The notes under the pieces: generated by a model
Databases searched by the model: none
What the model was told of the DNA's origin: nothing
What the model saw: only the letters and a program-made list of their open reading frames with translations
Position numbers and translations under genes: made by a program
Part shown: piece by piece, positions 1 through 64,000 of the stretch
Layout of the letters: every line of letters begins with the position of its first letter
How positions within the stretch are numbered: position 1 is the first letter of the stretch
Source of the DNA: an uncultured Dehalococcoidaceae bacterium
GTDB taxonomy: Bacteria > Chloroflexota > Dehalococcoidia > Dehalococcoidales > RBG-16-60-22
Length of the DNA: 64,000 nt
NCBI GenBank assembly: GCA_964493435.1
Contig: CAZBMB010000003.1
Coordinates: 194,016 to 258,015 of the forward strand
Reading direction: 5' to 3'

Positions 1-609
1 GGTCCTGCGCGCCGCCAATCACCAGGAGAGGGCAGGTAATACTGGAGGCGTCAACCTCGGTAACTCTATTGCGGTCAAGAATCCAGAGACCGATTTCAAA
101 CACCGTCCGCCCTGACTCAAATACCAGCTTGTCATACGTTGTTTTACGCTCCTCGGCAGGGAGCAGGTTCATCGTTGAGTAAGCAGCTTCCTTATAAGTC
201 TGCCGGCAGGGTTTGTGCCAGAAGCCCCACGTGGTCAGCACGCTCCAGACGCCTTTGAGGGAAGAAAGCTTTATGGCCAGAATGCCTCTCGGTGGTGCTG
301 GCGTCAGCAGAACCAGCGCTCTGGCCAGGCCCCGACTGCCCAGCATCTGGGCAAGCAGCCCGCCCATGGAGTGCCCCATGATAATCGGTGGCTGGTCGAG
401 TTTTTTGAGCTCATTCTCTAGGTCAGCGGCATAATCAAGCAGGCTGGTGCTGCCGAGCTTGGGATGTGGAGGTTCTTTCGGGTCCACGTCATGGAAGCGC
501 AGTGTCGGGGCGATACAGTGATATCCCCGGTCCTCAAAAAATCGCTGGTAATTTTCCCAGTACCAGCCGCCGCTCCACATCCCGTGAATCATAAAAATGG
601 TATGGCTCA
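1..609 (-). CDS. alpha/beta-fold hydrolase (C-terminus cut by window edge)
   Basis: Not in the ORF track because it runs off the window. Hand translation of the reverse strand from ATG at 609 gives MSHTIFMIHGMWSGGWYWENY...IIMGHSMGGLLAQ. It contains a GHSMGG nucleophile elbow. Confidence 0.75.
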
Positions 610-711
610 TTGTGCTTCAAGCGTTTTTTTATTATATTCGCCCGACGCATTATAATACAAGATGGTTAGCCGAAATGCCGCCCTTTTGAGTGTTAAGAAA
701 AAGGAGGAGAT

Positions 712-1122
712 ATGTCGGTAAAGGTCTATAATGGATGGGAATTTCCCGCGGTGAAGGTGGATCCACCGAGGGAGCGATACCTGAAGCTTATTGCCTGCCC
801 GGAGACGACAGGCTATGAGACGGCAACCGTGCTCTTTTCCCACATACCAGCCGGCAGCGGTACCGGCGCTCATACCCACCCTGACAGCGACGAGATAATG
901 TACTTTATCGGGCGCGGCGAGTGCCTGATGAACGGCAAAACGGTCAAGCTGGAGACGGACTCGGTCATCATCGCCCCCAAGGGCGTGGAGCATGAGTGCC
1001 GCAATACCAGCGAGACCGAAACGCTCAAAATATTCTGCGTTTACGTACCGCCGCTGAAGTTGAACGAGCTGTTAACCGGCCTGGCCTGGGAAACGAAGAA
1101 ATACCTGGGCGCTAAAAAATAG
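712..1122 (+). CDS. cupin-domain protein
   Basis: 136 aa. Two-motif cupin signature (GAHTHPDSDEIMYFIGRGE ... APKGVEHECRN). AAGGAGGAG RBS lies upstream of the ATG. Confidence 0.8.
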   Translation: MSVKVYNGWEFPAVKVDPPRERYLKLIACPETTGYETATVLFSHIPAGSGTGAHTHPDSDEIMYFIGRGECLMNGKTVKLETDSVIIAPKGVEHECRNTSETETLKIFCVYVPPLKLNELLTGLAWETKKYLGAKK

Positions 1123-1145
1123 AATAAAAAACTGTTGGTATAATT

Positions 1146-1598
1146 TCAGGCTTTAAGCGCTTCCGCCAGCCGCTCCAGGAAGAGCTCGCGGTTGTCCGGG
1201 GAGATGACGAAGTTCCAGCCGCGGTGGCGCACGATTTCCACGACGGTTCTTGTGGAAGTGGCGAAGCGGAGGCCATGATAGCCTAGGGCTTTTACCCCTG
1301 CCGCCGGGCGCGCCTCCTTTATCGTCAGTAGCGGAATATTCACGCTGAAAGGTCGCCCTAGGACGATTCTCATCCGGTCCGTCCATATCTGGTAGCGCTG
1401 CGGCAGGATGGCATAGAAGAGGAGGGCATCAAAGACGGTCACGCCGAAGCAAATCAGTGCCCCGGCCCAGTCAACGTAAAGCAGGTATACACCGAGGACC
1501 AGCGTGAGACCCAGAATACTGCCCAGGAGAAGCTTGAACCAAGGGTCATATCTGGCGGTATCTTCGTGTATAAGCTGGCTGTATTTGTCGTCGACCAT
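1146..1598 (-). CDS. small membrane protein with PH-like C-terminal domain (hypothetical)
   Basis: 150 aa. Two hydrophobic helices are followed by a soluble domain. Family assignment is from general resemblance only. Confidence 0.5.
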   Translation of the reverse strand: MVDDKYSQLIHEDTARYDPWFKLLLGSILGLTLVLGVYLLYVDWAGALICFGVTVFDALLFYAILPQRYQIWTDRMRIVLGRPFSVNIPLLTIKEARPAAGVKALGYHGLRFATSTRTVVEIVRHRGWNFVISPDNRELFLERLAEALKA

Positions 1599-1717
1599 TT
1601 TTTCTCAGATTAGTTTAACCTTACTGATGTTCCATGTCCAGTCTCGGCTTGACGGCCTTAATTCAATCGCATTACAATCAAGAGGTTTATTCCTTTAGTA
1701 GCAGTAAAGGAGGTAGT

Positions 1718-2830
1718 ATGGCAAGCGAAGTGCGAGTTGCCTGGGAGCCTTTGAAGGATTTTACCAGAGAGGTCTTCATCAAGATGGGCATGCCGCCGGA
1801 AGATGCCGAAACGGAGGCATTGGTGCTGAGCTGGGCTAACCGCCGGGGAGTTGACTCCCATGGTGTAGGGCTGATTCCTTGGTATGTGGAGAATATCGAC
1901 CGGGGGATAATGAACCCCAGGCCCGATATTAAGGTCTTGAAGGAGTCGCCGGCAACCCTATTCATTGAGGCTGACCGCTCTTTCGGGCCGGTGGTCACCG
2001 TTTTCGTGGTCAAGAAGGCGATAGAAAAGGCGAAGCGGGTGGGAGTATGCTGGGCAGCCATCCGCAATACCACCCATCAGGGTGCCATGGGCTACTACAC
2101 ACTGATGGCGGCGGAACAGGGAATGGCGGGAATAACCTGGGTATGCAATCCGCCGAATATGGCGCCGTTTGGCGCCAAAGCCGCTGGCATACATAACAGC
2201 CCTATAGCCATAACGGTACCGGCGAAACGGCATCGCCCACTGATGCTGGACATGGCTACCAGCATGGTCGCGGCGGGTAAAATCAACGTTGCCCTGGATA
2301 AGGGAATTCCGATACCTCAGGGCTGGGCGATTGACAAGGACGGCAACCCGGCTACCGACCCCAAAAAGGCGGCCGTGTTGCTCCCCTTCGGTGGTGCCAA
2401 GGGTTCCGGCCTGTCAATGATGTTTGAATGCCTCTCCAGCGTGATGATGGGTAATCCGATGCTGGGTCCAACACTGCAGGGTCGGGAACCAGGTCCGCCG
2501 CTGAAAGAGAAAAAAGTGAAGATAATCGGTGAGCGTCCGGGGCATGTTGTCCGCCATATCCAGAACAGCATTTTCATCGCTGTCGATATCGGCCAGTTCA
2601 CCGACCTGGAGCAGTATAAAGAGGATATCGACGAGATGATTGACGGTATCAAGGCGTTGCCCAAAGCCGATGGGTTTGATGAGATACTGGTACCCGGCGA
2701 GCCAGAATGTCGGACATACGAAGAGCGCTCCAAAAATGGGGTGCCATTGCCGACGCGCACCGCTCAGAATCTGCGTGAGGTCGCCAAACGACTCAGCGTT
2801 AAACTGCCGCGCGACCTTGAGGTAGGGTAA
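1718..2830 (+). CDS. Ldh_2-family (malate/L-lactate/sulfolactate-type) NAD(P)H 2-hydroxyacid dehydrogenase
   Basis: Start refined from 1634 to the ATG at 1718, preceded by AAAGGAGG. The N-terminus MASEVRV...ANRRGVDSHGVG is typical of the Ldh_2 family, which includes ComC, AllD and YiaK. Confidence 0.8.
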   Translation: MASEVRVAWEPLKDFTREVFIKMGMPPEDAETEALVLSWANRRGVDSHGVGLIPWYVENIDRGIMNPRPDIKVLKESPATLFIEADRSFGPVVTVFVVKKAIEKAKRVGVCWAAIRNTTHQGAMGYYTLMAAEQGMAGITWVCNPPNMAPFGAKAAGIHNSPIAITVPAKRHRPLMLDMATSMVAAGKINVALDKGIPIPQGWAIDKDGNPATDPKKAAVLLPFGGAKGSGLSMMFECLSSVMMGNPMLGPTLQGREPGPPLKEKKVKIIGERPGHVVRHIQNSIFIAVDIGQFTDLEQYKEDIDEMIDGIKALPKADGFDEILVPGEPECRTYEERSKNGVPLPTRTAQNLREVAKRLSVKLPRDLEVG

Positions 2831-2872
2831 TCTATCTGCCATTATGAATGGCAGCCGTCAGGATCAGGTGGT

Positions 2873-3181
2873 ATGGAAGCAAAAGAAAAGGCAGTGGTAC
2901 TGAACGAAAAGGACAACGTGGCCACCGCTCTGGCTGATTTGGAGTCGGGAAGCAGCGTCAAGGTTGATGCCGGCGGCAAAATGCTGACCGTGAAGCTGGC
3001 ATCGCGAATACCGTTTGGCCACAAGTTCAGTATAGCCCGCATGGAGGCTGGTGCTCCGGTAATCAAGTACGGTGAAGCCATCGGCAATGCCACCACCGTG
3101 ATTGACGCCGGCGACTATGTTCATGTGCACAACGTGGCGAGCACCAGGGGCAGCACCGGAAGCAAAAGGAGTGCCGGATGA
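2873..3181 (+). CDS. UxaA/SuyA-type dehydratase small (SAF-domain) subunit
   Basis: 102 aa. GHKFSIARMEAGAPVIKYGEAIGNATTVIDAGDYVHVHN matches the N-terminal SAF module of altronate dehydratase. It overlaps the next ORF by 4 nt. Confidence 0.8.
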   Translation: MEAKEKAVVLNEKDNVATALADLESGSSVKVDAGGKMLTVKLASRIPFGHKFSIARMEAGAPVIKYGEAIGNATTVIDAGDYVHVHNVASTRGSTGSKRSAG

Positions 3182-4335
3182 GTTTCTTGGGTTATCCCCG
3201 TGCCGATGGTTCGGTAGGGGTGCGCAATTACGTTGGCGTTATCTCCACCGTCGGCTGTGCCAATGACGTGGCTCACTGGATTGCGCGGCAAATCAAGGGG
3301 ACGGCGCCTCTTCTCCACCAGGCCGGCTGCGGTCAGCTGCTGCCGGACCTTGAAATCGCCACGCGCACGCTCAGTTCCGTCGGCCAGAACCCCAATCTGG
3401 CTGGCGTCCTGCTGGTCAGTCTGGGCTGCGAAGGGACTGATGTTGAGCGTGTTGAGAAGGAGATTGCCGCCACCGGCAGGCCGGTGAAGAAGGTGGTCAT
3501 TCAGAAGGCCGGGGCAACGGTGGCTCTGAATGAGGGGCTGCTTATCGCTCAGGAGCTGGTCAGCGAGGCTTCTCAAGTAAAGCCCCGGGAATTTGATGAT
3601 TCCCAGCTCGTTATCGGCGTGAAGTGCGGCGGCTCGGATACCACCTCGGGACTGGCTTCAAATCCGGCGGCTGGTGCTGCCTGCGACATAGTGGTTGATA
3701 ACGGCGGCACCTGCATTTTCGGTGAGACAACGGAGTTCCTTGGTGCCGAGCATATTCTGGCGCGGCGCGCGGTCAATAAGAAAGTGGCGGATAAAATACT
3801 CAAAATCGTTGATGAAATGGAAAAGCGGGCGAAGGCGAGCGGGGGCGATATGCGTGGGGGTAACCCGAGTGCCGGCAATATCGCTGGTGGGCTGAGCTCT
3901 ATTGAGGAAAAATCGCTGGGCGCCATTGTCAAGGGTGGTACCAGACCGATACAGGACGTCTATAACTATGGGGAGCGAGTCAGGGGAAAGGGGCTGTTCA
4001 TCGTCGATTCTCCGGGGCGCGAGCCAGAGTTCCTGACCGCGCTGGCCGCTGCCGGCGCCCAGGTTGCCCTTTTCTCAACGGGCCTGGGAGTGCCTCAGGG
4101 GTTTCCCTTTATGCCGGTAATCAAGATAACGGGCAATCCGGTTACCTTCCAGCGCCTGCCCGACCATATCGATATGCTGGTTGATATGACGGCGGGGAAA
4201 GGCTCCGGGCTTAAAGCCAGCGGTGAAAAACTATACCGGGAAGTGCTGGCGGTTGCCTCCGGCAAGCAGACCAAGGCGGAGATACTGGGCTACGGCAACT
4301 TCTGCGGCCTCTACACGCTCGGCCCGATTGTCTAG
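3178..4335 (+). CDS. UxaA/SuyB-type dehydratase large subunit
   Basis: 385 aa. Motifs GVRNYVGVIS, VKCGGSDTTSG and GNIAGGLSSIEEKSLGA match the UxaA C-terminal catalytic region. Confidence 0.8.
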   Translation: MSFLGYPRADGSVGVRNYVGVISTVGCANDVAHWIARQIKGTAPLLHQAGCGQLLPDLEIATRTLSSVGQNPNLAGVLLVSLGCEGTDVERVEKEIAATGRPVKKVVIQKAGATVALNEGLLIAQELVSEASQVKPREFDDSQLVIGVKCGGSDTTSGLASNPAAGAACDIVVDNGGTCIFGETTEFLGAEHILARRAVNKKVADKILKIVDEMEKRAKASGGDMRGGNPSAGNIAGGLSSIEEKSLGAIVKGGTRPIQDVYNYGERVRGKGLFIVDSPGREPEFLTALAAAGAQVALFSTGLGVPQGFPFMPVIKITGNPVTFQRLPDHIDMLVDMTAGKGSGLKASGEKLYREVLAVASGKQTKAEILGYGNFCGLYTLGPIV

Positions 4336-4811
4336 ACGAGCCCGATATTCAGGCCGAGTATACTCCACACCAGCGTCAGAACGATGCCCACTCCCAGCAG
4401 GCAGCCGCTCATTTTACCCATGGAAGCGCTCAGCGGCGTTCTGGCCTCTTCAATACCGTACTTCCGCAAATACTGGGCCACTTTACCTTCGCCGAGACCG
4501 GCGAAACCATCGGTGATGGCATCACCCACCGCCCCGCCCACAATTGCCCCCAGCACACCGGCGAAGCTGGCGCCGACCAGTGCCGCGATGCCCAGTATGC
4601 CGGTATCAATGGCACCGAAGACAATATCGGCGCCCACCGACTTTATCGGCCGGCCGGACAATTTCAGTGGCGCCCAGGGTAAAAAGCCGAGCAGAATGAT
4701 GGCCGGGCCGATAAAGCGCACGTGGTAAATGGTGAACGCTATGACGCCCACAATGACAATGGAAATGACGAGGACGCTGACAAACGCGGGCATGAATTTC
4801 TGGTCTCTCAT
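4332..4811 (-). CDS. small polytopic membrane protein (hypothetical)
   Basis: The track ORF 4332..5435 is over-extended; its N-terminal 200 aa are low-complexity antisense of the OFOR gamma gene. A plausible start is the ATG at 4811 (MRDQKFMPAFVSVLV...), with AAAGGAG upstream. The product is Gly-rich with TM helices. Confidence 0.55.
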   Translation of the reverse strand: MRDQKFMPAFVSVLVISIVIVGVIAFTIYHVRFIGPAIILLGFLPWAPLKLSGRPIKSVGADIVFGAIDTGILGIAALVGASFAGVLGAIVGGAVGDAITDGFAGLGEGKVAQYLRKYGIEEARTPLSASMGKMSGCLLGVGIVLTLVWSILGLNIGLV

Positions 4812-4941
4812 TTTAATCAACACTCCTTTCGCTGCCGTCAGACGGTGGTATCGGGGACCCTTCCCAGAGTGTAAAACATATCCGTATTGATGGCAACACC
4901 ACTTTTTGCTGACCGGCGACGCTGTGCTATAATGGGCTGGA

Positions 4942-5508
4942 ATGAACCAGAAAGGGCATCTTGAAGAGGTGCGCTGGCACGGGCGGGGCGGGCAGGGGGC
5001 GGTCCTTGGCGCCAGTATGCTGGGCTGCGCCGCCGCCCTGTATGAAGGCAAATACGCGGTATCATTCCCCAGCTTTGGCGCGGAACGTCGTGGTGCTCCC
5101 GTGCAGGCATTCACCCGCATCAGCGACCGTGCCATACGGACCCGCAGCCAGATATACCACCCGACGATAATAATTGTGCTTGATGATAGTCTGCTTGATG
5201 TGGTTAACATAACGGATGGCGCCCGCGATGGGACCACCATTCTTATCAACACGCGTAAAGCCAGAGGGCAGTTAAAAAAGATTCCGGATAATCTCAATGT
5301 TGCCTGCGTGGATGCTACGGCAATAGCGCGGGAGCATATCGGGGTGGCCATCGTCAATACCGCTATGCTGGGTGCTCTGGCCGGCGTTACCGGCATCGTG
5401 AGCCTGGATTCGATAAAGAAAGCCATCGCCGGCACGTTGCCGCAGAGGGTTGTCGAGCGTAATATCGCCGCCGCTGAGGCTGCCTACCAGAAAGCAAAGG
5501 GTAAATGA
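4942..5508 (+). CDS. 2-oxoacid:ferredoxin oxidoreductase, gamma subunit
   Basis: 188 aa. RWHGRGGQGAV...SFPSFGAERRGAP is typical of POR/VOR gamma. It is the first of four overlapping genes. Confidence 0.85.
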   Translation: MNQKGHLEEVRWHGRGGQGAVLGASMLGCAAALYEGKYAVSFPSFGAERRGAPVQAFTRISDRAIRTRSQIYHPTIIIVLDDSLLDVVNITDGARDGTTILINTRKARGQLKKIPDNLNVACVDATAIAREHIGVAIVNTAMLGALAGVTGIVSLDSIKKAIAGTLPQRVVERNIAAAEAAYQKAKGK

Positions 5509-5777
5509 AGAAGGAAAAGTCAATCCCGGGGCCGGTACAGAAAGCCGGGACCAGACCAACCAGAATGGGCACCTGGAGCACAGTCAAGCCCGTGCTGAAG
5601 GGGAAGTGCACCTTCTGTCTGTTCTGCTGGGTCTTTTGCCCCGAGGGGGCTATCATCCAGGACGAGGCAAACCGTAAGGTGCGGTTCGATTTTGAGGACT
5701 GCAAGGGCTGCGGTATCTGCGCTAGGGAATGTCCCACCAAAGCCATAGAGATGGTCGAACCGGAAGGTGACAGTTAA
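5505..5777 (+). CDS. 2-oxoacid:ferredoxin oxidoreductase, delta (2x[4Fe-4S] ferredoxin) subunit
   Basis: 90 aa. Two CxxCxxCxxxCP motifs (CTFCLFCWVFCP, CKGCGICARECP). Confidence 0.85.
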   Translation: MKKEKSIPGPVQKAGTRPTRMGTWSTVKPVLKGKCTFCLFCWVFCPEGAIIQDEANRKVRFDFEDCKGCGICARECPTKAIEMVEPEGDS

Positions 5778-6955
5778 TGACGGCCAAAATGCCGGTTAAG
5801 AAATACATAACGGCCAATGAGGCGGTCGCCCAGGCGGCCAAACTGGCCCACGTTGATGTGGTCGCGGCTTATCCCATTACCCCGCAGACCAGCATCGTGG
5901 AGAAGATAGCCCAGTATATCGCCGATGGTGAAATGGACGCTGACTACCTCAAGGTGGAGTCAGAACACTCGGCGCTGACGGCATGCATGGGGGCCCGGAT
6001 GGCGGGAGTACGCGCCTTCACCTCCACTTCATCCCAGGGCCTGGAGTATATGCATGAGATGCTGGCCTACGTCGCCGGTGGGCGGTATCCGCTGGTTCTG
6101 GTCAACGTCTGTCGCTCGGTGGCGCTGCCCTGGAGTATCTGGGGAGACCAGCAGGACGCCATCCAGCAGCGGGATACGGGCTGGATTCAAATTTTCACCG
6201 AGACCGGTCAGGAAGCACTGGACATGGTGCTTCAGGCGTACCGTATCGCTGAGGACCACCGTGTACTGCTGCCGGTGATGGTCTGCCTGGACGCGTTCAT
6301 CCAGTCGCACACCGAGGAGCTGGTGGAAATTCCCGACCAGAAAATGGTGGACTCTTTCCTGCCGCCATATGATGCAGTGGTTACCCTGGACGTGGACAAT
6401 CCTCACTCAATATCCGTCGGAGGCTTCGGCCGGCAATATGCGCACTGGCGCGCGGAACAGCAGGAGGCGGCGGAGAAGGCGCAGGAGATAATCGTTGAGG
6501 TGGGAGATGAATTTGCCCGTGTCTTCGGTCGCCATTACGGTGGGCTGATTGAGGAATATCGCTGCGACGGTGCGGAGGCGCTGCTGGTGGCCCTGGGGGC
6601 GTGCACTGGCACCGCCCGCGACGTGGTTGATGAAATGCGTGACGAGGGAAAATCAGTAGGTCTGGTCAAGGTAAGAGCATACCGACCCTTCCCCGTGGAG
6701 TCTTTGCGGAAGGCCATCTCGCCGGTGAAAGCGGCGGCGGTTCTGGACCGAGACTGTTCCTGGGGCTATGAAGGGGCGCTGGCCACCGATTTGAAAGGCG
6801 CCCTGTATGGCCTGTCGGACCCGCCGGCGGTGCTCAACTTCATCGGCGGGCTGGGCGGGGCTGATGTGCCGCCGGAGCGGATGAGATACATGCTGGAGAA
6901 GGCGTTGGCAGCGAAAAGAGGAGACACACCGCATCTGGAGTTTATTGACCGATGA
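5777..6955 (+). CDS. 2-oxoacid:ferredoxin oxidoreductase, alpha subunit
   Basis: 392 aa. The N-terminus ...GNEAVAQAA..VDVVAAYPITPQT is typical of POR/VOR alpha. Confidence 0.85.
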   Translation: MTAKMPVKKYITANEAVAQAAKLAHVDVVAAYPITPQTSIVEKIAQYIADGEMDADYLKVESEHSALTACMGARMAGVRAFTSTSSQGLEYMHEMLAYVAGGRYPLVLVNVCRSVALPWSIWGDQQDAIQQRDTGWIQIFTETGQEALDMVLQAYRIAEDHRVLLPVMVCLDAFIQSHTEELVEIPDQKMVDSFLPPYDAVVTLDVDNPHSISVGGFGRQYAHWRAEQQEAAEKAQEIIVEVGDEFARVFGRHYGGLIEEYRCDGAEALLVALGACTGTARDVVDEMRDEGKSVGLVKVRAYRPFPVESLRKAISPVKAAAVLDRDCSWGYEGALATDLKGALYGLSDPPAVLNFIGGLGGADVPPERMRYMLEKALAAKRGDTPHLEFIDR

Positions 6956-7803
6956 AGCTTAAGGATATAGACAAGAAGGAATATTACCAGTCTGCCTATG
7001 GCTGTGCCGGCTGTGGTTCCGTCCTGGCGGCGCGCCTGACCATAAAAGTGCTGGGCAGGAACAGCGTTTATGTGGTACCGGCCAACTGTATCAGCACCGT
7101 GTCCTGCTATTACCCGCAGGCTCCGTTCTTCGTGCCGTTCACGGTGATGGCCTTTGCCGCCACCGGGGCCGCCTGTTCCGGCATCAGCGCTGGCTTCAAG
7201 AGAAGGGGGCGGGAGGATATCCATGTCGTCGGTTTCTCCGGAGATGGCGGTACCGCGGACATCGGTATTCAGGCGTTATCTGGCGCCATTGATTGCGGCA
7301 CCAAGTTCATCTACATCTGCTATGATAATGAGGCTTACATGAACACCGGCATCCAGAGGAGCGGCCTGACTCCTTATGGAGCTACCACCAGCACCACCCC
7401 GAGCTCGTGCTTTGAAAACAGGCCCAAGAAAGACATGCTGCGCATCGTGGCGGCGCATGATATCCCCTATGCCGCCACCGCCTGCACTTCCTACCCGCTG
7501 GACTACATGGAAAAGGTGGTCAAGGCGAGCCGGGTAAACGGCCCCACTTATATTCATGTTTTAACGCCGTGCCCCACAGGCTGGGGTTTTGCCCCTGATG
7601 AGACGATTGAAATCGGGCGCATGGCGGTGGAGAGCGGTGTCTGGAAGCTGGTGGAGTTTGAAAATGGCCAGTTCCACACCACCTATACCCCGAAGCGCAC
7701 GGTACCGGTATCTGAATACCTGGCTGCCCAGACCAGATTCCGCCACCTCAGCCCGGAGCAAATTGCCGCCATCCAGAAAGAGATAGACGCCTCCCGCGGT
7801 TAA
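6952..7803 (+). CDS. 2-oxoacid:ferredoxin oxidoreductase, beta (TPP/FeS) subunit
   Basis: 283 aa. CAGCG motif and TPP-binding GFSGDGGTADIG...YDNEAYMNTG. Confidence 0.85.
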   Translation: MKLKDIDKKEYYQSAYGCAGCGSVLAARLTIKVLGRNSVYVVPANCISTVSCYYPQAPFFVPFTVMAFAATGAACSGISAGFKRRGREDIHVVGFSGDGGTADIGIQALSGAIDCGTKFIYICYDNEAYMNTGIQRSGLTPYGATTSTTPSSCFENRPKKDMLRIVAAHDIPYAATACTSYPLDYMEKVVKASRVNGPTYIHVLTPCPTGWGFAPDETIEIGRMAVESGVWKLVEFENGQFHTTYTPKRTVPVSEYLAAQTRFRHLSPEQIAAIQKEIDASRG

Positions 7804-7837
7804 ATTCAGAACATTCTAGCGCTAAAGGAGCCATCAT

Positions 7838-8347
7838 ATGGACGCTATGGAAGCTATTTTATCCCGGAGAAGCATTCGCCGTTATACTGATAAACCAGTT
7901 CCGGAGGAAGTCATCACCGAGCTTTTGAAAGCGGCGATGAGTGCGCCCTCGGCCAGTAATGAGCAGCCGTGGCAGTTCGTAATTATAGATGACCGCCGCA
8001 TCCTTGATGAAATCCCCAAGTTTCATCCCTATGCTCATATGCTGAAGGAGGCTTCATGGGCAATCGCTGTCTGCGGGGACTTGAACCAGGAAATGGTAAG
8101 CGGCTACTGGGTACAGGACTGCTCCGCCGCCACGCAGAATATTCTGGTTGCGGCCAATGCCATGGGGTTGGGGGCGGTGTGGCTGGGCGTTTTCCCCCGC
8201 GAAGAAAGAGCGAAGACAGCGCAGAAACTGCTCGGGCTTCCCGAGCACGTGATGCCTCTGTGTTTCATATCAATCGGCTATCCAGCCGAGAAAAAACCGC
8301 CGTCCAATCGGTACGACGAGTCAAGAGTCCACCGCAACCACTGGTGA
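7838..8347 (+). CDS. nitroreductase-family flavoprotein
   Basis: 169 aa. RRSIRRYTDKPV...APSASNEQPW signature. Confidence 0.8.
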   Translation: MDAMEAILSRRSIRRYTDKPVPEEVITELLKAAMSAPSASNEQPWQFVIIDDRRILDEIPKFHPYAHMLKEASWAIAVCGDLNQEMVSGYWVQDCSAATQNILVAANAMGLGAVWLGVFPREERAKTAQKLLGLPEHVMPLCFISIGYPAEKKPPSNRYDESRVHRNHW

Positions 8348-8357
8348 ACCTGCCTGA

Positions 8358-9572
8358 CTATGAAATCAGATTGACCGGGTCTTCGGCATATTCCTTCACT
8401 GTCTGCAGAAACTGAGCGCCGAGGGCGCCATCCAGAACGCGGTGGTCAATGCTCAAGGTCAGGTTCATAATCGGCCTGATGACCATCTCGCCTTTGTGCG
8501 CCACTACTTTCTCGGTAATTCGGCCCACGGCCAGAATCGCCGCCTCCGGCGGCTGGATGATGGCGCTGAACTGGTCAATATTGTACATGCCCATATTGGA
8601 GATGGTGAAAGTGCTGCCGGTCATCTCTTCTTTGGCGAGGCTGCGGTCTCTTGCCTTCTGCACCAGTTCGGCACGGACCTGAGCGATTTCAGCCAGAGAC
8701 TTCCTGTTGGCATCCCTGACGACGGGCACCATCAGGCCGCCTTCCACCGATGTCACCAGACCGATGTCAATCCGCTTGAGCAGTTTCATCGAGCCGTCGG
8801 CGTAGGCACAGTTAATGGCCGGATTTCTCTCCAGCGCTTTGGCGGCAATCTTGATAATCAGGTCGGTCAGTGTCAGCCTGACCCCGGCCTTGCTCTCAAT
8901 TATCGGCAGCAACTGCTGACGGGTTTTCTGCAATTCCTGAGTATCGACTTCTACGGTGAGGTAGAAATGTGGCGTCTGGAAGCTCTCCACCATACGGCGG
9001 GCGATTACCTCACGCATGGTGGACAGGGGGACAATCTCTTCCTCGCCTTTCGCTGCGACCTCAACGGGAGCTGGTGCCGCAGGAGTTTTACCTTCTTCGG
9101 CAAACTTGAGCACGTCTTCCCTGGTGATTCTGCCGCCCGGTCCGGTCCCGGTTACCAGGCTCAGGTCAACATTATGCTCTCTGGCGATGTTTCTGGCCAG
9201 CGGTGAGGCTTTAACCTCCTTCGGTTCCCTGGCCGCTTTCGGCGCTGCCGCTTTGGCTTCAGCCTCCGGCTTTACCTCTTTCGTCTCTTTTGCTTCCGCT
9301 TTGACCGGTGTCTCAGCCTCGGGTGCTTCCTCACCGGGCTGCAGGATATAGGCGATGGTGGTGCCGATTGGCACCTCATCACCCGCCTGGGCCGTGACCT
9401 TGCTCAGGATACCTGAGGCCTCGGCTTCAAGCTCAAAGGAGGTCTTTTCGCTCTCAATCTCAAGAATGATTTCGCCTTTCTCCACGCGGTCGCCCTCATT
9501 CTTGAGCCAGCGGACGATTTTACCGCTGGTCATTGCCTCATCAAGTTTAGGGAAGATTATGGCCACAGCCAT
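8358..9572 (-). CDS. dihydrolipoamide acyltransferase (E2) of a 2-oxoacid dehydrogenase complex
   Basis: 404 aa. Lipoyl domain (EIESEKTSFELEA), Ala/Pro/Glu/Lys linker, E3-binding segment and catalytic DHRVLDG. Confidence 0.9.
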   Translation of the reverse strand: MAVAIIFPKLDEAMTSGKIVRWLKNEGDRVEKGEIILEIESEKTSFELEAEASGILSKVTAQAGDEVPIGTTIAYILQPGEEAPEAETPVKAEAKETKEVKPEAEAKAAAPKAAREPKEVKASPLARNIAREHNVDLSLVTGTGPGGRITREDVLKFAEEGKTPAAPAPVEVAAKGEEEIVPLSTMREVIARRMVESFQTPHFYLTVEVDTQELQKTRQQLLPIIESKAGVRLTLTDLIIKIAAKALERNPAINCAYADGSMKLLKRIDIGLVTSVEGGLMVPVVRDANRKSLAEIAQVRAELVQKARDRSLAKEEMTGSTFTISNMGMYNIDQFSAIIQPPEAAILAVGRITEKVVAHKGEMVIRPIMNLTLSIDHRVLDGALGAQFLQTVKEYAEDPVNLIS

Positions 9573-9608
9573 ACTATTACCTCCGATATTGCTCCGTAGC
9601 TGGATAGC

Positions 9609-10586
9609 CTATTTACCCATCATCTCAAGGATGGCCGCCTTGATTTTTTCCGGGTTGACCAGTATATACTGCTCCTGTCCGGGGTTGAAGGAGACCGGCG
9701 AGTCAAGCGAGGCCACGCGCCTGATGGGCGCGTCCAGGTAATCGAATGCCTTCTCGCCGATGAGGGCGGCAATCTCGGCGCCAAAGCCGCCGGTGCGGCA
9801 GGCCTCGTAGACCACCATCGCCTTGCCCGTCTTCTGCACAGATTTTATTATGATGTCCTCATCAAGTGGCTTCAGCGTCCTGATGTCGACTACCTCGACA
9901 TCTACGCCATCCTTGGAGAGTTCCTCTGCGGCTTCTAGGGCGAAGTTCACACAGCGGGAGTAGGTGATAATGCTGACATCGCTGCCTTCGCGCTTCACTT
10001 CGCCTTTGCCCAGCGGTATGATGTACTCTTTCTCCGGCACCTCGCACGATTCGCCATATAGCTTCTTATGCTCGATGAAGATAACCGGGTTGTCCTCCCT
10101 GATGCTTGATTTAAGCAGGCCCTTGGCGTCGTAGGCGTTGGAGGGCATGACCACGTAGAGGCCCGGGATATGGGCGAAGATGGCCTCCAGGGACTGGGAG
10201 TGATGGGGCCCGGCGGCCACCCCGCCGCCCCCCTGCGTCCGGATGACCAGCGGTACCTTGACCATGCCGCCGGTCATGTAGCGCAGCTTGGCTATCTGGT
10301 TGATAATCTGGTCGGCGGCGATGAAGGAGAAGTCAATGTACATGATTTCGGCCACCGGCCGCATGCCGACCAGTGAGGCACCCAGCGCAGCCCCGGCGAT
10401 GGCTGCCTCTGCCAGGGGCGTGTTCCTGATGCGCTCGTGGCCGAACTCTTCCAGTAATCCCTGGCTTACCTTATAGGAACCGCCGTACTCGGCGATTTCT
10501 TCTCCCATCATGAAAACTTTGGGGTCGCGCTTCATCTCTTCGCGGAGCGCTCCCCGCACGGCTTCTCGAAAGGTTAACTCTGGCAT
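9609..10586 (-). CDS. 2-oxoacid dehydrogenase E1 beta subunit
   Basis: 325 aa. Transketolase-like pyrimidine-binding and C-terminal domains; typical MPELTFREA... start. Confidence 0.9.
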   Translation of the reverse strand: MPELTFREAVRGALREEMKRDPKVFMMGEEIAEYGGSYKVSQGLLEEFGHERIRNTPLAEAAIAGAALGASLVGMRPVAEIMYIDFSFIAADQIINQIAKLRYMTGGMVKVPLVIRTQGGGGVAAGPHHSQSLEAIFAHIPGLYVVMPSNAYDAKGLLKSSIREDNPVIFIEHKKLYGESCEVPEKEYIIPLGKGEVKREGSDVSIITYSRCVNFALEAAEELSKDGVDVEVVDIRTLKPLDEDIIIKSVQKTGKAMVVYEACRTGGFGAEIAALIGEKAFDYLDAPIRRVASLDSPVSFNPGQEQYILVNPEKIKAAILEMMGK

Positions 10587-10603
10587 GCTTCCCCCCTTTT
10601 ATA

Positions 10604-11566
10604 TCAGGCGTAAATATCTTCCAGTGCTTCTTCCGGCGTGGGCTCCGGGCTTTCCTGGGCGAACTTGACCGCTTCGTCCAGTTCCCGCAGCACATTCTGC
10701 TCGATTTCATCAAGCTCGGCGTCCGTGGCCATCTTGTTCTGTACCATCTGCTGGCGCAGTCGTTTAATCGGGTCTTTCTTCTTCCACTCCTCAACTTCCT
10801 CCTTGGGCCGGTAACTGGTGCCGGGGTCACCCATGTGGTGGCCGACGGTCCGGTAGGTGTTGGCGACGATGAGTATGGGCCCCTCACCTTTACGGCACTT
10901 CTCAATGGCCTCTATGGCTACTTCGGCAACAGCGATGGCGTCGTTGCCATCAACGCTTATCCCGGGAATACCGTAGCCTTTGGCGCGGTCGGCGATGTCG
11001 GTAAGGCGGGTGTAATCACGGGTGGGAGTGCTCTGCTGGTACTGGTTGTTCTGGCAGACGAAGAGTACAGGCAGGCTCCAGGCTGTCGCCAGCCCGATGC
11101 CTTCATGGAAAGCGCCTGAATTGGTCGCGCCGTCGCCAAAGAAAGCGACCATTATGCTGTCTTTGCCCTGCATCTTGAGGGCGGCGCCGACGCCGGCGGC
11201 GATGGGAAGGCCGTCGCCGACGATACCGGTGGCACCGAGGATATTGCGTGACACATCGGCGATGTGCATTGAGCCGCCCTTGCCCTTGCAGTAGCCGGTC
11301 TTCCTGGCGAAGAGCTCGGCCATCATGCGGTCAAGCTGGGCGCCCTTGGCGATGATATCACCGTGGCCGCGATGTGTGGTTATCGTATAGTCATCCTCGC
11401 GGAGAAAGGCGCAGACTCCCGCCGGTGTGGCTTCCTGGCCGATTGACGGATGGACAAAGCCGGGCAGCCCCTTGCGGTACTCGGTTATCGCCCTCTCTTC
11501 AAAGAAGCGGATTTTCACCATGATGGTGTACATTTCCTTGAGTTTGGCAGCGTCTATTTCCGGCAT
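10604..11566 (-). CDS. 2-oxoacid dehydrogenase E1 alpha (TPP) subunit
   Basis: Start refined to the ATG at 11566 (MPEIDAAKL), 7 nt after GGAGG. TPP motif GDGATNSGAFHE...CQNNQY. Confidence 0.88.
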   Translation of the reverse strand: MPEIDAAKLKEMYTIMVKIRFFEERAITEYRKGLPGFVHPSIGQEATPAGVCAFLREDDYTITTHRGHGDIIAKGAQLDRMMAELFARKTGYCKGKGGSMHIADVSRNILGATGIVGDGLPIAAGVGAALKMQGKDSIMVAFFGDGATNSGAFHEGIGLATAWSLPVLFVCQNNQYQQSTPTRDYTRLTDIADRAKGYGIPGISVDGNDAIAVAEVAIEAIEKCRKGEGPILIVANTYRTVGHHMGDPGTSYRPKEEVEEWKKKDPIKRLRQQMVQNKMATDAELDEIEQNVLRELDEAVKFAQESPEPTPEEALEDIYA

Positions 11567-11635
11567 AGGTAACCTCCTCTGAAGTCGCGATTGGGACAAA
11601 ATTCCAGAGTAAGATTACCATACCGCCGCTTCTGC

Positions 11636-11649
11636 GGTCAAGATTGACC
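11636..11649. promoter_or_regulatory. palindrome GGTCAA-GA-TTGACC in the divergent E1alpha/enolase intergenic region
   Basis: Perfect 6-bp arms read directly. Each arm reads TTGACC (-35-like) toward one of the divergent genes. A TATAAT at 11674-11679 with TTGCAG 18 nt upstream is a candidate plus-strand promoter. Confidence 0.35.
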
Positions 11650-11725
11650 TTGCAGACATTTCACCGGGGAGAGTATAATCCTTGTAACCCATTTTGATTT
11701 AAGCAGTTGCGAAGGAGGCACGTTG

Positions 11726-12880
11726 ATGAAAATCACTGACCTGCGCGTTTTCCAGACCCAGGGGGCCCATGCCAACTGGACATTTGTGAAGATATATACC
11801 GATGAAGGTCTTACCGGCGTCGGCGAGGCCAGCCTGGAGCGCTTCAACGACGTGGTGGCCAAGGCGGTCGAGTCATTGAAGGACTATATCATTGGCAAGG
11901 ACCCTTTCCAGATTGAACATATCTGGAACTCGATTTATAAAAGTACCTTCTGGCACGGCGGCGTAATCATACTCAGCGCGCTCAGCGGGATTGAGCAGGC
12001 GCTGTGGGACATAAAGGGGAAGGCGCTCGGCGTGCCCATTTACGAGTTCCTGGGGGGCAAGCTCAGGGATAAGGTGAGAGCCTACGCCAATGCCTGGGCT
12101 TTCCAGAAAATAGTAACCCAGGTGACGGCCGAGGATACCCCGGAATCAATCGCCGAGAATGCCCTGAAAATGGTGGCCGAAGGCTTTACCGCCATGAAGT
12201 GGGACCCGTTCCGTGAGGGAGGACAGGTCATTCCCAAGTCGGAGGAGGAATACGCCATCGCCTGCGTCAAGGCGGTGCGGGAGGCGGTGGGGCCGTCTGT
12301 GGACATACTCGTTGAATGCCACGGACGCTTCAACATGCACAGCGCCGTCCGCATGGCGCAGAAGCTGGAACCCTATGACCCGTTCTTCTATGAGGAACCG
12401 ATACCGCCGGATAACATAGATGCCATGGCTGAAGTCCAGCGGTCGATAAACCTGCCCGTGGCCACGGGCGAGCGCCTCTTCACTCGCTGGGAATTCCGCT
12501 CCCTTTTGGAGAAACAGGCGGCGCGCATTATCCAGCCTGACATCTGTCACGTGGGCGGTTTTATGGAGTTGAAAAAGGTGGCGGCTATGGCTGAATCCTA
12601 CTACGTATCCGTCCAGCCCCATAACTCCAACGGCCCCATCTGCGTGCTGGCGAGTTTGCATTTTGATGCCAGCATCCCCAATGTGCAGTTCCAGGAATTC
12701 TTCTACCCCTATCTTGACCTTTACAATGAGATGCTCACCGAGCCCATCAGGTATAAGGACGGCTATCTGGAAATACCCACCGGCCCCGGTCTGGGCTCGG
12801 ACATAAATGAGAAGTTCATCCTCAAACGGCCTCCGGTACCCCAGCCTCAATTAGCCACTTGGATAGGTTCGTACTGGTAG
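11726..12880 (+). CDS. enolase-superfamily (mandelate racemase/galactonate dehydratase-like) acid-sugar dehydratase
   Basis: About 384 aa. MKITDLRVF...ASLERF N-terminal capping domain, then a barrel with KWDPF, EEP and ATGERLFTRWEF. GAAGGAGG RBS. Confidence 0.85.
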   Translation: MKITDLRVFQTQGAHANWTFVKIYTDEGLTGVGEASLERFNDVVAKAVESLKDYIIGKDPFQIEHIWNSIYKSTFWHGGVIILSALSGIEQALWDIKGKALGVPIYEFLGGKLRDKVRAYANAWAFQKIVTQVTAEDTPESIAENALKMVAEGFTAMKWDPFREGGQVIPKSEEEYAIACVKAVREAVGPSVDILVECHGRFNMHSAVRMAQKLEPYDPFFYEEPIPPDNIDAMAEVQRSINLPVATGERLFTRWEFRSLLEKQAARIIQPDICHVGGFMELKKVAAMAESYYVSVQPHNSNGPICVLASLHFDASIPNVQFQEFFYPYLDLYNEMLTEPIRYKDGYLEIPTGPGLGSDINEKFILKRPPVPQPQLATWIGSYW

Positions 12881-12901
12881 CCTTGGCGAAAGGAGTTTGC
12901 T

Positions 12902-14416
12902 ATGTTAACACAGGGGAATTACCGCTGGGATGAGACCACGGAGATACTCGTCATCGGGTACGGGCTATCCGGTGCCGTGGCGGCGATAACCGCCCATGAC
13001 CTGGGCGCGCGCGTTACGCTGCTTGAGAAGCAGCCTGCCGAGACACACAACACCTGCAGTAGCCTTGCCATGGGCGTGTTTTTATCTATCTCAAACGTTA
13101 AGCGAGCTACCGAGTATATGACTGCCCTGAACCAGGCCGGCAGCTATCCAGAGCTGCCGTGGACGGATGCGGAGACGGTGAAGGCCTGGATAACCTATAC
13201 TGCCCAGAATAAGGACTGGATCGTTCGGCTTGGTGGCAATGTCAAGCTTGTATCCAAGCTCGTCGAGTTTCCCGGGCTCCCCGGAGCTGACTGCATGGAG
13301 CTGTGGAAGTACCAGGGCAACGGCCTGCGCATGATGAAGTTCATGTATGAACAGGTGGCCTCGCGGAGGATAGACGTGCGCTACCAGACATCGGCGGCAC
13401 GGTTGTTGACCGACAACATGGGCCGGGTGGTGGGGGCGCAGGTGCTAGATTGTCGCGGAAGCGCTCCGCAGGAGGTTAACATCAGGGCCACCAAAGCGGT
13501 GCTTCTGTGCAGCGGCGGCTTTGAAGAAAACGAGGAGATGAAGCTGCAGTACCTCCGCGTCTCCCCGATGTACTTCGCCGGCGGCACCGGCAATACCGGC
13601 GACGGCATCAGGATGGCCCAGGAGGTCGGTGCCGACCTCTGGCATATGAACTGCGTCTCGGCACGACTCTGCGCCAAGTTCCCCGATTTCTACATGGGCG
13701 TTTTCATCGACTTCAGCGGCGGTGGCTGGAGCCAGAGCACGATGAAAGCGGAGAAGGCGAAGGCACCGGCCGGGTTCATCATCGTTGATAAGTATGGCCG
13801 CCGCTACATGACCGAGGAATTGAAGCCGCATACGGCTTCGTATGAATGCGGCTGGTTTGACTCCTATAAACTGGAGTACCCGCGGGTGCCCAGCTACCAC
13901 GTATTCGACCAGAGAAGGATTAAATATGGTGCCCTGGCGCAGCTGGTCAGCGGGCCCACCGGCCCGCACCGACTCTACACGTGGAGTCGGGACAACTTGG
14001 TTGAGCTGCGGAAGGGGTGGATTATAAAGGGCGATACGGTGGCCGAGCTTGCCGCCAATCTCAATATGCCACCGGAAAATCTGGCCAGCACTATCAATAC
14101 CTGGAACAAGTGCTGTCAGGCTGGCGGCGACCCCGACTTTGGCCGCAATCCGCTGGAGCTGGTGCCGCTGGACGAGCCGCCGTTCTTCGCCATCAGGTTA
14201 TTCCCCGGCGGTTCCAATACGCTCGGCGGCCCGCGACGAAACAGTCGGGCGCAGGTGCTCAATCCATTCGGTGAGCCGATTCGGGGCCTTTATGCGGCCG
14301 GCGAGTGCGGTTCGGTATTCGGCCTGCTGTATCCTGCGGGCGGCGGCAACCTGGCGGAGTGCATCGCCTTCGGCCGCATCGCTGCTGAGAGTGCGGTGAA
14401 AGAAAAAGCCGGCTAA
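12902..14416 (+). CDS. FAD-dependent oxidoreductase (FAD_binding_2; fumarate reductase/KstD-like flavoprotein)
   Basis: 504 aa. N-terminal VIGYGLSGAVAA dinucleotide fold; C-terminal GLYAAGECG motif. Confidence 0.75.
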   Translation: MLTQGNYRWDETTEILVIGYGLSGAVAAITAHDLGARVTLLEKQPAETHNTCSSLAMGVFLSISNVKRATEYMTALNQAGSYPELPWTDAETVKAWITYTAQNKDWIVRLGGNVKLVSKLVEFPGLPGADCMELWKYQGNGLRMMKFMYEQVASRRIDVRYQTSAARLLTDNMGRVVGAQVLDCRGSAPQEVNIRATKAVLLCSGGFEENEEMKLQYLRVSPMYFAGGTGNTGDGIRMAQEVGADLWHMNCVSARLCAKFPDFYMGVFIDFSGGGWSQSTMKAEKAKAPAGFIIVDKYGRRYMTEELKPHTASYECGWFDSYKLEYPRVPSYHVFDQRRIKYGALAQLVSGPTGPHRLYTWSRDNLVELRKGWIIKGDTVAELAANLNMPPENLASTINTWNKCCQAGGDPDFGRNPLELVPLDEPPFFAIRLFPGGSNTLGGPRRNSRAQVLNPFGEPIRGLYAAGECGSVFGLLYPAGGGNLAECIAFGRIAAESAVKEKAG

Positions 14417-14442
14417 TACATAGAAACTGAAAGGAGAAAAAC

Positions 14443-15507
14443 GTGAAACAGGCAGAGCTTAAAGGAAAGATACAGACAGTATTGGGGTTGATAGCACCAG
14501 CAGAAATGGGCATCACCCTGCCACATGAGCACCTCATCTGCGATGCGACTACCTGGCATTATGCCCCGGACGAAGCCACGGAGCGGAAATGGGCCAGTCA
14601 CCCGGTGACCATCGATACCCTGTGGTGGATACGCTATCATCCTTTCCAGAACCTGGATGACCTGCAGCTGATGGATGAGGAGTTGGTGATAGATGAGGTC
14701 ATGCGTTACAAGGCGCTGGGTGGGGAAACGATTGTGGAACTTACCGTGCGCGGACTTTACCCTGACCCGAAGGCGGTGGCCCGCATCGCCCGCAGCACCG
14801 GTGTGAATATCATCATGGGCACCGCTTACTATGTGGAGTCTTCGTATCCGGCGACTGGCGTCGATGTCAATGCCAAGAGTGAGGAAGAAATCGCCGAGGA
14901 GTTCGTCAAAGATATTTTTGAAGGTTTCGGCAGCACCGGGATACATGCCGGGCTTATCGGTGAGATAGGCTGCTCCTGGCCTTTCACCGCCAATGAGCAG
15001 AAGGTGGTGCGGGCCGGAGCACGTGCTCAGAAAGTCACCGGCGCTGCGGTTAACATTCACCCCGGCCAGAACGAGATGGCGGCTATGGAGTGCATCAAGG
15101 TACTGGACAAAGCAGGCGCTGACCTGAGCCGCGTGGTTATGAGCCACTGTGACCGTGCGGTGCGAGAGCCGGCAAATCGCATTGAGCTGGCCAAGACCGG
15201 CTGTACCATTGAGTATGACCTGTTCGGAAGAGAAGGCTACTATCCCACACGCTTCCGTGTGCTGGATATTCCCAATGACGCCCAGCGTATCAACGAGATA
15301 AAAGAACTGGCCGATAAAGGTTTTGAGAAGCAGATTTTCGTTTCGCACGATAATTACACAAAAAGCGCGCTCTGCCGCTACGGCGGCTGGGGCTACGGAC
15401 ACATCCTGCGGGATACCGTGCCGGTGATGAAAATCAAAGGCCTCTCGCAGGGGCTTATCGATACTATAATGATTGAAAATCCAAAGCGGATGTTCACCTT
15501 TGTGTGA
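14443..15507 (+). CDS. phosphotriesterase-family (PTE/PHP-like) amidohydrolase, possible lactonase
   Basis: 354 aa with a GTG start. GITLPHEHLICD metal-binding motif typical of PTE homology proteins. Confidence 0.8.
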   Translation: MKQAELKGKIQTVLGLIAPAEMGITLPHEHLICDATTWHYAPDEATERKWASHPVTIDTLWWIRYHPFQNLDDLQLMDEELVIDEVMRYKALGGETIVELTVRGLYPDPKAVARIARSTGVNIIMGTAYYVESSYPATGVDVNAKSEEEIAEEFVKDIFEGFGSTGIHAGLIGEIGCSWPFTANEQKVVRAGARAQKVTGAAVNIHPGQNEMAAMECIKVLDKAGADLSRVVMSHCDRAVREPANRIELAKTGCTIEYDLFGREGYYPTRFRVLDIPNDAQRINEIKELADKGFEKQIFVSHDNYTKSALCRYGGWGYGHILRDTVPVMKIKGLSQGLIDTIMIENPKRMFTFV

Positions 15508-15527
15508 ATATATAAGGAGGCAGGCTT

Positions 15528-16802
15528 ATGAGCAACAGGCAAAAAACAAAGGTGCCGGTGCTGGCCTGGTACGGTGACGAGGAACTGGAGATAGATTTTC
15601 CGGAAGCCTGGGACGTCACCGTCTGCAAAATGAAGGGGCACGATGCACCACCCCTCTCCGATGCCCAGATACGGAAGGCTTTCGCCAATCCCGTTGGCAC
15701 CAGGACGGTAAAGGAGCTGGCCAGGGGCAAAAAGGAGGTGGCCATCCTCTTTGATGACCTTTCCCGGCCAACGCCGTCAGCCATGCTGATACCATACATT
15801 CTAGAAGAGCTCAAGGCGGCGGGTATTCCCGATGACAACATCCGTTTCATTGCCGCCATCGGCGCTCACGGCACCATGAATGGTATCGACTTTCGGAAGA
15901 AGCTGGGCGATGATGTCATGTCGCGGTTCCTGTTCTACAACCATAATCCGTATGAGAACTGCACCCCGCTGGGGGTCAGCAAGTATGGAACACCAATGGA
16001 GGTTAACAGCGAGTTCATGGCCTGCGACCTTAAAATAGGCATCGGCGTCATCGTGCCGCATCCCTATGGCTTTGGCGGTGGCTGCAAAATCATCCTGCCC
16101 GGCGTCGCCTCCATGCAGACGATTGCCTCAAACCACAACCGGCTGGTGTTTGACCCCTCGGTGGCCATCGGCAAGCTGCGCGAAAACGTTATCCTTGAAG
16201 ACATCATTGAAGCTGCCCGTATGGCCCGGCTTGATGTCAAGGTGGACGCCATCGTCAACCTGAAAAGGGAAGTGACTGCGCTATTCGTGGGCGACCCGGT
16301 TGAAGAGCACAAGGCAGGCGTTGAGGTTGCCAAAAAACATTACGCTACGGATATGGTGCACAATGCCGATATTGTGGTGGCCAACTGCTTCTCCAAGGCG
16401 AATGAAATGACCCTGGCGCCGCCGGTGGTCTCACCGCTGCTGGCTGAAGACGGAGGTGGCGATATGGTGCTGGTAGTGGTGACGCCGGAAGGGCAGATAC
16501 ACCACTATTTCGACCGCAGTTTCGGCAAGAACTACGGCGGGCTGGGATGGGGACCACTAATCCGCAAGAGTACGCTACCAGATAGAACGAAGAAGCTGTC
16601 CATTCTAGCGCCGTATTCGGATAAGGTCGGTGCCGACTGGGTGGCGCCGTATGAGATGGTTCACCAGGCCAGGAACTGGCCGGAGGTAATTAAAGACTTG
16701 GAGCGGCGGTACGGCAATAAAGCTAAAGTAGCCGTGGTGCCTGACGCCACCGTCCAGTATTTCCCGGAAGCGGTACCGAAGTGTGACGTCTGCTCCGGCT
16801 AG
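15528..16802 (+). CDS. LarA-like nickel-pincer-nucleotide-dependent 2-hydroxyacid racemase/epimerase homologue (paralogue 1)
   Basis: 424 aa. Motifs ILFDDLSRPTP, AAIGAHG, VPHPYGFGGGCKIILPGV and ASNHN parallel the LarA cofactor and catalytic motifs. Confidence 0.8.
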   Translation: MSNRQKTKVPVLAWYGDEELEIDFPEAWDVTVCKMKGHDAPPLSDAQIRKAFANPVGTRTVKELARGKKEVAILFDDLSRPTPSAMLIPYILEELKAAGIPDDNIRFIAAIGAHGTMNGIDFRKKLGDDVMSRFLFYNHNPYENCTPLGVSKYGTPMEVNSEFMACDLKIGIGVIVPHPYGFGGGCKIILPGVASMQTIASNHNRLVFDPSVAIGKLRENVILEDIIEAARMARLDVKVDAIVNLKREVTALFVGDPVEEHKAGVEVAKKHYATDMVHNADIVVANCFSKANEMTLAPPVVSPLLAEDGGGDMVLVVVTPEGQIHHYFDRSFGKNYGGLGWGPLIRKSTLPDRTKKLSILAPYSDKVGADWVAPYEMVHQARNWPEVIKDLERRYGNKAKVAVVPDATVQYFPEAVPKCDVCSG

Positions 16803-16825
16803 GCCGAAAAGGGAGGACATAAATA

Positions 16826-16866
16826 AAGCAGGGTGTCGGCTGTATTATTATGTCGGCACCCTGCTT
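16826..16866. terminator. bidirectional intrinsic terminator between the convergent larA-like genes
   Basis: A 15-bp stem (AAGCAGGGTGTCGGC / GTCGGCACCCTGCTT, with two G:U pairs), an 11-nt loop, and T-rich tracts on both sides. Confidence 0.7.
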
Positions 16867-16892
16867 CTTATTTAAGTTGAGACTCTGATGTT

Positions 16893-18170
16893 TTAGTCGC
16901 CGGGAACGGTGGGACCTTTGGGCATACTGCTGTGCGGGAAGTATTGCAGCGTGCCGTCGGGCACGACCACCGCTTTGGCTTTAGCGCCGTGGTTCTTTTT
17001 CAGCGCGGCCAGTATCTCAGCCCAGCTGTTAAGTATGGTTATCTTGTCAATGGCGCCGATCCAGTCAAGCCCGGCCTTGTCAATGTACGGTCCGAGGGCA
17101 TACATTCTTTTCACCCGTGCCGGCAGTTTCTTATGGGCGCCATAGAGCTTGCCGCCGATTGTCTTGCCAAAGCTGCGGGCAAGGTAGTGGCATATCTGGC
17201 CCTCGGGGATGTTGCCGATGATGACGAGGTCGCCGCCGGACTCTTTAAGCATTTTACTGCCCAGCCCGGCCACCAGTGCCGACTCGTTGGCTTTGGCATA
17301 GGAATTGGCCACGACAATATCAGCATCACTCGGTGCCTCGCAGGCGTAGACTTTGCGGCCCATCTTCACGCCCTCGCGCTGGGCTTCAACAAGGTCGCCG
17401 CAGAAGAGAGCAATGGTGTCGCGGTCGATGTTCACCAGGGCGTTGATGGAGAAATCAAGCCCCGCCATGCGCGCAATTTCCTCCATGTCCAGCCTCTGAA
17501 CGTTATCGTCCACTCTGCCCCAGGTATCCAGTATAATGGTGCCAGTTTCGGAAATGGTGCACAACTTGCCGTGGTTGGTGGCAATGGACTTGGCGCTCGA
17601 CACGCCCGGTAGAATCATCTTACCCCCGCCGCCGAAACCGGCGGTGGGGTGGGGCACCAGCGACCCGATGGATACCTTCAGGTCGCAGGCCATGAACTCG
17701 CTGTTCACCTCGACCGGGACGCCGCGCGAAGTGTCACCCAGGTAGGTGCAGTTCTCATACGGGTTGTGGTTGAAGACCAGGTACTTTTGAGGAATTTCCA
17801 TCCCCAGCTTTTTCTGGAAGTCCATGAGTTTCATGGCGCCGTGCAGGCCGAGGGCGGCGATAAATCTGATGTTCTCATCCTTGATACCTCCCTCGTGCAG
17901 CTCATCCAGAACGTGCGGCACAATCTGGTCGGCCTTGGTGGGGCGGGTAAGGTCATCAAAGATAATGCATACCTCTTTTTTTCCTTTGGCCATTTCGGCG
18001 AGTCGCGGCGTGCCAATGGGCTTGCGAAGGGCGTCCCGTATCTGTTGGGCAGTCAGTTTGGGGGCTTTCTCCCCGGCCATTCTGGGTATAATCACCTCCC
18101 AGGAATCGGGAAGCTCAAGCTCCAGTTCAGTGTCACCATACCAGGGGAACTGCGGCACTTTGACAATCAT
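16893..18170 (-). CDS. LarA-like nickel-pincer-nucleotide-dependent 2-hydroxyacid racemase/epimerase homologue (paralogue 2)
   Basis: 425 aa. Motifs IIFDDLTRPTK, AALGLHG, VPHPTAGFGGGGKMILPGV and ATNHG. AAGGAGG RBS. Confidence 0.8.
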   Translation of the reverse strand: MIVKVPQFPWYGDTELELELPDSWEVIIPRMAGEKAPKLTAQQIRDALRKPIGTPRLAEMAKGKKEVCIIFDDLTRPTKADQIVPHVLDELHEGGIKDENIRFIAALGLHGAMKLMDFQKKLGMEIPQKYLVFNHNPYENCTYLGDTSRGVPVEVNSEFMACDLKVSIGSLVPHPTAGFGGGGKMILPGVSSAKSIATNHGKLCTISETGTIILDTWGRVDDNVQRLDMEEIARMAGLDFSINALVNIDRDTIALFCGDLVEAQREGVKMGRKVYACEAPSDADIVVANSYAKANESALVAGLGSKMLKESGGDLVIIGNIPEGQICHYLARSFGKTIGGKLYGAHKKLPARVKRMYALGPYIDKAGLDWIGAIDKITILNSWAEILAALKKNHGAKAKAVVVPDGTLQYFPHSSMPKGPTVPGD

Positions 18171-18268
18171 GCTATACCTCCTTAACCTTGTTATGTAGCC
18201 GATATTATCTGCTTATCTTCTAATAAAGCGCCTTGGTGTGTCAAGCGAGATTGACCATTATAACTGCC

Positions 18269-19468
18269 TTACAGTATCGGCCCAAGCTTGTACAGGACGA
18301 TTGGTTCACGGTAGCCCCGGCGCATCTCGCGCTTGGTCTGCTTGCCGGAGGCAACCGCAATGACCTCGTCTAAAAGACGGTCGGCCACCTGTTCAACCGA
18401 TTCCGCCCCCTCCACAATTGTGTCGGCGTAAATATCAAAGAAATTTTTTTCCTGGCTGTCCCGCGGCTTGCTCTGTCGGCTGACCACGGAAATCTGGGGA
18501 ACAATCGGCATCTCACCGCCCCAGCCTGCCACACAGCGGAAGCTGGAGGTAATGCCGCCTCCTGTAGAATAGAGATGGATGTGCGCGCCGGCAGCTATTT
18601 CGCCGCTTACCAGCTCGCTGGTCTGGGCCGAGCCGTCCATGAAGTACAGGCCCTTGCCATCTGGTTTCTCACCATGTTCCAGCGCGCCCTGCAGCGGCGA
18701 TTTCCCGGTCTTGGCCATCGCCCCCAGTGATTTATCCTCAATGGTGGTCAAGCCCTCGGCGATATTGCCGCGGGTGGGCTGGGTGCCCCTGATGTCCTCG
18801 CCGGTGGCCTTAATCATCGCTTCCTGTCGTTCTACCAAGCTGCGAAACTTTCTGGCTACCTCTTCATTAACCGCCCTTTTGGCTATAAGATGGTCAGCAC
18901 CGATGACCTCGGTGGTCTCGGAGAAGATGGCGGTGCCGCCTTCGGCTATCAGGCGGTCAAATACCATGCCGATAACCGCATTGCCGGCTATGCCTGATAT
19001 GGCACTGGAGCCGCCACATTTCACGCCCAGAGTAAGATAGCTGAGAGGAAAAGGTTTCCTCTGCATCCGGGACGCCTCGGCGACCATGCGGCGGGCGGTG
19101 GTCAGAGCCCGGTCAAGGAGGCTCTGGTAACCATCGCTCTCCATTATGGTGAGGACTTCCACCGGCTTCTTCGTCTTGGTAATGCCCTCGGCAATCTTGG
19201 CTGGTGATGGGTTCTCGCAGCCAACGCCCACTATAAGGACGGCGGCCGCGTTGGGGTTGCTGCCCATGCCGGAGAGTACCCGCGACGCCTTCTCGTTATC
19301 GTCCTTGAGGTTGGCACAGGAGTGGGTAGTAATAACGGGTATGGCACCTGGCACGGCATCGGCGATGGCGGCGGCCATTTCGTTGGCGCAGCGATTGGCT
19401 GCGATGATGACCACGTGGTTGCGTATGCCGACGGAACCGTCAGGCCTTTCATAACCCATAAATTCCAT
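18269..19468 (-). CDS. UxaA/SuyB-type dehydratase large subunit (second copy)
   Basis: 399 aa. Motifs GIRNHVVII, VKCGGSSAISG and GNIAEGLTTIEDKSLGA. Confidence 0.8.
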   Translation of the reverse strand: MEFMGYERPDGSVGIRNHVVIIAANRCANEMAAAIADAVPGAIPVITTHSCANLKDDNEKASRVLSGMGSNPNAAAVLIVGVGCENPSPAKIAEGITKTKKPVEVLTIMESDGYQSLLDRALTTARRMVAEASRMQRKPFPLSYLTLGVKCGGSSAISGIAGNAVIGMVFDRLIAEGGTAIFSETTEVIGADHLIAKRAVNEEVARKFRSLVERQEAMIKATGEDIRGTQPTRGNIAEGLTTIEDKSLGAMAKTGKSPLQGALEHGEKPDGKGLYFMDGSAQTSELVSGEIAAGAHIHLYSTGGGITSSFRCVAGWGGEMPIVPQISVVSRQSKPRDSQEKNFFDIYADTIVEGAESVEQVADRLLDEVIAVASGKQTKREMRRGYREPIVLYKLGPIL

Positions 19469-19767
19469 TACTTTGCCTCCTTGGCGCCGGGAAGGAGGGC
19501 GCTGACGACGTTTTGCGTGTGAACATGCTCGCCTTTGCTTATTGGCTGGCTGGCCAGGCCAATAACCTCCCCGTACTTCAGAATTTTTTCGCCCTTCTTG
19601 ATATCAACAACAGCCAGTTTGTGCCCGAATGGTACCGCCTGCTTGGCGGTCATTTCCCCAACCGGCCCCGATTTTGAGACCAGACCGATGCTTTCACCAG
19701 CCTCAATGTCACTCAGGGCAGTGGCGGTATTATCGTCGGGGTTGATCCTCATTGCTCTTTTCATCAT
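19468..19767 (-). CDS. UxaA/SuyA-type dehydratase small (SAF) subunit (second copy)
   Basis: 99 aa. GHKLAVVDIKKGEKILKYGEVIGLASQPISKGEHVHTQN. Its stop overlaps the large-subunit start. Confidence 0.8.
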   Translation of the reverse strand: MMKRAMRINPDDNTATALSDIEAGESIGLVSKSGPVGEMTAKQAVPFGHKLAVVDIKKGEKILKYGEVIGLASQPISKGEHVHTQNVVSALLPGAKEAK

Positions 19768-19981
19768 ATAGCATCCTCCTTAAGGCTGATATTTTGGGGG
19801 CCGGCGCTTTTTGGCTACGTTGCTGTCTCAAGAGCATTGCCCGTGACCCAGCACAAGCATTCAGCCAATATAAATTTGTCTAAGGGGAAAAGCAAGGTGC
19901 CCCCTGGCCGACAGATATATCGGCTAAATGCTAAATTAAATTTCAAATGATTGTCAAGTTTACCCGAGCCTTACTATCAAA

Positions 19982-20010
19982 TTGACAGCGCTTCTTTATC
20001 AAATTACAAT
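19982..20010 (+). promoter_or_regulatory. near-consensus sigma70-type promoter (TTGACA-17-TACAAT) for the 2-hydroxyacid dehydrogenase gene
   Basis: TTGACA at 19982-19987 and TACAAT at 20005-20010. A 9-bp direct repeat TATCAAATT at 19975 and 19997 overlaps both boxes. Confidence 0.55.
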
Positions 20011-20051
20011 GAGCAGCGGAGATAATCAGAAAAAGGAGGCTTGATATCGAT

Positions 20052-21056
20052 ATGGAGGGCAGACCAAAAGTGGTTCGTGTGGATAAGGTGATTGATCGCG
20101 ATGTCATCAAGGAGGAGCGCGAGGAACTGGCCAAGGTCAATGCCGAACTGGTGCTGGCCGAGTGTCAGACCGAAGAGGAGACAATTGCCGCTACCAGGGA
20201 CGCTGACGCCGTGCTCACGTTCTTTGGCCAGATGACGCGCCGGGTCATTGAGTCCAGCCCGAAACTGAGGGTAATCGTGCGCTACGGCATCGGCTATGAT
20301 ACGGTGGATGTTGATGCCGCCACCGACAACGGTGTGCTGGTGGTGAACCTCCCCGGCTTCTGCCTTGATGAAGTCGCTGACCACGCGATTGCGCTGATGT
20401 TGGCCTGTGTCCGGAAGCTGGTCTACTACAATAACCTGACCAAATCGGGCTACTGGGCGAAGTACAGTGAAATGTCAATGTATTCCTTCACCGACCGGAC
20501 GCTGGGGCTTGTTGGCTGCGGCACCATCGGGCAGGCAGTGGCCAGGAGAGCGAAGGGTTTTAACCTGAAAATTCTGGGCACTGACCCTTACGTGAAAGAG
20601 TCCGTGGCCAGGGAGCATGGCATAACGCTGGTGAGTATGCCGGAGTTGCTCGGTAAATCTGATTTCGTTTCCGTGCACTCGCTTCTGGGTAAAGAGACAC
20701 ACCACCTGATTGGTGAAAAAGAGTTCAGGCAGATGAAACCCAGCGCTTACTTCGTCAATACGTCACGCGGCCCGGTGGTTGATGAAAAGGCGCTGATTAA
20801 GGCGCTGCGGGAGAAGTGGATTGCCGGTGCCGGGATAGATGTCTTTGAACAGGAGCCGGTTGCTCCCGATAATCCTCTGCTCAAAATGGACAACGTGGTG
20901 GTTACCCCGCATAATGCCGGCTGGTCTGATGCTGCGGGGCAGCGGGCAAGATTGTGGGTAGGGCAGGAAGCGGTCCGGGTTCTTAGTGGTAAATGGCCCA
21001 AAAACTGTGTAAATAAAGACGTCAAGCCGAAGGTCGCACTAGAAAAGGGGGACTAA
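20052..21056 (+). CDS. D-isomer-specific 2-hydroxyacid dehydrogenase (PGDH/CtBP family)
   Basis: 334 aa. NAD fold GLVGCGTIGQAV, plus RGPVVDE and VTPHNAG. Confidence 0.85.
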   Translation: MEGRPKVVRVDKVIDRDVIKEEREELAKVNAELVLAECQTEEETIAATRDADAVLTFFGQMTRRVIESSPKLRVIVRYGIGYDTVDVDAATDNGVLVVNLPGFCLDEVADHAIALMLACVRKLVYYNNLTKSGYWAKYSEMSMYSFTDRTLGLVGCGTIGQAVARRAKGFNLKILGTDPYVKESVAREHGITLVSMPELLGKSDFVSVHSLLGKETHHLIGEKEFRQMKPSAYFVNTSRGPVVDEKALIKALREKWIAGAGIDVFEQEPVAPDNPLLKMDNVVVTPHNAGWSDAAGQRARLWVGQEAVRVLSGKWPKNCVNKDVKPKVALEKGD

Positions 21057-21065
21057 CAGTCCCCC
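21047..21065 (+). terminator. intrinsic terminator hairpin
   Basis: GGGGGAC-TAACA-GTCCCCC (7-bp stem; the stop codon sits in the loop), followed by TTCCCTTTGTTT. Confidence 0.55.
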
Positions 21066-21105
21066 TTCCCTTTGTTTCCCTAAAGAGCGAGGTAGCGATA
21101 AGTTA

Positions 21106-22041
21106 TCAGGCCTTGCGGGCGAACTTCTGGATTGCCCTCGGTCCTTTGTCTATTTTGAAGCCGGTGTAGGCGACCTCGCCAACGTAGATACTGCCCTGTG
21201 AATCAGCGGCAATGGCGTGTGGGGCGGTGAACAGGGCTTTTTCCCGGTCCTTTCCTTCCGCAGCCCATTCGGTTAGCAGCTTACCGTCGATGGTGTAAAT
21301 GCGGACCCTATCCGCCAGGTCAGAGATATAGACGATATCATCGTCGTCGATGAAAAGGTCGGTGGGACGGAGCTGGTCGGTCCACATATTGAGCAGCTTC
21401 CCCTCACTGTCAAATATCTGAATACGGCTGTTTTCACGGTCGGGAATCCAGACCCGCTCCTTTTTATCCACCCAGATGTTGTGGGGCAGGCGGAACTGGC
21501 TGGGGCCGGTGCCCGGTCCGCCCCAGGAGAACAGGTATTTGCCGTCATTGCTGAACTTATGTACCTGGGCGTTCCCATAGCCGTCGGCGACATAGATGTT
21601 TCCTGAGGGGCCAACGGCGACGCCGGTGGGTCGGTTGAAGGGCCCACCACCCCTGGTGATGGTCACCAGGCTGGCGAAGAAGTCGAACATATTGACGTAG
21701 CCGGTGTCCGATGGTTTGTCCTCGGTGCCGAGGGTCATGAGCAGCTTGCCATCGGCCGTGAATTTGCGCACGGTGTGATTGAAATCATCAGTGCAGAAGA
21801 TGTTCCCATCCTTATCAACGCAGCTGCCGTGTGCCCGCTTGAATATGCCTTCTCCCCAGGTGGACTGCATCTTTCCTCCGCGGTCAAAAATCATCAGGGG
21901 ATGAGGACTGCGGTTGAAAACATATACCCTATCCTGCTGGTCAATGGCGATGCCGCCAACGTCAAGTATCGACCAGCCTTCGGGATACTTCGCCCACCCA
22001 TCAACCAGTTCATACGTGTATTTACCGGAACCATAAGACAT
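21106..22041 (-). CDS. NHL-repeat six-bladed beta-propeller protein (lyase/lactonase-like)
   Basis: 311 aa. Repeated ...P.GIA.D..G.IYV.D... blades. No signal peptide seen. Confidence 0.7.
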   Translation of the reverse strand: MSYGSGKYTYELVDGWAKYPEGWSILDVGGIAIDQQDRVYVFNRSPHPLMIFDRGGKMQSTWGEGIFKRAHGSCVDKDGNIFCTDDFNHTVRKFTADGKLLMTLGTEDKPSDTGYVNMFDFFASLVTITRGGGPFNRPTGVAVGPSGNIYVADGYGNAQVHKFSNDGKYLFSWGGPGTGPSQFRLPHNIWVDKKERVWIPDRENSRIQIFDSEGKLLNMWTDQLRPTDLFIDDDDIVYISDLADRVRIYTIDGKLLTEWAAEGKDREKALFTAPHAIAADSQGSIYVGEVAYTGFKIDKGPRAIQKFARKA

Positions 22042-22128
22042 GCAACATTACCTCCTTATGCTTACTATACTCTGGAACTATCGTGGTTACACCGAATGGG
22101 CAACTCGCATCACGAGAACCCGCTGCAT

Positions 22129-22157
22129 TATATACATTTAAGGTTATTATCTGTCAA
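22129..22157 (-). promoter_or_regulatory. candidate promoter for the NHL gene (TTGACA-17-TATATA)
   Basis: Reverse strand reads cTTGACAgataataaccttaaatgTATATAat. The -35 box overlaps the stop codon of the upstream ThrC-like gene. Confidence 0.45.
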
Positions 22158-23287
22158 GGCGAAATCAGTTTCATTATCTTATCCGTGGCCTTAAGGCCAT
22201 GGCCGGTGAATACGGAAACGATGACTTCATCTGGACTTGAGCCAGGAAGGTATTTCTTTACGCCGGCGATGGTCGCCGCCGACGTGGGCTCAATGCAGTA
22301 GCCCATGCATCCCATCTCCACCAGCGACTTTTTTATCTCGTCCTCGCTTACCGTTAAAAATTCACCGCCGGTCTGCCGGACGGCATCAATGATTTGCCGG
22401 CCTCTTATCGGTTTGGCAATGGCGATGCCTTCGGCCAGTGTTTCCTTAGTTTCCGCTGGCGGGACTTCTGTCAGGTTTTCCCGGTGGGCACGGTAAAGCG
22501 GGGCGCAGTTCGCCGCCTGCACGCCGATTATCTTGGGCATGCGGGCGGTGATTCCCGCCCGCAGTAGCTCCTTGAAGCCGATACAGGCACCGAGCAGGAG
22601 CGTGCCATTGCCAACGGGAAGGATAACGGTGTCAGGAGGTTTCCAGCCAAGCTGCTCGCACACCTCGTAGGCGAAGGTCTTGGTCCCCTGGAAGAAAAAG
22701 GGATTTCGGGCATGGCTGGCATAATATGTCCTGGCGGCAGCCATCAGGGCTGCCTGTGCCGTGTCCTCCCTGGTGCCGGGTATCTGGTGCAGTTCGGCGC
22801 CGTACAGCCGTATCTGAACCAGCTTGCCGGCGGAAGTATTTTCTGGTACATAAATGTGGCATTTGATGTCAGCGCGGGCGCAGTAGGCGGCGATGGCCGC
22901 GCCGGCATTTCCCGAGGAGTCCTCAACTACCTCTTTTATGCCCAGCTCCTTTACCTTGCTGATGAGGGCGGAGGCCCCTCTATCTTTGTAGGAGCCGGTT
23001 GGGGACAACTGGTCCTGCTTTACCAAAATAATTCTGCCGTCAATCAAGACTTCGGACAGTGGGGTGAATCCTTCATCAAGGGAAACGATATTTTCGTCTT
23101 TCTCCAGGGGGATGGCCTCGCGGTAGCGCCACATGTTTGGCTTTCTCCCTTTTATCCTGACCGGGTCAAATGCGGGCGGAAAGTCAATATCCAGAATGCC
23201 GCCGCAGTCGCACCGCCATCGCGGTTCATCCAGCGGATATGATTTTCGGCACTCATTGCAGGTGAGCTGGCGCATGATAAGCCTCAT
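22154..23287 (-). CDS. threonine synthase-like PLP enzyme with N-terminal zinc ribbon
   Basis: 377 aa. CNEC...CDCGG ribbon and PLP-lysine motif SPTGSYKDRGA. Function (ThrC versus another beta-replacement/elimination enzyme) is not resolvable by eye. Confidence 0.75.
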   Translation of the reverse strand: MRLIMRQLTCNECRKSYPLDEPRWRCDCGGILDIDFPPAFDPVRIKGRKPNMWRYREAIPLEKDENIVSLDEGFTPLSEVLIDGRIILVKQDQLSPTGSYKDRGASALISKVKELGIKEVVEDSSGNAGAAIAAYCARADIKCHIYVPENTSAGKLVQIRLYGAELHQIPGTREDTAQAALMAAARTYYASHARNPFFFQGTKTFAYEVCEQLGWKPPDTVILPVGNGTLLLGACIGFKELLRAGITARMPKIIGVQAANCAPLYRAHRENLTEVPPAETKETLAEGIAIAKPIRGRQIIDAVRQTGGEFLTVSEDEIKKSLVEMGCMGYCIEPTSAATIAGVKKYLPGSSPDEVIVSVFTGHGLKATDKIMKLISP

Positions 23288-23679
23288 TTCTTTTTCATGG
23301 CGGCAATGGCGTCAATCTCAACCTGGAAACCATAGTGCAAATTCGGTGTCGGCACCACGGTGCGTGCCGGTCGGTGCTCGTCGAAGAATCGGGCATACAC
23401 CGCGTTCAATCGTTCCCAGAGCGACATATCGGCGATGTAAACGGTTACCTTCAGTACCTGGTCCATATCGCTGCCGGCGGCTCGCAATACCTCGGCGAGG
23501 TTCTTCAGCACCTGTTCCGTCTGTTCTTCAATAGAGCCGGTCTTTTTCTCTCCGGATACCGGGTCAATCGGCAGCTGACCGCATGCGTAAACGGTATCGT
23601 TGTGGACGATGGCCTGGGAATAGTGCCCGGCCGGTTCGGGTGCGCTTTTGGTAAGTATTATCTTCATTTTCCTCGGCAC
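23284..23679 (-). CDS. ridA: RidA/YjgF/TdcF-family reactive enamine/imine deaminase
   Basis: 131 aa. APEPAGHYSQA...GQLPIDP...ARTVVPT...EIDAIA. Its stop overlaps the ThrC-like start (ATGA). Confidence 0.85.
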   Translation of the reverse strand: MPRKMKIILTKSAPEPAGHYSQAIVHNDTVYACGQLPIDPVSGEKKTGSIEEQTEQVLKNLAEVLRAAGSDMDQVLKVTVYIADMSLWERLNAVYARFFDEHRPARTVVPTPNLHYGFQVEIDAIAAMKKK

Positions 23680-23751
23680 CTCCTTAACCGCTGCTGGTGC
23701 TATTCTGTATTAATGATAGTTGGCTGTCAATGGCTGGTGTTATAAAAAGAG

Positions 23752-23777
23752 AAGGCATGGAACCTGCTCCATGCCTT
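23752..23777 (-). terminator. intrinsic terminator after degV (end of the lipid operon)
   Basis: 10-bp stem AAGGCATGGA/TCCATGCCTT with a 6-nt loop. The reverse strand continues TCTCTTTTTAT. Confidence 0.65.
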
Positions 23778-23846
23778 ACCCTTTATGTGGCGTCCTATGT
23801 CGCTTACGCCTCATGCCGAAAACAAAACGGTAAAAGCCGACCGGTT

Positions 23847-24701
23847 CTATTCCGTATAGAAGGCGAGCGCTACCACCGGGCCGGTTGCCGAGGCCATGAC
23901 CGGAGTATATGGTGTTAAGTATACCTCGTCACAGTCTACCTGCGAGGTGACAATATCCCGCAGTGTCTCACCGGCAGCTATGCCATCGGTATAGTGAAAC
24001 ATGGCGTGCACCTTTTTACCGGGCTCGATGTGCTGCCTGGCCAGTTCCGTTATTTTAACCATGGCTTTCTGCTTGCCCCTCGCCCGGCCCAGGTTCTCCA
24101 CCAGGCCGGTATTGCTGACCATGCCGATGATTGGCTTCACCCCCAGCAAATCGCCGATAACCGCTGTCTTTGGTGCGCGCCCGGTTCTGATGAGATACTT
24201 GAGCGTGTCCATGGCGGTGACGAATTTTACCCGCGGAATCATACTGTTTGCGACTTGGACAACTTCTTGGAGGTTCTTGCCGGCTTTAGCGGCGCGGGCT
24301 GCCTCCAATACGATGAAGCCGAGAGCGCCGGCCGAAGTCCGGCTGTCTACAATCTCAATATTGGCCTTGGGATTTTTCTCCAGTACCAGCTTCTTGCCCT
24401 GCGTGGCGGCTTCAAAGGTGGCGCTCAGCGCCTTGGAAACAACGATGCAGACAATGCTGTCGGTCGACTTGCCCAACTCCTCAAAAATGCTGGCGAAATC
24501 GCCCGGACTGGCAGCGGCGGTGCTGCTTGAACCGTTGGCGGCATAGAAAAGCCGCCAGAACTCATCGTTGGTCAACTCCGTGTCCTTGTAGTGCTGGCCG
24601 CCGATGACCAAGCCCACCGGGGCAATGCGGATACCATACTCCTTGACCAGTTCCGGAGGCAGACAGCTGGTGGTGTCAGTGGCGATGCCTACTTTAGACA
24701 T
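23847..24701 (-). CDS. DegV-family fatty-acid-binding protein
   Basis: 284 aa. SKVGIATDTTSCLP...; typical DegV length and pattern. Confidence 0.85.
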   Translation of the reverse strand: MSKVGIATDTTSCLPPELVKEYGIRIAPVGLVIGGQHYKDTELTNDEFWRLFYAANGSSSTAAASPGDFASIFEELGKSTDSIVCIVVSKALSATFEAATQGKKLVLEKNPKANIEIVDSRTSAGALGFIVLEAARAAKAGKNLQEVVQVANSMIPRVKFVTAMDTLKYLIRTGRAPKTAVIGDLLGVKPIIGMVSNTGLVENLGRARGKQKAMVKITELARQHIEPGKKVHAMFHYTDGIAAGETLRDIVTSQVDCDEVYLTPYTPVMASATGPVVALAFYTE

Positions 24702-24722
24702 GATAGAACCTCCTTTCCGTAT

Positions 24723-25472
24723 TTAAATAACTCCGCCATCTATACAGATGACCTGTGCGGTAATATAACTCGCCCGCTCGCTGGCCAGGAAGGCAGCCAG
24801 TTCGGCGACATCGTCTGGCCTGCCGAACCGTTTCAGCGGAATGCGGGATAGAATAATGTCCTTGGTCTCCTGGGGCAGTTTGTCGGTCATCTCGGTGGTG
24901 ATGAACCCGGGGGCAATGGCATTTACCGTTATATTCCTTGAACCGAGCTCGCGGGCAACGCTCTTGGTGAAGGCAATCAGCCCTCCCTTGGCTGCCGAGT
25001 AATTTGCCTGCCCCATATTCCCCACGATGCCGGCGAGGGAAGCGATGTTTATAACCCTGCCCCAGAGCTGTTCCATCATGGAGCGCACCGCGAATTTGGT
25101 GCAGAGGTAAGCGCCGCGCAGGTTGGTGTTTATCACCTCGTCCCACGCTTCATCAGCCATCCTGGGCAGCAGGTCGTCCTTGACTATACCGGCGTTGTTC
25201 ACCAGAATATCGATTTTCCCCCATCGGTCCACGACTTCACGAACCATGGCCCTGACCTCTTTGGCTTCAGCTACGTTCGCCTTAACCAGCATTGCCTCAC
25301 CGCCGGCCTTTTCTATTTCCTTCAGCAGGCTGGCGGCCGCCGGCTCGCTGGTCAGGTAGTTGATGGCTATTTTTGAACCCAGGCTGGCCAGCCTGAGGGC
25401 GATTGTCCTGCCCAGTCCCCGGGAAGCACCGGTAACCAGTGATACTTTTCCTGCCAGTTCTTTCGGTTCCAT
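24723..25472 (-). CDS. fabG: 3-oxoacyl-ACP reductase
   Basis: Start refined to the ATG at 25472 (MEPKELAGKVSLVTGASRGLGR). The track ORF is extended into fabF. Contains NYSAAKGG (YxxxK). Confidence 0.88.
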   Translation of the reverse strand: MEPKELAGKVSLVTGASRGLGRTIALRLASLGSKIAINYLTSEPAAASLLKEIEKAGGEAMLVKANVAEAKEVRAMVREVVDRWGKIDILVNNAGIVKDDLLPRMADEAWDEVINTNLRGAYLCTKFAVRSMMEQLWGRVINIASLAGIVGNMGQANYSAAKGGLIAFTKSVARELGSRNITVNAIAPGFITTEMTDKLPQETKDIILSRIPLKRFGRPDDVAELAAFLASERASYITAQVICIDGGVI

Positions 25473-25480
25473 CTGTCGCT

Positions 25481-26722
25481 CTAAGGAAAGCGTTTTATTA
25501 TCAGGCTGCAGTTCTGGCCGCCCATGCCGAACGAGTTGGAAAGGCAGACATTTACCGGCTGGCGTCTCGCCTTGTTGGGCACATAGTCCAGGTCGCATTC
25601 CGGGTCGGGCGTTTCATAATGGATGGTGGGCGGAATGATTTCATCCCTGATGGTCATTACCGCGGCTATCGCTTCAATTGCGCCGGCAGCGCAGGCGAGG
25701 TGCCCTATCATGGATTTGTTGGAGCTGACCGGTATCTTATAGGCTCTATCCCCGAAGACTATCTTAATCGCTCTTGTCTCGGCGGCGTCGTTAAGACGGG
25801 TACTGGTGCCGTGAGCGTTTATATGGTCTATCTCTTTAATGGTAACGCCGGCATCCTGCAGTGCCATGCGCATGGCGATGGCCTGCGTCTCGGCGTCAGG
25901 TGCCGTCTCGTTGTAGGCGTCAAAGGACCAGCCAGCACTGGCCAGTTCCGCCATGATGGGAGCATTGCGCTCCTGGGCATGCGCCAGCGTTTCCATTACC
26001 AGTAATGCCGCCCCTTCGCCGAAAACAAAACCGTCGCGGTTGAGGTCAAAGGGGCGGCTGGCCCTGTTGGGGTCTGGTTCCCGGGACAGCGCTCCCACCC
26101 GGGCGGTGCTGGCAATGGATATCGGGTTGACATTGGCTTCGGCGCCGCCGGCAACGATTACGTCAGCATGCCCCAACCGCAGGTGGTTGAGGGCAATGCC
26201 CAGCGCATCGCTGCCGCTGGCGCAGGCGCTGTTCAGGCTGGTATTGGGCCCTTTGGCACCAATTTCCAGAGCAACCTGGGCCGTGACCATGCTCGGTGCC
26301 GTTTTGGTAATGGCTAGGGGGTCAACGCGCATCGGCCCCCGCTTCTTTATCAGCTCGCCCTCGTCAGCTATTTTGTCCATCGAACCGCTGGTGGCGATAA
26401 TCACCCCGACCTTCTCCGGTTTTTCCCGTGACATATCCAGCCGGGCCGATTCAATAGCCATATTCGCCGCCGCTATGGCGAACTGGGTGCAGCGTGATGT
26501 CCGGTCGACCCGCTTGGGCGGCATGTATTTTCCCGGGTCGAAGTTCTTCACCTCGGCGGCCACGCTGACCGGATAGGCGCTGGCATCAAACAGGGTGATG
26601 GGGCCAAATCCCGACCGGCCGTTTATCAACCCCTGCCAGTGCTCTTCAGCCGATAAGCCCAGGGGGGTGATGGCGCCCAGTCCAGTGATGACGATTCTCG
26701 GCAGGGTTGACGTTCTGCTCAT
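25481..26722 (-). CDS. fabF: 3-oxoacyl-ACP synthase II
   Basis: Start refined to the ATG at 26722 (MSRTSTLPRIVITGLG), overlapping the fabL stop. Active-site motifs ACASGS, HGTSTRLND and GHLACAAG. Confidence 0.9.
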   Translation of the reverse strand: MSRTSTLPRIVITGLGAITPLGLSAEEHWQGLINGRSGFGPITLFDASAYPVSVAAEVKNFDPGKYMPPKRVDRTSRCTQFAIAAANMAIESARLDMSREKPEKVGVIIATSGSMDKIADEGELIKKRGPMRVDPLAITKTAPSMVTAQVALEIGAKGPNTSLNSACASGSDALGIALNHLRLGHADVIVAGGAEANVNPISIASTARVGALSREPDPNRASRPFDLNRDGFVFGEGAALLVMETLAHAQERNAPIMAELASAGWSFDAYNETAPDAETQAIAMRMALQDAGVTIKEIDHINAHGTSTRLNDAAETRAIKIVFGDRAYKIPVSSNKSMIGHLACAAGAIEAIAAVMTIRDEIIPPTIHYETPDPECDLDYVPNKARRQPVNVCLSNSFGMGGQNCSLIIKRFP

Positions 26723-27507
26723 CAATCTCCCTCGGTCTCGGGATTTAGCAGCGTCAGTGATAAGCCGCCGTCTATCACAATCGTCTGTCCCTGAATCATT
26801 TCTGACTGCTGGCTGCAAAGAAAGGCGACCAGGTTGGCGATATCCTCTGGTTTGACCATCCTGCCGGCGGGTGTGGTCTGCCATACGGACTTTGGCAGGT
26901 TCGGGTCGGCGGTGTACAGTTTCAAAGCTTCCGATTCCACAGCGCCGGGAGCGACGCTGTTGACACAGATGCCACGGGGCGCCAGCTCAACGGCTAGGTA
27001 ACGGGTGAGGGCCTCCAGAGCCGCTTTGGACACGCCAACCGCAGTGTAGGCGGGCAGTACCAGGCGCGAGCCGAGACTGGAGATGCTCACCATCTTGCCG
27101 CCGCTTTTCATTAACCCGGCGGCTCGCCGGGCGCACAGTAAAAAGGCACGCGCGTTGATATTCATGGTCCAGTCCCAGCCGCGGTCGTCCAGTTCAATGG
27201 CAGACCGTGCCACACCGGAGGCGGCGTTATTCACCAGTATATCCAGGCGGCCGAACTCCGACTCTATCTCATCAAACATGCTATCTATCTGCTCCGGCTC
27301 GCCGACGTTGGCCTTAATGATGTGGGCTTTGACGCCCTTGGCCAGCACTTCCTGAGCCGTGCTCTCGGCGGTGCCTTTCTTGCGGAAAAAATTGATGATG
27401 ATATCGGCGCCTTCCTCGGCCAGTTTCAGCGTGATGGCACGCCCGATGCCCCGCGAACCGCCGGTAATCAACGCTACTTTACCGCTGAGCGCTTTTCCAT
27501 TGCCCAT
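26722..27507 (-). CDS. fabL: SDR-type enoyl-ACP reductase, FabL-like
   Basis: 261 aa. Strong resemblance, from memory, to Bacillus FabL (NNAASGV...WDWTMNINA...VGVSKAALEALTRYLAVEL...TPAGRMV...GQTI). Confidence 0.7.
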   Translation of the reverse strand: MGNGKALSGKVALITGGSRGIGRAITLKLAEEGADIIINFFRKKGTAESTAQEVLAKGVKAHIIKANVGEPEQIDSMFDEIESEFGRLDILVNNAASGVARSAIELDDRGWDWTMNINARAFLLCARRAAGLMKSGGKMVSISSLGSRLVLPAYTAVGVSKAALEALTRYLAVELAPRGICVNSVAPGAVESEALKLYTADPNLPKSVWQTTPAGRMVKPEDIANLVAFLCSQQSEMIQGQTIVIDGGLSLTLLNPETEGD

Positions 27508-27515
27508 AATTATGC

Positions 27516-27758
27516 TTATTTCCCTTTTTCGTCTATCTTACGCTCAATATAGGCGATAAAGTCTTTCATATTCTTGATTTGCTGCAGTTCTTCGTCCTGT
27601 ATCTCAATGTCGTAGGTATCTTCCAGTGCTACCAGTATCTGGACGATATCAAGGGAATCGGCATCCAGGTCTTCAAACGAGGTCTCGGGCGAGAAGGCGG
27701 TTTCCGGCTTGCGGGTAACTCTGGTTACTATCTTTTTCAGCGTTTCTTCGACTGACAT
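27516..27758 (-). CDS. acpP: acyl carrier protein
   Basis: 80 aa. Phosphopantetheine site LDADSLDIV. Confidence 0.9.
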   Translation of the reverse strand: MSVEETLKKIVTRVTRKPETAFSPETSFEDLDADSLDIVQILVALEDTYDIEIQDEELQQIKNMKDFIAYIERKIDEKGK

Positions 27759-27774
27759 CTGGGTCTCCTTTACC

Positions 27775-28809
27775 TCATTGCGTTTCAGAACTGGGAATTG
27801 CTCCGAAGCCAGCTTCTTTCAGTTTCTGGCGGGCTGCGGCCAGCTCTGTTTTCAGCGTGCCGACCAGGTCCTGCTCCACGGCCATCTTGGCCTGTTCAAT
27901 GGTCTTGGCAATTTCCTCATGGCGGCTGCGCCCGTGAGAAACACAGGCCACGCCGTTGACCGCCCAGAGCGGCCCGCCACCGCTGACTTCGGCGGCATTG
28001 GTGGCCCGCAGCAGGCCTTCAGTGATGGCTTTTATCTCATTTTCAGCCAGCTTACCTCTGACTTTTTCCTCAAGCCAGCCGGCGAATGTCTTGCCCAGCG
28101 ATTCGCAGAACTTGACCACAATATTGCCGACGAAGCCATCGCAGATGATGACATTGGCCTTCCCCGCAGGTATGTCATAGCCTTCCACGTTGCCGATGAA
28201 GTTCAGCCCGCAGCTCTGGAAGAGGGGATAGCTTTCCTTGACCACTTCGTTGCCTTTGCCCTCTTCGGTGCCAACGCTGAGCAGCGCCACAGTCGGATTG
28301 GCGATACCCAGCATTTTCCGGGCGTAAACCGTGCCCACGATGGCAAAGTCGAGCAGCTGGTATGGCTGGCAGTCCACATTGGTGCCCAGGTCCAGCATGA
28401 TGGTGTTGGGGGCAAAGCCGAGAAAAGGACCACCCGCCACCGGGCGGGACATCCCCTCGATGGTGCCCAGGATATACATGGCGGCGGCGACCACGCCGCC
28501 GGTGGGGCCAGCACTGACCACGGCATCGGCTTTACCTTCGCGTACCAGTTTGGTGGCCACGGCAATTGAGGCATCCCGTTTCTGTCGCAGTGCGTAGGCA
28601 GGGGGTTCACCTTCGACCAGATACTCGCCGGCATGAATGACTTCAATCTCAGCGCCGGACAGGTCATGCTTGGCCAGCTCCTGATTCATCCGGTCGGACG
28701 GGCCAACCAGGGCAATCTGCACGTTGTATTCTCTGGCACCGATAACAGTGCCTTTCACAATCTCTTCGGGGGCGTAATCGCCGCCCATGCCATCAACTGC
28801 AATCCTCAT
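27775..28809 (-). CDS. plsX: phosphate acyltransferase PlsX
   Basis: 344 aa. MRIAVDGMGGDYAPEEIV. Confidence 0.9.
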   Translation of the reverse strand: MRIAVDGMGGDYAPEEIVKGTVIGAREYNVQIALVGPSDRMNQELAKHDLSGAEIEVIHAGEYLVEGEPPAYALRQKRDASIAVATKLVREGKADAVVSAGPTGGVVAAAMYILGTIEGMSRPVAGGPFLGFAPNTIMLDLGTNVDCQPYQLLDFAIVGTVYARKMLGIANPTVALLSVGTEEGKGNEVVKESYPLFQSCGLNFIGNVEGYDIPAGKANVIICDGFVGNIVVKFCESLGKTFAGWLEEKVRGKLAENEIKAITEGLLRATNAAEVSGGGPLWAVNGVACVSHGRSRHEEIAKTIEQAKMAVEQDLVGTLKTELAAARQKLKEAGFGAIPSSETQ

Positions 28810-29234
28810 TTTACTTCAACCTCTACCTTAGCATCACCGGTAATCACCGGTTCGTCGTTCTGATTGCTGCAGAGTACGTCGCAGTCAATTGTCTGATAGC
28901 CGTCACCTTTTTCTATCCGGCGTATGCTGCCGCTGACGGTGATGACATCGCCGGGACGGGCCGGCGCGCGGAACCGCACGTTTAGTTTGCCGCTGGTGAG
29001 CCATTGCTGGCCAAAGGCATTGGTCAGCATCTGCGAGATATAAGCGAGGATGAGCATACCGTGGGCAATCGTCCCGCCAAGGGGAGTCTGACGCGCATAG
29101 TCAGCATCAATGTGAATGGGATTGAAATCACCGCTGGCTTTGGCGTAGAGATTGATATTATCCTGAACAATATTCTTTATTATTTTGGGCAGGGGACTGC
29201 CTTCTGTGAGTTCAAACGAAGTTGACATAATCAT
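28806..29234 (-). CDS. MaoC-like (R)-specific hydratase/dehydratase hotdog protein
   Basis: Start refined to 29234 or 29228 (MIMSTSFEL...). Contains SGDFNPIHID...IAHG hydratase motif. Confidence 0.75.
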   Translation of the reverse strand: MIMSTSFELTEGSPLPKIIKNIVQDNINLYAKASGDFNPIHIDADYARQTPLGGTIAHGMLILAYISQMLTNAFGQQWLTSGKLNVRFRAPARPGDVITVSGSIRRIEKGDGYQTIDCDVLCSNQNDEPVITGDAKVEVEVK

Positions 29235-29256
29235 TCCCCATCCTTGCTTCATGAAG

Positions 29257-29661
29257 TTACGGTACAGGTAAAATAAAGCCCGTTTTACCCAACAGCACTG
29301 GCTTGTTCGCCTGGTTGAGAACACTGGTATCTACGGTTATCAGGTGCAGCTTGCCTCGCTCCTGTACCCGGCCCACCCTGGCGTGACTGGTCAGGCTGTC
29401 CTCTGTTTTAACGGTGGCCAGGAATTCAAAATCCTGTGAAACATGTATAGTTCCGGGCGGCATTGAGATGGCACTTATCAAAGCCTTCAGCGACAGGGCG
29501 GCCACTGCCATGGGGGGCACCAGTCCCGTATTTTCATACAGGCCGTTATCTTCTGCCACTGCCTTCAGGTAATCGGCCACAGTTGTTGCGTCTACCTGAA
29601 ATGCCGCGGGAGGGAACTCCTGACCCTCTTTCAAGTCCTGATATTCAGTCTTATCTACCAT
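29257..29661 (-). CDS. MaoC-N-type hotdog protein (non-catalytic partner-like)
   Basis: 134 aa. Hotdog fold pattern without the D-x-N-x2-H hydratase motif. It is adjacent to the catalytic MaoC gene. Confidence 0.6.
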   Translation of the reverse strand: MVDKTEYQDLKEGQEFPPAAFQVDATTVADYLKAVAEDNGLYENTGLVPPMAVAALSLKALISAISMPPGTIHVSQDFEFLATVKTEDSLTSHARVGRVQERGKLHLITVDTSVLNQANKPVLLGKTGFILPVP

Positions 29662-29725
29662 CGCGTTTTAACGAGATAATCGGTCTCCTAAATACCTCGA
29701 TACTCAAGGTATTCGGTTAATGTTA

Positions 29726-29754
29726 ATGATATTCAGCAAGCTGGCCTTTGTCAA
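29726..29754 (-). promoter_or_regulatory. candidate promoter of the lipid operon (TTGACA-17-TATCAT)
   Basis: Reverse strand reads TTGACAaaggccagcttgctgaaTATCAT. A 7-bp inverted repeat AATACCT-N9-AGGTATT (29691-29713) lies between it and the first start codon. Confidence 0.5.
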
Positions 29755-29820
29755 GACGTTCGGAAAAGAAAAGTCCCCCGATGACAGTGATATTTCCCGG
29801 TCTGCCGGAGTTCTTTTACT

Positions 29821-30849
29821 TTAATCCGCAGGGATACGAAAACTCGGTTCAACAGGCAGGGATTTGGGCTTTTGTACCGGCTCCCAGACACAGTGCAATT
29901 CCGGGATATCAATGTAGTTAAATCCCCCGGCCTTTTCCTTGGGGTCGCCGAAGTGCCCGCATTGCAGGCTGGGAAATCCCTGCTCAATCAGTGAATTTGA
30001 GACCTCATCAATATCGTCGCACAGGAATTTGAGGTGCTGGATTCCCTCACCTTTTTCGTCTATCCAGTCCTTGTAAAAGGAATCTCCTTCTACGTACTGC
30101 ACCAGTTCCAGTTCCACATCACCGATATAGGCATGGCCGAGTCTTTCTCTGCCCCAGCCTGGCTTTCCGTGGTAATAGCGGTCAAAGAGGACGTGAGAAC
30201 CCCATTCCCTGATTTCCCAGGGCCCGATGCCCAGTATATTCCAGTAATTTTCTGCGGTCTGCATCACGTCTTTCACACAAACTCCCACCTGCTTGATTCC
30301 GGCAACTTTCACTCTGGCCGGACTCGCTGCTTTCGGGTCTTCAGGAAACATGGTAGCTCCCATGGGTTTGCCACCGGTTCGATTGCTTGTCTCCCAGATG
30401 GCCTTCAGCGGTTTCCTCATATCAAAGTAGGCGAACTGATTTTTCAGTTCCGGCCCAAAGTGCCCGTTCATAATGGGAGGGAAACCCAGCTTCTCCATTT
30501 CCCGGCTCACCCGGTCGATATTCAGGTCTTCCACCAGGAATTTCATATGGTGCAGTCCCTCGCCAAATTCATCTATCCAGTCCTGATAAACGGAATCACC
30601 TTCGGTGGTTTCAAAAAGTTCCAGTTCCAATGGCCCTACCTGTGTTACAGCACCGATAAACCTTCCCCAGCCGGGCTTACCATAATATTTCAGGTCGGGT
30701 ATGCGGAGGGAGCCAAATTCAAAAACTGCCCAGGGACCGATGCCCAGAATATTCCAGTAGGCTTCCATTGTCTTCTTTATATCTTTACAGACGATGCATA
30801 CCTGCTGGATTTGCGTGACCTTTACCCTGGCGGGACTTTGCGCTTTCAT
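29821..30849 (-). CDS. tandem-duplicated VOC (glyoxalase/dioxygenase/epimerase-fold) protein
   Basis: 342 aa. Two roughly 170-aa halves are clearly homologous (SPARVKVTQIQQVCIVCKD...YWNILGIGPW versus SPARVKVAGIKQVGVCVKD...YWNILGIGPW). Confidence 0.75.
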   Translation of the reverse strand: MKAQSPARVKVTQIQQVCIVCKDIKKTMEAYWNILGIGPWAVFEFGSLRIPDLKYYGKPGWGRFIGAVTQVGPLELELFETTEGDSVYQDWIDEFGEGLHHMKFLVEDLNIDRVSREMEKLGFPPIMNGHFGPELKNQFAYFDMRKPLKAIWETSNRTGGKPMGATMFPEDPKAASPARVKVAGIKQVGVCVKDVMQTAENYWNILGIGPWEIREWGSHVLFDRYYHGKPGWGRERLGHAYIGDVELELVQYVEGDSFYKDWIDEKGEGIQHLKFLCDDIDEVSNSLIEQGFPSLQCGHFGDPKEKAGGFNYIDIPELHCVWEPVQKPKSLPVEPSFRIPAD

Positions 30850-31026
30850 GCTTACGACCTCCTGTACAATATTATTACTATGGAATTCTATGGTGCTGCA
30901 TCATATACTGTCAAGGATTGACATCGTTCAACGGGGTTTTTAATTGTAAAATGATAACGGATGGTGGCGCTTGACTTTGCCTGGCGAACTTGCATTTACT
31001 ATGGAAAAGGTTGGAGGTGTTCTGCC

Positions 31027-31806
31027 ATGTTAGGTGAACTGCTGGCTAAAGACAAATTACAGATTATAGACCTCACTTTGCCGCTTAAAAATGGCCTCAG
31101 ATACCGCACGGCTCCGGAGATTGTTTATGAGAACCACCGTCAGGGTGCGGAGGCCTTTCGTCGACGCTGGGATATACCGGAAGATGACCTCGAGGAGTAT
31201 GCTGCCAGTGAGACCGTCACTCTGTGCTCCCATTCCGGTACTCATATGGATGCCCCCTGGCACTACGGCCCGACGTCAGAAGGAAAACCCGCCATGACGA
31301 TTGACCAGGTACCCCTTGATTGGTGTTGTGGGGATGGTGTACTGCTGGACTTCACGCATCGTAAAAAGGGGGAGGTCATTAGCCGGGAAGACGTAGTTGA
31401 AGCGCTTAACAAGATTAACTACACACTGAAACCGCGGGACATCGTTCTCATACGGACAGACTGCTGCCGGCATTTTGAAGAAGAACGGTATCAGTATATG
31501 CATCCCGGGATGAGCCGGGAGGCAACGCTGTGGTTGATTGACCAGGGAATCAAAGTAATGGGCACGGACGCCTGGGGGTGGGATGCGTCGCTTGATGTGC
31601 TGGTGGCGGAGTTCAAGCAGGGCGTGATAGGCAGATTGTGGGCGTCACATTATGCCGGAAAAGAGAGAGCGTACTGCCACATGGAAAAACTGTGTAATCT
31701 GGATAAGATTCCCAGCCCCTACGGTTTTCTCATCTTCGCCTTCCCGATGAAGATTGAAAAGGCAAGCGGCGGCTGGGTGCGGGTGGTGGCTATCGTGGGG
31801 AAATAG
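31027..31806 (+). CDS. cyclase-family (kynurenine formamidase-like) metal hydrolase
   Basis: Start refined to the ATG at 31027 after GGAGGTG. Contains the HSGTHMDAPWH motif. Confidence 0.8.
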   Translation: MLGELLAKDKLQIIDLTLPLKNGLRYRTAPEIVYENHRQGAEAFRRRWDIPEDDLEEYAASETVTLCSHSGTHMDAPWHYGPTSEGKPAMTIDQVPLDWCCGDGVLLDFTHRKKGEVISREDVVEALNKINYTLKPRDIVLIRTDCCRHFEEERYQYMHPGMSREATLWLIDQGIKVMGTDAWGWDASLDVLVAEFKQGVIGRLWASHYAGKERAYCHMEKLCNLDKIPSPYGFLIFAFPMKIEKASGGWVRVVAIVGK

Positions 31807-31815
31807 CTGTTCTCG

Positions 31816-33153
31816 TTATCTTATCATTTGCCCTGGCAGCCAGAGGATGAGTTCGGGGAAAATGGCGCACAGCAAAAGCCCGATCATAATCAGGAGAACA
31901 AAGGGGATTACCCCTCTGATTACCTCTGCCATGGTCAGCCCAAATTCCTTGGGCGCGGCACCCCGGACGATGAAGATAGCCATGGCAAAGGGTGGAGTCA
32001 TAAAAGACATCTGCAGGTTAACGCAGACCATGATGGCAAACCAGATGGGGTCAAACCCAAGGGCAGCACCGATGGGGGTTATGATTGGCACCATGATGAA
32101 GACGATGCCTATCCAGTCGATGAACATGCCCAGGATGAAGCAGATGAACATGATAACGCCAAAAGCGCCCCATTTACCTCCGGGGGTACTCAGAATAACA
32201 TCGGTGACCACTTTATCACCACCGGCCCCGATAAATACGCCGACGAAGGCAAAGGCCATGGAAACGATGAGGATAATAAAACCGGCGAGCCTGAGCGTTT
32301 CCAGCGAGACCTCGTATAAAACGCGCCAGTTGAAGCGGCGGTAGGCAATGACCAGTATCACTGACGCCAGACCACCAATAGCGGCAGCTTCGGTGGGAGG
32401 AGCGATACCTAAGAAGATGGTGCCCAGCACGGAAAGGATGAGAAAAGCCGCCGGGAGCAGGGAGGTAGCCAGCATCCAGCTCTTTTTCCAGAAGGATACT
32501 CGCCTCTGTTCCAGAGGCACCGGTGGCGCAATAGTTGGCTGGAGTAAGCTGCGAATAGCAATGTAGCTGATATACAGGCCAGACAGGATGAAGCCCGGAA
32601 TAAAAGCCCCGAAGAATAGCCTGCCCACGGATAGGGAAGCCATTGGCCCGTAAAGAACCAGCATAATGCTAGGCGGGATAAGTATGCCCAAAGTGCCTCC
32701 GGCACAGATGGAGCCGCTGGCCAGGCTCTTATCATAACCTCGCCTCATCATAGAGGGCAGCGCTACCACAGCGAGCATGGTGATTGAGGCGGCGATGATG
32801 CCCACGCAGGCCGCCATAATGGTGCCAATTAAAACGGTGACAATGGCCAGGCCACCCCTGAGCCCACCCAGCCAGACATATAACGCATCATACAGCCTTT
32901 CCGCAATTCCGGAGCGCTCCAGCATGAGACCCATAAAGATAAACAGAGGAGCGGCGAGGAGGGGATAGTTCATCAGGATGCCGCTCACGGCACGTGGGTA
33001 GAGCACCTCACCGACATTAAGGCCAAATCTCAAAAAGCCAAATATTAATCCTAGAAACCCTATGACAATAGCCAGCGGGTAGCCGGTCAGGACGCCAACG
33101 AAGACGCCTCCCAGCATGAGCCCGGCAATAAGTTCTGGACTTATATCAATCAT
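31816..33153 (-). CDS. dctM: TRAP transporter large permease
   Basis: 445 aa, polytopic, with DctM-like pattern. Overlaps dctQ by 8 nt. Confidence 0.85.
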   Translation of the reverse strand: MIDISPELIAGLMLGGVFVGVLTGYPLAIVIGFLGLIFGFLRFGLNVGEVLYPRAVSGILMNYPLLAAPLFIFMGLMLERSGIAERLYDALYVWLGGLRGGLAIVTVLIGTIMAACVGIIAASITMLAVVALPSMMRRGYDKSLASGSICAGGTLGILIPPSIMLVLYGPMASLSVGRLFFGAFIPGFILSGLYISYIAIRSLLQPTIAPPVPLEQRRVSFWKKSWMLATSLLPAAFLILSVLGTIFLGIAPPTEAAAIGGLASVILVIAYRRFNWRVLYEVSLETLRLAGFIILIVSMAFAFVGVFIGAGGDKVVTDVILSTPGGKWGAFGVIMFICFILGMFIDWIGIVFIMVPIITPIGAALGFDPIWFAIMVCVNLQMSFMTPPFAMAIFIVRGAAPKEFGLTMAEVIRGVIPFVLLIMIGLLLCAIFPELILWLPGQMIR

Positions 33154-33655
33154 AGGCTTTTCCCTTTACGAAGTAGTAAACATCGCGGACAAACTGGGCG
33201 GTACCCTGAAGGAAGAAAAGGAGGAACCCGATGGCCACCCAGGTTCGGAATGGACCCATCGGCGGGTACCAGTATGTCTCCACCGATTTTTCGGCCACTT
33301 TCCAGCTGGTTATTGTCCAGGCAACGGAACTGCTGACGAACATGGCCATCAGTGGCAGGAACAGAAGCAGGTAGCCAAAGGTATCAATGCCGGCTCTGGC
33401 TCTGGGCGAAAGGTGGGTATAAATTACGTCAATCCTGACATGGGAGTGATGACGCATGGCATATGACCAGCCTGCGGCGAAGAGACCCCCGCCTATCATC
33501 ATGCTCGTTTCATAGTTCCACATGGTGGGGTCATTGAAGATATAGCGCATGATTACCTCAAGCGAGATGAGGCCGACTAGGAGAGCCGCCAGCCAGCAGG
33601 CAATTTTGCCAGTTCGGTCGCTGATGTTATCAATAAGGTGTACTATCTTTTTCAT
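33146..33655 (-). CDS. dctQ: TRAP transporter small permease
   Basis: 169 aa with 4 TM helices, positioned between the P and M components. Confidence 0.8.
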   Translation of the reverse strand: MKKIVHLIDNISDRTGKIACWLAALLVGLISLEVIMRYIFNDPTMWNYETSMMIGGGLFAAGWSYAMRHHSHVRIDVIYTHLSPRARAGIDTFGYLLLFLPLMAMFVSSSVAWTITSWKVAEKSVETYWYPPMGPFRTWVAIGFLLFFLQGTAQFVRDVYYFVKGKAYD

Positions 33656-33727
33656 GCTGAATAATGTTTGGGAGAAGCTCCCCTCCCCTTGTCGAAATTA
33701 TATTGGGGGAGGGGAGCAAAGTCAATA

Positions 33728-34885
33728 CTAGAACAGGCCAGGATAGGTGTCCTCCATGCCCTTCTTGAAGGAGCGTGCTGATTCAAGCACTTTGGCATAG
33801 AAGGCATCCTCGGTTGCCTTTTCGTCGTAGAACGCTTTTGCTTCGGTCATAAGCGCATCGATAATGGACTGAGAGGCAGGTGCAACAGTGGTGCCATAGT
33901 CCTGATAGAAGGCTATGGCTATCATGTCTTTTCTGGTGATCTCAGAAAGATAGTCGATGCACTCCTGCCAGGCCACGGCTTGGAAAACTTTCTGGTATTC
34001 GGGTGGCAGCTCTGCCCACTTGTCCTTGTTAACCGAGTAGGTGAGGTATTCGCAGGGCTGGCGAGCCGCTGAAAGATACATATAGTCGATAATCTCATAG
34101 CTGGCAATGGTGTAGTCCACCGCTGGAGAACTGAACTGGAAGCAATCCACCACGCCGCGCTGTACGGCTTCGTAGAGTTCACCACCGGGCACTGACATGA
34201 CCGAGACGCCCATTCTGGCGAAGATCTCTCCATCATCACCGGCGGTTCTCATTTTGATTCCCTTGAGGTCAGCGGGTGTATCCAAGGGTACTGTGGAACT
34301 GAGGAAAATTTCCGGAGTACCTGTCCAGCCGGGGATAACTTTCACGTTCATATCGGCGCCATCGAGCATCTCCTGAAGCATCGCGGTGCCCTCGTCATGC
34401 ATCCAGAAGAGCATTGCCATTGGTGATAGTCCACCGACGTAGAAGTTAAATAGACCAGCAGCGGGGAACCTCTCCCGCCACCAAGATGTGGCGTCGTAGC
34501 TGAAATCCAGAGTGCCGCTGTCCACCGCGTAGACCTCATCGGAGGCGGGGACGATGGCGCCACCCGGGTGCGGTTCCAGGACCCAGTTGCCGCCGGTGGC
34601 GTCAGTTACTTTGCCACAGAACCTGGCGAAACCTTCGTACATCGCCTGGCCGGCCGGGTTTATGTGCTGCCCGGTCCATTTGATTGGAGCCGCTGGCTGC
34701 GCTGGCGCGGGAGCTGGGGATGGTGCTGGTGTCGGTGCTGGTGCTGGTGCTGGAGCCGGAGCTGGCGCTGGTGCCGGAGCCGGCGCTGGTGCCGGAGCCG
34801 GAGCTGGTGCCGGAGCCGCACAGGCGGCGACCAAGCTTACCACTAACAGCAGAGCAAATGTTAAGAAAATGCCTTTCTGTTTCAC
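33728..34885 (-). CDS. dctP: TRAP transporter substrate-binding lipoprotein with long Pro-Ala tether
   Basis: 385 aa, GTG start after AAGGAGG. Signal peptide with lipobox LVAAC, then a roughly 45-residue (PA)n linker and a DctP-like domain. Confidence 0.8.
   Translation of the reverse strand: MKQKGIFLTFALLLVVSLVAACAAPAPAPAPAPAPAPAPAPAPAPAPAPAPTPAPSPAPAPAQPAAPIKWTGQHINPAGQAMYEGFARFCGKVTDATGGNWVLEPHPGGAIVPASDEVYAVDSGTLDFSYDATSWWRERFPAAGLFNFYVGGLSPMAMLFWMHDEGTAMLQEMLDGADMNVKVIPGWTGTPEIFLSSTVPLDTPADLKGIKMRTAGDDGEIFARMGVSVMSVPGGELYEAVQRGVVDCFQFSSPAVDYTIASYEIIDYMYLSAARQPCEYLTYSVNKDKWAELPPEYQKVFQAVAWQECIDYLSEITRKDMIAIAFYQDYGTTVAPASQSIIDALMTEAKAFYDEKATEDAFYAKVLESARSFKKGMEDTYPGLF
34688..34819. repeat. 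hexanucleotide tandem repeat (GCYGGW)n encoding the (Pro-Ala)n linker
   Basis: Read directly: ggtgctggtgctggtgctggagccggagctggcgctggtgccggagccggcgctggtgccggagccggagctggtgccggagcc. Confidence 0.9.
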
Positions 34886-34982
34886 TAACTTACCTCCTTG
34901 TTTTTAATACCTCTCGGGATAACATTGCAACCTCTTCTCCGAAAACAATCACCCCCTTTACTTTAATTTAAATGTATTGCAT

Positions 34983-35879
34983 TTACAGGGGCTTTTGCTT
35001 GGTGTCAAGCATCGCCCCAGCAGATTGTCTATTTTGTCTGTTTTCCCACCAGGCACGTATCTCTTCAAGGCTGCGCACCGTGTATTCTTCGTCTCGATAA
35101 CCAAGCCGATAACTGATGAGGCTGGCTCCCATCTTGTTTAGTGTTCCCAGCCGATGCTTTCGTTCCTCGGTGAACGTGTTTGCATCTACGCCAATTGACA
35201 TGGCGGCTATTACTTTGCCGATGGCGTCATGGATAACGCAACCAACGCCGCTTAGTCCTTCCGTGTTTCCCTCTATATCGACAGAGAAGCCATTTTCCCG
35301 TGCCTGTTTAAGCTCCTCTTTCAGCTGTGTCTTGGTGGCGGTGGTCTTGCTGGTCAGCGGTTTCAATATCTCGCTGGGGTATATGCTTTCCAGTTCGATT
35401 TCGGACAGCTCGCTCAGAAAAGCCTTGCCCATGCCGGATGCGTAGGCAGGCAGTATCGAGCCAACAGCATGCTGGTAACGGAAGGGCTTTCTGGCCTCCT
35501 CCTTCTTGATAACGATGACGTTACCTCTGTCAAAAACAGAAATTTTTATGGCCTCACCGGTAAGTTCGTTAAGCAATTCCGTAACCGGCTCGGCGGCGGA
35601 CAGGATATCCGTGGTGACCAGATATAGACTGCCCATCGTGTATAGTGCCGGGCCAATGCGGTATTTTCCGGTGTTATTTTTGCGAATCAATAGTCCCGCG
35701 CGGAGCAGTGTTGACAGTATACGGTGCACCGTGGTTCTGGGAAATTCAACCTTGCCTACAATATCAGAAATGCTCAGCTCTGGTTCATCATAGGAAAAGC
35801 ACTGCAGGATGGAGACTGCTTTCAGCAGCGAAGTTATGGGGCTGGTGGTATTGGAGGGTTTTCTTCGGGTAATGTCCAT
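34983..35879 (-). CDS. IclR-family transcriptional regulator
   Basis: 298 aa. N-terminal wHTH (SISDIVGKVEFPRTTVHRILSTL) and C-terminal IclR effector domain. Confidence 0.85.
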   Translation of the reverse strand: MDITRRKPSNTTSPITSLLKAVSILQCFSYDEPELSISDIVGKVEFPRTTVHRILSTLLRAGLLIRKNNTGKYRIGPALYTMGSLYLVTTDILSAAEPVTELLNELTGEAIKISVFDRGNVIVIKKEEARKPFRYQHAVGSILPAYASGMGKAFLSELSEIELESIYPSEILKPLTSKTTATKTQLKEELKQARENGFSVDIEGNTEGLSGVGCVIHDAIGKVIAAMSIGVDANTFTEERKHRLGTLNKMGASLISYRLGYRDEEYTVRSLEEIRAWWENRQNRQSAGAMLDTKQKPL

Positions 35880-35911
35880 ATAGTGGACATCCTTTCCAAA
35901 ATATGGTTAGT

Positions 35912-35943
35912 TAATATTAATATTACAGATACTTCGCTGTCAA
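35912..35943 (-). promoter_or_regulatory. candidate iclR promoter (TTGACA-18-TAATAT) with a 14-bp perfect palindrome over the -10 box
   Basis: -35 at 35938-35943 (reverse strand); -10 at 35914-35919. The palindrome TAATATTAATATTA spans 35912-35925. Confidence 0.5.
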
Positions 35944-35970
35944 GAGCTTGTCCAAGAAATTTGTTAGAAT

Positions 35971-36714
35971 TCAGAGCATCTCGTTGCCGCCATCTACCCC
36001 CAGGCTCTGGCCAACCATGTATGATGCTTCGTCAGAACATAGAAACAGCACTATGGCAGCCACTTCCTCGGGCTTTCCCAGTCTCCCCAGCGCGCAGCGT
36101 TTCAGCGCTGTCGCCAGCGATTCTGGGACGAGGAGTTTCAAGGCCTCGGTATCAATGGTGCCAGGGACAACGCAGTTGACCATGATGTTATGGGGGGCCA
36201 TGGCCACAGCCAGCGATTTCGTCATGGAAATCACGCCGGCTTTAGCCGCTCCATAAGCAGTGCCAAAGGGGCGGGGCTGTCGGCCGGCGATAGAAGCTAC
36301 ATTAACCACCCGGCCGTACCGCTGTTTCACCATGTAGGGCAGGACATAGCGACAGAAATTCATCGGCACAATAAGGTTGAGATCAATGACGCGTCGCCAG
36401 ACTGATTCATCGGCGTCCAGAAAAGCGATTGCCTCGCTACCACCAATATTGTTCACCAGGATGTCAATCCGCCCCAGTTCCTGGGCCACCTTCTCCACCG
36501 CATGCTCTACTTTCTCTCCATTGGTGGCATCGATGATTACGGACATGGAGTGCCTGCCCCGTGATTGTATTTCCTTGGCCGCGGCTTCAGCTTTATTCTT
36601 ATTGATATCCAGAATGGCAACGGTGCTTCCCTCGCTAGCAAATGCGCTGGCAACCGCCCTACCGATGCCAGAAGCGGCACCGGTTACTATGGCTACTTTA
36701 TCTTTGAATCTCAT
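35971..36714 (-). CDS. short-chain dehydrogenase/reductase
   Basis: 247 aa. TGAASGIGR and YGAAKAG motifs. Confidence 0.85.
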   Translation of the reverse strand: MRFKDKVAIVTGAASGIGRAVASAFASEGSTVAILDINKNKAEAAAKEIQSRGRHSMSVIIDATNGEKVEHAVEKVAQELGRIDILVNNIGGSEAIAFLDADESVWRRVIDLNLIVPMNFCRYVLPYMVKQRYGRVVNVASIAGRQPRPFGTAYGAAKAGVISMTKSLAVAMAPHNIMVNCVVPGTIDTEALKLLVPESLATALKRCALGRLGKPEEVAAIVLFLCSDEASYMVGQSLGVDGGNEML

Positions 36715-36727
36715 TCTTCACGACCTC

Positions 36728-37477
36728 TTACAGCATGCAATTCCCGCCATCAACGGCCAGCGTCTGCCCGGTGATATATGACACGTCATCAGAGGCTAGG
36801 AAGAGCACGGCCCGCGCCACTTCCTCAGGCTGCGACGCTCTCTCCAGTGCTACCTGCTCCAGAATCGGCTGTATGTGCTCCGGGCTGAGCCTCTTGAGAA
36901 GCGGCGTATCCATCGCTCCCGGAGCGACACAGTTGACCCTGATGTTATGTGGTGCCATGGCCACGGCCAGCGACCGTGTTACCGAAATAACTCCTGCCTT
37001 GGCCGCGGCATAGGCCACGGCAAGTGGCCGGGCCTGCCGACCGGCAATGGACGCGATGTTGACGATGCGCCCGTATTGTCTCTCTATCATGTGGGGGAGC
37101 ACGACATGGCAGAAATTCATGGTGCATATCAGATTCATATCTATAACACGCCGCCAGTTTTTTTCATCGGTCTCCAGAAACGGCAGGGTATCGGTCCAGC
37201 CGACGTTGTTCACCAGGATATCGATTTTCTGCTCCCGCTTCATAACCTCATTGACGGTGGTTTCTATTTTCTGCCGCCGGGACACGTCCACTTCAAGTGC
37301 GGTGGCTTTTCCTCCAGGAGCGATGATATCGCCTGCTGTCTTGGTCGCCTCCCCTATATCGATATCACAGACATAGACCATCGCCCCTTCTTCGCCGAAG
37401 CCCAGTGAGATGGCTCTCCCCAGCCCAACCGCACCACCGGAAACAATAACTACTTTATCTTTGAACCTCATATCCAT
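36728..37477 (-). CDS. short-chain dehydrogenase/reductase (tandem paralogue)
   Basis: 249 aa. SGGAVGLGR and YAAAKAG motifs. The C-terminal half is closely parallel to the neighbouring SDR. Confidence 0.85.
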   Translation of the reverse strand: MDMRFKDKVVIVSGGAVGLGRAISLGFGEEGAMVYVCDIDIGEATKTAGDIIAPGGKATALEVDVSRRQKIETTVNEVMKREQKIDILVNNVGWTDTLPFLETDEKNWRRVIDMNLICTMNFCHVVLPHMIERQYGRIVNIASIAGRQARPLAVAYAAAKAGVISVTRSLAVAMAPHNIRVNCVAPGAMDTPLLKRLSPEHIQPILEQVALERASQPEEVARAVLFLASDDVSYITGQTLAVDGGNCML

Positions 37478-37495
37478 TCCTCACCATAGCCTGTG

Positions 37496-38515
37496 TTATG
37501 GTTTCAGCACTATCTTAAGCTGGTCCGGGTCTTCATCGGCCAGTTTGAAGGCCTCCGCCACCTTTTCCAGAGGAAAAGTTGATGTTATCAGTGGCTCTAT
37601 CTGTATCAGTCCATGATGCGTGACCTTCAGGCAGTCGGGAGTCCAGACCTGGACCTGCTGGGGTGTGTAGTGGCGGAAGGCAACGGAGCGTATATCCAGG
37701 GATTCATGGTGCCAGCGCTGGAAATTATCTATCGTTATGGAGTGCAGGAAATCGCCCTGGAAGACCATGATGCCCATTGGTTTTACGATATTTGTAGCCA
37801 GATTCATGTACTCTTCCACGGTGGGGTCAATGTAGGCGGCGGTCTGCGCCACCAGGTCAAACCCTTTGCCTTCAGTCAGTTCCATGGCCACGTCATAGGC
37901 GTTAACCTTGGTCGTGTTGAACACATTATCGGCACCCAATTTTTTGGCCATGTTGAGTCGGAAATCGCGGTTGTCAAAGACGGTGACGGAGAGGGCGCCG
38001 CTTTTCTTCAGGCCCTGGGCGACAATCTGGCCGATGAAATTGGCGCCGGTGACGGCCACCGCGTCGCCGAGCTTGATGCCGGAGCGAAATACCACGTAAA
38101 CGAACGGGCAGGTTGTCTCTCCCAGCGACGCCAGTTCCATGTCCATTTCCTCGGGTACAGGCACCACATCCATGGGGTGTGCCACCCAGTAGTCTGACAT
38201 GCCTCCCGGTGTGATAGTCCCGGAAACGCGAGGGCTGTGCATCAGAATAACGCGGTCACCTTTCTTGTACTCATGGACTCTGGCACCGACGGCGACCACG
38301 GTGCCGCCGGCCTCATGGCCGACAAACATGGGGTAATTTGGTTTTTCGTGGCGCTTGGCGTGGAAGTAATACCCCTTGCGGTACATCTGGACATCGGCCA
38401 GGCAGATTGACGCCGAGTGAGTCTTGACCAGAATCTGGTCGGGCGCCGGTTCGATATCCCTCTCAATCAGGTTTATCTTTTTAATGCCTTCCAGCACGGT
38501 GGAACGAACTTTCAT
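37496..38515 (-). CDS. zinc-type medium-chain alcohol/polyol dehydrogenase
   Basis: 339 aa. GHEAGGTVVAVG and the VTGANFIGQ Rossmann motif. Confidence 0.85.
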   Translation of the reverse strand: MKVRSTVLEGIKKINLIERDIEPAPDQILVKTHSASICLADVQMYRKGYYFHAKRHEKPNYPMFVGHEAGGTVVAVGARVHEYKKGDRVILMHSPRVSGTITPGGMSDYWVAHPMDVVPVPEEMDMELASLGETTCPFVYVVFRSGIKLGDAVAVTGANFIGQIVAQGLKKSGALSVTVFDNRDFRLNMAKKLGADNVFNTTKVNAYDVAMELTEGKGFDLVAQTAAYIDPTVEEYMNLATNIVKPMGIMVFQGDFLHSITIDNFQRWHHESLDIRSVAFRHYTPQQVQVWTPDCLKVTHHGLIQIEPLITSTFPLEKVAEAFKLADEDPDQLKIVLKP

Positions 38516-38536
38516 AAGTCCTCCTTTTATTTTGAT

Positions 38537-39559
38537 TTATAATTCTAACGTTATGGGCTGGTGGGTGGCGGCGGATTGCTTGGCGGCATCAATGATGGCC
38601 AGCTGAGTCAGTATCTGGAAATAGGTGACGATGGGCTCACGCTTCTGCGCGATGGCGCTCAGGAATTCCTGCATCTGGGCGGCAAACTGGTGAAAACGGG
38701 GAGTGTCACTTTTTACCACTTCGCCGTTGACCAGCAGGTCGCCGCTGAAAACGCCCACCATCTGTCCCGGAATATGACCGCCGCGCTGGACGATGTCTAT
38801 TCTACCCCTGGGGCCGGCAATCCAGCACTCGTGCTTTGTGGGCCTGTTATTGACAGAAAGGATATTAGTCGCCATGGAATCATCGTCAAAGCGCATGGTA
38901 ATGGTAATCTCGTCCATGCCTTCGAAATCGGGGTTAATGGAGCGGGCCTCAGCATAGATGCGCACCGGTTTTCTGCCCTCGTAAATCCATAGCGTGTAGT
39001 CAATGGTATGGGCGCCATACATGGTGAAGGCCATGCCACCGGTCTTGGCCTCATCCTTCCACCAGGGTGGGGCGGTATCTCTGGTAAAGGGGGCGGCGAA
39101 GATATAGAGCAGGTCAAAAGGCTGGCCGATTTCACCGTTTGCCACCCTCTGCTTGGCCTCCCACAGCGCCCACATGAAGCGGAACGACTGGCCGGCCATG
39201 AGGACCACCCCTTTTTCCTGGGCTTTGGCAAGCGTCTTCTTGCCCTCGGCCAGACTTAGCGCCCAAGGCTTCTCGATAAGGACGTGACGGCCGGCATCCA
39301 TGACCTGGCAGGCTACCGGGTGGTGGAGGTGGTGGGGCAGGCAGACAACGCATGCCTGTATCTCCGGGTCCTGTAACGCTTTTTCAACGCTGAGGTAATA
39401 TTTCGTCTTATGCCGCTCGGCCGTGGCACGGGCGCGCGTCTCATCGATGTCTACCACGGCGGCGACAAATGCCCGCTCTGAGTTCTGGCTGATGCCGTCC
39501 AGGTGGCTCTCGCCAATTCTGCCCAGCCCAATAACCGCAACGCCGATTTTATCCTGCAT
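38537..39559 (-). CDS. Gfo/Idh/MocA-family oxidoreductase
   Basis: Start refined to the ATG at 39559 (MQDKIGVAVIGLGRIG). A TATAAT (reverse strand) at 39602-39607 would put the track's upstream TTG start in the 5' UTR. Confidence 0.8.
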   Translation of the reverse strand: MQDKIGVAVIGLGRIGESHLDGISQNSERAFVAAVVDIDETRARATAERHKTKYYLSVEKALQDPEIQACVVCLPHHLHHPVACQVMDAGRHVLIEKPWALSLAEGKKTLAKAQEKGVVLMAGQSFRFMWALWEAKQRVANGEIGQPFDLLYIFAAPFTRDTAPPWWKDEAKTGGMAFTMYGAHTIDYTLWIYEGRKPVRIYAEARSINPDFEGMDEITITMRFDDDSMATNILSVNNRPTKHECWIAGPRGRIDIVQRGGHIPGQMVGVFSGDLLVNGEVVKSDTPRFHQFAAQMQEFLSAIAQKREPIVTYFQILTQLAIIDAAKQSAATHQPITLEL

Positions 39560-39712
39560 ACCTGATATAATTTCCTTTCCTGTTTTCCTGGTATCAGCCA
39601 ATTATAGAACAAAACGGCGCTGCAATAAAAAATTTCTACGATTTGAAGGACGGAAGTGGTTTGTAACACTTGAGGAAACTGAGGTTAGAAGAGAGATAAT
39701 TGGAAGTAGAGC

Positions 39713-39790
39713 AAGCTGTACAATAGACAGAACTTTTTGCCTTGCTTTTAGTATTACATAGCTGGATTGGTTCGAATCCCCTCAGCTTGG
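39713..39790 (+). other. tRNA-like relic (acceptor stem plus T-loop only)
   Basis: CAAGCTG (39713-39719) pairs perfectly with CAGCTTG (39783-39789) at tRNA-like spacing, and GGTTCGAATCC sits at 39769-39779. The D and anticodon arms do not fold and the T stem is only 3/5 paired. Confidence 0.3.
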
Positions 39791-39825
39791 GGATGAGCCC
39801 AAGTCGCTACCTAATTTTATGACTT

Positions 39826-39887
39826 TTGACATAGGGTGACTCACTGTTGTAGTATGTAGTATACGATACGTCGTATACTACATACTA
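39826..39887 (+). promoter_or_regulatory. candidate promoter (TTGACA-18-TAGTAT) overlapped by a 38-bp perfect palindrome abutting the tauE start codon
   Basis: -35 at 39826-39831; -10 at 39850-39855. The inverted repeat has 17-bp arms (39850-39866 / 39871-39887) and a 4-nt spacer. Each arm contains tandem GTAGTAT heptamers. Confidence 0.6.
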
Positions 39888-40639
39888 TGGATGCACTAAA
39901 ACTAATTGAGGTTGCTGCACTGGCATTCCCTGCCGGTATGCTGATGGGGGTTATTGGGGGTGGAGGGGGTGGTTTCTATGTTATTATATTAACCTTTGTA
40001 TTCAATCTGCCCATTAAGCAGGCGATTGGTACAGCTTTAGCTACCAGCACGGTGACGGCACTGTCTGGAGTTATCGGGCACTGGCGTCACGGGAACCTAG
40101 AAAAAGAAAGTACCGTTTATCTTGGTGTCACCGGAGTATTGGGCGCTGTAGGTGGCGCTATTTTGGTCCAATATTTATCCTCCACCCTTTTAAAGTATAT
40201 GGTTGTAGTGTTTTTTGCCGTCATCGGTCTGCTGGGCCTCATTCGAACTAACCGTTGGCAATCGGGAAGTAAATTAACCCGGAAGAATAAGGTTACTTTA
40301 CTCATCCCGGCTGGTCTTATCTCGGGAATAGTAAGTGGTGCTTTCGGGTTGAGTGGTTCCACACCGCTGTCCTCTTATTTAATCTCTTTTACTTACCTAT
40401 CACCCCCGGTTGCCGTCGGCACGACGCTGACAGCAGTGCTAGCCACAAGTTTGGCCGGTGCTGTTGTCCATTATCAGCAGCAGGCTATAGATTTTAAGCT
40501 GGTACTGGTTATGAGTGCCGGGTCAGTTATCGGTGCTTACCTGGGGGCAAAACTAACTGCTGTCATAAATAAAAAAGTGCTGGCAATCGTCCTTGCCATA
40601 CTGGCTCTGGCATTCGCCGTTTATCTGGCATTACATTAA
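39887..40639 (+). CDS. TauE/SafE-family (sulfite/anion exporter-type) membrane protein
   Basis: 250 aa with about 8 TM helices, Gly-rich; typical TauE pattern. Confidence 0.75.
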   Translation: MDALKLIEVAALAFPAGMLMGVIGGGGGGFYVIILTFVFNLPIKQAIGTALATSTVTALSGVIGHWRHGNLEKESTVYLGVTGVLGAVGGAILVQYLSSTLLKYMVVVFFAVIGLLGLIRTNRWQSGSKLTRKNKVTLLIPAGLISGIVSGAFGLSGSTPLSSYLISFTYLSPPVAVGTTLTAVLATSLAGAVVHYQQQAIDFKLVLVMSAGSVIGAYLGAKLTAVINKKVLAIVLAILALAFAVYLALH

Positions 40640-40655
40640 CAATAAGGAGGGACTG

Positions 40656-41126
40656 ATGTCTGCAGAAAATGATGAGCTCATAGTAGCTGCCAGAGAAATC
40701 GTTGATAATCTTAAGGTCGTGGGCCAATTCTTGCGTCGCGTCACCGATGCCGACATCGCCCGCAGCGGTCTTACCGCCCCGCAAATAAGCGTTCTGGATG
40801 TGCTTGCTGAAACTGATGGCCTGAGCCTAAAAGAACTCAGCGATCGTGTAGCCTTGTCCCACAGTACCGTATCAGGCATCGTGGACCGCCTTCAACGCCG
40901 GGGGCTGGTACACAGACAACAAGATGCCATAGACCGCCGTTTTACCCGTATTTTCTTGGCGGAAAGAGTGAAAAATTACCTCCAAAATAAGATGCCTAGC
41001 TTCAAGCTAAATCCGCCAATTTTGGAAGCATTTCGCCCCGCTAATCCGGAAGAGAGAAGCCAAATTCAAGAAGGGCTAGCCACACTGCGCCGCCTCTTGG
41101 AAGAATATACTAAGCCTGCAAAATGA
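40656..41126 (+). CDS. MarR-family transcriptional regulator
   Basis: Start refined to the ATG at 40656 after AAGGAGGG. wHTH sequence LTAPQISVLDVLAETDGLSLKELSDRVALSHSTVSGIVDRLQRRGLV. Confidence 0.85.
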   Translation: MSAENDELIVAAREIVDNLKVVGQFLRRVTDADIARSGLTAPQISVLDVLAETDGLSLKELSDRVALSHSTVSGIVDRLQRRGLVHRQQDAIDRRFTRIFLAERVKNYLQNKMPSFKLNPPILEAFRPANPEERSQIQEGLATLRRLLEEYTKPAK

Positions 41127-41202
41127 TATAATTCGAATAGTCGGACGAGCATAATCAGTAGAGATAACCTCAAGCCTGTTACTAAGAAGGAAATTGAAAT
41201 AG

Positions 41203-41781
41203 ATGATTATAAATACGATTGCAGCCGTCGTGGTTATTATCACTGTCCAACTTTATTACGTGATATCGGAAACCAGGATGACCAAGCGCACTACACGGGG
41301 AATGGACAACTCGGCCGATAGGGGAACACGTAAGCTAGTGTGGATACTTAGTGCTATAGCTTTCGATGGCGCATGGCTCCCGGTAATATTTGGTTTCGGC
41401 AAACTGTTTGTTCTTGGTGCTTGGCTGACTTGGGTCGGTGTAGTTGTCATGATATCCGGAGTTGCCTTCCGGCAGTATGCAATCAATTCTCTGGGGAAGT
41501 TTTTTACGGCGACAGTTCAGATTCGTAAGAATCACCAATTGATCAAGGATGGCCCTTATCACCATATTCGGCATCCGTCATATTTAGGGCTCCTCATCTT
41601 AGCCCTGGGGAACGGTGTTGCTCTAGCCAACTGGATTTCCCTGCTGCTGTGCATCGCACTTCCGACAATCGGGATAATACGGCGAATTAAGGTAGAGGAG
41701 AAAGAATTGTACCGCCACTTCGGCGAGCAATATCAAGACTACCGGAAAAGCACCTGGCGTCTTATACCGCACGTATATTAA
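41203..41781 (+). CDS. isoprenylcysteine carboxyl methyltransferase (ICMT/PEMT)-family membrane methyltransferase
   Basis: 192 aa. Contains GPYHHIRHPSYLG...EEKEL. Confidence 0.75.
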   Translation: MIINTIAAVVVIITVQLYYVISETRMTKRTTRGMDNSADRGTRKLVWILSAIAFDGAWLPVIFGFGKLFVLGAWLTWVGVVVMISGVAFRQYAINSLGKFFTATVQIRKNHQLIKDGPYHHIRHPSYLGLLILALGNGVALANWISLLLCIALPTIGIIRRIKVEEKELYRHFGEQYQDYRKSTWRLIPHVY

Positions 41782-42097
41782 AAAGTCTGGCACATTGTCG
41801 ATTTTACAATTAAGTAGGTTGTTGACCAGGCATCATTGCACAATTTAGCGAATTGTTAAACCATGTAACATTTGCCCAAATTGTTAAATCACACAATCTG
41901 ACGCTTTGTTGCATAAGTCTTGTTTAAGCTGATTCATTTGCTAAATTAGCATCAACCGTTGTATCCATAATTAGATGCCAAGGAAATAGAAGAGACAAGA
42001 AGCTCTCTTACGATTATAACCGCACTTAAACAGAGCCTGTTGCCGTTTGACAAGAGCAGGTTATTGATATATTTTATTTCTATTGGGTGAGGGAGAA

Positions 42098-43753
42098 ATG
42101 GTTAGGAAGAAGGAAGAAGGGCAGCAAGTTAAGTACAGTGAAGACCTAGATTTATCCTTTCAGGCCATAGTTGATGGCATAGAAGATGAACTCATCGTTA
42201 TCGATAGAAAACACCGAGTCATATTTGCCAATGCAGCCGCACGCGGTAAATTACCTAAGGTAAGCGAGTCTCCCATTGGGGAGTTTTGCTATAAGATTCT
42301 GTATGGCAGATACAAACCTTGCACTACACCTCTTTGGGAGTGTCCTTTAAATAAAGTCCTGGAAAGCGGCAGGATAGTAACAGTCATCCACCCATCTCAC
42401 AACCTTGGCAATGATACATTTCTCGAGATCAGTGCCTATCCTGTTCATGACAGCAATGGTGATATCAAAGGCATAGTAGAGCTTAGGAGAGATGTTACTG
42501 CTTCTAAAGAGCTAGAAAGCCAAGTACTCAGGCAGCATCATGAGCTTTTAGCTTTGAGTCGGGTCTCGGCGGCACTGAGCGGGTTGTGGGACTTGGACGC
42601 TATCCTCAGGGTGGCCCTCAACAGTGTGTTGGATATCATGAATGGCAATATTGGGGGAATACTACTTTTTGATGAGCAGAAAAAGACGCTATCATATCGT
42701 GTCCACCAGGGTCTGAGCGCGAGATATGTTGAGGGTATACATCTCAATCCTGGGGAGGGGGTTGCAGGCAGGGTCGCTCAGACAGGTAAATCGCTTCTCT
42801 TGGAGGATATTTCAGCCGATCCTCGCCCCGCCAACCCCGACCTTATAAGTACGGAGGGCCTAAAAGCTTTTATCAGTGTTCCCCTCAGAGCGAAAGACAT
42901 GGTTCTAGGTGTTCTAAATGTTGCCAGCAAAATGCCACGTCAATTCACCGAAAACGACATGCACCTGCTAAATTCGATTGGGGACCAGGTCGGTGTTGCT
43001 ATTGAAGAGGCAAGTCTACACGAACGGCTGAGGAGGGCCAGGGAAAGGTACCAGAAGCTGGCGCGACAGACATTAATGGTGCAAGAGGAAGAACGCAAAA
43101 GACTAGCGGGTGAGCTGCACGATGAAACCAGCCAGGCGCTTTCCGGCATAGAACTCCAGTTGCAGGCATTAATAGATTCGCATGAGATGTCCGGCAGCAA
43201 AGACACCAGATTCGTTGCTGGATTGAAGAAGGTACAATCCTTAGCCATCCAAGTACATGGTGAGATAAGCCGGCTAATAGCTGCCCTCCGCCCTGCCCTT
43301 ATAGATACATTGGGACTAGTACCTGCTATCCGCCAGTATGCCGAGAACAGTCTCCGTCCTTTAGACATTAACCTGTCGGTGGAATCCGAGGGTATGGATA
43401 ACCGCTTGCCACCTGAGATTGAAGCCGGAATTTTCCGTTGGGCGCAGGGCGCCATCGGCAATATTGCTCAACATTCCAAAGCATTAAATGTGCGCATCAT
43501 TCTTAGATGTAAGGATAATGAGCTTTACATCGAGATAGCAGATGATGGTGTCGGCTTTGATGTTTCCAAAATCACTGATATTGAAGAAAGCGGACGTGGC
43601 CGGGGAGTATTCGGTATGAAAGAAAGGATTGGACTGCTCGGTGGTTCCTGTGGAATCAAGTCCAAACCCGGTCAGGGAACCATTGTCCGAGGCAGGGTGC
43701 CGATAAGCTTGGATGCTGAAAATGAAGCCAATAAAAGTAATAGTAGTAGATGA
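42098..43753 (+). CDS. cytoplasmic PAS-GAF sensor histidine kinase (HisKA_3/NarL-partner type)
   Basis: Start probably the ATG at 42098 after GAGGGAG. PAS domain with a Cys-rich insert, GAF domain, H-box AGELHDETSQ, and HATPase GRGVFGMKERIGLLGG. Confidence 0.85.
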   Translation: MVRKKEEGQQVKYSEDLDLSFQAIVDGIEDELIVIDRKHRVIFANAAARGKLPKVSESPIGEFCYKILYGRYKPCTTPLWECPLNKVLESGRIVTVIHPSHNLGNDTFLEISAYPVHDSNGDIKGIVELRRDVTASKELESQVLRQHHELLALSRVSAALSGLWDLDAILRVALNSVLDIMNGNIGGILLFDEQKKTLSYRVHQGLSARYVEGIHLNPGEGVAGRVAQTGKSLLLEDISADPRPANPDLISTEGLKAFISVPLRAKDMVLGVLNVASKMPRQFTENDMHLLNSIGDQVGVAIEEASLHERLRRARERYQKLARQTLMVQEEERKRLAGELHDETSQALSGIELQLQALIDSHEMSGSKDTRFVAGLKKVQSLAIQVHGEISRLIAALRPALIDTLGLVPAIRQYAENSLRPLDINLSVESEGMDNRLPPEIEAGIFRWAQGAIGNIAQHSKALNVRIILRCKDNELYIEIADDGVGFDVSKITDIEESGRGRGVFGMKERIGLLGGSCGIKSKPGQGTIVRGRVPISLDAENEANKSNSSR

Positions 43754-44372
43754 CCATACCATTGTCCGAGACGGCATTTGTGCCCTGCTGGCGCTTGTAC
43801 AGGACATTGAAGTTATTGGCGAAGCAAGTGGCGGAACTGAAGCGCTGAAGCTGGTCAAGAACTTGGCGCCAGATGTCGTGCTCATGGATATAGCCATGCC
43901 GGACATGGGTGGATTGGAAGCTACCCGTCGGATATGTAAAGAATTCCCCAAAACAAATGTGATCGTCCTGACGCAGCATGACGATAAGGAGTTCGTATTA
44001 CCCATTATCGAGGCCGGAGCCTTAGGGTTTATTAGCAAAATCGCCGCATCTTCCGAGCTTGCTTCAGGGATCAGGTCTGTCTTCCGCGGGGATTCCTATC
44101 TTTCTCCCTCGGTTGCCAAAGTTTTAATTGAAGATTATAAACAAAAAGGCAGCCGGGGTAGTTCTGACACCTACACCCAGTTAACCGAACGGGAGCGAGA
44201 AGTACTCCGATTAGCAGCGGAGGGACACACTACTCAGGAGATTGCGGACACATTAGTGATCAGTCCCAAAACAGTGGAAGGCCACAAGACGAGCCTCATG
44301 GCTAAGCTTGATATCCATAACCGTACTGAATTAATCAAATATGCCTTGCGCAAGGGCATCATTAGCGTTTAA
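43713..44372 (+). CDS. NarL/FixJ-family response regulator (REC + LuxR HTH)
   Basis: 219 aa. VVDDH...PDVVLMDIAMP...LTQH, then LTEREREVLRLAAEGHTTQEIA. Overlaps the end of the kinase gene. Confidence 0.9.
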   Translation: MLKMKPIKVIVVDDHTIVRDGICALLALVQDIEVIGEASGGTEALKLVKNLAPDVVLMDIAMPDMGGLEATRRICKEFPKTNVIVLTQHDDKEFVLPIIEAGALGFISKIAASSELASGIRSVFRGDSYLSPSVAKVLIEDYKQKGSRGSSDTYTQLTEREREVLRLAAEGHTTQEIADTLVISPKTVEGHKTSLMAKLDIHNRTELIKYALRKGIISV

Positions 44373-44642
44373 ACTCTGGCACACCTCTTGATTGCAATAT
44401 CAAGCTTCCGCGGAATATCCCCCCATGTCTATATGCACACTGCGGTTGAACGCTTTTCACAAGCCTGTCCAAGGGCAGGACTCCAGAGCGTGTGCAGGGG
44501 AAATTCCATCGAAATTCGAGAGTTAATACCTATTCACTTTGAGGGACAAACCGCTTTCCTGCCTATCTGAACTCAGTCTATTCTTACAGTAGTGGCTTAG
44601 AATATCCAGATGGCTGAAAATATGGGCAACAGGAGGCCCGAG

Positions 44643-45446
44643 ATGAGCATGAAAGCTAAAATTCTAATTGTCGATGATGATGTTGATTTTATAGAAGCGC
44701 TGAAGAAATCCTTGGAGACCAAGGGCTGTCAGGTGGTAATCGCGGGAAGCAAGGATGAGGCCACAGAAGTGGTTAACGACCAGAAGCTTGATATGGTCAT
44801 CGTGGGCACAATCAGACCTCGAGGCGCTGCATTTCAACTTCACGTTTGGCTGAAAGATACCCCGCAGTTCAGCGATATACCACTCCTTGTTATCGATGCC
44901 CCAGTAGAAGAGCGCTTAATCAAAGGGTGGCTCATGGATGAAGGCTTGGAGCTTCGGGCGGAAGATTATGTAAGTAAACCGATCAAATCGGCTTCACTTG
45001 TACCACGGATTGAAAAATTATTGGTTAAAGCAATCCACATGATCAAGGTGCTGGTGGTAGATGACCACGCGGTCGTCAGGGAAGGAATCCGCGCTTTGCT
45101 GGCCCTGCAAAAAGATATGGAAGTAATTGGTGAAGCTGAGAACGGGAAAGAAGCGATTGATAAAGTGCAGCAGTTACTTCCAGATGTGGTCTTAATGGAT
45201 ATCGTCATGCCCGTGATGAGCGGTTTAGATGCCACAAAGCGAATAAATAAAGATTGCCCTCAAACAAAGATTTTGATGCTAACTCAGTACGATGATAAAG
45301 AGAACATGTTTGTTGCCAAGCAGTCGGGAGCATACGGATTTGTCGCCAAAAAGGCTGCCAGTTCCGACCTTCTGACTGGTATTAGAACGGTCAGTGCTGG
45401 TAGATATTTCCCTCGAGCTTTTGCTTACGTAACCGCAAACTGGTGA
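44643..45446 (+). CDS. tandem receiver protein (pseudo-REC + NarL-type REC, no output domain)
   Basis: Start refined to the ATG at 44643, 6 nt after AGGAGG. REC1 has Gly where the phospho-Asp is expected (KLDMVIVGT). REC2 is canonical (PDVVLMDIVMP, LTQ, AKK). Confidence 0.8.
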   Translation: MSMKAKILIVDDDVDFIEALKKSLETKGCQVVIAGSKDEATEVVNDQKLDMVIVGTIRPRGAAFQLHVWLKDTPQFSDIPLLVIDAPVEERLIKGWLMDEGLELRAEDYVSKPIKSASLVPRIEKLLVKAIHMIKVLVVDDHAVVREGIRALLALQKDMEVIGEAENGKEAIDKVQQLLPDVVLMDIVMPVMSGLDATKRINKDCPQTKILMLTQYDDKENMFVAKQSGAYGFVAKKAASSDLLTGIRTVSAGRYFPRAFAYVTANW

Positions 45447-45458
45447 CAAGGCGCTCAT

Positions 45459-48152
45459 ATGGAAACGATAACTATCACGCTTGACGGAGTTGAAGTAAGC
45501 GGCCGTTCCGGGATGACCATCCTGGAGTTAGCTCAGGAATCAGGGATAGACATCCCAACTCTCTGTTACGACCCCTGTCTTATACCAACCGGCGCCTGTC
45601 GTGTCTGCTTGGTTGAGGATGAAAGTTCGGCAGCACTGCTAGCCTCTTGTGTCACCCCCATCAGAAGCGGAATGGTAATTAATACCCGGTCGGAGCGGGT
45701 AGTAGAGCGACGAAAGATAATCGTCCAACTCCTGCTGGCCAGCCATCCTGATTCCTGTCTGGTGTGTGACAAGGGTAACCGCTGTCAATTACGGGAATTA
45801 GCCTCCGAGATGGGTATAGGACTACTGGATTTCCCGCGAATCTCCCAACTGCATACTATCGAAGAAGTCAATCCATATATTGAACGAGACCTCTCCAAAT
45901 GTATCCTCTGCGCCAAATGTATTCGCTCTGACCACGAACTGGTTGTTGAAGGCGCTATCGATTATATCGGCCGTGGATTCAGTTCCAAACCGGCAACAAT
46001 TGATGATTTACCACTGGAGAAGTCTGAGTGCACCTTTTGCGGCACTTGCGTGGCCCTATGCCCTACTGGCGCTCTAATCGAAAAGGAGAGGACATATCGT
46101 GGTACAACTACATCTAGTGTAGAGACGGTGTGCCCTTTTTGTGGTTGCGGATGTGGCCTTCGCCTGGAAACTAAAGGTAACCGCCTAGTACGTGTAAGTC
46201 CAAATGCCAAGAGTCCCGTGAATCGCAATACTCTTTGTGTAAGAGGGAGTTACGGCTTTGACTTTGTGCATAGTCCGGATAGATTGACCAGTCCTTTAAT
46301 CAGGTCGGGTGACGACTTCCAAACGGCATCATGGGAGCAAGCTTTAAATTTGATATCGGATGAATTCAAGCGCATAAAGGAGCGGCATGGTCCCGATAGC
46401 CTAGCTATTCTTGGCTCTTCCAAGTGCACCAATGAGGAAAACTATTTGCTGCAGAGATTCGCAAGGGCAGCACTGGGTACCAACAACATCGATAACGGCA
46501 GCCGAATGTATAACCCGCCAACCAGAATCGGGCTGGGATGGACCATTGGAATTCCAGGGACCACAAACGAGCTGGATGATTTGGAAAAGTCAGAGGTGGT
46601 AATGGTTGTTGGCGCCAATCCAGCGGTCTCTGCCCCGGCTGTGGGCTACGCCATAAAGCGCGCTGTTAAGTATAAGGGGGCCAAGCTGGTACTCGTTGAT
46701 CCAAGAGAAACCAGCCTGGCGCCGTTCGCACATCTATGGCTGAGGCCACTGGTCGGAACTGATGCCGTATTGCTGAGTGCTATGTCAAGGGTGATAGTTG
46801 AGGAAAGACTATTCGACGAGGAGTTTATCACCCGCAGAGCAGACAACTATGCGGAATTTGAAATAAGCTTGCAGTTATATACTCCGAAAAAGGTGGAGGA
46901 AATAACCGGTGTCTTCTGTGAAGATGTACAACTTGCTGCCCGCCTCTTTGCTGCGGCGGAGAGTGCTTCTATAGTTTACGGCAATGGAATCGCCCAGCAA
47001 GCCAACGCCATCAGCAGCGTCATGGCCTTAGCGAACCTTGCGATGTTAACTGGGAACATCGGTCATCGGGGAGGGGGTATCTTTGCCCTGCAGCGGGAGA
47101 ACAATGCCCAAGGAGCCTGTGATATGGGTAGTTTACCTGATTTCCTTCCCGGATATCAGGGTTTGGAGGAGGCTGAGGCGAAACAGAAATTCGAGGCAAG
47201 GTGGAAAGTTTCTTTGCCAACCAGCGCCGGGCTTAACGCTTTAGAAATGATGGAAGAAGTAAAAAAAGGGAAGATCAAGGGAATGTTAATCGTAGGGGAA
47301 AATCCAGTTTCAAGTTTTCCTTGCCCTTCACGGGTTAGGGAAGCGCTATCCTCTCTTGAATTTTGCGCCGTATCCGATCTTTTCCCTACCGAAACGGTGA
47401 AATTAGCTGACGTGGTTCTGCCTACCGCCAGTTTTGCCGAGAAAGAGGGAACATTCACCAACTTTGAAGGCAGGGTTCAGCACCTAGGCAAGGCCATTGA
47501 GCCCCTTGGCGATAGCCTGCCGGATTGGAGGATTGTCCTTCAATTGGCCAACCGGATGGGCCACCAAATGCCTTATGCCTCCCCACAGGAGGTTACGGAT
47601 GAGATTAAGGAATTGGTTCCCCTGTACCGGCACCTGGGCTATACCGATATAAATAATCGAGAGCTCGATTTGACTGATTTGGAAAATGACCGTTTAGGTG
47701 TAAAGCGTTTGCACAAAGGACCTTTTCCAAGTGGATTCGGGCGGTTTGCCCAAGTGGATTATAGCCCTACGCCAGATGGTCTCGGTAAGGAATATCCCTT
47801 TACTCTCATAGTGGGATCAATACTGCATCATTTTGGCAGTGGCACCAGGAGTTTTAGAGCATCACGTTTGAAAAAATTTTCGTCACATGCCTGGCTGGAA
47901 ATCGGTGGGGCTGATGCTAAAGCTTTTGGTTTTCACGATGGTGATAGAGTTAAAATCGTCTCACCATGTGGTGAAATAACTGCCATCTTGAGGTTAACGG
48001 AAACACTACCACTAAGAACGCTTTTTCTGCCGATGTCATTTCCGGAGAGTCCTTCAAATGAGCTTTTCAGTGTTACTCCAGATCTTCAGGATAAAATCCC
48101 TTCATTTAAAAGCTGTCTGGTAAGACTGGAAAGGGTTGATAGGAATGGTTAA
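45459..48152 (+). CDS. FdhA/NuoG-like FeS + molybdopterin-fold subunit with substituted formate dehydrogenase active-site residues
   Basis: 897 aa. 2Fe-2S (CYDPC...CRVC), H-x3-C-x2-C-x5-C, two ferredoxin motifs, and a MopB 4Fe-4S (CPFCGCGC...LCVRG). The Sec/Cys-His position reads GSRMYNPPT. Confidence 0.85.
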   Translation: METITITLDGVEVSGRSGMTILELAQESGIDIPTLCYDPCLIPTGACRVCLVEDESSAALLASCVTPIRSGMVINTRSERVVERRKIIVQLLLASHPDSCLVCDKGNRCQLRELASEMGIGLLDFPRISQLHTIEEVNPYIERDLSKCILCAKCIRSDHELVVEGAIDYIGRGFSSKPATIDDLPLEKSECTFCGTCVALCPTGALIEKERTYRGTTTSSVETVCPFCGCGCGLRLETKGNRLVRVSPNAKSPVNRNTLCVRGSYGFDFVHSPDRLTSPLIRSGDDFQTASWEQALNLISDEFKRIKERHGPDSLAILGSSKCTNEENYLLQRFARAALGTNNIDNGSRMYNPPTRIGLGWTIGIPGTTNELDDLEKSEVVMVVGANPAVSAPAVGYAIKRAVKYKGAKLVLVDPRETSLAPFAHLWLRPLVGTDAVLLSAMSRVIVEERLFDEEFITRRADNYAEFEISLQLYTPKKVEEITGVFCEDVQLAARLFAAAESASIVYGNGIAQQANAISSVMALANLAMLTGNIGHRGGGIFALQRENNAQGACDMGSLPDFLPGYQGLEEAEAKQKFEARWKVSLPTSAGLNALEMMEEVKKGKIKGMLIVGENPVSSFPCPSRVREALSSLEFCAVSDLFPTETVKLADVVLPTASFAEKEGTFTNFEGRVQHLGKAIEPLGDSLPDWRIVLQLANRMGHQMPYASPQEVTDEIKELVPLYRHLGYTDINNRELDLTDLENDRLGVKRLHKGPFPSGFGRFAQVDYSPTPDGLGKEYPFTLIVGSILHHFGSGTRSFRASRLKKFSSHAWLEIGGADAKAFGFHDGDRVKIVSPCGEITAILRLTETLPLRTLFLPMSFPESPSNELFSVTPDLQDKIPSFKSCLVRLERVDRNG

Positions 48153-48630
48153 AGCAAAGAAAATCACGAAAGCCGATCTCAAGCGAATAGGCAAAATCGT
48201 AGCTGAATACCGGGAGCAAAAATGGTCGCTGATTCCGCTTTTGCAGGAGGTTCAAGATACACTGGGCTATATACCCTCGGAGGCGATTCCGCGCATTGCG
48301 AGGAGTCTGGGGCTGTTTCCCAGCCAAGTCCAGGGGGTGATAACTTTCTACTCCCAGCTCTATACAGAACCACGAGGGAAAAACGTTGTCAGGGTGTGTC
48401 GGGGGACCGCTTGCCACGTGCGTGGCGGTAAGACAATACTGAAACTTGTCAAGCAGCAGCTTGGCATTGAAGAGGGAGAAACGACGCCAGATATGGAATA
48501 TACCCTAGAGACAGTTGCCTGCATCGGCGTCTGCGCGCTGGCACCGAACATAGTCGTTAATCAGGCTACGCACGGTCACATGAACCCCAAGAAAGTGGCC
48601 TATTTATTCAGCAGGAAGGAAGAGGCCTAA
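48136..48630 (+). CDS. NuoE/HydC-like thioredoxin-fold [2Fe-2S] subunit
   Basis: 164 aa (start at 48136 or 48145). Contains VCRGTACHVRG...VACIGVCALAP. Confidence 0.85.
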   Translation: MIGMVKAKKITKADLKRIGKIVAEYREQKWSLIPLLQEVQDTLGYIPSEAIPRIARSLGLFPSQVQGVITFYSQLYTEPRGKNVVRVCRGTACHVRGGKTILKLVKQQLGIEEGETTPDMEYTLETVACIGVCALAPNIVVNQATHGHMNPKKVAYLFSRKEEA

Positions 48631-48633
48631 AAC

Positions 48634-51600
48634 ATGTTGCAGCATCGCACCATTTATGTCTGTCGAGGCACCGGATGCGTCTCCGGTGGTGGCGACGCCG
48701 TTTTTCAGGCACTCAGTACTGAAGTGCTCAAGCAGCAAGTGAAGAATATTGCTGTAGACTTCACCGGTTGCCATGGCTTTTGCCAGCAGGGACCAAATGT
48801 CATCGTTGAGCCGGAGGGTATTTTTTATACCCACGTAGCGCCGGGGGATGCCGCCGAGATAGTAACCTCGCATCTAAAGAACGGAAAACCAGTGGAGCGA
48901 CTTTTCTACCGCGATCCGATGACCGACGAGGCGGTACCACACTACGCTGATATCAATTTCTACCAGAAACAGGAGCGCGTTATTCTGCGCCATTGCGGGC
49001 ATATTAATCCAGAGAAAATCGATGATTACCTTGCCGGTGACGGATATCAAGCTTTACGCAAGGTCCTGTTCCATATGACGCCAGAACAGGTGATTGAGGA
49101 GATTCAAAAATCTGGACTTCGGGGCCGCGGCGGTGCCGGATTTCCAACCGGACGCAAATGGGAGTTCTGTCGCAATGCTGCCGGTTCACAAAAGTACGTT
49201 ATCTGCAATGCCGATGAAGGCGACCCCGGTGCTTTTATGGACCGGTCCATACTTGAGGCTGACCCTCATGCTGTTATCGAAGGCCTGACTATCGCCGCTT
49301 ATGCAGTCGGTGCGGCCGAGGGCTATATCTACGTCCGTGCCGAGTATCCTCTTGCCGTGTCCCGACTTCACACCGCCCTCGCTCAGGCCCGGGAAAGGGG
49401 ATATCTGGGGGATAATATACTGGACTCCGGCTTCAATTTCACCGTACACCTCAAGGAAGGCGCCGGGGCCTTTGTCTGCGGGGAGGAAACGGCGCTGATT
49501 GCCTCCATTGAGAGCCTCCGCGGTATGCCCCGCCCCCGCCCGCCGTTTCCCGCTCAGTCAGGTCTGGATGGTAAACCCACCATCATCAACAACGTAAAAA
49601 CGCTGGCTTCCATCCCGGTCATCATTGAACATGGCGCCGATTGGTTTGCAGACATTGGTACGGAGAAAAGCAAGGGCACGGTGGTATTTGCCCTTACCGG
49701 CAAGATTGCCAATAGCGGTCTGGTAGAGGTACCTATGGGCACCCCGTTGTCTCATATTATCTATGATGTTGGCGGCGGTATTCCTCGAGACAAGCGTCTC
49801 AAAGCGGTGCAAACCGGTGGCCCGTCAGGTGGCTGCATTCCGGCCCGCTTCATTGACCTGCCCGTAGACTACGAATCGTTAAAAGGGCTGGGCTCAATAA
49901 TGGGGTCTGGCGGCATGGTGGTGATGGATGAGACCACCTGTATGGTCGAGATAGCGAGATACTTTCTCAGTTTCACCCAGGATGAGTCCTGCGGTAAATG
50001 TACCCCGTGCCGCTTGGGTACCAAACAGATGCTGGAAATCCTGACCCGAATCACGGAAGGAAAAGGGCAGGAAGAAGACATTGACACATTGCTTACCATT
50101 GCGGCTACGGTCAAAGAGTGCTCATTATGCGGCCTCGGTCAGACTTCGCCTAACCCGGTACTGACCACCATCAATTATTTCCGGGATGAATATGAAGCAC
50201 ACATCAGAGAAAAAAGGTGTCCGGCCGCTGTTTGCGATGCTCTGATGATCTCACCATGCCAGCATACCTGTCCGGTGGGCGTCAATATTCCAAAGTATGT
50301 GGCTCATATCGCCGCTGGCGAATATCGGGAGGCAATTAACACCATCAGAGAGCGCAATCCCTTTCCCGCTATCTGTGGCCGTATATGCCATCACCCCTGC
50401 GAATCCAGGTGTCGCCGTGGAGAGCTGGATGATCCGGTAGCCATAAGAGAACTCAAGCGTTTTGCCTCCGACTGGTCTTTCAAGCATGTAAAAGAAGATC
50501 CTATACCATTTCCACAGACAAAAGGCCAGCATGTAGCAGTGGTCGGGGCCGGCCCCACGGGTTTATCTTGCGCCTACTTTCTGGCACAGATGGGCTATCC
50601 GGTGACCGTTTTTGAAGCCCTCCCCATAGGCGGTGGCATGCTGTCGGTGGCGATACCTGAATTTAGATTGCCTCACGAGATAATTCAAAAGGAGATAGAT
50701 TTCATTGCCAAGAAAGGAGTAGAGATAAGGTACAATACTCCCATAAACGTCAATTTCACGGTGGAAGACCTCAGAAAAGACGGTTATGATGCCGTCTTTA
50801 TCGCTTCTGGTGCCCAGAGAAGTCAGCGCATCGGAATTCCCGGTGAACTAGAGGATGCCGCCGGTTTCTATTACGGGCTGCGGTTCCTGAGAGATATCAA
50901 ACTGGGCAGGCAGGTTGATATTGGCCATCGGGTAGTGATTATCGGCGGTGGCAACGTAGCTCTGGATACGGCTCGCTCGTCACTTCGGCTTGGCGCTGAT
51001 GAAGTGAGTATCTTTTACCGTCGGTCGCGTGAGGAAATGCCAGTTACCGAGGTGGAATACGACCAAGCTATCGCCGAAGGTATAAAAGTCAATTATCTGG
51101 TCAGTCCGACCAGAATCGAAAGCGAGAACTGGAAGGTAACCGGCCTGCAGTGTATCCGGATGAGCCTCGGGGAACCTGACGAGAGCGGTCGCCGACGGCC
51201 AATCCCAATCGCTGGCTCGGAATTCTTTGTCCCGGCAGATACCGTGATTGCTGCCGTCGGCCAAGCCCCTGACCTGTCCTTTCTGCCCGCCGATAGCGCG
51301 CTGGAACGCACCCGCTGGGAGACCCTGGTTGTAGATAGCAATTCCCTAGCGACAAATGTTAGCGGTATTTTCGCCGGTGGCGATTTTGTTACCGGGCCGG
51401 CTATGGTGATAGACGCCATTGCTGCGGGGAGAAGAGGGGCTATCGCCATCGACAAATACCTGAAAGGCGATGTTTCCAAGGTCCAGATTTACGACCTGAA
51501 AACGAAAATTGTCAGTGCAGCACCCGAACAGGAAGTTGAAGAATCCTGGGAAGAACAGCCAAGGGTTTCTGCACCAACACTTCCTGTTCAGAGAAGAAAG

Positions 51601-51690
51601 GCGAGCTTTGATGAAGTTGAACTTGCTTTTTCGGCAAAGAAGGCCGCGCAGGAGGCTAAACGCTGTCTAAGATGTGACTTAGAGGGGTAA
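48634..51690 (+). CDS. NuoF/HydB-like FMN/NADH subunit fused to a GltD/NfnB-like FAD/NADPH domain
   Basis: 1018 aa. N-terminal 2Fe-2S Trx-like domain, GLRGRGGAGFPTGRKWEF, and CGKCTPCRLGT. These are followed by a Cys-rich GltD N-terminal region, VAVVGAGPTGLSCAYFLA and VVIIGGGNVALDTA. Confidence 0.85.
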   Translation: MLQHRTIYVCRGTGCVSGGGDAVFQALSTEVLKQQVKNIAVDFTGCHGFCQQGPNVIVEPEGIFYTHVAPGDAAEIVTSHLKNGKPVERLFYRDPMTDEAVPHYADINFYQKQERVILRHCGHINPEKIDDYLAGDGYQALRKVLFHMTPEQVIEEIQKSGLRGRGGAGFPTGRKWEFCRNAAGSQKYVICNADEGDPGAFMDRSILEADPHAVIEGLTIAAYAVGAAEGYIYVRAEYPLAVSRLHTALAQARERGYLGDNILDSGFNFTVHLKEGAGAFVCGEETALIASIESLRGMPRPRPPFPAQSGLDGKPTIINNVKTLASIPVIIEHGADWFADIGTEKSKGTVVFALTGKIANSGLVEVPMGTPLSHIIYDVGGGIPRDKRLKAVQTGGPSGGCIPARFIDLPVDYESLKGLGSIMGSGGMVVMDETTCMVEIARYFLSFTQDESCGKCTPCRLGTKQMLEILTRITEGKGQEEDIDTLLTIAATVKECSLCGLGQTSPNPVLTTINYFRDEYEAHIREKRCPAAVCDALMISPCQHTCPVGVNIPKYVAHIAAGEYREAINTIRERNPFPAICGRICHHPCESRCRRGELDDPVAIRELKRFASDWSFKHVKEDPIPFPQTKGQHVAVVGAGPTGLSCAYFLAQMGYPVTVFEALPIGGGMLSVAIPEFRLPHEIIQKEIDFIAKKGVEIRYNTPINVNFTVEDLRKDGYDAVFIASGAQRSQRIGIPGELEDAAGFYYGLRFLRDIKLGRQVDIGHRVVIIGGGNVALDTARSSLRLGADEVSIFYRRSREEMPVTEVEYDQAIAEGIKVNYLVSPTRIESENWKVTGLQCIRMSLGEPDESGRRRPIPIAGSEFFVPADTVIAAVGQAPDLSFLPADSALERTRWETLVVDSNSLATNVSGIFAGGDFVTGPAMVIDAIAAGRRGAIAIDKYLKGDVSKVQIYDLKTKIVSAAPEQEVEESWEEQPRVSAPTLPVQRRKASFDEVELAFSAKKAAQEAKRCLRCDLEG

Positions 51691-51726
51691 CACCTTAGAC
51701 ATTACTAGCTTGATGGGAGGGCTATC

Positions 51727-52371
51727 ATGAAATCAATAACCAGACAGAAACCGCTGGAAGAAATACAGGAGCAATTGGCTAACCTTGATCATGTATTCAT
51801 TATTGGTTGCGGTACGTGCACGACTATGACTAAAACCGGCGGGATCGACCAAGTTCTGGAGATGAAGGATCATCTTTTGGAGATAGGTAAACGGGTCAGT
51901 GGCTGGACCGTTATCCCGACCGCCTGCGACGAGATGACCGAGGCAGCAATGAAGGAAAACAGGCGAGCGATTGAAAACGCAAATTGCATTCTGATAATGA
52001 CCTGTGCCTTGGGGGTACACCGGATAAATTCGTATATTGACCGGCCTGTAGTACCGGCACTGGATACTCTGTTCATAGCTGTAGAAGAGGCTCCGGGATA
52101 CTTCCGTGAGGTTTGCGTCCAGTGCGGTCAATGCGTCTTAGGTGAAACTGCTGGTATCTGCCCGATTACCAATTGCCACAAGGGACTGGTCAATGGCCCA
52201 TGTGGCGGCACCAATAACGGCAAGTGCGAGGTTGATAAGGAAAAAGATTGTGCCTGGACCCTTATCTACGAGCGTCTGAAAGCGCAGGGGCGTCTTGATT
52301 TGATGCGCAAGTATCAGCCTCCACATAATTACCAGGTAATGCCCCGGCCGAGAACCATCAAAATAGAATGA
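51727..52371 (+). CDS. metV: MetV (methylene-THF reductase C-terminal-domain FeS/zinc-ribbon subunit)
   Basis: 214 aa. Contains IIGCGTCTT...CVQCGQCVL...CPITNCHKGLVNGPCGG...GKCEVDKEKDCAW. Confidence 0.8.
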   Translation: MKSITRQKPLEEIQEQLANLDHVFIIGCGTCTTMTKTGGIDQVLEMKDHLLEIGKRVSGWTVIPTACDEMTEAAMKENRRAIENANCILIMTCALGVHRINSYIDRPVVPALDTLFIAVEEAPGYFREVCVQCGQCVLGETAGICPITNCHKGLVNGPCGGTNNGKCEVDKEKDCAWTLIYERLKAQGRLDLMRKYQPPHNYQVMPRPRTIKIE

Positions 52372-52388
52372 GCGAGGAGGTTAGGATA

Positions 52389-53279
52389 ATGGTGTCGCGC
52401 TTTCGAGATGCTTTAAACTCCGGAAAGTTCGTCATTACCAGTGAGGTGGCACCGCCAAAGGGAACCAACATCGATAAAATGCTCCACCATATTGACCTAC
52501 TTAAAGACAAGGTGGACGCCATTAACGTCACTGACCACCAGAGCTCGGTCATGCGTTTCCCTTCCCTTGGCGGTTGCCTCGCCATTAAGGAGCGGGGTGG
52601 TGAGCCTGTTTTACAGATGACCTGCCGGGATCGTAACCGCCTGGCACTTCAGGCTGAACTCCTGTTAGCGCATACACGGGGGATCAACAATGTCCTTTGC
52701 CTTACTGGTGATGCTATTCCTGTAGGGGACCACAAGGAAGCCAAAGGTGTCTTTGATTTCGATTCGGTTCAGTTATTAAAGGCCATCCGTGGCATGGAAT
52801 CGGGCCAGGATATGGGAAGTAATAGTCTCGATGGGTCTGTGGAATTTTGCGCTGGTGCCATTGTCACTCCGGAAGCCCAACCAATCGAGCCCCAGCTCAT
52901 CAAGTTTGAAAAAAAGGTTGAGGCAGGTGCCGAGTTCTTTCAAACCCAGGCCATCTATGACCTTGAGAATTTCGGCAAGTTCATGCAATACGCGCGACAG
53001 TTTCCAGTGAAAATACTGGCCGGCATCGTTCTATTGTCCTCCGCGAGAATGGCCAAGTACATGAATGAAAATGTTCCCGGTATCTTCGTGCCTCAAGACC
53101 TGGTTGATGAATTAGGTAGCGTTGCTAAGGAGGAGATGTTGACCAAAGGTATTGAGATTGCCGGGCGTATGATAGCCACATTGAAAAAGGAGGCCATCTG
53201 CGATGGCGTCCATATCATGGCTATTGCCAAAGAGGAAGTGGTCCCCGATATCCTTGTCGCTGCCGGACTCGAAGTTTGA
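52389..53279 (+). CDS. metF: 5,10-methylenetetrahydrofolate reductase MetF
   Basis: Start probably the ATG at 52389, 8 nt after GAGGAGG (alternative start 52368 overlaps the metV stop). Contains FVITSEVAPPKG...LTGD.... Confidence 0.8.
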   Translation: MVSRFRDALNSGKFVITSEVAPPKGTNIDKMLHHIDLLKDKVDAINVTDHQSSVMRFPSLGGCLAIKERGGEPVLQMTCRDRNRLALQAELLLAHTRGINNVLCLTGDAIPVGDHKEAKGVFDFDSVQLLKAIRGMESGQDMGSNSLDGSVEFCAGAIVTPEAQPIEPQLIKFEKKVEAGAEFFQTQAIYDLENFGKFMQYARQFPVKILAGIVLLSSARMAKYMNENVPGIFVPQDLVDELGSVAKEEMLTKGIEIAGRMIATLKKEAICDGVHIMAIAKEEVVPDILVAAGLEV

Positions 53280-53422
53280 TTGGGCTATTACTTGGATCAA
53301 AACAAGTTTCTAACAAAAAATTGCATCGTTGCCTATTTAACAAAAGTCTGTTTTGTATTATTCGGGTAATAACCGTTCCTTTTTTAATTTCATCATTTAG
53401 CTACAAGCATTTAGCTTTGGCA

Positions 53423-53450
53423 TTGACCGCACCTTTATTGGTGATATAAT
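53423..53450 (+). promoter_or_regulatory. strong promoter (TTGACC-16-TGaTATAAT, extended -10) giving a leaderless mRNA
   Basis: The -10 box ends at 53450 and the ATG of the next ORF is at 53457, which is the expected transcription start position. Confidence 0.6.
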
Positions 53451-53456
53451 TCGCAT

Positions 53457-53768
53457 ATGACCATTAATAAAGGATTAATAACCATAATTATTGCCTGCAT
53501 AACTTCAATACTTATTGTTCTAGCATTTATCAAAGACAGCTTGGTTAGTGTTTTTGTGGCTATTGGAACATTATCACTTGCTGCAATTACATGGTGGAGT
53601 ATTTCCAGTAGCGACCGCAGAGAGCGTCGCCGCACACAATCCGAGATAGATAAAGAAGACCGCGATAGAACCGAGCGATATTTAAATGAAATCATCAGCT
53701 GGTTAACAGCACTTGAAGGGCGAATATTCCAATCGGGAAAACCTATAGCTGAAGAGCATGGAGGATGA
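53457..53768 (+). CDS. small two-TM protein with highly charged C-terminal helix (hypothetical)
   Basis: 103 aa. Two hydrophobic helices, then SSSDRRERRRTQSEIDKEDRDRTERYL. Sits in an AT-rich context. Confidence 0.5.
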   Translation: MTINKGLITIIIACITSILIVLAFIKDSLVSVFVAIGTLSLAAITWWSISSSDRRERRRTQSEIDKEDRDRTERYLNEIISWLTALEGRIFQSGKPIAEEHGG

Positions 53769-54042
53769 GCAAGTTTTTGTTGATACAACGAGAGCTGAGT
53801 TTCTGTCGTTCTCATTTCTTGATGAGTTGATCTTTTGGCTTGCAGGTTCTCGCAATATGGGGAAAGCTGTGTTTATTATTGACAATACGGTTATTGAGGA
53901 TAAATTGTCACGTATTGCTGCTATTCGTGGTGTAGACGTTCACTATAAAACTGCCACGAGTAGTGAAATTGCACTATTATCTCCTACGGTCAGGTCAAAC
54001 GTAAATTCGCGGTTTGTACCAGTGAAAACTGCCCTAAAATAA
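53758..54042 (+). CDS. small soluble protein, possibly STAS-like (DUF4325-type) fold (hypothetical)
   Basis: 94 aa; overlaps the previous ORF by 11 nt. VFVDTTRAEFLSFSFLDELIFWL resembles the DUF4325 core, from memory only. Confidence 0.4.
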   Translation: MEDEQVFVDTTRAEFLSFSFLDELIFWLAGSRNMGKAVFIIDNTVIEDKLSRIAAIRGVDVHYKTATSSEIALLSPTVRSNVNSRFVPVKTALK

Positions 54043-54069
54043 TAAATATCGCCCGATTGACAGCAAATA

Positions 54070-54104
54070 AATGCCCACCGATTATAGTCGGTGGGCATTT
54101 TCTC
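54070..54104 (+). terminator. strong intrinsic terminator
   Basis: 12-bp perfect stem AATGCCCACCGA/TCGGTGGGCATT, 6-nt loop, then TTTCTCTCTC. Confidence 0.75.
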
Positions 54105-54246
54105 TCTCTCGATAAACGTTATTACTGGTAAAGGCGTTTTAAAGCTAACTTTTTTAATAGGCTTAAAAGATTAGTAGCAAATCAGTAAAAAGTAATCCCC
54201 TGTCTTGATAATTTAGCTTGAAAACAGGAGATTATTATTGTCTTAA

Positions 54247-54320
54247 TAGCGCATACCGGATTCGAACCGGTGATCTCCTCCTTGAGAGGGAGGTGTCCTA
54301 AACCCCTAGACGAATGCGCC
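54247..54320 (-). tRNA. tRNA-Glu (anticodon CTC)
   Basis: Hand-folded from GGCGCAT-TC-GTCTAGGGGTTTAGGAC-A-CCTCC-CTCTCAA-GGAGG-AGATC-ACCGG-TTCGAAT-CCGGT-ATGCGCT-A. CCA is not encoded. Confidence 0.9.
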
Positions 54321-54330
54321 ACCAGACTGG

Positions 54331-54401
54331 CTGGGGAAGAAGGATTCGAACCTTCGCTTACGGATCCAGAGTCCGCTGTCCTACCACTAGACGATTCCCC
54401 A
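54331..54401 (-). tRNA. tRNA-Gln (anticodon CTG)
   Basis: Hand-folded from TGGGGAA-TC-GTC-TAGTGGTAG-GAC-A-GCGGA-CTCTGGA-TCCGT-AAGC-GAAGG-TTCGAAT-CCTTC-TTCCCCA-G. U1:A72 is typical of tRNA-Gln. Confidence 0.9.
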
Positions 54402-54509
54402 GCACAAGTGAGATTATAACATGTGGACTCACAATCGGGCAATAAACGACCGGTTGACACACCGGGGCTTGATGTATATCCTTATATTCAACGGAAAGGC
54501 CATGCTGCG

Positions 54510-55211
54510 ATGTGTGATATCGGTGCGTTACAGAAGTTACTGAAGATCAAATTTAAAAACCCTCAATTGCTGGAGCAGTCCCTGGTCCACAGCTCATACC
54601 TCAATGAGTATCCCGGCTCGGCGCCGGCGGCCAATGAGCGGCTGGAGTTCCTCGGCGATGCTGTACTGGGCTTAATCGTGGCGGAAAAATTGTACCAGGA
54701 CTTCCCCGATATGCAGGAAGGGGAAATGACCCGAATCCGCTCGATTCTGGTGCGGCAGGAGACGCTGGCGCATATCGCCACCGGCCTGAAGCTTGGCGAT
54801 TGTCTATATCTGGGAAAGGGCGAGGAGGCGGGCGGTGGACGACGGAAACCGGCTAACCTGGCTGCCGCGTTGGAAGCGGTGATTGCGGCCATTTTTCTGG
54901 ATAGCGGCTTGGCGGCCGCCAGGAAAGCAGTGCTGGGGTGGCTCGATAAGGAGCTCGGGGAGGTAATCGGTCGGGGAAAAGGCGTTGACTACAAATCACG
55001 CCTGCAGGAACTGGTACAGTCAAAATACCGTTCCTCACCATCGTATCGGACGGTACAGGCGACTGGCCCTGACCACGATAAGCTGTTCACCGTTGAGGTA
55101 CGGCATGGGGATAGGGTGCTGGGAAGGGGCGCCGGTAAAAGCAGGAAGCTGGCCGAAACGGAGGCGGCGCGACAGGCACTGGAGCAGCCGGGAGGCATCT
55201 TTACACCGTAG
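54510..55211 (+). CDS. rnc: ribonuclease III
   Basis: Start refined to the ATG at 54510; the track start at 54423 overlaps the tRNA promoter region. Contains NERLEFLGDAVLG and a C-terminal dsRBD. Confidence 0.9.
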   Translation: MCDIGALQKLLKIKFKNPQLLEQSLVHSSYLNEYPGSAPAANERLEFLGDAVLGLIVAEKLYQDFPDMQEGEMTRIRSILVRQETLAHIATGLKLGDCLYLGKGEEAGGGRRKPANLAAALEAVIAAIFLDSGLAAARKAVLGWLDKELGEVIGRGKGVDYKSRLQELVQSKYRSSPSYRTVQATGPDHDKLFTVEVRHGDRVLGRGAGKSRKLAETEAARQALEQPGGIFTP

Positions 55212-55272
55212 TGGCTCTTTGCTAAACTGCAAATAAACACCGAAGTTCATTAATATAATCAGAGGGTCAGCG

Positions 55273-55428
55273 ATGGGAAGACGAGATTACCGACATAGAG
55301 AGCCAAAGAAGCACAAAAAAGATACCAGAAAAGTGGCACCGATAAATATCATACAGCCGCCGGCTCAGGTAGAAGTAATCGGGAAGGGAAAAAAGAAACG
55401 GGAAGAAGAGGGGGAGGAAGAGGCATAG
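55273..55428 (+). CDS. possible 51-aa Lys/Arg/Glu-rich small ORF (doubtful)
   Basis: ATG at 55273, TAG at 55426. Translation: MGRRDYRHREPKKHKKDTRKVAPINIIQPPAQVEVIGKGKKKREEEGEEEA. It lies in a purine-rich tract that also carries the SD of the next gene. Confidence 0.2.
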   Translation: MGRRDYRHREPKKHKKDTRKVAPINIIQPPAQVEVIGKGKKKREEEGEEEA

Positions 55429-56357
55429 CCGCTTATCGGCACTTTTATCGAACCGGGGAACTCAGTTCCAGGGTAGAAAAGGCCAGGTCACTACTGGCGC
55501 GGTGTCATCTCTGTGCCCGCGACTGCGGGGTCAATCGACTGAAGGGCGAAAGCGGAGAGTGCCGGACGACGGACAAGGCGCTGGTGTCCAGCTTTGGCCC
55601 GCACTTCGGGGAAGAGGCGCCGCTGGTCGGCAATCATGGCTCAGGCACCATCTTCTTTGCTTACTGCAATCTGCACTGCGTGTTCTGCCAGAATTACAGC
55701 ATCAGCCAGCTTGGCGAAGGCAGTGCCGTGGATAGCAAAGAACTGGCTGGCATGATGCTCTCCCTGCAGGCAAAAGGCTGTCATAACATCAACCTGGTAA
55801 GCCCAACGCATGTGGTGTCGTTCATTCTGGAAGCACTGCAGATGGCAGCAGGCAGGGGACTGCAGCTGCCCGTTGTCTACAATACCGGTGGCTATGACTC
55901 GATGGCAACGCTGCAATTGCTGGACGGGATTGTGGATATCTACATGCCGGATATGAAGTACTCCGAGGCGAAGGTCGGCGAGGAATTCTCCGGTATCAAG
56001 CGTTACCCTCAGGTGAACCGGGCGGCGGTAAAGGAGATGCACCGTCAGGTGGGCGACCTGCATATTGACGGGTCAGGTGTGGCCACGCGGGGATTGCTGG
56101 TGCGTCACCTCGTCCTGCCCCACAGGCTGGCCGGGACCGGGGCTGTGGTCAAGTTTCTTGCCGAGGAAATATCTGAAAACACTTACCTTAACGTCATGGC
56201 TCAGTATCACCCCTGCCATCACGCTTTCGACCATGCCGAGCTATCACGCCCCATAACCAGAGAGGAATTCTCAGAGGCTATTGAGCTGGCCCGGCAATAC
56301 GGACTAAATCGCCTTGATGAACGGGTTTCTCCATCCTTTAAGATTATTGACTGGTAG
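55425..56357 (+). CDS. PflX-type (COG1313) radical SAM protein; proposed non-canonical ATA start
   Basis: CNLHCVFC radical-SAM motif. Conserved family N-terminus (AAYRHFYRTGELSSRVE...CHLCARDCGVNRLKGESGEC) is encoded in frame upstream of the first canonical start (GTG at 55584). GGAGG lies 7 nt before the ATA at 55425. Confidence 0.8.
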   Translation: MAAYRHFYRTGELSSRVEKARSLLARCHLCARDCGVNRLKGESGECRTTDKALVSSFGPHFGEEAPLVGNHGSGTIFFAYCNLHCVFCQNYSISQLGEGSAVDSKELAGMMLSLQAKGCHNINLVSPTHVVSFILEALQMAAGRGLQLPVVYNTGGYDSMATLQLLDGIVDIYMPDMKYSEAKVGEEFSGIKRYPQVNRAAVKEMHRQVGDLHIDGSGVATRGLLVRHLVLPHRLAGTGAVVKFLAEEISENTYLNVMAQYHPCHHAFDHAELSRPITREEFSEAIELARQYGLNRLDERVSPSFKIIDW

Positions 56358-56371
56358 TATAATATTAATAA

Positions 56372-56656
56372 ATGATGAAGGATCTGGTTGCTGTTCACGC
56401 CATAGTATATGGTCGAGTGCAGGGAGTCTTCTTCCGCACTTTTGTGGAGGAGCAGGCACAATATCTCGACCTGAAAGGTTACGTGCGCAATCTCCCTGCT
56501 GGTGATGTGGAGGTGGTGGCTGAGGGTGAACGGGAGCGCGTGGAAAAGCTGATTGAATATCTAAAAGCGGGGCCACCGGCGGCCAAGGTTAAAAGGGTGG
56601 TCACCAAATGGTTCGAATATTCGGGTAAGTACCAGAGGTTCAGTGTCCGATATTAG
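56372..56656 (+). CDS. acyP: acylphosphatase
   Basis: 94 aa. Contains VYGRVQGVFFRTFV...GYVRNLPAGDVEVVAEG. Confidence 0.9.
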   Translation: MMKDLVAVHAIVYGRVQGVFFRTFVEEQAQYLDLKGYVRNLPAGDVEVVAEGERERVEKLIEYLKAGPPAAKVKRVVTKWFEYSGKYQRFSVRY

Positions 56657-57063
56657 GCAGCCGCCGGGCGAAAACCGTAGTACCGGTCGTTTTTAAGCAG
56701 GCGGAGCAGGACTTCCTCTGATGTACGGGAGAGGTCGCCGCCACGTCGTTCACTCAACTGTCTGCCCATTTCCTCTACTGTCATTGGCTCATTGCCGCCG
56801 GCAATGAAGAGCCGGAATAAGCTTTCCATAACGGGCATCTGACCGGTGATAAAACCGGCGCTCTGATGGCAGCATTCTCTGATTCGGCTGATAAATTCAG
56901 TTTCGGAAGTCGGGCTGTCCTCTTTGCTCAGCTTTTTACGACAATCATCACAGAGGCAGCCCCGGAGCAGGGCCGAGATGGAGCGACCGCGCTCCGAATA
57001 CCAGCCTGAGTCAATAAACCAGCGCGTTAACGGTTGGTCAGTGCTTATATCGTCTTTCGTCAT
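56653..57063 (-). CDS. hypothetical Cys-containing protein
   Basis: 136 aa. CLCDDC and CC motifs; no family recognised. It is the last gene of the mobA-moeA-mobB operon. Confidence 0.5.
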   Translation of the reverse strand: MTKDDISTDQPLTRWFIDSGWYSERGRSISALLRGCLCDDCRKKLSKEDSPTSETEFISRIRECCHQSAGFITGQMPVMESLFRLFIAGGNEPMTVEEMGRQLSERRGGDLSRTSEEVLLRLLKNDRYYGFRPAAA

Positions 57064-57083
57064 ACGGCTCGGAGTAAAATTAT

Positions 57084-57815
57084 TTAGGCTTCAAGTTCGA
57101 CTTTTGCGGTTTTAATTAAGTTCAGATGCGGTATCTTCAGTCCAAGTGTCTCGGAAACCTCGCGGTCTACCTCGTAGGGCTCGCCGACAAATATCTTACC
57201 ATATTCCTCAATCTCACTGCGAGAGGAGTCGTTTTTGCTGAGCAGCTTTTTCTGGGCTTCAATAATTCCCAGGTCGAAAGGAAGCGTGAAATAGAGGTCA
57301 GCAATTACCTTATCAATGCCCAGACTATAAAAAGTGTCCCACCCATTGGCAGATTTCTCTTGATATTTGCTGATGGGCAGCAGTGATAGCAGGTTCATGA
57401 TGCTGAGACAGCAACCACCATTGATGATTTTCAGGGGAGCCACGGATATCAGGTAATCACTGGAAAGGATTACATTTGGCACCCAGAACGTGGGTACGGC
57501 GAGGGGTTTGGGCAGGGGATTGTCTACCTCCACCCAGACGCAGTCCTTAACGTCCATGGCCAATACCCGTGGAAAGTCATAGCCCAGGGCCTGGTATACC
57601 GGATAAATCGGTTCGCTGTCAGGCGTACCGTCCAGAATAATAATATCAGCGTCACTGACCCGACGAATGCCCTTGATGATTGTCGCCAGCATACCTTTAC
57701 TCGTTGAAACCGGGTATGGAACCGCATGCGAGGCAGTCGGCTTGACTAAAATCCGACGCGCCCTTGATACCACGGCCGGCGGTTTAAAGGTAAATTCATC
57801 GGCCTCGAATATCAA
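57084..57815 (-). CDS. DUF362-like protein
   Basis: 243 aa. ILVKPTAS..., SDYLISVAPLKII and IFVGEPYEVD resemble the DUF362 pattern. Overlaps mobB by 4 nt. Confidence 0.55.
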   Translation of the reverse strand: MIFEADEFTFKPPAVVSRARRILVKPTASHAVPYPVSTSKGMLATIIKGIRRVSDADIIILDGTPDSEPIYPVYQALGYDFPRVLAMDVKDCVWVEVDNPLPKPLAVPTFWVPNVILSSDYLISVAPLKIINGGCCLSIMNLLSLLPISKYQEKSANGWDTFYSLGIDKVIADLYFTLPFDLGIIEAQKKLLSKNDSSRSEIEEYGKIFVGEPYEVDREVSETLGLKIPHLNLIKTAKVELEA

Positions 57816-58471
57816 GATTTCCTCCTCATAAAGACGCCCAGTGTTCTTAATCGCTCAGTCGCTTTCAGGCCAGCGGCAATAGCCATCAGGGTCCTGAGCA
57901 GCAGGTTTTTGCCTGGCCTGTCTAGGGGGACATATCGGCCATTGACGATTAGTTCAATGCTTTCTTCTGCGGCGGCCAGACATTTCTGTTCAATCAGATC
58001 GGCTATTTTATCAACTTCAGTTTTATTGAACTGCGGAACCTTGACATTTATTGGCCTATCGGTGACAATCGCCAGCAGCTGTTCCGGCGGGCTGACCAGG
58101 TCAGAGTCCTGCCCACTGCCAATGACCTCAATTTTAGGGTAGGCATACTGCTTGAATCCTTCAGTAAGAACCAGGTCGCAGTCCGCTCCAATGTACGGCA
58201 ACAGCGCCTGCGGGTCCGGGCCATTTTCCAGACGACGGATTACGGCCAGCCTGTCCTTTGAACTTATCGCTGATACCTGGCTGCCGGCCCGACTAAAGCG
58301 CCAGCTGTCTTTGTTTGGCGTATCAAGTTCAAAGTCATCAGCGGCGTGTTTGATAACCGCGACGCGGCGGCCACGCTGCCCGAGCACCTTTATCAGGGCT
58401 TCAAGCAGGGTCGTCTTGCCCGAGTCTGATTTTCCGACAATAGAAACAATTGGTGGCATGCTACAATTCAC
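57812..58471 (-). CDS. mobB: molybdopterin-guanine dinucleotide biosynthesis adapter MobB with C-terminal extension
   Basis: 219 aa. Contains IVGKSDSGKTTLLEALI...VAVIKH, plus a roughly 60-aa extra C-terminus. Confidence 0.8.
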   Translation of the reverse strand: MNCSMPPIVSIVGKSDSGKTTLLEALIKVLGQRGRRVAVIKHAADDFELDTPNKDSWRFSRAGSQVSAISSKDRLAVIRRLENGPDPQALLPYIGADCDLVLTEGFKQYAYPKIEVIGSGQDSDLVSPPEQLLAIVTDRPINVKVPQFNKTEVDKIADLIEQKCLAAAEESIELIVNGRYVPLDRPGKNLLLRTLMAIAAGLKATERLRTLGVFMRRKS

Positions 58472-58477
58472 CAGCGG

Positions 58478-59746
58478 TCAGATATTGTTTTCCTCATCCC
58501 AGCCCAGCATTATTACCTTGACCATTTCACCGGCTTTGGCATCGGCGGTGTCCTCGGGAATGACCACCAGACCATTGGCCAGGCTCATTGAAGTGAGAAT
58601 TCCAGAGCCCTGGGGACCGGTGAGGCGCGCATAGTACTTGTTTTTGCGCCTGGTGACAATTGCTCTGATATACATACGGCGGTCATCGGTATTGACCACC
58701 GGCTCTTCCAGTACGGCTTCAATTACCGGTTTGGCCAGGTTCTTCTTCCCCATCATTTTTAATATCGCCGGGCGGGCAAATAGCTCAAAGGTGACCATGG
58801 AGCTGACCGGGTTGCCGGGGAGACCGAGGTGGGGTACCCTGCGGGGACTGCCATCTTTAGCAACTCCATGGAAGGCGCCGAAAGCCAGCGGCTTGCCCGG
58901 CTTCATGCGTACCGTCCAGAAGCTTATTTCGCCTTCGCTGGCCAGGACATCTTTCACCATATCATAGTCACCGGCGGAGACACCGCCGCTGGTAATCAGC
59001 ATGTCGGCGTCAAGACCCTGGCGCAGCTTGGCTATCAGAGACTCCTCGCTATCAAGCGCGATGCCAAGTATTTTGGGGATGCCGCCATAGCGCCTGACCA
59101 GCGCGGCCACGCTGTAGGTATTGCTGTTGTATATTTTGCCCGCGGGCAATGGCTTGTTGATATCGACCAGCTCGTTGCCGGTGGCCAGAACGGCCACCAC
59201 CGGGCGGCGGATAACGTTCACCGTGCCCATGCCCAGTGAAGCCAGTACACCGACCTCAGACGGCCTGATAACAGTGCCTTTCTTGAACACCAGGGTACCC
59301 CGGGCGATGTCTTCTCCGGCGCGCCGAATGTTCAGGCCGGGCTTGACTTCACATAATATTCCTATTTCGTGGCTGTCAGAGCTCTGGCGAACTGCTTCGT
59401 CAGTATCTTCAAAGCGGATGACGCTATCGGCACCGGCCGGCACCGGCGCTCCGGTCATAATGCGGATGGCCGTGCCCGGTGTTACCTTTCGTTGGGAGAT
59501 GGCGCCGGCGATAACGGTATCAATGACGCGCAGCATGCGTGGCGGCTGTCCTCTGGCACCGCGCGTATCCTCGGCCCTCAACGCGTAACCGTCCATGGCG
59601 GCATTGTCCAGCGGCGGTATATCTATATGGGAGGCGATATCCTCCGCCAGTACCTGCCCCTGAGATTCCAGAATCGGGGCCGCCTCCACTTCAAGGACAT
59701 CAACATAGCTGAGCACTTTTTCCAGTGCTTCTTCAACGCTTATCAT
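58478..59746 (-). CDS. moeA: molybdopterin molybdenumtransferase MoeA
   Basis: 422 aa with MoeA domain order. Contains TSGGVSAGDYD. Confidence 0.88.
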   Translation of the reverse strand: MISVEEALEKVLSYVDVLEVEAAPILESQGQVLAEDIASHIDIPPLDNAAMDGYALRAEDTRGARGQPPRMLRVIDTVIAGAISQRKVTPGTAIRIMTGAPVPAGADSVIRFEDTDEAVRQSSDSHEIGILCEVKPGLNIRRAGEDIARGTLVFKKGTVIRPSEVGVLASLGMGTVNVIRRPVVAVLATGNELVDINKPLPAGKIYNSNTYSVAALVRRYGGIPKILGIALDSEESLIAKLRQGLDADMLITSGGVSAGDYDMVKDVLASEGEISFWTVRMKPGKPLAFGAFHGVAKDGSPRRVPHLGLPGNPVSSMVTFELFARPAILKMMGKKNLAKPVIEAVLEEPVVNTDDRRMYIRAIVTRRKNKYYARLTGPQGSGILTSMSLANGLVVIPEDTADAKAGEMVKVIMLGWDEENNI

Positions 59747-60351
59747 GGCCCTATGCCTCGGCTAATTTCTTCCGCTTTCAACAGGTCGGCCCGGGTATTG
59801 ATGTTGAAAAAACTGAGGTGCTCCGGGTCGAAACTTTCAATTTCTTCGGCGTCCACATATCTCGTCTTGACCATGGGGAAGAGACGGCGGACTGATAGTT
59901 CACCCTGATTAAGCAGGCTCTGCACGGATTCCAGACAGTTCTTGGTATAGATGGCATGCAGTGGTTCCGCCAGGTCGCCAACTCTGGGCACCGTAAGGTC
60001 GAAATCAGTTGAGACCTGCATCATATATTGCAATAATTCCTGATTCAGAAATGGCATATCGGAGGCGACAACCAGGTTATGCCATGATTTGGAGGCTAGC
60101 AAGCCCGTGTAAATTCCACCCAGCGGACCTTTGCCAGGCTGGACGTCGGTTACTATCTTTAACGCAGGATACCTATCCGAGCAGGCCAGGGTATTATTGC
60201 TGGCGGCTACCAATATCGTCTCCCGGGAGAGGGGGATTACGCAGTCTATTACCAGGTCCAGCAGATTACGGTCGCCAACAGTTTTGAAAACCTTATTGTG
60301 CCCCAGACGGGAACTCCTGCCACCGGCAAGAACAATACAGCTAATTTCCAA
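59743..60351 (-). CDS. mobA: molybdenum cofactor guanylyltransferase MobA
   Basis: 202 aa, TTG start. Contains IVLAGGRSSRLG. Confidence 0.85.
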   Translation of the reverse strand: MEISCIVLAGGRSSRLGHNKVFKTVGDRNLLDLVIDCVIPLSRETILVAASNNTLACSDRYPALKIVTDVQPGKGPLGGIYTGLLASKSWHNLVVASDMPFLNQELLQYMMQVSTDFDLTVPRVGDLAEPLHAIYTKNCLESVQSLLNQGELSVRRLFPMVKTRYVDAEEIESFDPEHLSFFNINTRADLLKAEEISRGIGP

Positions 60352-60477
60352 TGCAGTAAAAAAATCCCGGCAACCTCACCCCTGATTTATTATTTTACCA
60401 CGAACGTTGCAAAACTTCCAGAGGTGGAAGCTGGTTGCCGCATTATCTACGCCATGGTTTGCCGATGCCGGTGCCGT

Positions 60478-61119
60478 CTATCGTGCTGGCTTCAGCACGA
60501 TAATCTGAGTAGCCGGCGGCAATTCTGCAGCCTTGAACTCCACTTCACTGGCATCGGGCTGGCTGATATCTTTCTTGCCGCGCAGGAAGTCATCAACGCC
60601 AGCTATAGGGAAGTTGCATTTACTGTTCTTGAAGTGCATCGGGATGACCACTCTGGGCTTGAGCTGCTCAGCGACGTGGCTGGCAACGCTGGCGTCAATG
60701 GTATAAAAACCACCCACCGGCATGAGGAGCACGTCTACGGTGCCAATTGCCAACACCTGCTCGGTGGTCAGTTCGTGGCCGAGGTCGCCGAGGTGGCATA
60801 CCTTCACCCCATCGACATCAAAGCAGAACAGGGTATTTTTGCCCCGGTCCTTGCCTCCGGCCGCATCGTGGAAGGCGGGGATGCCCTTGAACCTGATACC
60901 TTTTATCTCGGCGTCGCCTTTGACTATCTGGGGACTGCCCTTTACGGTGGCAACACTGCCGTGGTCAGAATGGTCATGGCTCACGGTGACGATGTCAGCG
61001 GATTCATTTATTTCGCCATAGTGGAGCCTTTCGTCAGGAATGTAGGGGTCAGTTATAATCTTTACGCCGCTATTTGAGGTGATTAGAAAAGAAGCGTGTC
61101 CCAGCCACTTTATTTTCAT
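60478..61119 (-). CDS. MBL-fold metal-dependent hydrolase (UPF0173-like)
   Basis: 213 aa. Contains MKIKWLGHASFLI and SHDHSDHG. Confidence 0.85.
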   Translation of the reverse strand: MKIKWLGHASFLITSNSGVKIITDPYIPDERLHYGEINESADIVTVSHDHSDHGSVATVKGSPQIVKGDAEIKGIRFKGIPAFHDAAGGKDRGKNTLFCFDVDGVKVCHLGDLGHELTTEQVLAIGTVDVLLMPVGGFYTIDASVASHVAEQLKPRVVIPMHFKNSKCNFPIAGVDDFLRGKKDISQPDASEVEFKAAELPPATQIIVLKPAR

Positions 61120-61138
61120 TATTAATCGCCTCCTTATT

Positions 61139-62650
61139 TTATTTTGCCGATTCCTCTGTTAAAGAGAGGACAAGATTGACCAGCGTGCGTACCGGCACGC
61201 CGGTGGCTCCCTTTATCTGGTAGCCGCGCTCCTTGTCACTGAGGCTGGTGCCGGCGATGTCCAGGTGTACCCAGGGGGTGTCGTCAACAAATTCAGCTAA
61301 AAATTTGGCCGCGGTGATGGCTCCGCCAAGTCGGCCGCCAACGTTTTTGATATCGGCAATATCACTTTTATTTTGCTCCTTGTACTCGTCATACATCGGC
61401 ATCTGCCAGATGAGCTCGCCGGCTTCTTCGCCTGCGGCAAGGACGCGGTCGATTAGCTCCTGATTGTTGCCAAAGGCTCCGGTGCAGATATCGCCCAGTG
61501 CGATACGGCAGGCACCGGTCAGCGTGGCCGCGTCAACCATTTTTTTGGCGCCCTGCTTCTTGGCATAACTTAACGCGTCGGCCAGTATCAATCTTCCTTC
61601 AGCGTCGGTGGAGATGATTTCGATGGTCTTGCCGTTCATGGCGGTGAGGACATCACCCGGTTTGAGTGCCCTGCCATCAGGCAGGTTTTCCGTGGCCGGA
61701 ATGAGCGCCATCACGTTGACTTTGGGTTTGAGCCTGGCGATGGCGGCCATGGCCGCCATTACCGCCGCGCCGCCGGCCATATCCCCCTTCATTTCCTCGA
61801 GCTTCTCGGCAGGTTTTATGGAGATGCCGCCTGAGTCGAAAGTGATTCCCTTGCCCACCAGGGCGATGTCAGGCTCTCTGGCGGCGGTGCCTTTATAGTT
61901 CATTACCATGAATTTCGGTGGTTGCTGGCTTCCCTGTGCGACGCCCAGTATACCGCCCATGCCCATTTCCTTCATCTGCTCGGCGTCAAATACGGTGATT
62001 TCCAGACCGCGGCTTTCCGCTACTCTGGCGGCCATTTGCGCCATATCCGCCGGGGTCATGAAGTTGGCCGGCTCGTTTACCATATCGCGGGCGAGGTTGG
62101 TAGCCTCTGATATAATCTGTCCTTTATTGACTCCCCCTTCAAGTTGCGATTTTGAGCCATCAGCACCCGCGATGGAGAGCTGCTTGATTTCACCGGGCTT
62201 ATCCTCTTCCTTGGTTATGTGCTTGCGAAACGTATAAGTCCCGAGCAGTGCTCCTTCAGTAACGGCTTGGGCAGCAGCAGCAGGGTTGATATTGTTTATG
62301 TTTGCTCCCTGCGGAACGGTGGCGATGGTGCTGATTTCCCTGGCGCGCAGCCAGCGACAGGCCTCGGCCACGGCGACGCGCACTTTATTTATGGACAGCT
62401 CTGACGGCTTGCCCAGCCCGACTATCGCCACATGGGCGGCGGGCAGCTTGCCGAGGCTGTGTACCATCGTTATCTCGTTGGGTTTGCCCTTGATTTCCCC
62501 ACGCTTTATAAGCTGCGAAATGGCCCCATCCAACGCCCTGTCCACGGCGGCCGTTTCCCCTTCGGGGTTTTTAGCGCCTTCAAAGTGGTTGACGATAATG
62601 GCATCGGCCTCAATACTGGCGATATCACCGACGATGACTTTGATCTCCAT
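61139..62650 (-). CDS. pepA: leucyl aminopeptidase (M17)
   Basis: 503 aa. Contains VGKGITFDSGGISIKP and STDAEGRLILAD. Confidence 0.9.
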   Translation of the reverse strand: MEIKVIVGDIASIEADAIIVNHFEGAKNPEGETAAVDRALDGAISQLIKRGEIKGKPNEITMVHSLGKLPAAHVAIVGLGKPSELSINKVRVAVAEACRWLRAREISTIATVPQGANINNINPAAAAQAVTEGALLGTYTFRKHITKEEDKPGEIKQLSIAGADGSKSQLEGGVNKGQIISEATNLARDMVNEPANFMTPADMAQMAARVAESRGLEITVFDAEQMKEMGMGGILGVAQGSQQPPKFMVMNYKGTAAREPDIALVGKGITFDSGGISIKPAEKLEEMKGDMAGGAAVMAAMAAIARLKPKVNVMALIPATENLPDGRALKPGDVLTAMNGKTIEIISTDAEGRLILADALSYAKKQGAKKMVDAATLTGACRIALGDICTGAFGNNQELIDRVLAAGEEAGELIWQMPMYDEYKEQNKSDIADIKNVGGRLGGAITAAKFLAEFVDDTPWVHLDIAGTSLSDKERGYQIKGATGVPVRTLVNLVLSLTEESAK

Positions 62651-62665
62651 AGTTTGGTTCTCCTT

Positions 62666-63256
62666 TCAGCGGTTTACCTCTCGGACAATCTTATCCAGGA
62701 CCGGGGTTATGTCCCGCGAGGTATCAACGGCGAAATGGTTGTGGCGTATTCTCTGCGCCGAACTTTGCATCTTCTGGAATACTGCCCAGTCAGCTTCCGA
62801 GTGGTCTTCTGCCAAAGCAACTCCCTTGGTGCGGTTCCTGAGTCGCTCCTGTACCACCTCAAGCGGTGCTTCCACGCGCACCAGAATCAACCTGACGTTG
62901 CACTGGTAGGCAATATGGTGAAGGCGCTCGCGGTTCCGCTCCGAGAGGTTGGTGGCATCCAGAACCACGGATATCCCCTTTTTCAGCAGCTGCTCGATGA
63001 GATGATGGATGGCCTGGAAAAGCCGGGCGCTTTCCGCAGCGCTGTAGGTGGGCGATGGAAAAAGCGCCTTGCGCATCAAATCGCTTTCCAGGATAGTGAC
63101 GGGGATTTTATCCGCCAGCTGGCGGCAAAAGTGTGATTTGCCGGTCCCGGGCAGACCGCTGACCACGATGAAAGCTGGCTTCACCACCGGTTCCGGGAGA
63201 TGGCCCAGGCTTTCCAGAAGCTGCTCTGCGTCACTGACAACCTGCGTCTCGGTCAC
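62666..63256 (-). CDS. P-loop AAA_33/zeta-toxin-like kinase-fold ATPase
   Basis: 196 aa. Walker A motif SGLPGTGKSHF. Confidence 0.65.
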   Translation of the reverse strand: MTETQVVSDAEQLLESLGHLPEPVVKPAFIVVSGLPGTGKSHFCRQLADKIPVTILESDLMRKALFPSPTYSAAESARLFQAIHHLIEQLLKKGISVVLDATNLSERNRERLHHIAYQCNVRLILVRVEAPLEVVQERLRNRTKGVALAEDHSEADWAVFQKMQSSAQRIRHNHFAVDTSRDITPVLDKIVREVNR

Positions 63257-63322
63257 ACCCTGATTATAGGACGTTTTTCACGATTGTGCCAGATGGCTGG
63301 TTCTGTTTGCCCTTGTTGTCGG

Positions 63323-64000
63323 TCAGGTGCTTTCACCGTAGAAAGCGACGCCGAGTAGTCCGGGTCCGGTATGGACCCCCATTACCGGAGTGAATTCAGT
63401 GATAAAGAGCTCGGAACAATTGAACTGTGAGGCAATGCGATTTTTCAGAATGTTGGCGTTGTCCAGAGCATCGGCATGCATCACGGCAATGTGGAGTGGC
63501 TCTCCTTTCACTACATTTCGTTCCATCAGCTTCAGGATGCGCTTCATAGCGCTGGGGATAGTGCGCGGCAGTGCCACCGTGCGGGCATCAGCGTGATTGA
63601 GAGTAAACACCGGTTTAATCTGCAGAATGGTGTTGACCAGTGCCGCTGCCTGTGGTACCCGCCCGCTTTTCACCAGGTAATGCAGCGTATCCAGTGCGGC
63701 GAAAAGGTTGATGCGCTCCATGACACGCTCGGCTGCTGCCTTTACTTCTCCAAGGCTCTGCTCGGTAGCGGCTGCCTTGGCAGCAGCCAGCGTTACCAGT
63801 CCCTGCCCGGCGGCCGCTGTGGTGCAGTCGAGCACTTCCACGTTCACGTCGGGCGACATTTTTCCCAGCATCTCTTTGGCTACCGACGCTGAGTTGTACA
63901 TGGCGCTGAATTTAGACGGCTCGGTGACGCAAAAAATACTGGACGCTCTCTTGATAGCTTTCTGAAATGCCTCAAAGTAAAGTTCCGGCGATGAGCTGGC
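63323..64000 (-). CDS. DegV-family protein (N-terminus beyond window edge)
   Basis: The frame stays open from 63901 up to base 64000 (…ASSSPELYFEAFQKAIKRASSIFCVTEPSKFSAMYNSA…). DegV pattern. Confidence 0.8.
   Translation of the reverse strand, partial: ASSSPELYFEAFQKAIKRASSIFCVTEPSKFSAMYNSASVAKEMLGKMSPDVNVEVLDCTTAAAGQGLVTLAAAKAAATEQSLGEVKAAAERVMERINLFAALDTLHYLVKSGRVPQAAALVNTILQIKPVFTLNHADARTVALPRTIPSAMKRILKLMERNVVKGEPLHIAVMHADALDNANILKNRIASQFNCSELFITEFTPVMGVHTGPGLLGVAFYGEST

Follow-up and report, generated by a model that had tools for sequence, protein, structure and literature searches.

Two genes for LarA-like proteins lie end to end within a hydroxy-acid breakdown island of an uncultured Dehalococcoidia bacterium. 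We asked whether their products are competent LarA enzymes, whether they are coupled to the dehydratases encoded nearby, and on what kind of acid the two activities might act together. The whole 64-kb stretch of DNA, here called the window, was analysed together with related loci.

LarA1 and LarA2

The two genes and the sequence between them are arranged as follows.

15528..16802, plus strand: LarA1, 424 aa, a homologue of LarA-superfamily (NPN-dependent) 2-hydroxyacid racemases/epimerases, closing an enolase-FAD-PTE operon
16816..16878, common to both convergent genes: hairpin between LarA1 and LarA2, resembling a bidirectional terminator
16893..18170, minus strand: LarA2, 425 aa, a divergent paralogue of LarA1 and third gene of a SAF2-UxaA2-LarA2 operon

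Both genes are full-length and face each other. Their products are 49% identical (BLASTP, E 2e-145) and both contain the Pfam domain Lar_N (180.6 bits in LarA1, 195 bits in LarA2), in agreement with the original prediction of two convergent paralogues. The nickel-pincer motifs quoted in that prediction were all present: FDDLSRPT and FDDLTRPT, AAIGAHG and AALGLHG, PHPYGFGGGCK and PHPTAGFGGGGK, and SNH and TNH in LarA1 and LarA2 respectively. Residues were mapped onto Lactobacillus plantarum LarA in two ways, with a profile alignment to 5HUQ and with MAFFT. D72, R75, H108, H174, K184 and H200 of that enzyme correspond to D77, R80, H114, H178, K187 and H203 of LarA1, and to D73, R76, H110, H174, K184 and H200 of LarA2, and no catalytic lysine or histidine has been lost. 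All six catalytic and NPN-binding residues are invariant in 36 of 36 aligned family members (48–92% identity); their invariance despite such wide divergence argues against decay of LarA1 and LarA2. An AF2 model of LarA1 (pLDDT 88) has the full-length LarA fold, and a Foldseek search with it gave 19 significant PDB matches, all to LarA-family proteins, with TM-scores of up to 0.80 to LarA/Sar structures. LarA1 and LarA2 thus qualify as bona fide members of the LarA superfamily, and no residue of the catalytic and NPN-binding set is missing from either.

The 90-nt region between the genes folds as RNA with a free energy of −36.1 kcal/mol (z = −4.93; none of 200 shuffled sequences was as stable). 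Its core stem pairs 16828–16840 with 16852–16864 and has an A-rich 5′ flank and a U-rich 3′ flank, as expected of the shared bidirectional terminator that had been proposed here, although a simple terminator scanner did not pick up the hairpin. At least 10 contigs from Dehalococcoidia MAGs have the convergent pair, with both genes intact and 77–97% identity; it is thus neither a chance arrangement nor an assembly artefact.

Many homologues carry the JGI annotation 'nickel-dependent lactate racemase', and L. plantarum LarA (5HUQ) shares the fold (TM 0.72–0.80) and all six residues. It is, however, only about 22% identical, and its lactate-racemase signature (F175, F176 and W358) and Q295/K298 pair are missing from LarA1 and LarA2, which score 201 and 198 bits against a cut-off of 460 in the NCBIfam LarA (lactate racemase) equivalog. 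The L. plantarum genes larA-larB-larC1-larC2-larE are consecutive, whereas LarA1 and LarA2 have no adjoining larBCE operon. As originally noted, larB, larC and larE are absent from the window: Pfam searches of ORFs of at least 200 aa gave no match, nor did phmmer searches with L. plantarum LarB, LarC1, LarC2 and LarE against six-frame segments of at least 50 aa. In a closed MAG (CP070660), a bona fide LarE (349 bits, cut-off 150) is encoded 3 kb from a UxaA-LarA module. The absence of larBCE from the window would suit cofactor-less relics with no racemase role, but the invariant catalytic and NPN residues speak against decay, and the context contains no lactate permease or lactate dehydrogenase. 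We consider it most unlikely that these proteins are either ordinary lactate racemases or such relics.

Placement in the LarA superfamily

Membership of the superfamily was upheld, but assignment to a curated LarAH group was not, as both proteins fall below the cut-off of every curated LarAH model in NCBIfam. The best match for both was LarAH6 malate racemase (233.6 bits for LarA1 and 242 for LarA2; cut-off 500), and the best PDB match of LarA1 was Mar2 (6d6z, E 9e-48). Alignment to the curated models ends at about residue 285 of LarA1 and LarA2, and L. plantarum residues Q295/K298 (substrate carboxylate) and W358/T359 (specificity) are not conserved or not alignable. Since the C-terminal substrate-binding motifs differ, substrate and reaction type cannot be read from the sequence. 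Homologue searches gave 2416 matches for LarA1 and 1578 for LarA2, the latter series extending to 53% identity in Chloroflexota/Desulfobacterales. LarA1 and LarA2 represent an uncharacterised clade within the superfamily, common in Dehalococcoidia and present in some Desulfobacterota.

Mar2/LarAH6 of Thermoanaerobacterium thermosaccharolyticum (6D6Z/7S91), the best match in both sequence and structure (E 1e-45 to 1e-59), shares the N-terminal NPN-binding motifs, but is only about 26% identical over the structural alignment, and its gene context is malic enzyme rather than dehydratases. LarAH5/Mar1 of Desulfitobacterium hafniense is alike in having both catalytic histidines and the tethering lysine, in a context dominated by a COG2721 (UxaA family) gene and in the doubt over its native substrate. 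COG2721 "altronate dehydratase" occurs in 100% of LarAH group 5 contexts (Desguin 2020, Table S1), often with TctC/TctA also adjacent, and the authors proposed tartrate as substrate of Mar1, whose Km for malate is 55 mM (Desguin 2020). Mar1 differs in its C-terminal domain and specificity motifs, and the window has two facing paralogues and no Tct transporter. With LarAH5 scores of 201 and 199 bits against a cut-off of 462, LarA1 and LarA2 are not members of that group. The pairing of LarA with a dehydratase is, however, already on record for group 5, and this is therefore not a new kind of system.

D-gluconate 2-epimerases (GntE1/GntE2/LarAH15) and the C2-epimerisation of tartrate and arabinarate have likewise been published (PMC7583248, PMC11770544), and NCBIfam includes a model for a 'nickel-dependent putative hexonate epimerase'. 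The novelty claimed for a LarA-type racemase hence falls for sugar acids but stands for sulfolactate, for which none was found in the literature searched. GntE (LarAH19/20/15) shares the concept of an NPN-dependent C2 epimerase in a sugar-acid cluster feeding a stereospecific enzyme, but belongs to another clade, with a signature (below) absent from LarA1 and LarA2.

Split dehydratases and their linkage to LarA genes

The window encodes two split dehydratases, flanked in one case by genes for 2-oxoacid metabolism.

18269..19468, minus strand: UxaA2, large (catalytic) subunit of a split UxaA/GarD-family dehydratase; Pfam GD_AH_second and GD_AH_C
19468..19767, minus strand: SAF2, small SAF-domain subunit of the split dehydratase; Pfam SAF, 33 bits
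2873..4335, plus strand: SAF1 (2873–3181) and UxaA1 (3178–4335), first split UxaA/GarD-type dehydratase (Pfam)
1634..2830, plus strand: Ldh_2-family 2-hydroxyacid/2-oxoacid dehydrogenase, upstream of SAF1; Pfam Ldh_2, 364.8 bits
5777..7803, plus strand: PorA/PorB-like 2-oxoacid:ferredoxin oxidoreductase, downstream of SAF1-UxaA1; POR_N, PFOR_II, TPP_enzyme_C
8358..11599, minus strand: PDH-like E1alpha/E1beta/E2 2-oxoacid dehydrogenase genes (Pfam), divergent from the enolase operon

On the minus strand, LarA2 is preceded by SAF2 and UxaA2, and exactly 98 nt separate it from UxaA2, as had been reported. LarA1 does not adjoin a UxaA pair of its own in the window; SAF1-UxaA1 is the window copy closest (51–55%) to the pair found ahead of LarA1-like genes in other genomes. 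UxaA1 and UxaA2 are 41% identical, and SAF1 and SAF2 39%. GarD (6U7L) aligns full-length (UxaA2 against 6u7l, E 1e-44), and in the GarD model TIGR03248 it is the N-terminus that SAF2 matches. The altronate, galactarate, D-idonate and D-arabinonate dehydratases of the UxaA/GarD family share SAF, GD_AH_second and GD_AH_C and have a typical four-cysteine pattern (PMC6336799), which is retained in UxaA1, UxaA2 and all LarA-linked homologues. The window enzymes differ in being split into two polypeptides, and score 182–220 bits against the GarD cut-off of 731.

The pairs had been labelled SuyAB/UxaA-type, raising the possibility that the LarAs are 3-sulfolactate racemases. (S)-Sulfolactate would then be racemised and cleaved to pyruvate and sulfite by SuyAB-type sulfo-lyases, replacing the two-dehydrogenase SlcC/ComC racemase. 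Like SuyAB, the window enzymes combine a split SAF small subunit with a UxaA-family large subunit and, by family, would carry out a beta-elimination from 2-hydroxyacid to 2-oxoacid; sulfolactate is a malate analogue, and the LarAs are nearest to malate racemases, with conserved basic residues; and the pyruvate-type PorAB and PDH-like genes adjoin. SuyB sequences were verified by context, namely the suyAB and sulfate exporter genes of P. versutus and the hpsNO-suyAB cluster of C. pinatubonensis. UxaA1 is only 35–37% identical to these, and a BLASTP comparison of UxaA2 with a P. pantotrophus SuyB transcribed by OCR gave about 31%, whereas authentic SuyBs across phyla were retrieved at >70% identity to that of Desulfovibrio sp. 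DF1 (Burrichter 2018, PMC6278857). Both verified SuyBs keep one of the four UxaA/GarD cysteines and lack three, and the window pairs have no adjoining sulfite/sulfate exporter. SuyAB orthology was rejected on identity and cysteine pattern, leaving the UxaA/GarD half of the label. Split sugar-acid dehydratases are known in the UxaA family, with an L-fuconate dehydratase as the inferred heteromeric example (PMC6336799). The best NCBIfam match of the Ldh_2 product is L-sulfolactate dehydrogenase, but its 238.8 bits fall under the cut-off of 500 (second, malate/lactate/ureidoglycolate dehydrogenase, 213 against 336). A TauE/SafE gene is present at 39887–40639, but it belongs to a different operon 20–35 kb off, and none of 45 related loci has a TauE homologue within 10 kb of LarA. 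Glycerate-kinase-like, MhpD/HpaH-like and IOR-like operon partners in relatives also have no sulfonate logic. Sulfolactate racemisation thus seems improbable.

Coupling of LarA to a stereospecific dehydratase, and the reasoning that racemisation would precede the lyase step, fared better. Among homologues of 60–67% identity, a split UxaA-type pair directly adjoins the LarA gene in 10 of 12 informative loci, in the order SAF-UxaA-LarA with gaps of 7–217 nt, and in six of seven close relatives the pair lies within 2.5 kb. The 68–74% class has the pair in three of seven cluster-scored loci, or four of eight if the truncated UxaA ORF of L043 is counted by hand. Other members are found elsewhere, at 69–70% identity beside MtmB-like, corrinoid and aminotransferase genes and, for LarA2-like genes of 57–64% identity, beside B12-binding/URO-D neighbours; the coupling is therefore not universal. 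UxaA is also partnered with an unrelated NPN-isomerase gene ('group 22') on Sporomusa termitida pSPTER, at a locus that includes a gene of the enolase family and a Tct transporter. Genes for 2-oxoacid:ferredoxin oxidoreductases come after the SAF-UxaA-LarA module in loci L019 and L028–L036, as well as after the first dehydratase pair in the window. The window copies score 477 bits against the pyruvate synthase PorA cut-off of 550, and 355 against 405 for PorB. PDH-like genes, of which E1beta passes its NCBIfam cut-off (404.8 against 321) and E1alpha does not (351.7 against 393.9), are linked to this set of genes in L003, L008, L010, L038 and L051.

A candidate role in sugar-acid breakdown

Judging from homology and gene order, LarA1 and LarA2 are probably NPN-dependent 2-hydroxyacid racemases or C2-epimerases that provide the adjacent dehydratases with the right epimer of a 3-hydroxylated acid. 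By analogy with established LarA chemistry, NPN would be tethered to Lys187 (Lys184 in LarA2) and nickel bound by His203 (His200), with His114 and His178 (His110 and His174) taking the hydroxyl proton in alternation. The C2 hydride would pass to the pyridinium C4, giving a transient 2-oxoacid, and return on the opposite face. Given a 3-hydroxylated carboxylic acid with the 'wrong' C2 configuration, each LarA would thus produce the epimer accepted by the Fe/Cys-type split enzymes SAF2-UxaA2 and SAF1-UxaA1 and by a DgoD-like enolase-superfamily enzyme. Both kinds of dehydratase would take the proton from C2 and eliminate the substituent at C3, and the 2-oxo-3-deoxy acid may then be oxidised by the pyruvate-type PorAB and PDH-like enzymes. 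The remaining genes of the island are as follows.

11723..12880, plus strand: enolase-superfamily acid-sugar dehydratase (DgoD-like), opening the LarA1 operon; MR_MLE_N/C
12902..14416, plus strand: FAD_binding_2 flavoprotein oxidoreductase of fumarate-reductase/TcuA/ketosteroid-dehydrogenase type; Pfam, 128 bits
14443..15507, plus strand: phosphotriesterase-family hydrolase, possible lactonase; Pfam PTE, 257.6 bits
20052..21056, plus strand: D-isomer-specific 2-hydroxyacid dehydrogenase, divergent from the SAF2 operon; Pfam 2-Hacid_dh/2-Hacid_dh_C
22154..23679, minus strand: ThrC-like PLP enzyme (22154–23287; Pfam PALP) and RidA (23284–23679)

The favoured substrate is a polar acid of sugar-acid type, either tartrate/aldarate-like (a C4–C6 dicarboxylic acid) or an aldonate, both ranked above sulfolactate and lactate. 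The first option follows from the affinity to malate racemases and a conserved basic pair (K355 in 29 of 36 family members, K/R356 in 36 of 36) near the MAR lysine position. Malate racemases, the top NCBIfam and PDB matches, epimerise D/L/meso-tartrate; the Mar1 group, with its COG2721 neighbour and proposed tartrate substrate, provides a precedent; and GarD, of the UxaA family, has an aldarate as its substrate. The split UxaA enzyme would then be a tartrate/aldarate dehydratase, forming oxaloacetate or a keto-deoxy-aldarate and thence pyruvate for the OFOR/PDH enzymes of the island, in which FAD_binding_2, Ldh_2 and ThrC-like PALP plus RidA are families of C4-diacid type. That LarA1 and LarA2 are strict malate racemases or tartrate (aldarate) C2-epimerases of LarAH5/Mar1 type is nonetheless a tentative possibility, as their scores do not reach half of what the MAR models require (234/242 with a cut-off of 500, 201/199 with one of 462). 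The (H/Q)-K or 'GHK' signature given in the literature is not confidently alignable, the family having T/V-K-K/R after a deletion, and the window contains neither a Tct transporter nor an oxaloacetate decarboxylase.

The aldonate option follows from the DgoD-like dehydratase, which passes the NCBIfam galactonate dehydratase cut-off (PRK14017, 357.6 bits against 311), and from the PTE-family hydrolase in the same operon. That LarA1 closes this operon was borne out by intergenic gaps of 20–26 nt. The hydrolase, whose NCBIfam matches, phospho-furanose lactonase among them, are all under cut-off, might open a sugar lactone; the aldonate would be C2-epimerised and then dehydrated by the DgoD-like or a UxaA-like enzyme. 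Known substrates of UxaA-family dehydratases include altronate, idonate, arabinonate and fuconate (PMC6336799), and LarA-type aldonate epimerases exist. Genes for KduD/glucose-dehydrogenase-like SDRs and TRAP transporters occur in related loci, as do an erythronate-dehydrogenase-like gene and one for an MhpD/HpaH-type FAH enzyme resembling the partner of the UxaA-type dehydratase in Watanabe's pentonate route. Against this, the GntE signature (E, V, A and H at L. plantarum positions 175, 176, 358 and 359) is missing, the family having P and T/Y/F; the hexonate-epimerase model NF052594 gives just 32.6 bits against a cut-off of 500; and KDG kinase and aldolase are absent from the window. We regard GntE-like function as hexonate or pentonate 2-epimerases as a tentative possibility.

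Other genes of the island recur in related loci. The FAD_binding_2 gene, for which every NCBIfam match is under cut-off, co-localises with LarA2-like genes in L051, where ThrC-like and RidA genes are co-operonic with SAF-UxaA-LarA2-like genes; in the window the ThrC-like product scores 174.5 bits in TIGR00260 (cut-off 167) and RidA 137 in the Rid family (cut-off 106). The D-isomer-specific dehydrogenase also stands beside SAF2 in L002, L004, L005 and L008, and divergent promoter-like sites (19957–19928, minus strand; 19982–20010, plus strand) lie between the two in the window. Farther along, TRAP genes are found at 31.8–34.9 kb of the window, ahead of the TauE/SafE gene.

The convergent LarA gene pair

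LarA1 and LarA2, two proteins of the nickel-pincer (NPN) 2-hydroxyacid racemase/epimerase superfamily, are encoded by convergent genes separated by a 90-nt spacer, in DNA from the MAG of an uncultured member of the Dehalococcoidia (Chloroflexota). The genes discussed here are:

2873-4335, plus strand: SAF1/UxaA1, the small and large subunits of a split dehydratase, between an Ldh_2 dehydrogenase gene (upstream) and ferredoxin/PorA/PorB genes (downstream)
11723-12880, plus strand: DgoD-like enolase-superfamily dehydratase, LarA1 operon
12902-14416, plus strand: FAD_binding_2 flavoprotein, LarA1 operon
14443-15507, plus strand: PTE-family hydrolase, LarA1 operon
15528-16802, plus strand: LarA1, 424 aa, last gene of the tightly spaced enolase-FAD_binding_2-PTE operon
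16893-18170, minus strand: LarA2, 425 aa, third gene of SAF2-UxaA2-LarA2, 98 nt downstream of UxaA2
18269-19468, minus strand: UxaA2, large subunit of the second split dehydratase
19468-19767, minus strand: SAF2, its small subunit, first gene of SAF2-UxaA2-LarA2

The coordinates, motifs and spacings of the LarA1/LarA2 region in the original prediction, made from the sequence alone, were all confirmed. On RNA folding, the spacer gave a -36.1 kcal/mol hairpin (z = -4.9) flanked by A-rich and U-rich sequence; as had been claimed, it resembles a bidirectional terminator common to both genes.

Both proteins matched Pfam Lar_N (PF09861; COG3875) with 181 (LarA1) and 195 bits (LarA2) against a cut-off of 23, and the closest solved structures were the malate racemase Mar2, the broad-spectrum Sar and lactate racemases. 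The AlphaFold model (AF2; mean pLDDT 88, pTM 0.89) had the two-domain LarA fold over its full length. All 19 significant Foldseek matches to this model in the PDB were LarA-family structures, with full-length alignments and TM values reaching 0.80.

Active-site residues were mapped to those of Lactobacillus plantarum (Lp) LarA by aligning a profile of 28 family members to 5HUQ, and independently by a MAFFT alignment in which the Lp LarA sequence was taken from plasmid NZ_CP055122; the two mappings agreed. The catalytic histidines H108 and H174 of Lp LarA correspond to H114 and H178 in LarA1 and to H110 and H174 in LarA2. The NPN-binding residues D72, R75, K184 (the tethering lysine) and H200 (the Ni ligand) correspond to D77, R80, K187 and H203 in LarA1, and to D73, R76, K184 and H200 in LarA2. 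All six were invariant in a 36-sequence family alignment spanning 48-92% identity, and the loss of Lys and His residues that the original prediction had allowed for was found in none of the 36. As far as sequence can tell, LarA1 and LarA2 are genuine LarA enzymes.

In at least 10 MAG contigs from relatives (77-97% identity), both genes are intact and lie side by side. Homologue searches returned 2416 matches for LarA1 and 1578 for LarA2, and the 90% protein clusters of both bear the name 'DUF2088 domain-containing protein [Dehalococcoidia bacterium]'. LarA1 and LarA2 are 49% identical and by BLASTP are closer to each other than either is to any characterised enzyme. As LarA2 has its own series of homologues, the duplication is old.

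The NPN biosynthesis genes larB, larC and larE were sought by phmmer, using Lp LarB, LarC1, LarC2 and LarE together with a Desulfobacterota LarE. None was found in the 64-kb window, in agreement with the original prediction, and the same queries found none in 50 related loci except for the LarE of one locus, L043, in the closed MAG CP070660. Their absence from the window is uninformative, since LarB/C/E adjoin larAH genes in only 28-64% of contexts in the groups consulted in Table S1 of Desguin et al. 2020 (PMC7583248), and are not among the contexts that it lists for LarAH group 5. A COG survey placed LarAH genes in 8 of 19 Chloroflexota. The CP070660 LarE (TIGR00268, 349 bits) is encoded 3 kb from a UxaA-LarA module. 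It lies in a sulfur-mobilisation cluster (CP070660.1, 3766-9975) with Thi4-like, NifU, NifS, CysE and ferredoxin genes, just upstream of a truncated-looking UxaA ORF (283 aa, without a SAF partner) and the LarA homologue. The best 120 matches to this LarE bore only Desulfobacterota-type or unspecific names.

Placement within the LarA superfamily

Apart from the LarA homologues, no large enzyme family is known to be built on the nickel-pincer cofactor, and about half of the LarA superfamily is still without substrate assignment. LarA1 and LarA2 were compared with the NCBIfam equivalog models for LarA, the malate racemases LarAH5 (Mar1) and LarAH6 (Mar2), LarAH10, LarAH14/15/16 and a putative hexonate epimerase (group 18). 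The best score was to LarAH6 (NF052593), with 233.6 bits for LarA1 and 242.0 for LarA2 against a cut-off of 500. LarAH5 (NF052595, cut-off 462) gave 200.8 and 198.9 bits, and the lactate racemase model (NF033504, cut-off 460) gave 200.7 and 198.4 bits over residues ~15-285 only. The hexonate epimerase model (NF052594, cut-off 500) gave 32.6 bits with LarA2 and no match with LarA1. All curated LarAH models stopped aligning at about residue 285 of the two proteins. Judged by the NCBIfam cut-offs and PDB scores, on which the placement rests, LarA1 and LarA2 appear to belong to none of the curated NCBIfam LarA groups.

Published signatures are F, F, W, E/Q(/T) for lactate racemases, E, V, A, H for the D-gluconate 2-epimerases (GntE) and (H/Q)-K ('GHK') for malate racemases. 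The positions of Lp F175/F176 are occupied by P179/Y180 in LarA1 and P175/T176 in LarA2, so that neither the lactate racemase nor the GntE signature is present. The Lp carboxylate binders Q295/K298 are not conserved, aligning to S/A and N or to an insertion, and the Lp specificity positions W358/T359 fall in a family deletion with no Trp equivalent. It is most improbable that LarA1 and LarA2 are lactate racemases or an inactive relic.

At the GHK region the family shows a deletion followed by T/V-K-K/R, a stretch that HMMER and MAFFT place differently and in which the basic pair is K355 (29/36) and K/R356 (36/36). Reading a substrate from the published four-residue signature was dropped because the C-terminal positions are not alignable. 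The clade has invariant C-terminal residues of its own (K290, N292, E293; G322-Q323, H326-Y327, R330-S331), forming the motif K290-x-N-E293 and G322-Q-x2-H-Y-x2-R-S-F-G-K. LarA1 and LarA2 are two intact members of a LarA clade without a characterised enzyme, in a conserved island of probable hydroxy-acid catabolism.

Split dehydratases and gene context in relatives

The dehydratases of the window resemble SuyAB, the (R)-sulfolactate sulfo-lyase, in being heteromeric, with the SAF small subunit and the large subunit encoded by separate overlapping ORFs in both pairs. A heteromeric L-fuconate dehydratase exists, however (Watanabe et al. 2019, PMC6336799), and a split enzyme therefore does not imply SuyAB. 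Both window enzymes contain SAF, GD_AH_second and GD_AH_C domains and four conserved cysteines, as expected of the UxaA/GarD superfamily (COG2721); their scores to the GarD equivalog TIGR03248 (181.9 and 220 bits) lie below its cut-off of 731.

SuyB references were obtained by searching with an OCR-derived SuyB and verifying the matches by gene context; PGAP labels every match 'UxaA family hydrolase'. Two references were verified, one on Paracoccus versutus pTAV3 (GntR-suyA-suyB-sulfate exporter) and one in Cupriavidus pinatubonensis (hpsN-hpsO-...-suyA-suyB), and UxaA1 is 35% and 37% identical to these respectively. Identity to P. pantotrophus SuyB, an OCR copy and the sole SuyB comparison for UxaA2, was 31-32% for UxaA1 and UxaA2 (about 31% for UxaA2). 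Burrichter et al. 2018 (PMC6278857) found 397 SuyB homologues, from Proteobacteria to Firmicutes, at >70% identity to the SuyB of Desulfovibrio sp. DF1. The four cysteines are conserved in UxaA/GarD enzymes with the exception of sulfolactate sulfo-lyase (PMC6336799). At the first three of these columns the SuyBs of P. versutus and C. pinatubonensis have I/L, R and a gap, whereas UxaA1, UxaA2, a LarA-linked homologue from a related locus (L031) and a Sporomusa termitida protein have Cys at all four, and E. coli GarD aligns likewise. The SuyAB label of the original prediction is thus not upheld, and by sequence the split dehydratases are best regarded as UxaA/GarD-type rather than SuyAB.

The Ldh_2 protein adjoining SAF1/UxaA1 has L-sulfolactate dehydrogenase as its best NCBIfam match, at a score below the cut-off. 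The window's own TauE gene belongs to another cluster, 20-35 kb distant, and in the 45 related loci no TauE homologue was found closer to LarA than 10 kb. We consider sulfolactate quite unlikely as the substrate. The ThrC-like PALP gene of the region was also considered as a cysteate synthase; no such model was among the best 25 of 40 NCBIfam matches, which were dominated by ThrC models.

Gene context was surveyed in one scan of species-representative genomes, giving 45 loci, nearly all from Dehalococcoidia with a few from Desulfobacterota, in which ORFs were called and neighbours clustered. Relatives at 75% identity or more kept the order enolase-FAD-PTE-LarA1 facing LarA2-UxaA2-SAF2, and often also PDH-like E1/E2, a 2-hydroxyacid dehydrogenase, an NHL protein and the ThrC-like PALP with RidA. 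At 60-67% identity, 10 of the 12 informative loci had SAF and UxaA directly preceding the LarA1-like gene in the same orientation, separated from it by 7-217 nt. This pair is nearer to SAF1/UxaA1 (51-55%) than to SAF2/UxaA2, and the operon consists of a glycerate-2-kinase-like gene (DUF4147/MOFRL), SAF, UxaA, LarA, an MhpD/HpaH-type FAH gene and a fused IOR-like 2-oxoacid:ferredoxin oxidoreductase. In L051, a more distant relative (GCA_964638295.1, CAZWYS010000001.1, 5677-19278), RidA, ThrC-like PALP, SAF, UxaA and a LarA2-like gene form a single operon. FAD_binding_2 converges on it, and PDH-like E1/E2, enolase, ECH, ACAD and a second SAF/UxaA come next. These loci indicate that the same gene set travels together with its order shuffled.

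Within the window, 1634-7803 contains Ldh_2, SAF1/UxaA1, a membrane-like ORF without family match (4332-5435, minus strand), then ferredoxin and PorA/PorB, an order paralleling the SAF-UxaA-LarA-(FAH)-OFOR operon of more distant genomes. It is as if LarA1 had been relocated 11 kb from its ancestral dehydratase partner, SAF1/UxaA1. The ORF at 4332-5435 was rejected as a conserved UxaA partner, having no homology to the similarly positioned ORF of L043.

The linkage of LarA to a dehydratase is not universal across the clade. A second context comprises parts of corrinoid-dependent methyltransferase systems, namely an MtmB-like methyltransferase, B12-binding proteins, URO-D/MtaA-like genes and class-III aminotransferases, and often a TRAP transporter. 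Three LarA1-like genes (L017, L037, L041; 69-70%) have MtmB-like methyltransferase, corrinoid-protein and aminotransferase genes as neighbours, and LarA2-like genes follow TRAP/B12-binding/URO-D genes in L049 and L052 (62-64%) and L050 (57%). At another locus (DAOUEN010000002.1, 1397-10274), a single LarA1-like gene lies among three genes for UxaA-like large subunits, which share 44%, 50% and 41% identity with the copies in the window, as if the dehydratase had been amplified locally.

The S. termitida plasmid pSPTER (NZ_CP036260.1, 6311-14302) carries an enolase-family gene, TctCBA, a LarA-like gene (NCBIfam 'NPN isomerase group 22'), SAF with UxaA, and GntR. Its LarA-like protein has no BLASTP similarity to LarA1 or LarA2, and its occurrence with the same partners indicates either an ancient partnership or one that came together more than once. 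The gene was rejected as the characterised LarAH62, being a group 22 member without BLASTP similarity to LarA1/LarA2. For LarAH group 5, whose Mar1 is from Desulfitobacterium hafniense, Table S1 of PMC7583248 records a COG2721 'altronate dehydratase' in 100% of contexts, with 26% for TctC/TctA, and the position of LarA2 and the LarA1-like orthologues beside UxaA resembles this arrangement. The pairing of racemase and dehydratase in the original prediction is therefore real in the window and its relatives, but it is not new, being on record for another LarA group, and the partner is not SuyAB.

Proposed pathway and candidate substrates

UxaA/GarD-type and enolase-type dehydratases begin catalysis with proton abstraction at C2, and both types are therefore specific for one C2 configuration. 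LarA enzymes invert C2 via a transient 2-oxoacid. The recurrent SAF-UxaA-LarA-(FAH)-OFOR order suggests a pathway in which a hydroxy-acid epimer would enter, LarA would invert its C2, the dehydratase would convert the product to a 2-oxo-3-deoxy acid, and this would be decarboxylated oxidatively in a ferredoxin- or lipoamide-dependent step. The window follows this order too, with genes for pyruvate-type PorAB and PDH-like E1/E2 adjoining the LarA/dehydratase modules.

A C4-C6 dicarboxylic hydroxy acid, such as tartrate or an aldarate, is a tentative candidate for the substrate. Consistent with it are the malate-racemase affinity of LarA1 and LarA2, the conserved basic pair, the Tct transporters in group 5 and group 22 contexts, and the FAD_binding_2, Ldh_2 and PALP-RidA neighbours. 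An aldonate is an equally tentative candidate, given that the DgoD-like dehydratase exceeds the NCBIfam galactonate-dehydratase cut-off, that the LarA1 operon includes a PTE hydrolase and that relatives carry KduD-like SDRs.

The LarA homologues whose activities were established by Desguin et al. 2020 (PMC7583248) are malate racemases, a hydroxyglutarate racemase and two D-gluconate 2-epimerases. A further 14 reactions came from Urdiain-Arraiza et al. 2024 (PMC11770544), who also showed epimerisation of D/L/meso-tartrate by malate racemases and of arabinarate by a hydroxyglutarate racemase. The earlier statement that a LarA-type sugar-acid racemase was undescribed was therefore wrong; its sulfolactate half stands, as no paper in the literature searched mentions sulfolactate together with a nickel-pincer enzyme.

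The native substrate of the clade is unlikely to be one so far assigned to no LarA enzyme, of which 3-sulfolactate would be the most striking. In that event a one-protein racemase would take the place of the SlcC/ComC dehydrogenase pair and supply a divergent, Cys-retaining sulfo-lyase, and LarA with split UxaA would form a new 'racemise-then-eliminate' route from organosulfonate to pyruvate in anaerobic subsurface Dehalococcoidia. In a milder version, the module might supply the missing gene of the orphan tartrate epimerase, and the dehydratase coupled to it would be a new tartrate dehydratase of the UxaA type. Mar1 has a Km for malate of 55 mM, and its authors propose tartrate or 2-hydroxysuccinamate as the true substrate (PMC7583248). 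D. hafniense is named both as a carrier of SuyB at >70% identity (PMC6278857) and as the source of Mar1 (PMC7583248); if the COG2721 neighbour of Mar1 were SuyAB, Mar1 would be a candidate sulfolactate racemase.

The finding extends known biology and does not overturn it. The clade is common in uncultured Dehalococcoidia, its metagenomic homologues numbering thousands, and its genes are repeatedly linked with those for UxaA-type, Fe-dependent dehydratases and for ferredoxin-dependent oxoacid oxidoreductases. Were its substrate solved, a widespread anaerobic hydroxy-acid pathway could be annotated, the native role of Mar1 would probably be explained, and an orphan epimerase might gain its gene. 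For assigning a new NPN-dependent substrate the clade is a promising and plentiful target, and there is a small chance that the answer proves, surprisingly, to be sulfolactate or tartrate.

Elsewhere in the window, a separate minus-strand catabolic cluster (29821-40639) encodes a glyoxalase-fold protein, a putative cyclase, TRAP DctM/DctP, an IclR regulator, two SDRs, a Zn-ADH and an IolG-like GFO oxidoreductase; the TauE/SafE-family membrane protein gene (39887-40639) is divergent from it. G+C is 0.46-0.50 at 40-48 kb and 0.55-0.58 in the left of the window. Adjacent genes at 45459-53279 for an FdhA/NuoG-like molybdopterin oxidoreductase, a 1018-aa NuoF-like/GltD-like fusion and a MetV/MetF methylene-THF reductase look like a Wood-Ljungdahl-type electron-bifurcating set. 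The new family of NPN enzymes published in Nat Chem 2026 is AKR, and DUF362 was rejected as that family; a DUF362 protein is encoded beside the molybdenum-cofactor genes MobB, MoeA and MobA at 57084-60351 on the minus strand.

Follow-up and report, generated by a model that had tools for sequence, protein, structure and literature searches.

An FdhA-like, NuoE-like and NuoF::GltD module linked to MetVF is a candidate energy-coupled methylene-THF reductase

Results

Gene arrangement and upstream signalling genes

On the + strand of the window (the whole 64,000-nucleotide stretch of DNA analysed), positions 45459-53279 hold five tightly packed ORFs in the same orientation, encoding FdhA-like, NuoE-like, NuoF::GltD, MetV and MetF proteins, placed as in the original prediction (Table 1). 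Read from the sequence, the NuoE-like start is overlapped by the upstream stop; of the two start options, 48136 (164 aa) and 48145 (161 aa), the ATG at 48145 is likely the genuine one, since orthologues are called at 161 aa with an 8-nt overlap with the upstream stop. Spacers of 3 nt and of 36 nt, the latter containing GGGAGGG, precede the NuoF::GltD gene and metV, respectively. For metV and metF, either an overlap or a distance of 17 nt had been proposed; the sequence bears out the overlap, which is 4 nt (ATGA). A consensus scan also agreed with the earlier view that no hairpin or promoter lies inside the cluster; the 13 terminator-like sites (12.0 expected) were all weak and all in coding sequence, and promoter matches were at chance level only. 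The same gene order was seen again in >60 independent loci, and the arrangement is therefore far beyond chance.

Table 1. Predicted products of the gene cluster and of the genes upstream of it
Product	Position	Strand	Length	Basis
PAS-GAF-HisKA_3-HATPase sensor histidine kinase	42083..43753	+		Pfam; adjoins module in Dehalococcoidia
NarL/LuxR-type response regulator (REC + GerE)	43713..44372	+		Pfam; synteny kept
Double-receiver (REC-REC) protein without output domain	44610..45446	+		Pfam: two Response_reg stretches
Putative pseudo-formate-dehydrogenase, BfuA/NuoG-like Fe-S scaffold	45459..48152	+	897 aa	Pfam, PDB matches, site residues
NuoE/BfuC-like thioredoxin-like [2Fe-2S] subunit (C1 cluster)	48136..48630	+		Pfam, NCBIfam
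BfuB-like NuoF fused at about residue 540 to NfnA/Stn-type GltD	48634..51690	+	1018 aa	Pfam, PDB matches
MetV, Fe-S/zinc subunit of MetVF-type methylene-THF reductase	51727..52371	+	214 aa	Pfam DUF5981, E 2.4e-36
MetF, catalytic flavoprotein of methylene-THF reductase	52368..53279	+	303 aa	Pfam MTHFR, E 5.4e-42

The five genes stand as originally delimited, but three genes upstream of them had been overlooked. A spacer of 12 nt separates the REC-REC stop from the start of the FdhA-like gene, and the spacing is 0-33 nt in eight further loci; the REC-REC gene probably opens the operon. The histidine kinase gene lies upstream of the module in loci L001-L004 and L162-L165, and downstream of it in L007. 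With the REC-REC gene ending so close to the FdhA-like gene, and the kinase and NarL-type regulator before it, the conserved unit in Dehalococcoidia comprises eight genes.

The FdhA-like subunit lacks the catalytic residues of formate dehydrogenase

The FdhA-like protein contains the Pfam domains Fer2_4, NADH-G_4Fe-4S_3, Fer4_Nqo3, Molybdop_Fe4S4, Molybdopterin and Molydop_binding, with one [2Fe-2S] and four [4Fe-4S] motifs and a full molybdopterin fold, and its residues 4-889 match formate dehydrogenase (FDH) alpha subunits in the PDB at E about 1e-175. It scores 671.9 against the Fdh-alpha equivalog TIGR01591 (cut-off 666.25), and all orthologues are named 'formate dehydrogenase subunit alpha' by NCBI and JGI.

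At the active site the protein has GSRMYN where FDHs have CAR[LV][CU]H, and at a second site ALQRENN where FDHs have PLRGQNN. The catalytic Sec/Cys, His and Arg were all substituted in 120/120 orthologues, position 351 being Y in 119 and F in one, and they were likewise substituted in Desulfobacterota and metagenome copies; Y/F (S or L in Desulfobacterota) stands at the Sec/Cys site, S/G/N/D in place of His and Gln in place of Arg. True FDHs, included as controls in the same alignment and among them ones with an in-frame TGA (Sec) precisely at the Sec/Cys site, kept all three residues. The active-site loop is variable in Desulfobacterota-type copies and hypervariable in divergent members, and Arg mostly stands in for the conserved CxKG-motif Lys that control FDHs have after the fourth Cys of the A5 cluster. 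Every Fe-S ligand (Cys) motif is kept in the orthologues; constraint is inverted relative to true FDHs, having moved to the N-terminal Fe-S part. Judged from these residues, the FdhA-like protein appears to be a catalytically dead FDH (pseudo-FDH) that keeps a chain of five Fe-S clusters, which would remove formate as a substrate and make MetV the obvious partner for the chain.

The NuoF::GltD fusion carries an NADPH/FAD module in place of the B3/B4 domain

The NuoE-like subunit matches Pfam 2Fe-2S_thioredx (E 5.5e-48) and the NCBIfam NuoE family, and has four Cys. The fusion contains Complex1_51K, SLBB and NADH_4Fe-4S, then Fer4_20 and Pyr_redox_2; its NuoF half has an N-terminal [2Fe-2S] cluster, an FMN/NADH site, the [4Fe-4S] cluster B1 and a hinge His/Cys site, and its GltD half has two [4Fe-4S] clusters, FAD and an NADPH site. 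Residues 6-538 align with the bifurcating HydB of A. mobile (7t2r_B; E 1e-239, alignment accuracy 0.98), the alignment ending where the HydB C-terminal domain begins, and residues 540-1015 match NfnA (9bov_A, 102-567) and StnC (8oh5_C, 102-566) at 45-48% identity. The Bfu features taken from PMC9304861 and PMC11829005, namely four N-terminal Cys, a DPGAFMDR signature and the hinge His/Cys, are all present. All cofactor motifs of the fusion are kept in 113 Dehalococcoidia-type and 3 Desulfobacterota orthologues, the NADPH-module motifs GGGNxA and YRRSR being kept in both phyla. The NuoF half is accordingly best described as a predicted Bfu-type (HydB/NfnB-like) subunit, and the PDB matches to bifurcating HydB, NfnA and StnC uphold the Bfu/HydABC/Stn subunit logic that had been proposed for the trio.

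Alignments to HydB, NfnA and StnC gave no sign in the fusion of the two-cluster B3/B4 domain found at the C-terminus of BfuB; its place is taken by the NfnA/Stn-type NADPH/FAD module. Since the ferredoxin site of NfnABC is formed by this B3/B4 domain and the BfuC C-terminal domain (PMC12018979), the proposed wiring to low-potential Fe-S chains and ferredoxin is not evident, and the canonical ferredoxin branch appears to be missing from the module; a ferredoxin site may lie elsewhere, e.g. on the pseudo-FDH or the GltD clusters.

The trio and metVF are inherited as a unit

MetV has an NGPCGG motif and Cys clusters and MetF matches MTHFRs in the PDB at E about 1e-11; the two are predicted to form a MetVF-type reductase core. 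By itself MetVF lacks a site for NAD(P)H (PMC8760232), and no other electron-input gene for it was found in these loci. Module copies of MetF from Dehalococcoidia and Desulfobacterota share 68-71% identity, whereas additional MetF copies encoded at these loci are only 29-41% identical to module MetF.

The order pseudo-FDH, NuoE, NuoF::GltD, MetV, MetF was present without exception in orthologous loci from species-level genomes (10/10; Dehalococcoidia, Desulfarculales, Desulfomonilaceae and 'Deltaproteobacteria') and in loci that had pseudo-FDH relatives of 66-68% identity as the anchor and differ in their flanking genes (4/4). Among 56 metagenome loci with MetF as the anchor, 52 had this order, and 30 of the 52 show the complete fusion gene. 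In every orthologous locus metV follows directly on the 3' side of the fusion, 11-51 nt away in 12/13. Paralogous NuoE-NuoF::GltD-NuoG-like trios without metVF occur in many phyla, and around approximately 40 paralogous fusion loci no metVF was found within the stored flanks (up to 10 kb). In a tree of 50 fusions the MetVF-linked ones formed one monophyletic group. The original prediction would have been abandoned if orthologous trios usually occurred without metVF; the tabulation of neighbourhoods found this in 0/14 genome-level loci. Inheritance of the five genes as one block extends over two phyla, as seen in Dehalococcoidia and in Desulfobacterota, the latter including some relatives of sulfate reducers. 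Only this clade has kept the dead FDH domain at full length; in most paralogues without metVF, BfuA is short.

Discussion

The arrangement had been taken to be absent from known MTHFR types, but it is not new: Yi et al. 2021 (PMC8515935) described genes for NuoEFG homologues ahead of metFV in Dethiosulfatarculus sandiegensis, called the arrangement widespread in Desulfobacterales and Chloroflexi, and named it "X-type" (group III) MTHFR, speculating that it bifurcates. What is added here is the apparently dead FDH, the replacement of B3/B4 by an NADPH/FAD module, the strict linkage to metVF, and exceptions with a divergent MetV.

We consider it probable (roughly 0.7) that the five proteins form one MTHFR complex, or that the trio is a module dedicated to it. 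In both characterised cases, Moorella (HdrABC-MvhD) and A. woodii (RnfC2), the product of a module gene neighbouring metVF co-purifies with MetVF. The trio would then be the dedicated pyridine-nucleotide-linked electron module of a five-subunit MTHFR. MetV would dock on the pseudo-FDH, so that electrons could pass between the MetF flavin and FMN/C1 via the clusters of MetV, the pseudo-FDH chain from A5 to A1, and B1. The FMN-B1-C1 'flavobicluster' would split or merge electron pairs between a high-potential branch, CH2-THF/CH3-THF at -200 mV, and one of low potential, which the two GltD clusters and FAD would connect permanently to NADP(H) instead of to free ferredoxin; NADP(H) is favoured as the third partner because the canonical ferredoxin branch appears absent. 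The favoured reversible reaction would be:

2 NADH + NADP+ + CH2-THF <-> 2 NAD+ + NADPH + CH3-THF

Such ferredoxin-free coupling of NADH, NADP(H) and CH2-THF is put forward tentatively, at something below an even chance. In known Bfu enzymes the potential of the third substrate lies between those of NAD and ferredoxin; here the third substrate would be the highest-potential partner, which is without precedent. If in-vivo potentials of about -380 mV for NADPH and -280 mV for NADH are assumed, the reaction is near equilibrium, and its direction and benefit would depend on physiology. Forward, part of the energy of methylene-THF reduction would be stored as NADPH; backward, NADPH (e.g. from FolD) would pull the otherwise uphill methyl-THF oxidation with NAD+. 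Relatives of these Desulfobacterota are generally thought to run the pathway oxidatively, and the backward direction, if true, would suit such organisms. The cluster is a strong candidate for an energy-coupled MTHFR.

The linkage and the dead FDH would equally fit a ferredoxin-dependent bifurcating or confurcating MTHFR, as originally predicted (2 NAD(P)H + Fd_ox + CH2-THF -> 2 NAD(P)+ + Fd_red + CH3-THF, or the reverse). In NfnSL, modules of the GltD type carry electrons from FAD to ferredoxin by way of two [4Fe-4S] clusters, and the fused GltD could accordingly serve as both NADPH site and ferredoxin site. Everywhere else the Bfu-type core is linked to ferredoxin (PMC9304861, PMC11829005), and the reaction has long been postulated for acetogens (PMC8760232; Yi et al.). 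We nevertheless regard this enzyme as unlikely: the B3/B4 domain that forms the NfnABC ferredoxin site is missing, two nucleotide sites are strictly kept for which such a reaction has no need, and the NADH-driven version would be uphill (ferredoxin near -500 mV and NADH near -280 mV in vivo; PMC9304861), leaving only an NADPH-driven one.

About equally improbable is a non-bifurcating NADH- and/or NADPH-dependent MTHFR, in which the trio would be a plain input module for MetVF with no energetic coupling. Its precedent is the soluble, non-bifurcating, NADH-dependent MetVF-RnfC2 of Acetobacterium woodii (PMC8760232); moreover, non-bifurcating NuoF homologues lack B2-B5 (PMC9304861), and B3/B4 is lost here. 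Instead of taking the spatial position of B3/B4, the GltD clusters may contact the BfuA chain, which is where the homologous module of NfnABC delivers its electrons; both nucleotides could then feed one chain to MetV, giving a non-bifurcating or differently wired enzyme. However, selection has kept the N-terminal B5 motif, the hinge site and the Bfu-specific DPGAFMDR in both phyla, in contrast to known non-bifurcating homologues, the NuoF half very strongly matches a proven bifurcating HydB, and a module of ~2,100 residues, 10 clusters and two flavins seems extravagant for simple hydride delivery.

Less likely again is that there is no complex, the trio being a stand-alone Nfn/Stn-like transhydrogenase or other NADH/NADPH redox balancer, co-expressed with a separate MetVF owing to the role of both in one-carbon metabolism. 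In Sporomusa the homologous stnABC genes directly adjoin metVF (L063), yet Stn purifies alone as a heterotrimer with NADH/NADPH/ferredoxin transhydrogenase activity (PMC7483475), and adjacency alone is therefore insufficient for a complex; the resemblance of the GltD half to NfnA/StnC and the metVF-less paralogous trios point the same way. The Sporomusa locus differs, its order being reversed with a 169-nt gap, where here metVF is downstream at 11-51 nt in a fixed order, and Sporomusa MetVF has been described as encoded downstream of Hdr/Mvh-like genes (PMC7483475). Also against separate enzymes are the lack of orthologous trios without metVF, the missing canonical ferredoxin site that the Nfn reaction needs, the confinement of the full-length dead FDH domain to this clade, and the want of another electron input for MetVF.

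The reading implied by database annotation, a genuine NAD(P)H-dependent FDH (FdhA-NuoE-NuoF) separate from MetVF and clustered with it as two enzymes of the Wood-Ljungdahl methyl branch, has the TIGR01591 score, the database names and the closest PDB relatives on its side, but is effectively refuted by the catalytic substitutions in 120/120 orthologues, and we give it almost no weight.

Each of the four exceptions among the MetF-anchored loci has a divergent MetV. In the two annotated ones (L156, L159), GltD::Fer4::MvhD or HdrA-MvhD lies directly upstream, and L161 has a GltD-like match in the same upstream position; the gene content suggests that electron-module partners have been swapped, a point in favour of the complex.

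The kinase-regulator pair found upstream of the module also stands ahead of the GltD::MvhD-MetVF variant in L156.

Gene organisation of the module

Five same-strand genes lie where the original prediction had placed them, as borne out by ORF and Pfam analysis, and the junctions it described were recovered: a stop/start overlap between the first two genes, a 3-nt gap before the NuoF::GltD fusion gene, and a 36-nt gap carrying GGGAGGG before metV. On our reading of the sequence, metV and metF overlap by 4 nt (ATGA). It had also seen no promoter or hairpin inside the cluster, and consensus scans there, by rules that may not suit Chloroflexota, returned chance-level matches only. A gene encoding two receiver domains (REC-REC), overlooked in that prediction, ends 12 nt 5' of the start of the first enzyme gene and is itself preceded by a PAS-GAF histidine kinase and a NarL-type regulator.

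Genes of the module and neighbouring features in the window
Feature	Position	Strand	Description
Two-component genes	42083-45446		PAS/GAF-HisKA_3 kinase, NarL-type regulator, output-less double-receiver protein
Pseudo-FDH gene	45459-48152	+	897 aa; Fer2_4, NADH-G_4Fe-4S_3, Fer4_Nqo3, Molybdop_Fe4S4, Molybdopterin, Molydop_binding (Pfam)
NuoE homologue	48136-48630	+	thioredoxin-like [2Fe-2S] domain
NuoF::GltD fusion	48634-51690	+	1018 aa; Complex1_51K, SLBB, NADH_4Fe-4S, then Fer4_20, Pyr_redox_2
MetV	51727-52371	+	DUF5981 = MetV family
MetF	52368-53279	+	methylene-THF reductase (MTHFR) domain
Small unannotated ORFs, AT-rich stretch	53435-54042		3' of metF (stretch within 53280-54420)
Strong palindromic hairpin	54069-54100		downstream of metF
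tRNA-Glu(CTC) and tRNA-Gln(CTG)	54246-54401	minus	
RNase III	54423-55211		after the tRNA genes

No Wood-Ljungdahl gene cluster was found around the module in the parts of the window whose ORFs were annotated, the first 27.5 kb and the flanks at about 40-56 kb; the genes there are solely of sugar-acid, 2-oxoacid, fatty-acid, regulatory and housekeeping types.

The large subunit has lost the formate dehydrogenase active site

The alpha subunits of formate dehydrogenases (FDHs) of solved structure align to the first protein of the module over its full length (PDB search, E about 1e-171 to 1e-175), and with 671.9 bits it barely exceeds the threshold of the Fdh-alpha equivalog TIGR01591 (666.25). 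In this protein, here called pseudo-FDH, the FDH motif CAR[LV][C/U]H reads GSRMYN, and PLRGQNN, which holds the catalytic Arg, reads ALQRENN. Among 120 orthologues, position 351, the Sec/Cys site, is occupied by Tyr in 119 and by Phe in one, His is found at position 352 in none, and Gln takes the place of the active-site Arg in every one; the Sec/Cys position is Ser or Leu in copies from Desulfobacterota, and the whole active-site loop is hypervariable in divergent metagenome copies. The alignment can be trusted at this site, since control true FDHs aligned alongside, all of which keep CARLCH or CARLUH, place their Sec/Cys motif in that column, three of them with an in-frame TGA (Sec) at exactly this point. 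Judged by its active site, and with Sec/Cys enzymes as internal controls, the protein is not a genuine formate dehydrogenase.

The Cys/His motifs for one [2Fe-2S] and four [4Fe-4S] clusters are all kept in pseudo-FDH, its orthologues and the controls, and the motifs of the BfuA chain (A1 [2Fe-2S] and A2-A4 [4Fe-4S]) are present in the Fer2_4, NADH-G_4Fe-4S_3, Fer4_Nqo3 and Molybdop_Fe4S4 domains. The molybdopterin fold domains are likewise present, under weaker constraint than the Fe-S part. The pattern of constraint is inverted between the two groups, in that the N-terminal Fe-S part is the most conserved region in the pseudo-FDH clade, whereas the pterin domains are more conserved in true FDHs. 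Taken together, the loss of the catalytic residues, the retention of the Fe-S motifs and the inverted constraint identify the large subunit, at the level of sequence, as a NuoG-like Fe-S wire that keeps the fold of an FDH. The NuoG/Nqo3 subunit of complex I, to which it is related in sequence, likewise keeps the molybdopterin-oxidoreductase fold as a cofactor-less scaffold behind its Fe-S chain; the window protein differs in being far closer to real FDHs and in standing outside any membrane complex.

All 120 orthologues are labelled 'formate dehydrogenase subunit alpha' by NCBI and JGI, a name that follows from a score just over the TIGR01591 cut-off. As all three catalytic residues are missing from the predicted proteins, the label is a systematic mis-annotation, and formate metabolism deduced from pseudo-FDH in reconstructions of Dehalococcoidia and Desulfobacterota is wrong, whatever the mechanism of the module.

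The NuoE-like subunit and the NuoF::GltD fusion

The original prediction assigned the first three proteins the subunit logic of Bfu, HydABC and Stn enzymes, and this held up: the features of BfuA, the BfuB core, BfuC and an NfnA/StnC-type GltD are all present. The NuoE-like protein matches PF01257 (E 5.5e-48) and contains the four Cys of the BfuC [2Fe-2S] site, C1. Residues 6-538 of the fusion match HydB from A. mobile's bifurcating NiFe-hydrogenase (7t2r_B) with an E value of 1e-239, whereas non-bifurcating NuoF or FdsB match far more weakly (E about 1e-110). The residues of BfuB regarded as Bfu-specific, A202 and M204 of A. mobile HydB, lie in DPGAFMD (Schut et al., PMC9304861), and the fusion keeps the DPGAFMDR signature together with the FMN motif and the B1 cysteines. 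GRGGAGFPTG, ADEGDPGAFMDR and ESCGKCTPCR...SLCGLGQ were kept in all fusions aligned, 113 of the Dehalococcoidia type and three from Desulfobacterota. Two further sites are putative and defined at motif level: an N-terminal [2Fe-2S]/Zn motif (B5; C10, C15, C46, C50) and a hinge site (B2; H523, C529, C534) aligned with the 'H..KxCPAxxC' segment of HydB, both conserved.

The alignments of HydB and NfnB with the fusion end at residues 538-540, where their own B3/B4 domain starts. This C-terminal ferredoxin-like domain of BfuB, with its two [4Fe-4S] clusters, forms part of the ferredoxin-binding site (PMC12018979); it is absent from the fusion, and an NfnA-type Fer4_20/GltD module stands in its place. 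Residues 540-1015 match 102-567 of NfnA (9bov_A, E 2e-127) and 102-566 of StnC (8oh5_C). The GltD motifs GAGPxG, NADPH-type GGGNxA, YRRSR and the terminal RCLRCD, as well as every other cofactor motif of the fusion, are conserved in the same 113 + 3 orthologues.

Linkage of the trio to metVF

Linkage was assessed from three independent anchors, namely the fusion protein, pseudo-FDH and MetF. The fusion is represented by more than 120 database clusters at at least 78% identity, and wherever a source is named, the label is Chloroflexota, Dehalococcoidia or Dehalococcoidales. The same eight genes in the same order are found on a complete Dehalococcoidales chromosome (CP070645.1): kinase-regulator-REC-REC-FdhA-like-NuoE-NuoF::GltD-MetV-MetF. 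When an alignment of diverse fusions was scanned against one genome per species and the ORFs were annotated by BLASTP, the ten loci with fusions at least 57% identical (L001-L009, L037; Dehalococcoidia, Desulfarculales, Desulfomonilaceae and 'Deltaproteobacteria') all showed the order pseudo-FDH-NuoE-fusion-MetV-MetF as far as the contig extends. From the second anchor, four of four pseudo-FDH orthologues on long contigs (66-68% identity; L162-L165) lie in the eight-gene unit, with unrelated flanks. For the third, metagenome contigs were scanned with a MetF alignment, and 56 loci had 900 bp or more of upstream sequence; MetV and the fusion precede MetF in 52, and the whole fusion gene is visible in 30. 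In all but one of 13 loci, metV follows the fusion at a distance of 11-51 nt.

The original prediction would have been undermined had orthologous trios usually occurred apart from metVF; among the scanned loci, no orthologous trio lacked it. In a neighbour-joining tree of 50 full-length fusions, the MetVF-linked ones formed a single clade with a Desulfobacterota and a Dehalococcoidia branch. The nearest fusion outside this clade (locus L024) adjoins a true FdhA, which suggests that the pseudo-FDH module descends from an FDH of this kind. G+C content is 0.46-0.50 at 40001-48000 and 52001-54000 of the window, against 0.54-0.58 in its first 28 kb; given this deviation and the presence of the module as one clade in two phyla, it is possible that the whole unit was laterally transferred.

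MetV of the module was recognised by its DUF5981 domain, NGPCGG motif and Cys clusters, and by its position directly before MetF (PF02219). A PDB sequence search gave no match for MetV, and for MetF distant MetF-alone enzymes only. Across phyla, module MetF proteins share 68-71% identity with one another, but 29-41% with further MetF copies, the Sporomusa one among them. Three loci show additional peculiarities. Few kb upstream of the module, one Desulfobacterota locus contains an extra divergent MetF (L006:3758-4777; 29% identity) and another an extra MetV-MetF pair (L037:3333-4930; 36% and 41% identity). In a 'Chloroflexia' MAG (L005:5948-14628), the pseudo-FDH, fusion and MetF genes carry many frameshifts, for which assembly errors are more likely than decay.

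Proposed function

The electron donor of MetVF and its energy coupling are a recognised open problem of Wood-Ljungdahl bioenergetics; reduced ferredoxin as the donor leads to a negative calculated ATP yield for C. ljungdahlii on H2 + CO2 (PMC8760232). Characterised MetVF enzymes are reported to lack an NAD(P)H site, FMN being bound by MetF (PMC8760232), and in the two characterised cases, Moorella (HdrABC-MvhD) and A. woodii (RnfC2), subunits encoded beside metVF co-purify with it (PMC8515935, PMC8760232). Because the large subunit lacks a catalytic site, such MetVF enzymes lack an NAD(P)H site and the neighbouring subunits co-purify in these two cases, we consider the five proteins to form, with a probability of about 0.7, a single MTHFR in which the trio serves as the nucleotide-linked electron module. 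The trio is likely to be dedicated to MetVF.

Bifurcation by the module is plausible. The intact Bfu flavobicluster (FMN-B1-C1) would be the branch point, the pseudo-FDH branch could lead only to MetV and MetF, and the ferredoxin branch would have been exchanged for a covalently attached NADP(H) reductase. From this architecture we tentatively propose a ferredoxin-free coupling, which we hold to be possible but somewhat short of even odds:

2 NADH + NADP+ + CH2-THF <-> 2 NAD+ + NADPH + CH3-THF

The reaction is exergonic if standard potentials (-320, -320 and -200 mV) are used. Cellular NADPH lies at about -380 mV. The value for cellular NADH is about -280 mV (PMC9304861). At these commonly assumed cellular potentials the proposed reaction is near equilibrium and would thus be reversible; in the oxidative direction, NADPH would help methyl-THF oxidation with NAD+. 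The bolder claim, that the module would be the first in the Bfu family to work independently of ferredoxin, bifurcating the electrons of NADH to methylene-THF and NADP+, is rather doubtful; the dead FDH would then be the wire to MetV and MetF, and GltD would be grafted at the usual docking place of ferredoxin.

Two alternatives retain the association with MetVF, and we regard both as unlikely. In one, the five-subunit enzyme would be coupled to ferredoxin, as the original prediction had wired it and as Stn/Nfn enzymes use it; that wiring is made doubtful by the missing B3/B4 domain and the GltD NADPH/FAD module found instead. In the other, the trio would feed MetVF from NAD(P)H without bifurcating, comparable to the added subunit of the A. 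woodii enzyme; against this stand the Bfu signature of the fusion and its far closer match to HydB than to non-bifurcating NuoF or FdsB. Less probable still is that no complex forms and the trio and MetVF work separately, as may be argued from Sporomusa, where Stn encoded beside metVF purifies alone, and against which stands the constant linkage across the scanned loci.

Should NADP(H) indeed replace the ferredoxin branch in the proposed five-subunit enzyme, the Bfu repertoire would be extended and reversible methyl-THF oxidation explained; the ferredoxin-independent Bfu reading, if true, would supply the long-sought energy-coupled MTHFR. Bacteria with a reversed Wood-Ljungdahl pathway would thereby have a mechanism for the thermodynamically difficult oxidation of methyl-THF. 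The module is a widespread and genetically self-contained candidate for the question of MetVF donor and coupling, and the sequence itself points to its likely substrates, NADH, NADPH and methylene-THF; with a cultured host reported, Dethiosulfatarculus sandiegensis (PMC8515935), the question is directly testable.

Comparison with known systems

The architecture had been presented as new in the original prediction, which overstated the case, as Yi et al. in 2021 had already named an X-type with the same arrangement, homologues of NuoEFG directly upstream of metV-metF (PMC8515935). They noted this type (MetFV group III) in Dethiosulfatarculus sandiegensis and 'widely' in Desulfobacterales and Chloroflexi, placed its MetFV on a phylogenetic branch of its own and speculated on bifurcation (PMC8515935). 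The X-type gene arrangement was found in the window, in L001-L009, L037 and L162-L165, and in the 52 metagenome loci. Their account (PMC8515935) is a single paragraph without the dead FDH, the GltD fusion, the lost ferredoxin-side domain or the two-component genes. It was the sole mention found in the searchable literature, where no biochemical or structural study of the X-type was found; a survey of the Bfu family is silent on MetF and methylene-THF (PMC9304861), and a four-type MTHFR scheme has no Nuo-like type (PMC8760232). Judged against the searchable literature, the recognition of the large subunit as a pseudo-enzyme is new, as are the place and subtype of the fused GltD and the loss of B3/B4; so are the linkage counts, the monophyly, the variants with swapped partners and the association with two-component genes. 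The module is a variant of MetVF-type MTHFR and of the Bfu family and not a categorically new system. In one respect our loci contradict an earlier paper: metV is common in those of Dehalococcoidia, whereas Sewell et al. (2017) stated that among Chloroflexi it is confined to the marine DscP3-like group (PMC5736913).

Related in subunit content are the NfnABC/StnABC transhydrogenases of Sporomusa ovata, Caldicellulosiruptor saccharolyticus and Thermococcus sibiricus (8oh5, 9bov, 9n5u), type 1 of the Bfu family. They share with the module BfuC/NuoE, BfuB/NuoF including its FMN, B1, hinge site and N-terminal cluster, and an FAD/NADPH module of GltD type beside a NuoG-like Fe-S chain, with 'RCLxC' after the GltD body, the motif that forms the C-terminus of our fusion; the stn genes of Sporomusa also adjoin metVF. 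GltD, however, is the C-terminus of BfuB in the module and the N-terminus of BfuA in NfnABC/StnABC, and the module further differs in having GltD in place of B3/B4, a full-length pseudo-FDH as BfuA, and metVF strictly downstream. Stn/Nfn act alone with ferredoxin, which in the same form is unlikely for the module. An ordinary Stn/NfnABC operon is excluded by the location of GltD on the other subunit, the missing B3/B4 domain and the different make-up of true Stn loci.

In Moorella thermoacetica (HdrABC-MvhD-MetVF, the type IV or 6S MTHFR), the MetVF genes also adjoin those of a flavin/Fe-S module whose family is known to bifurcate and which there co-purifies; NADH is oxidised on that module and not on MetF, and bifurcation to a second acceptor is suspected. 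The Moorella module is of Hdr/Mvh type, unrelated to Bfu + GltD and without an NADPH site, whereas in the window module NADP(H), the likely second partner, is built into the predicted complex. The MetVF-RnfC2 enzyme of Acetobacterium woodii (type III or 3S) has gained an NADH-binding Fe-S flavoprotein related to NuoF/RnfC and encoded beside metVF, but this is a single extra, non-bifurcating subunit specific for NADH, without NuoE, NuoG or GltD parts. The NAD-dependent formate dehydrogenase FdsABG and type 1 Fdh-Bfu enzymes (for example R. capsulatus, 6tg9) follow the same three-subunit plan and give the best sequence match to the large subunit; relative to them, the module has lost the Sec/Cys, His and Arg, altered the gene order and recruited metVF.

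Paralogues, partner variants and regulators

Paralogous fusions, 44-55% identical, occur at about 40 species-level loci (L010-L054 and others) in Bacteroidota, Verrucomicrobiota, Acidobacteriota, Zixibacteria, Desulfobacterota and Dehalococcoidia among many phyla. There, NuoE and NuoF::GltD are followed either by a short protein of 225-650 aa resembling NuoG or by a true FDH, which sometimes contains selenocysteine (for example L013:9373-15010, L032:9049-13785 and L040:8561-13396). None of these loci (about 40) contained metVF. All four paralogues inspected at motif level switch to GltD at the same point and so lack B3/B4. The family, of which no published description was found, may represent an enzyme of the Nfn kind in which the gene boundary has shifted. 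Classical Stn-type loci, with separate NuoF and GltD::NuoG genes, were recovered in the same scan (L055-L059, L063); that of Sporomusa silvacetica has metV-metF upstream.

The four exceptions among the 56 MetF-anchored loci have a divergent MetV (37-45% identity), and two of them were annotated by Pfam. At one (L156:4977-8666), a 704-aa fusion of GltD (NADPH/FAD), a Fer4 domain for two [4Fe-4S] clusters and MvhD (FlpD) lies directly upstream of MetV-MetF and is apparently a further undescribed MTHFR partner. At the other, on a metagenome contig (L159:1213-9988), MetV-MetF are directly preceded by genes for a cytochrome c with several haems, an Fe-S protein, a membrane protein resembling NrfD, HdrA and MvhD, which suggests a membrane- or quinone-linked variant. 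Upstream of MetF, L161 gave a GltD-like match only (tblastn) and L130 no match to the fusion. In the HdrA-MvhD and GltD::MvhD variants MetF, too, reaches an identity of about 68-73%, and MetV, at 37-45% identity, separates the types better.

The kinase, the NarL-type regulator and the double-receiver protein accompany the metVF operon in Dehalococcoidia (L001-L004, L007, L162-L165), with 0-33 nt between the REC-REC gene and the first enzyme gene; in L007 the three genes sit downstream of metF. As this kinase and regulator are found in front of the GltD::MvhD-MetVF variant as well (L156:2459-4775), the two-component regulators seem to be tied to MetVF and not to the trio. On L164 (1-4584), a Dehalococcoidia-type contig, the eight-gene unit is directly preceded by genes for a large Fe-S protein resembling GltD, for MvhD, for a CCG protein of HdrB/C-like type and for an HdrA::MvhD-like fusion, a neighbourhood from which it appears that carriers of the module may also have Hdr-type complexes.
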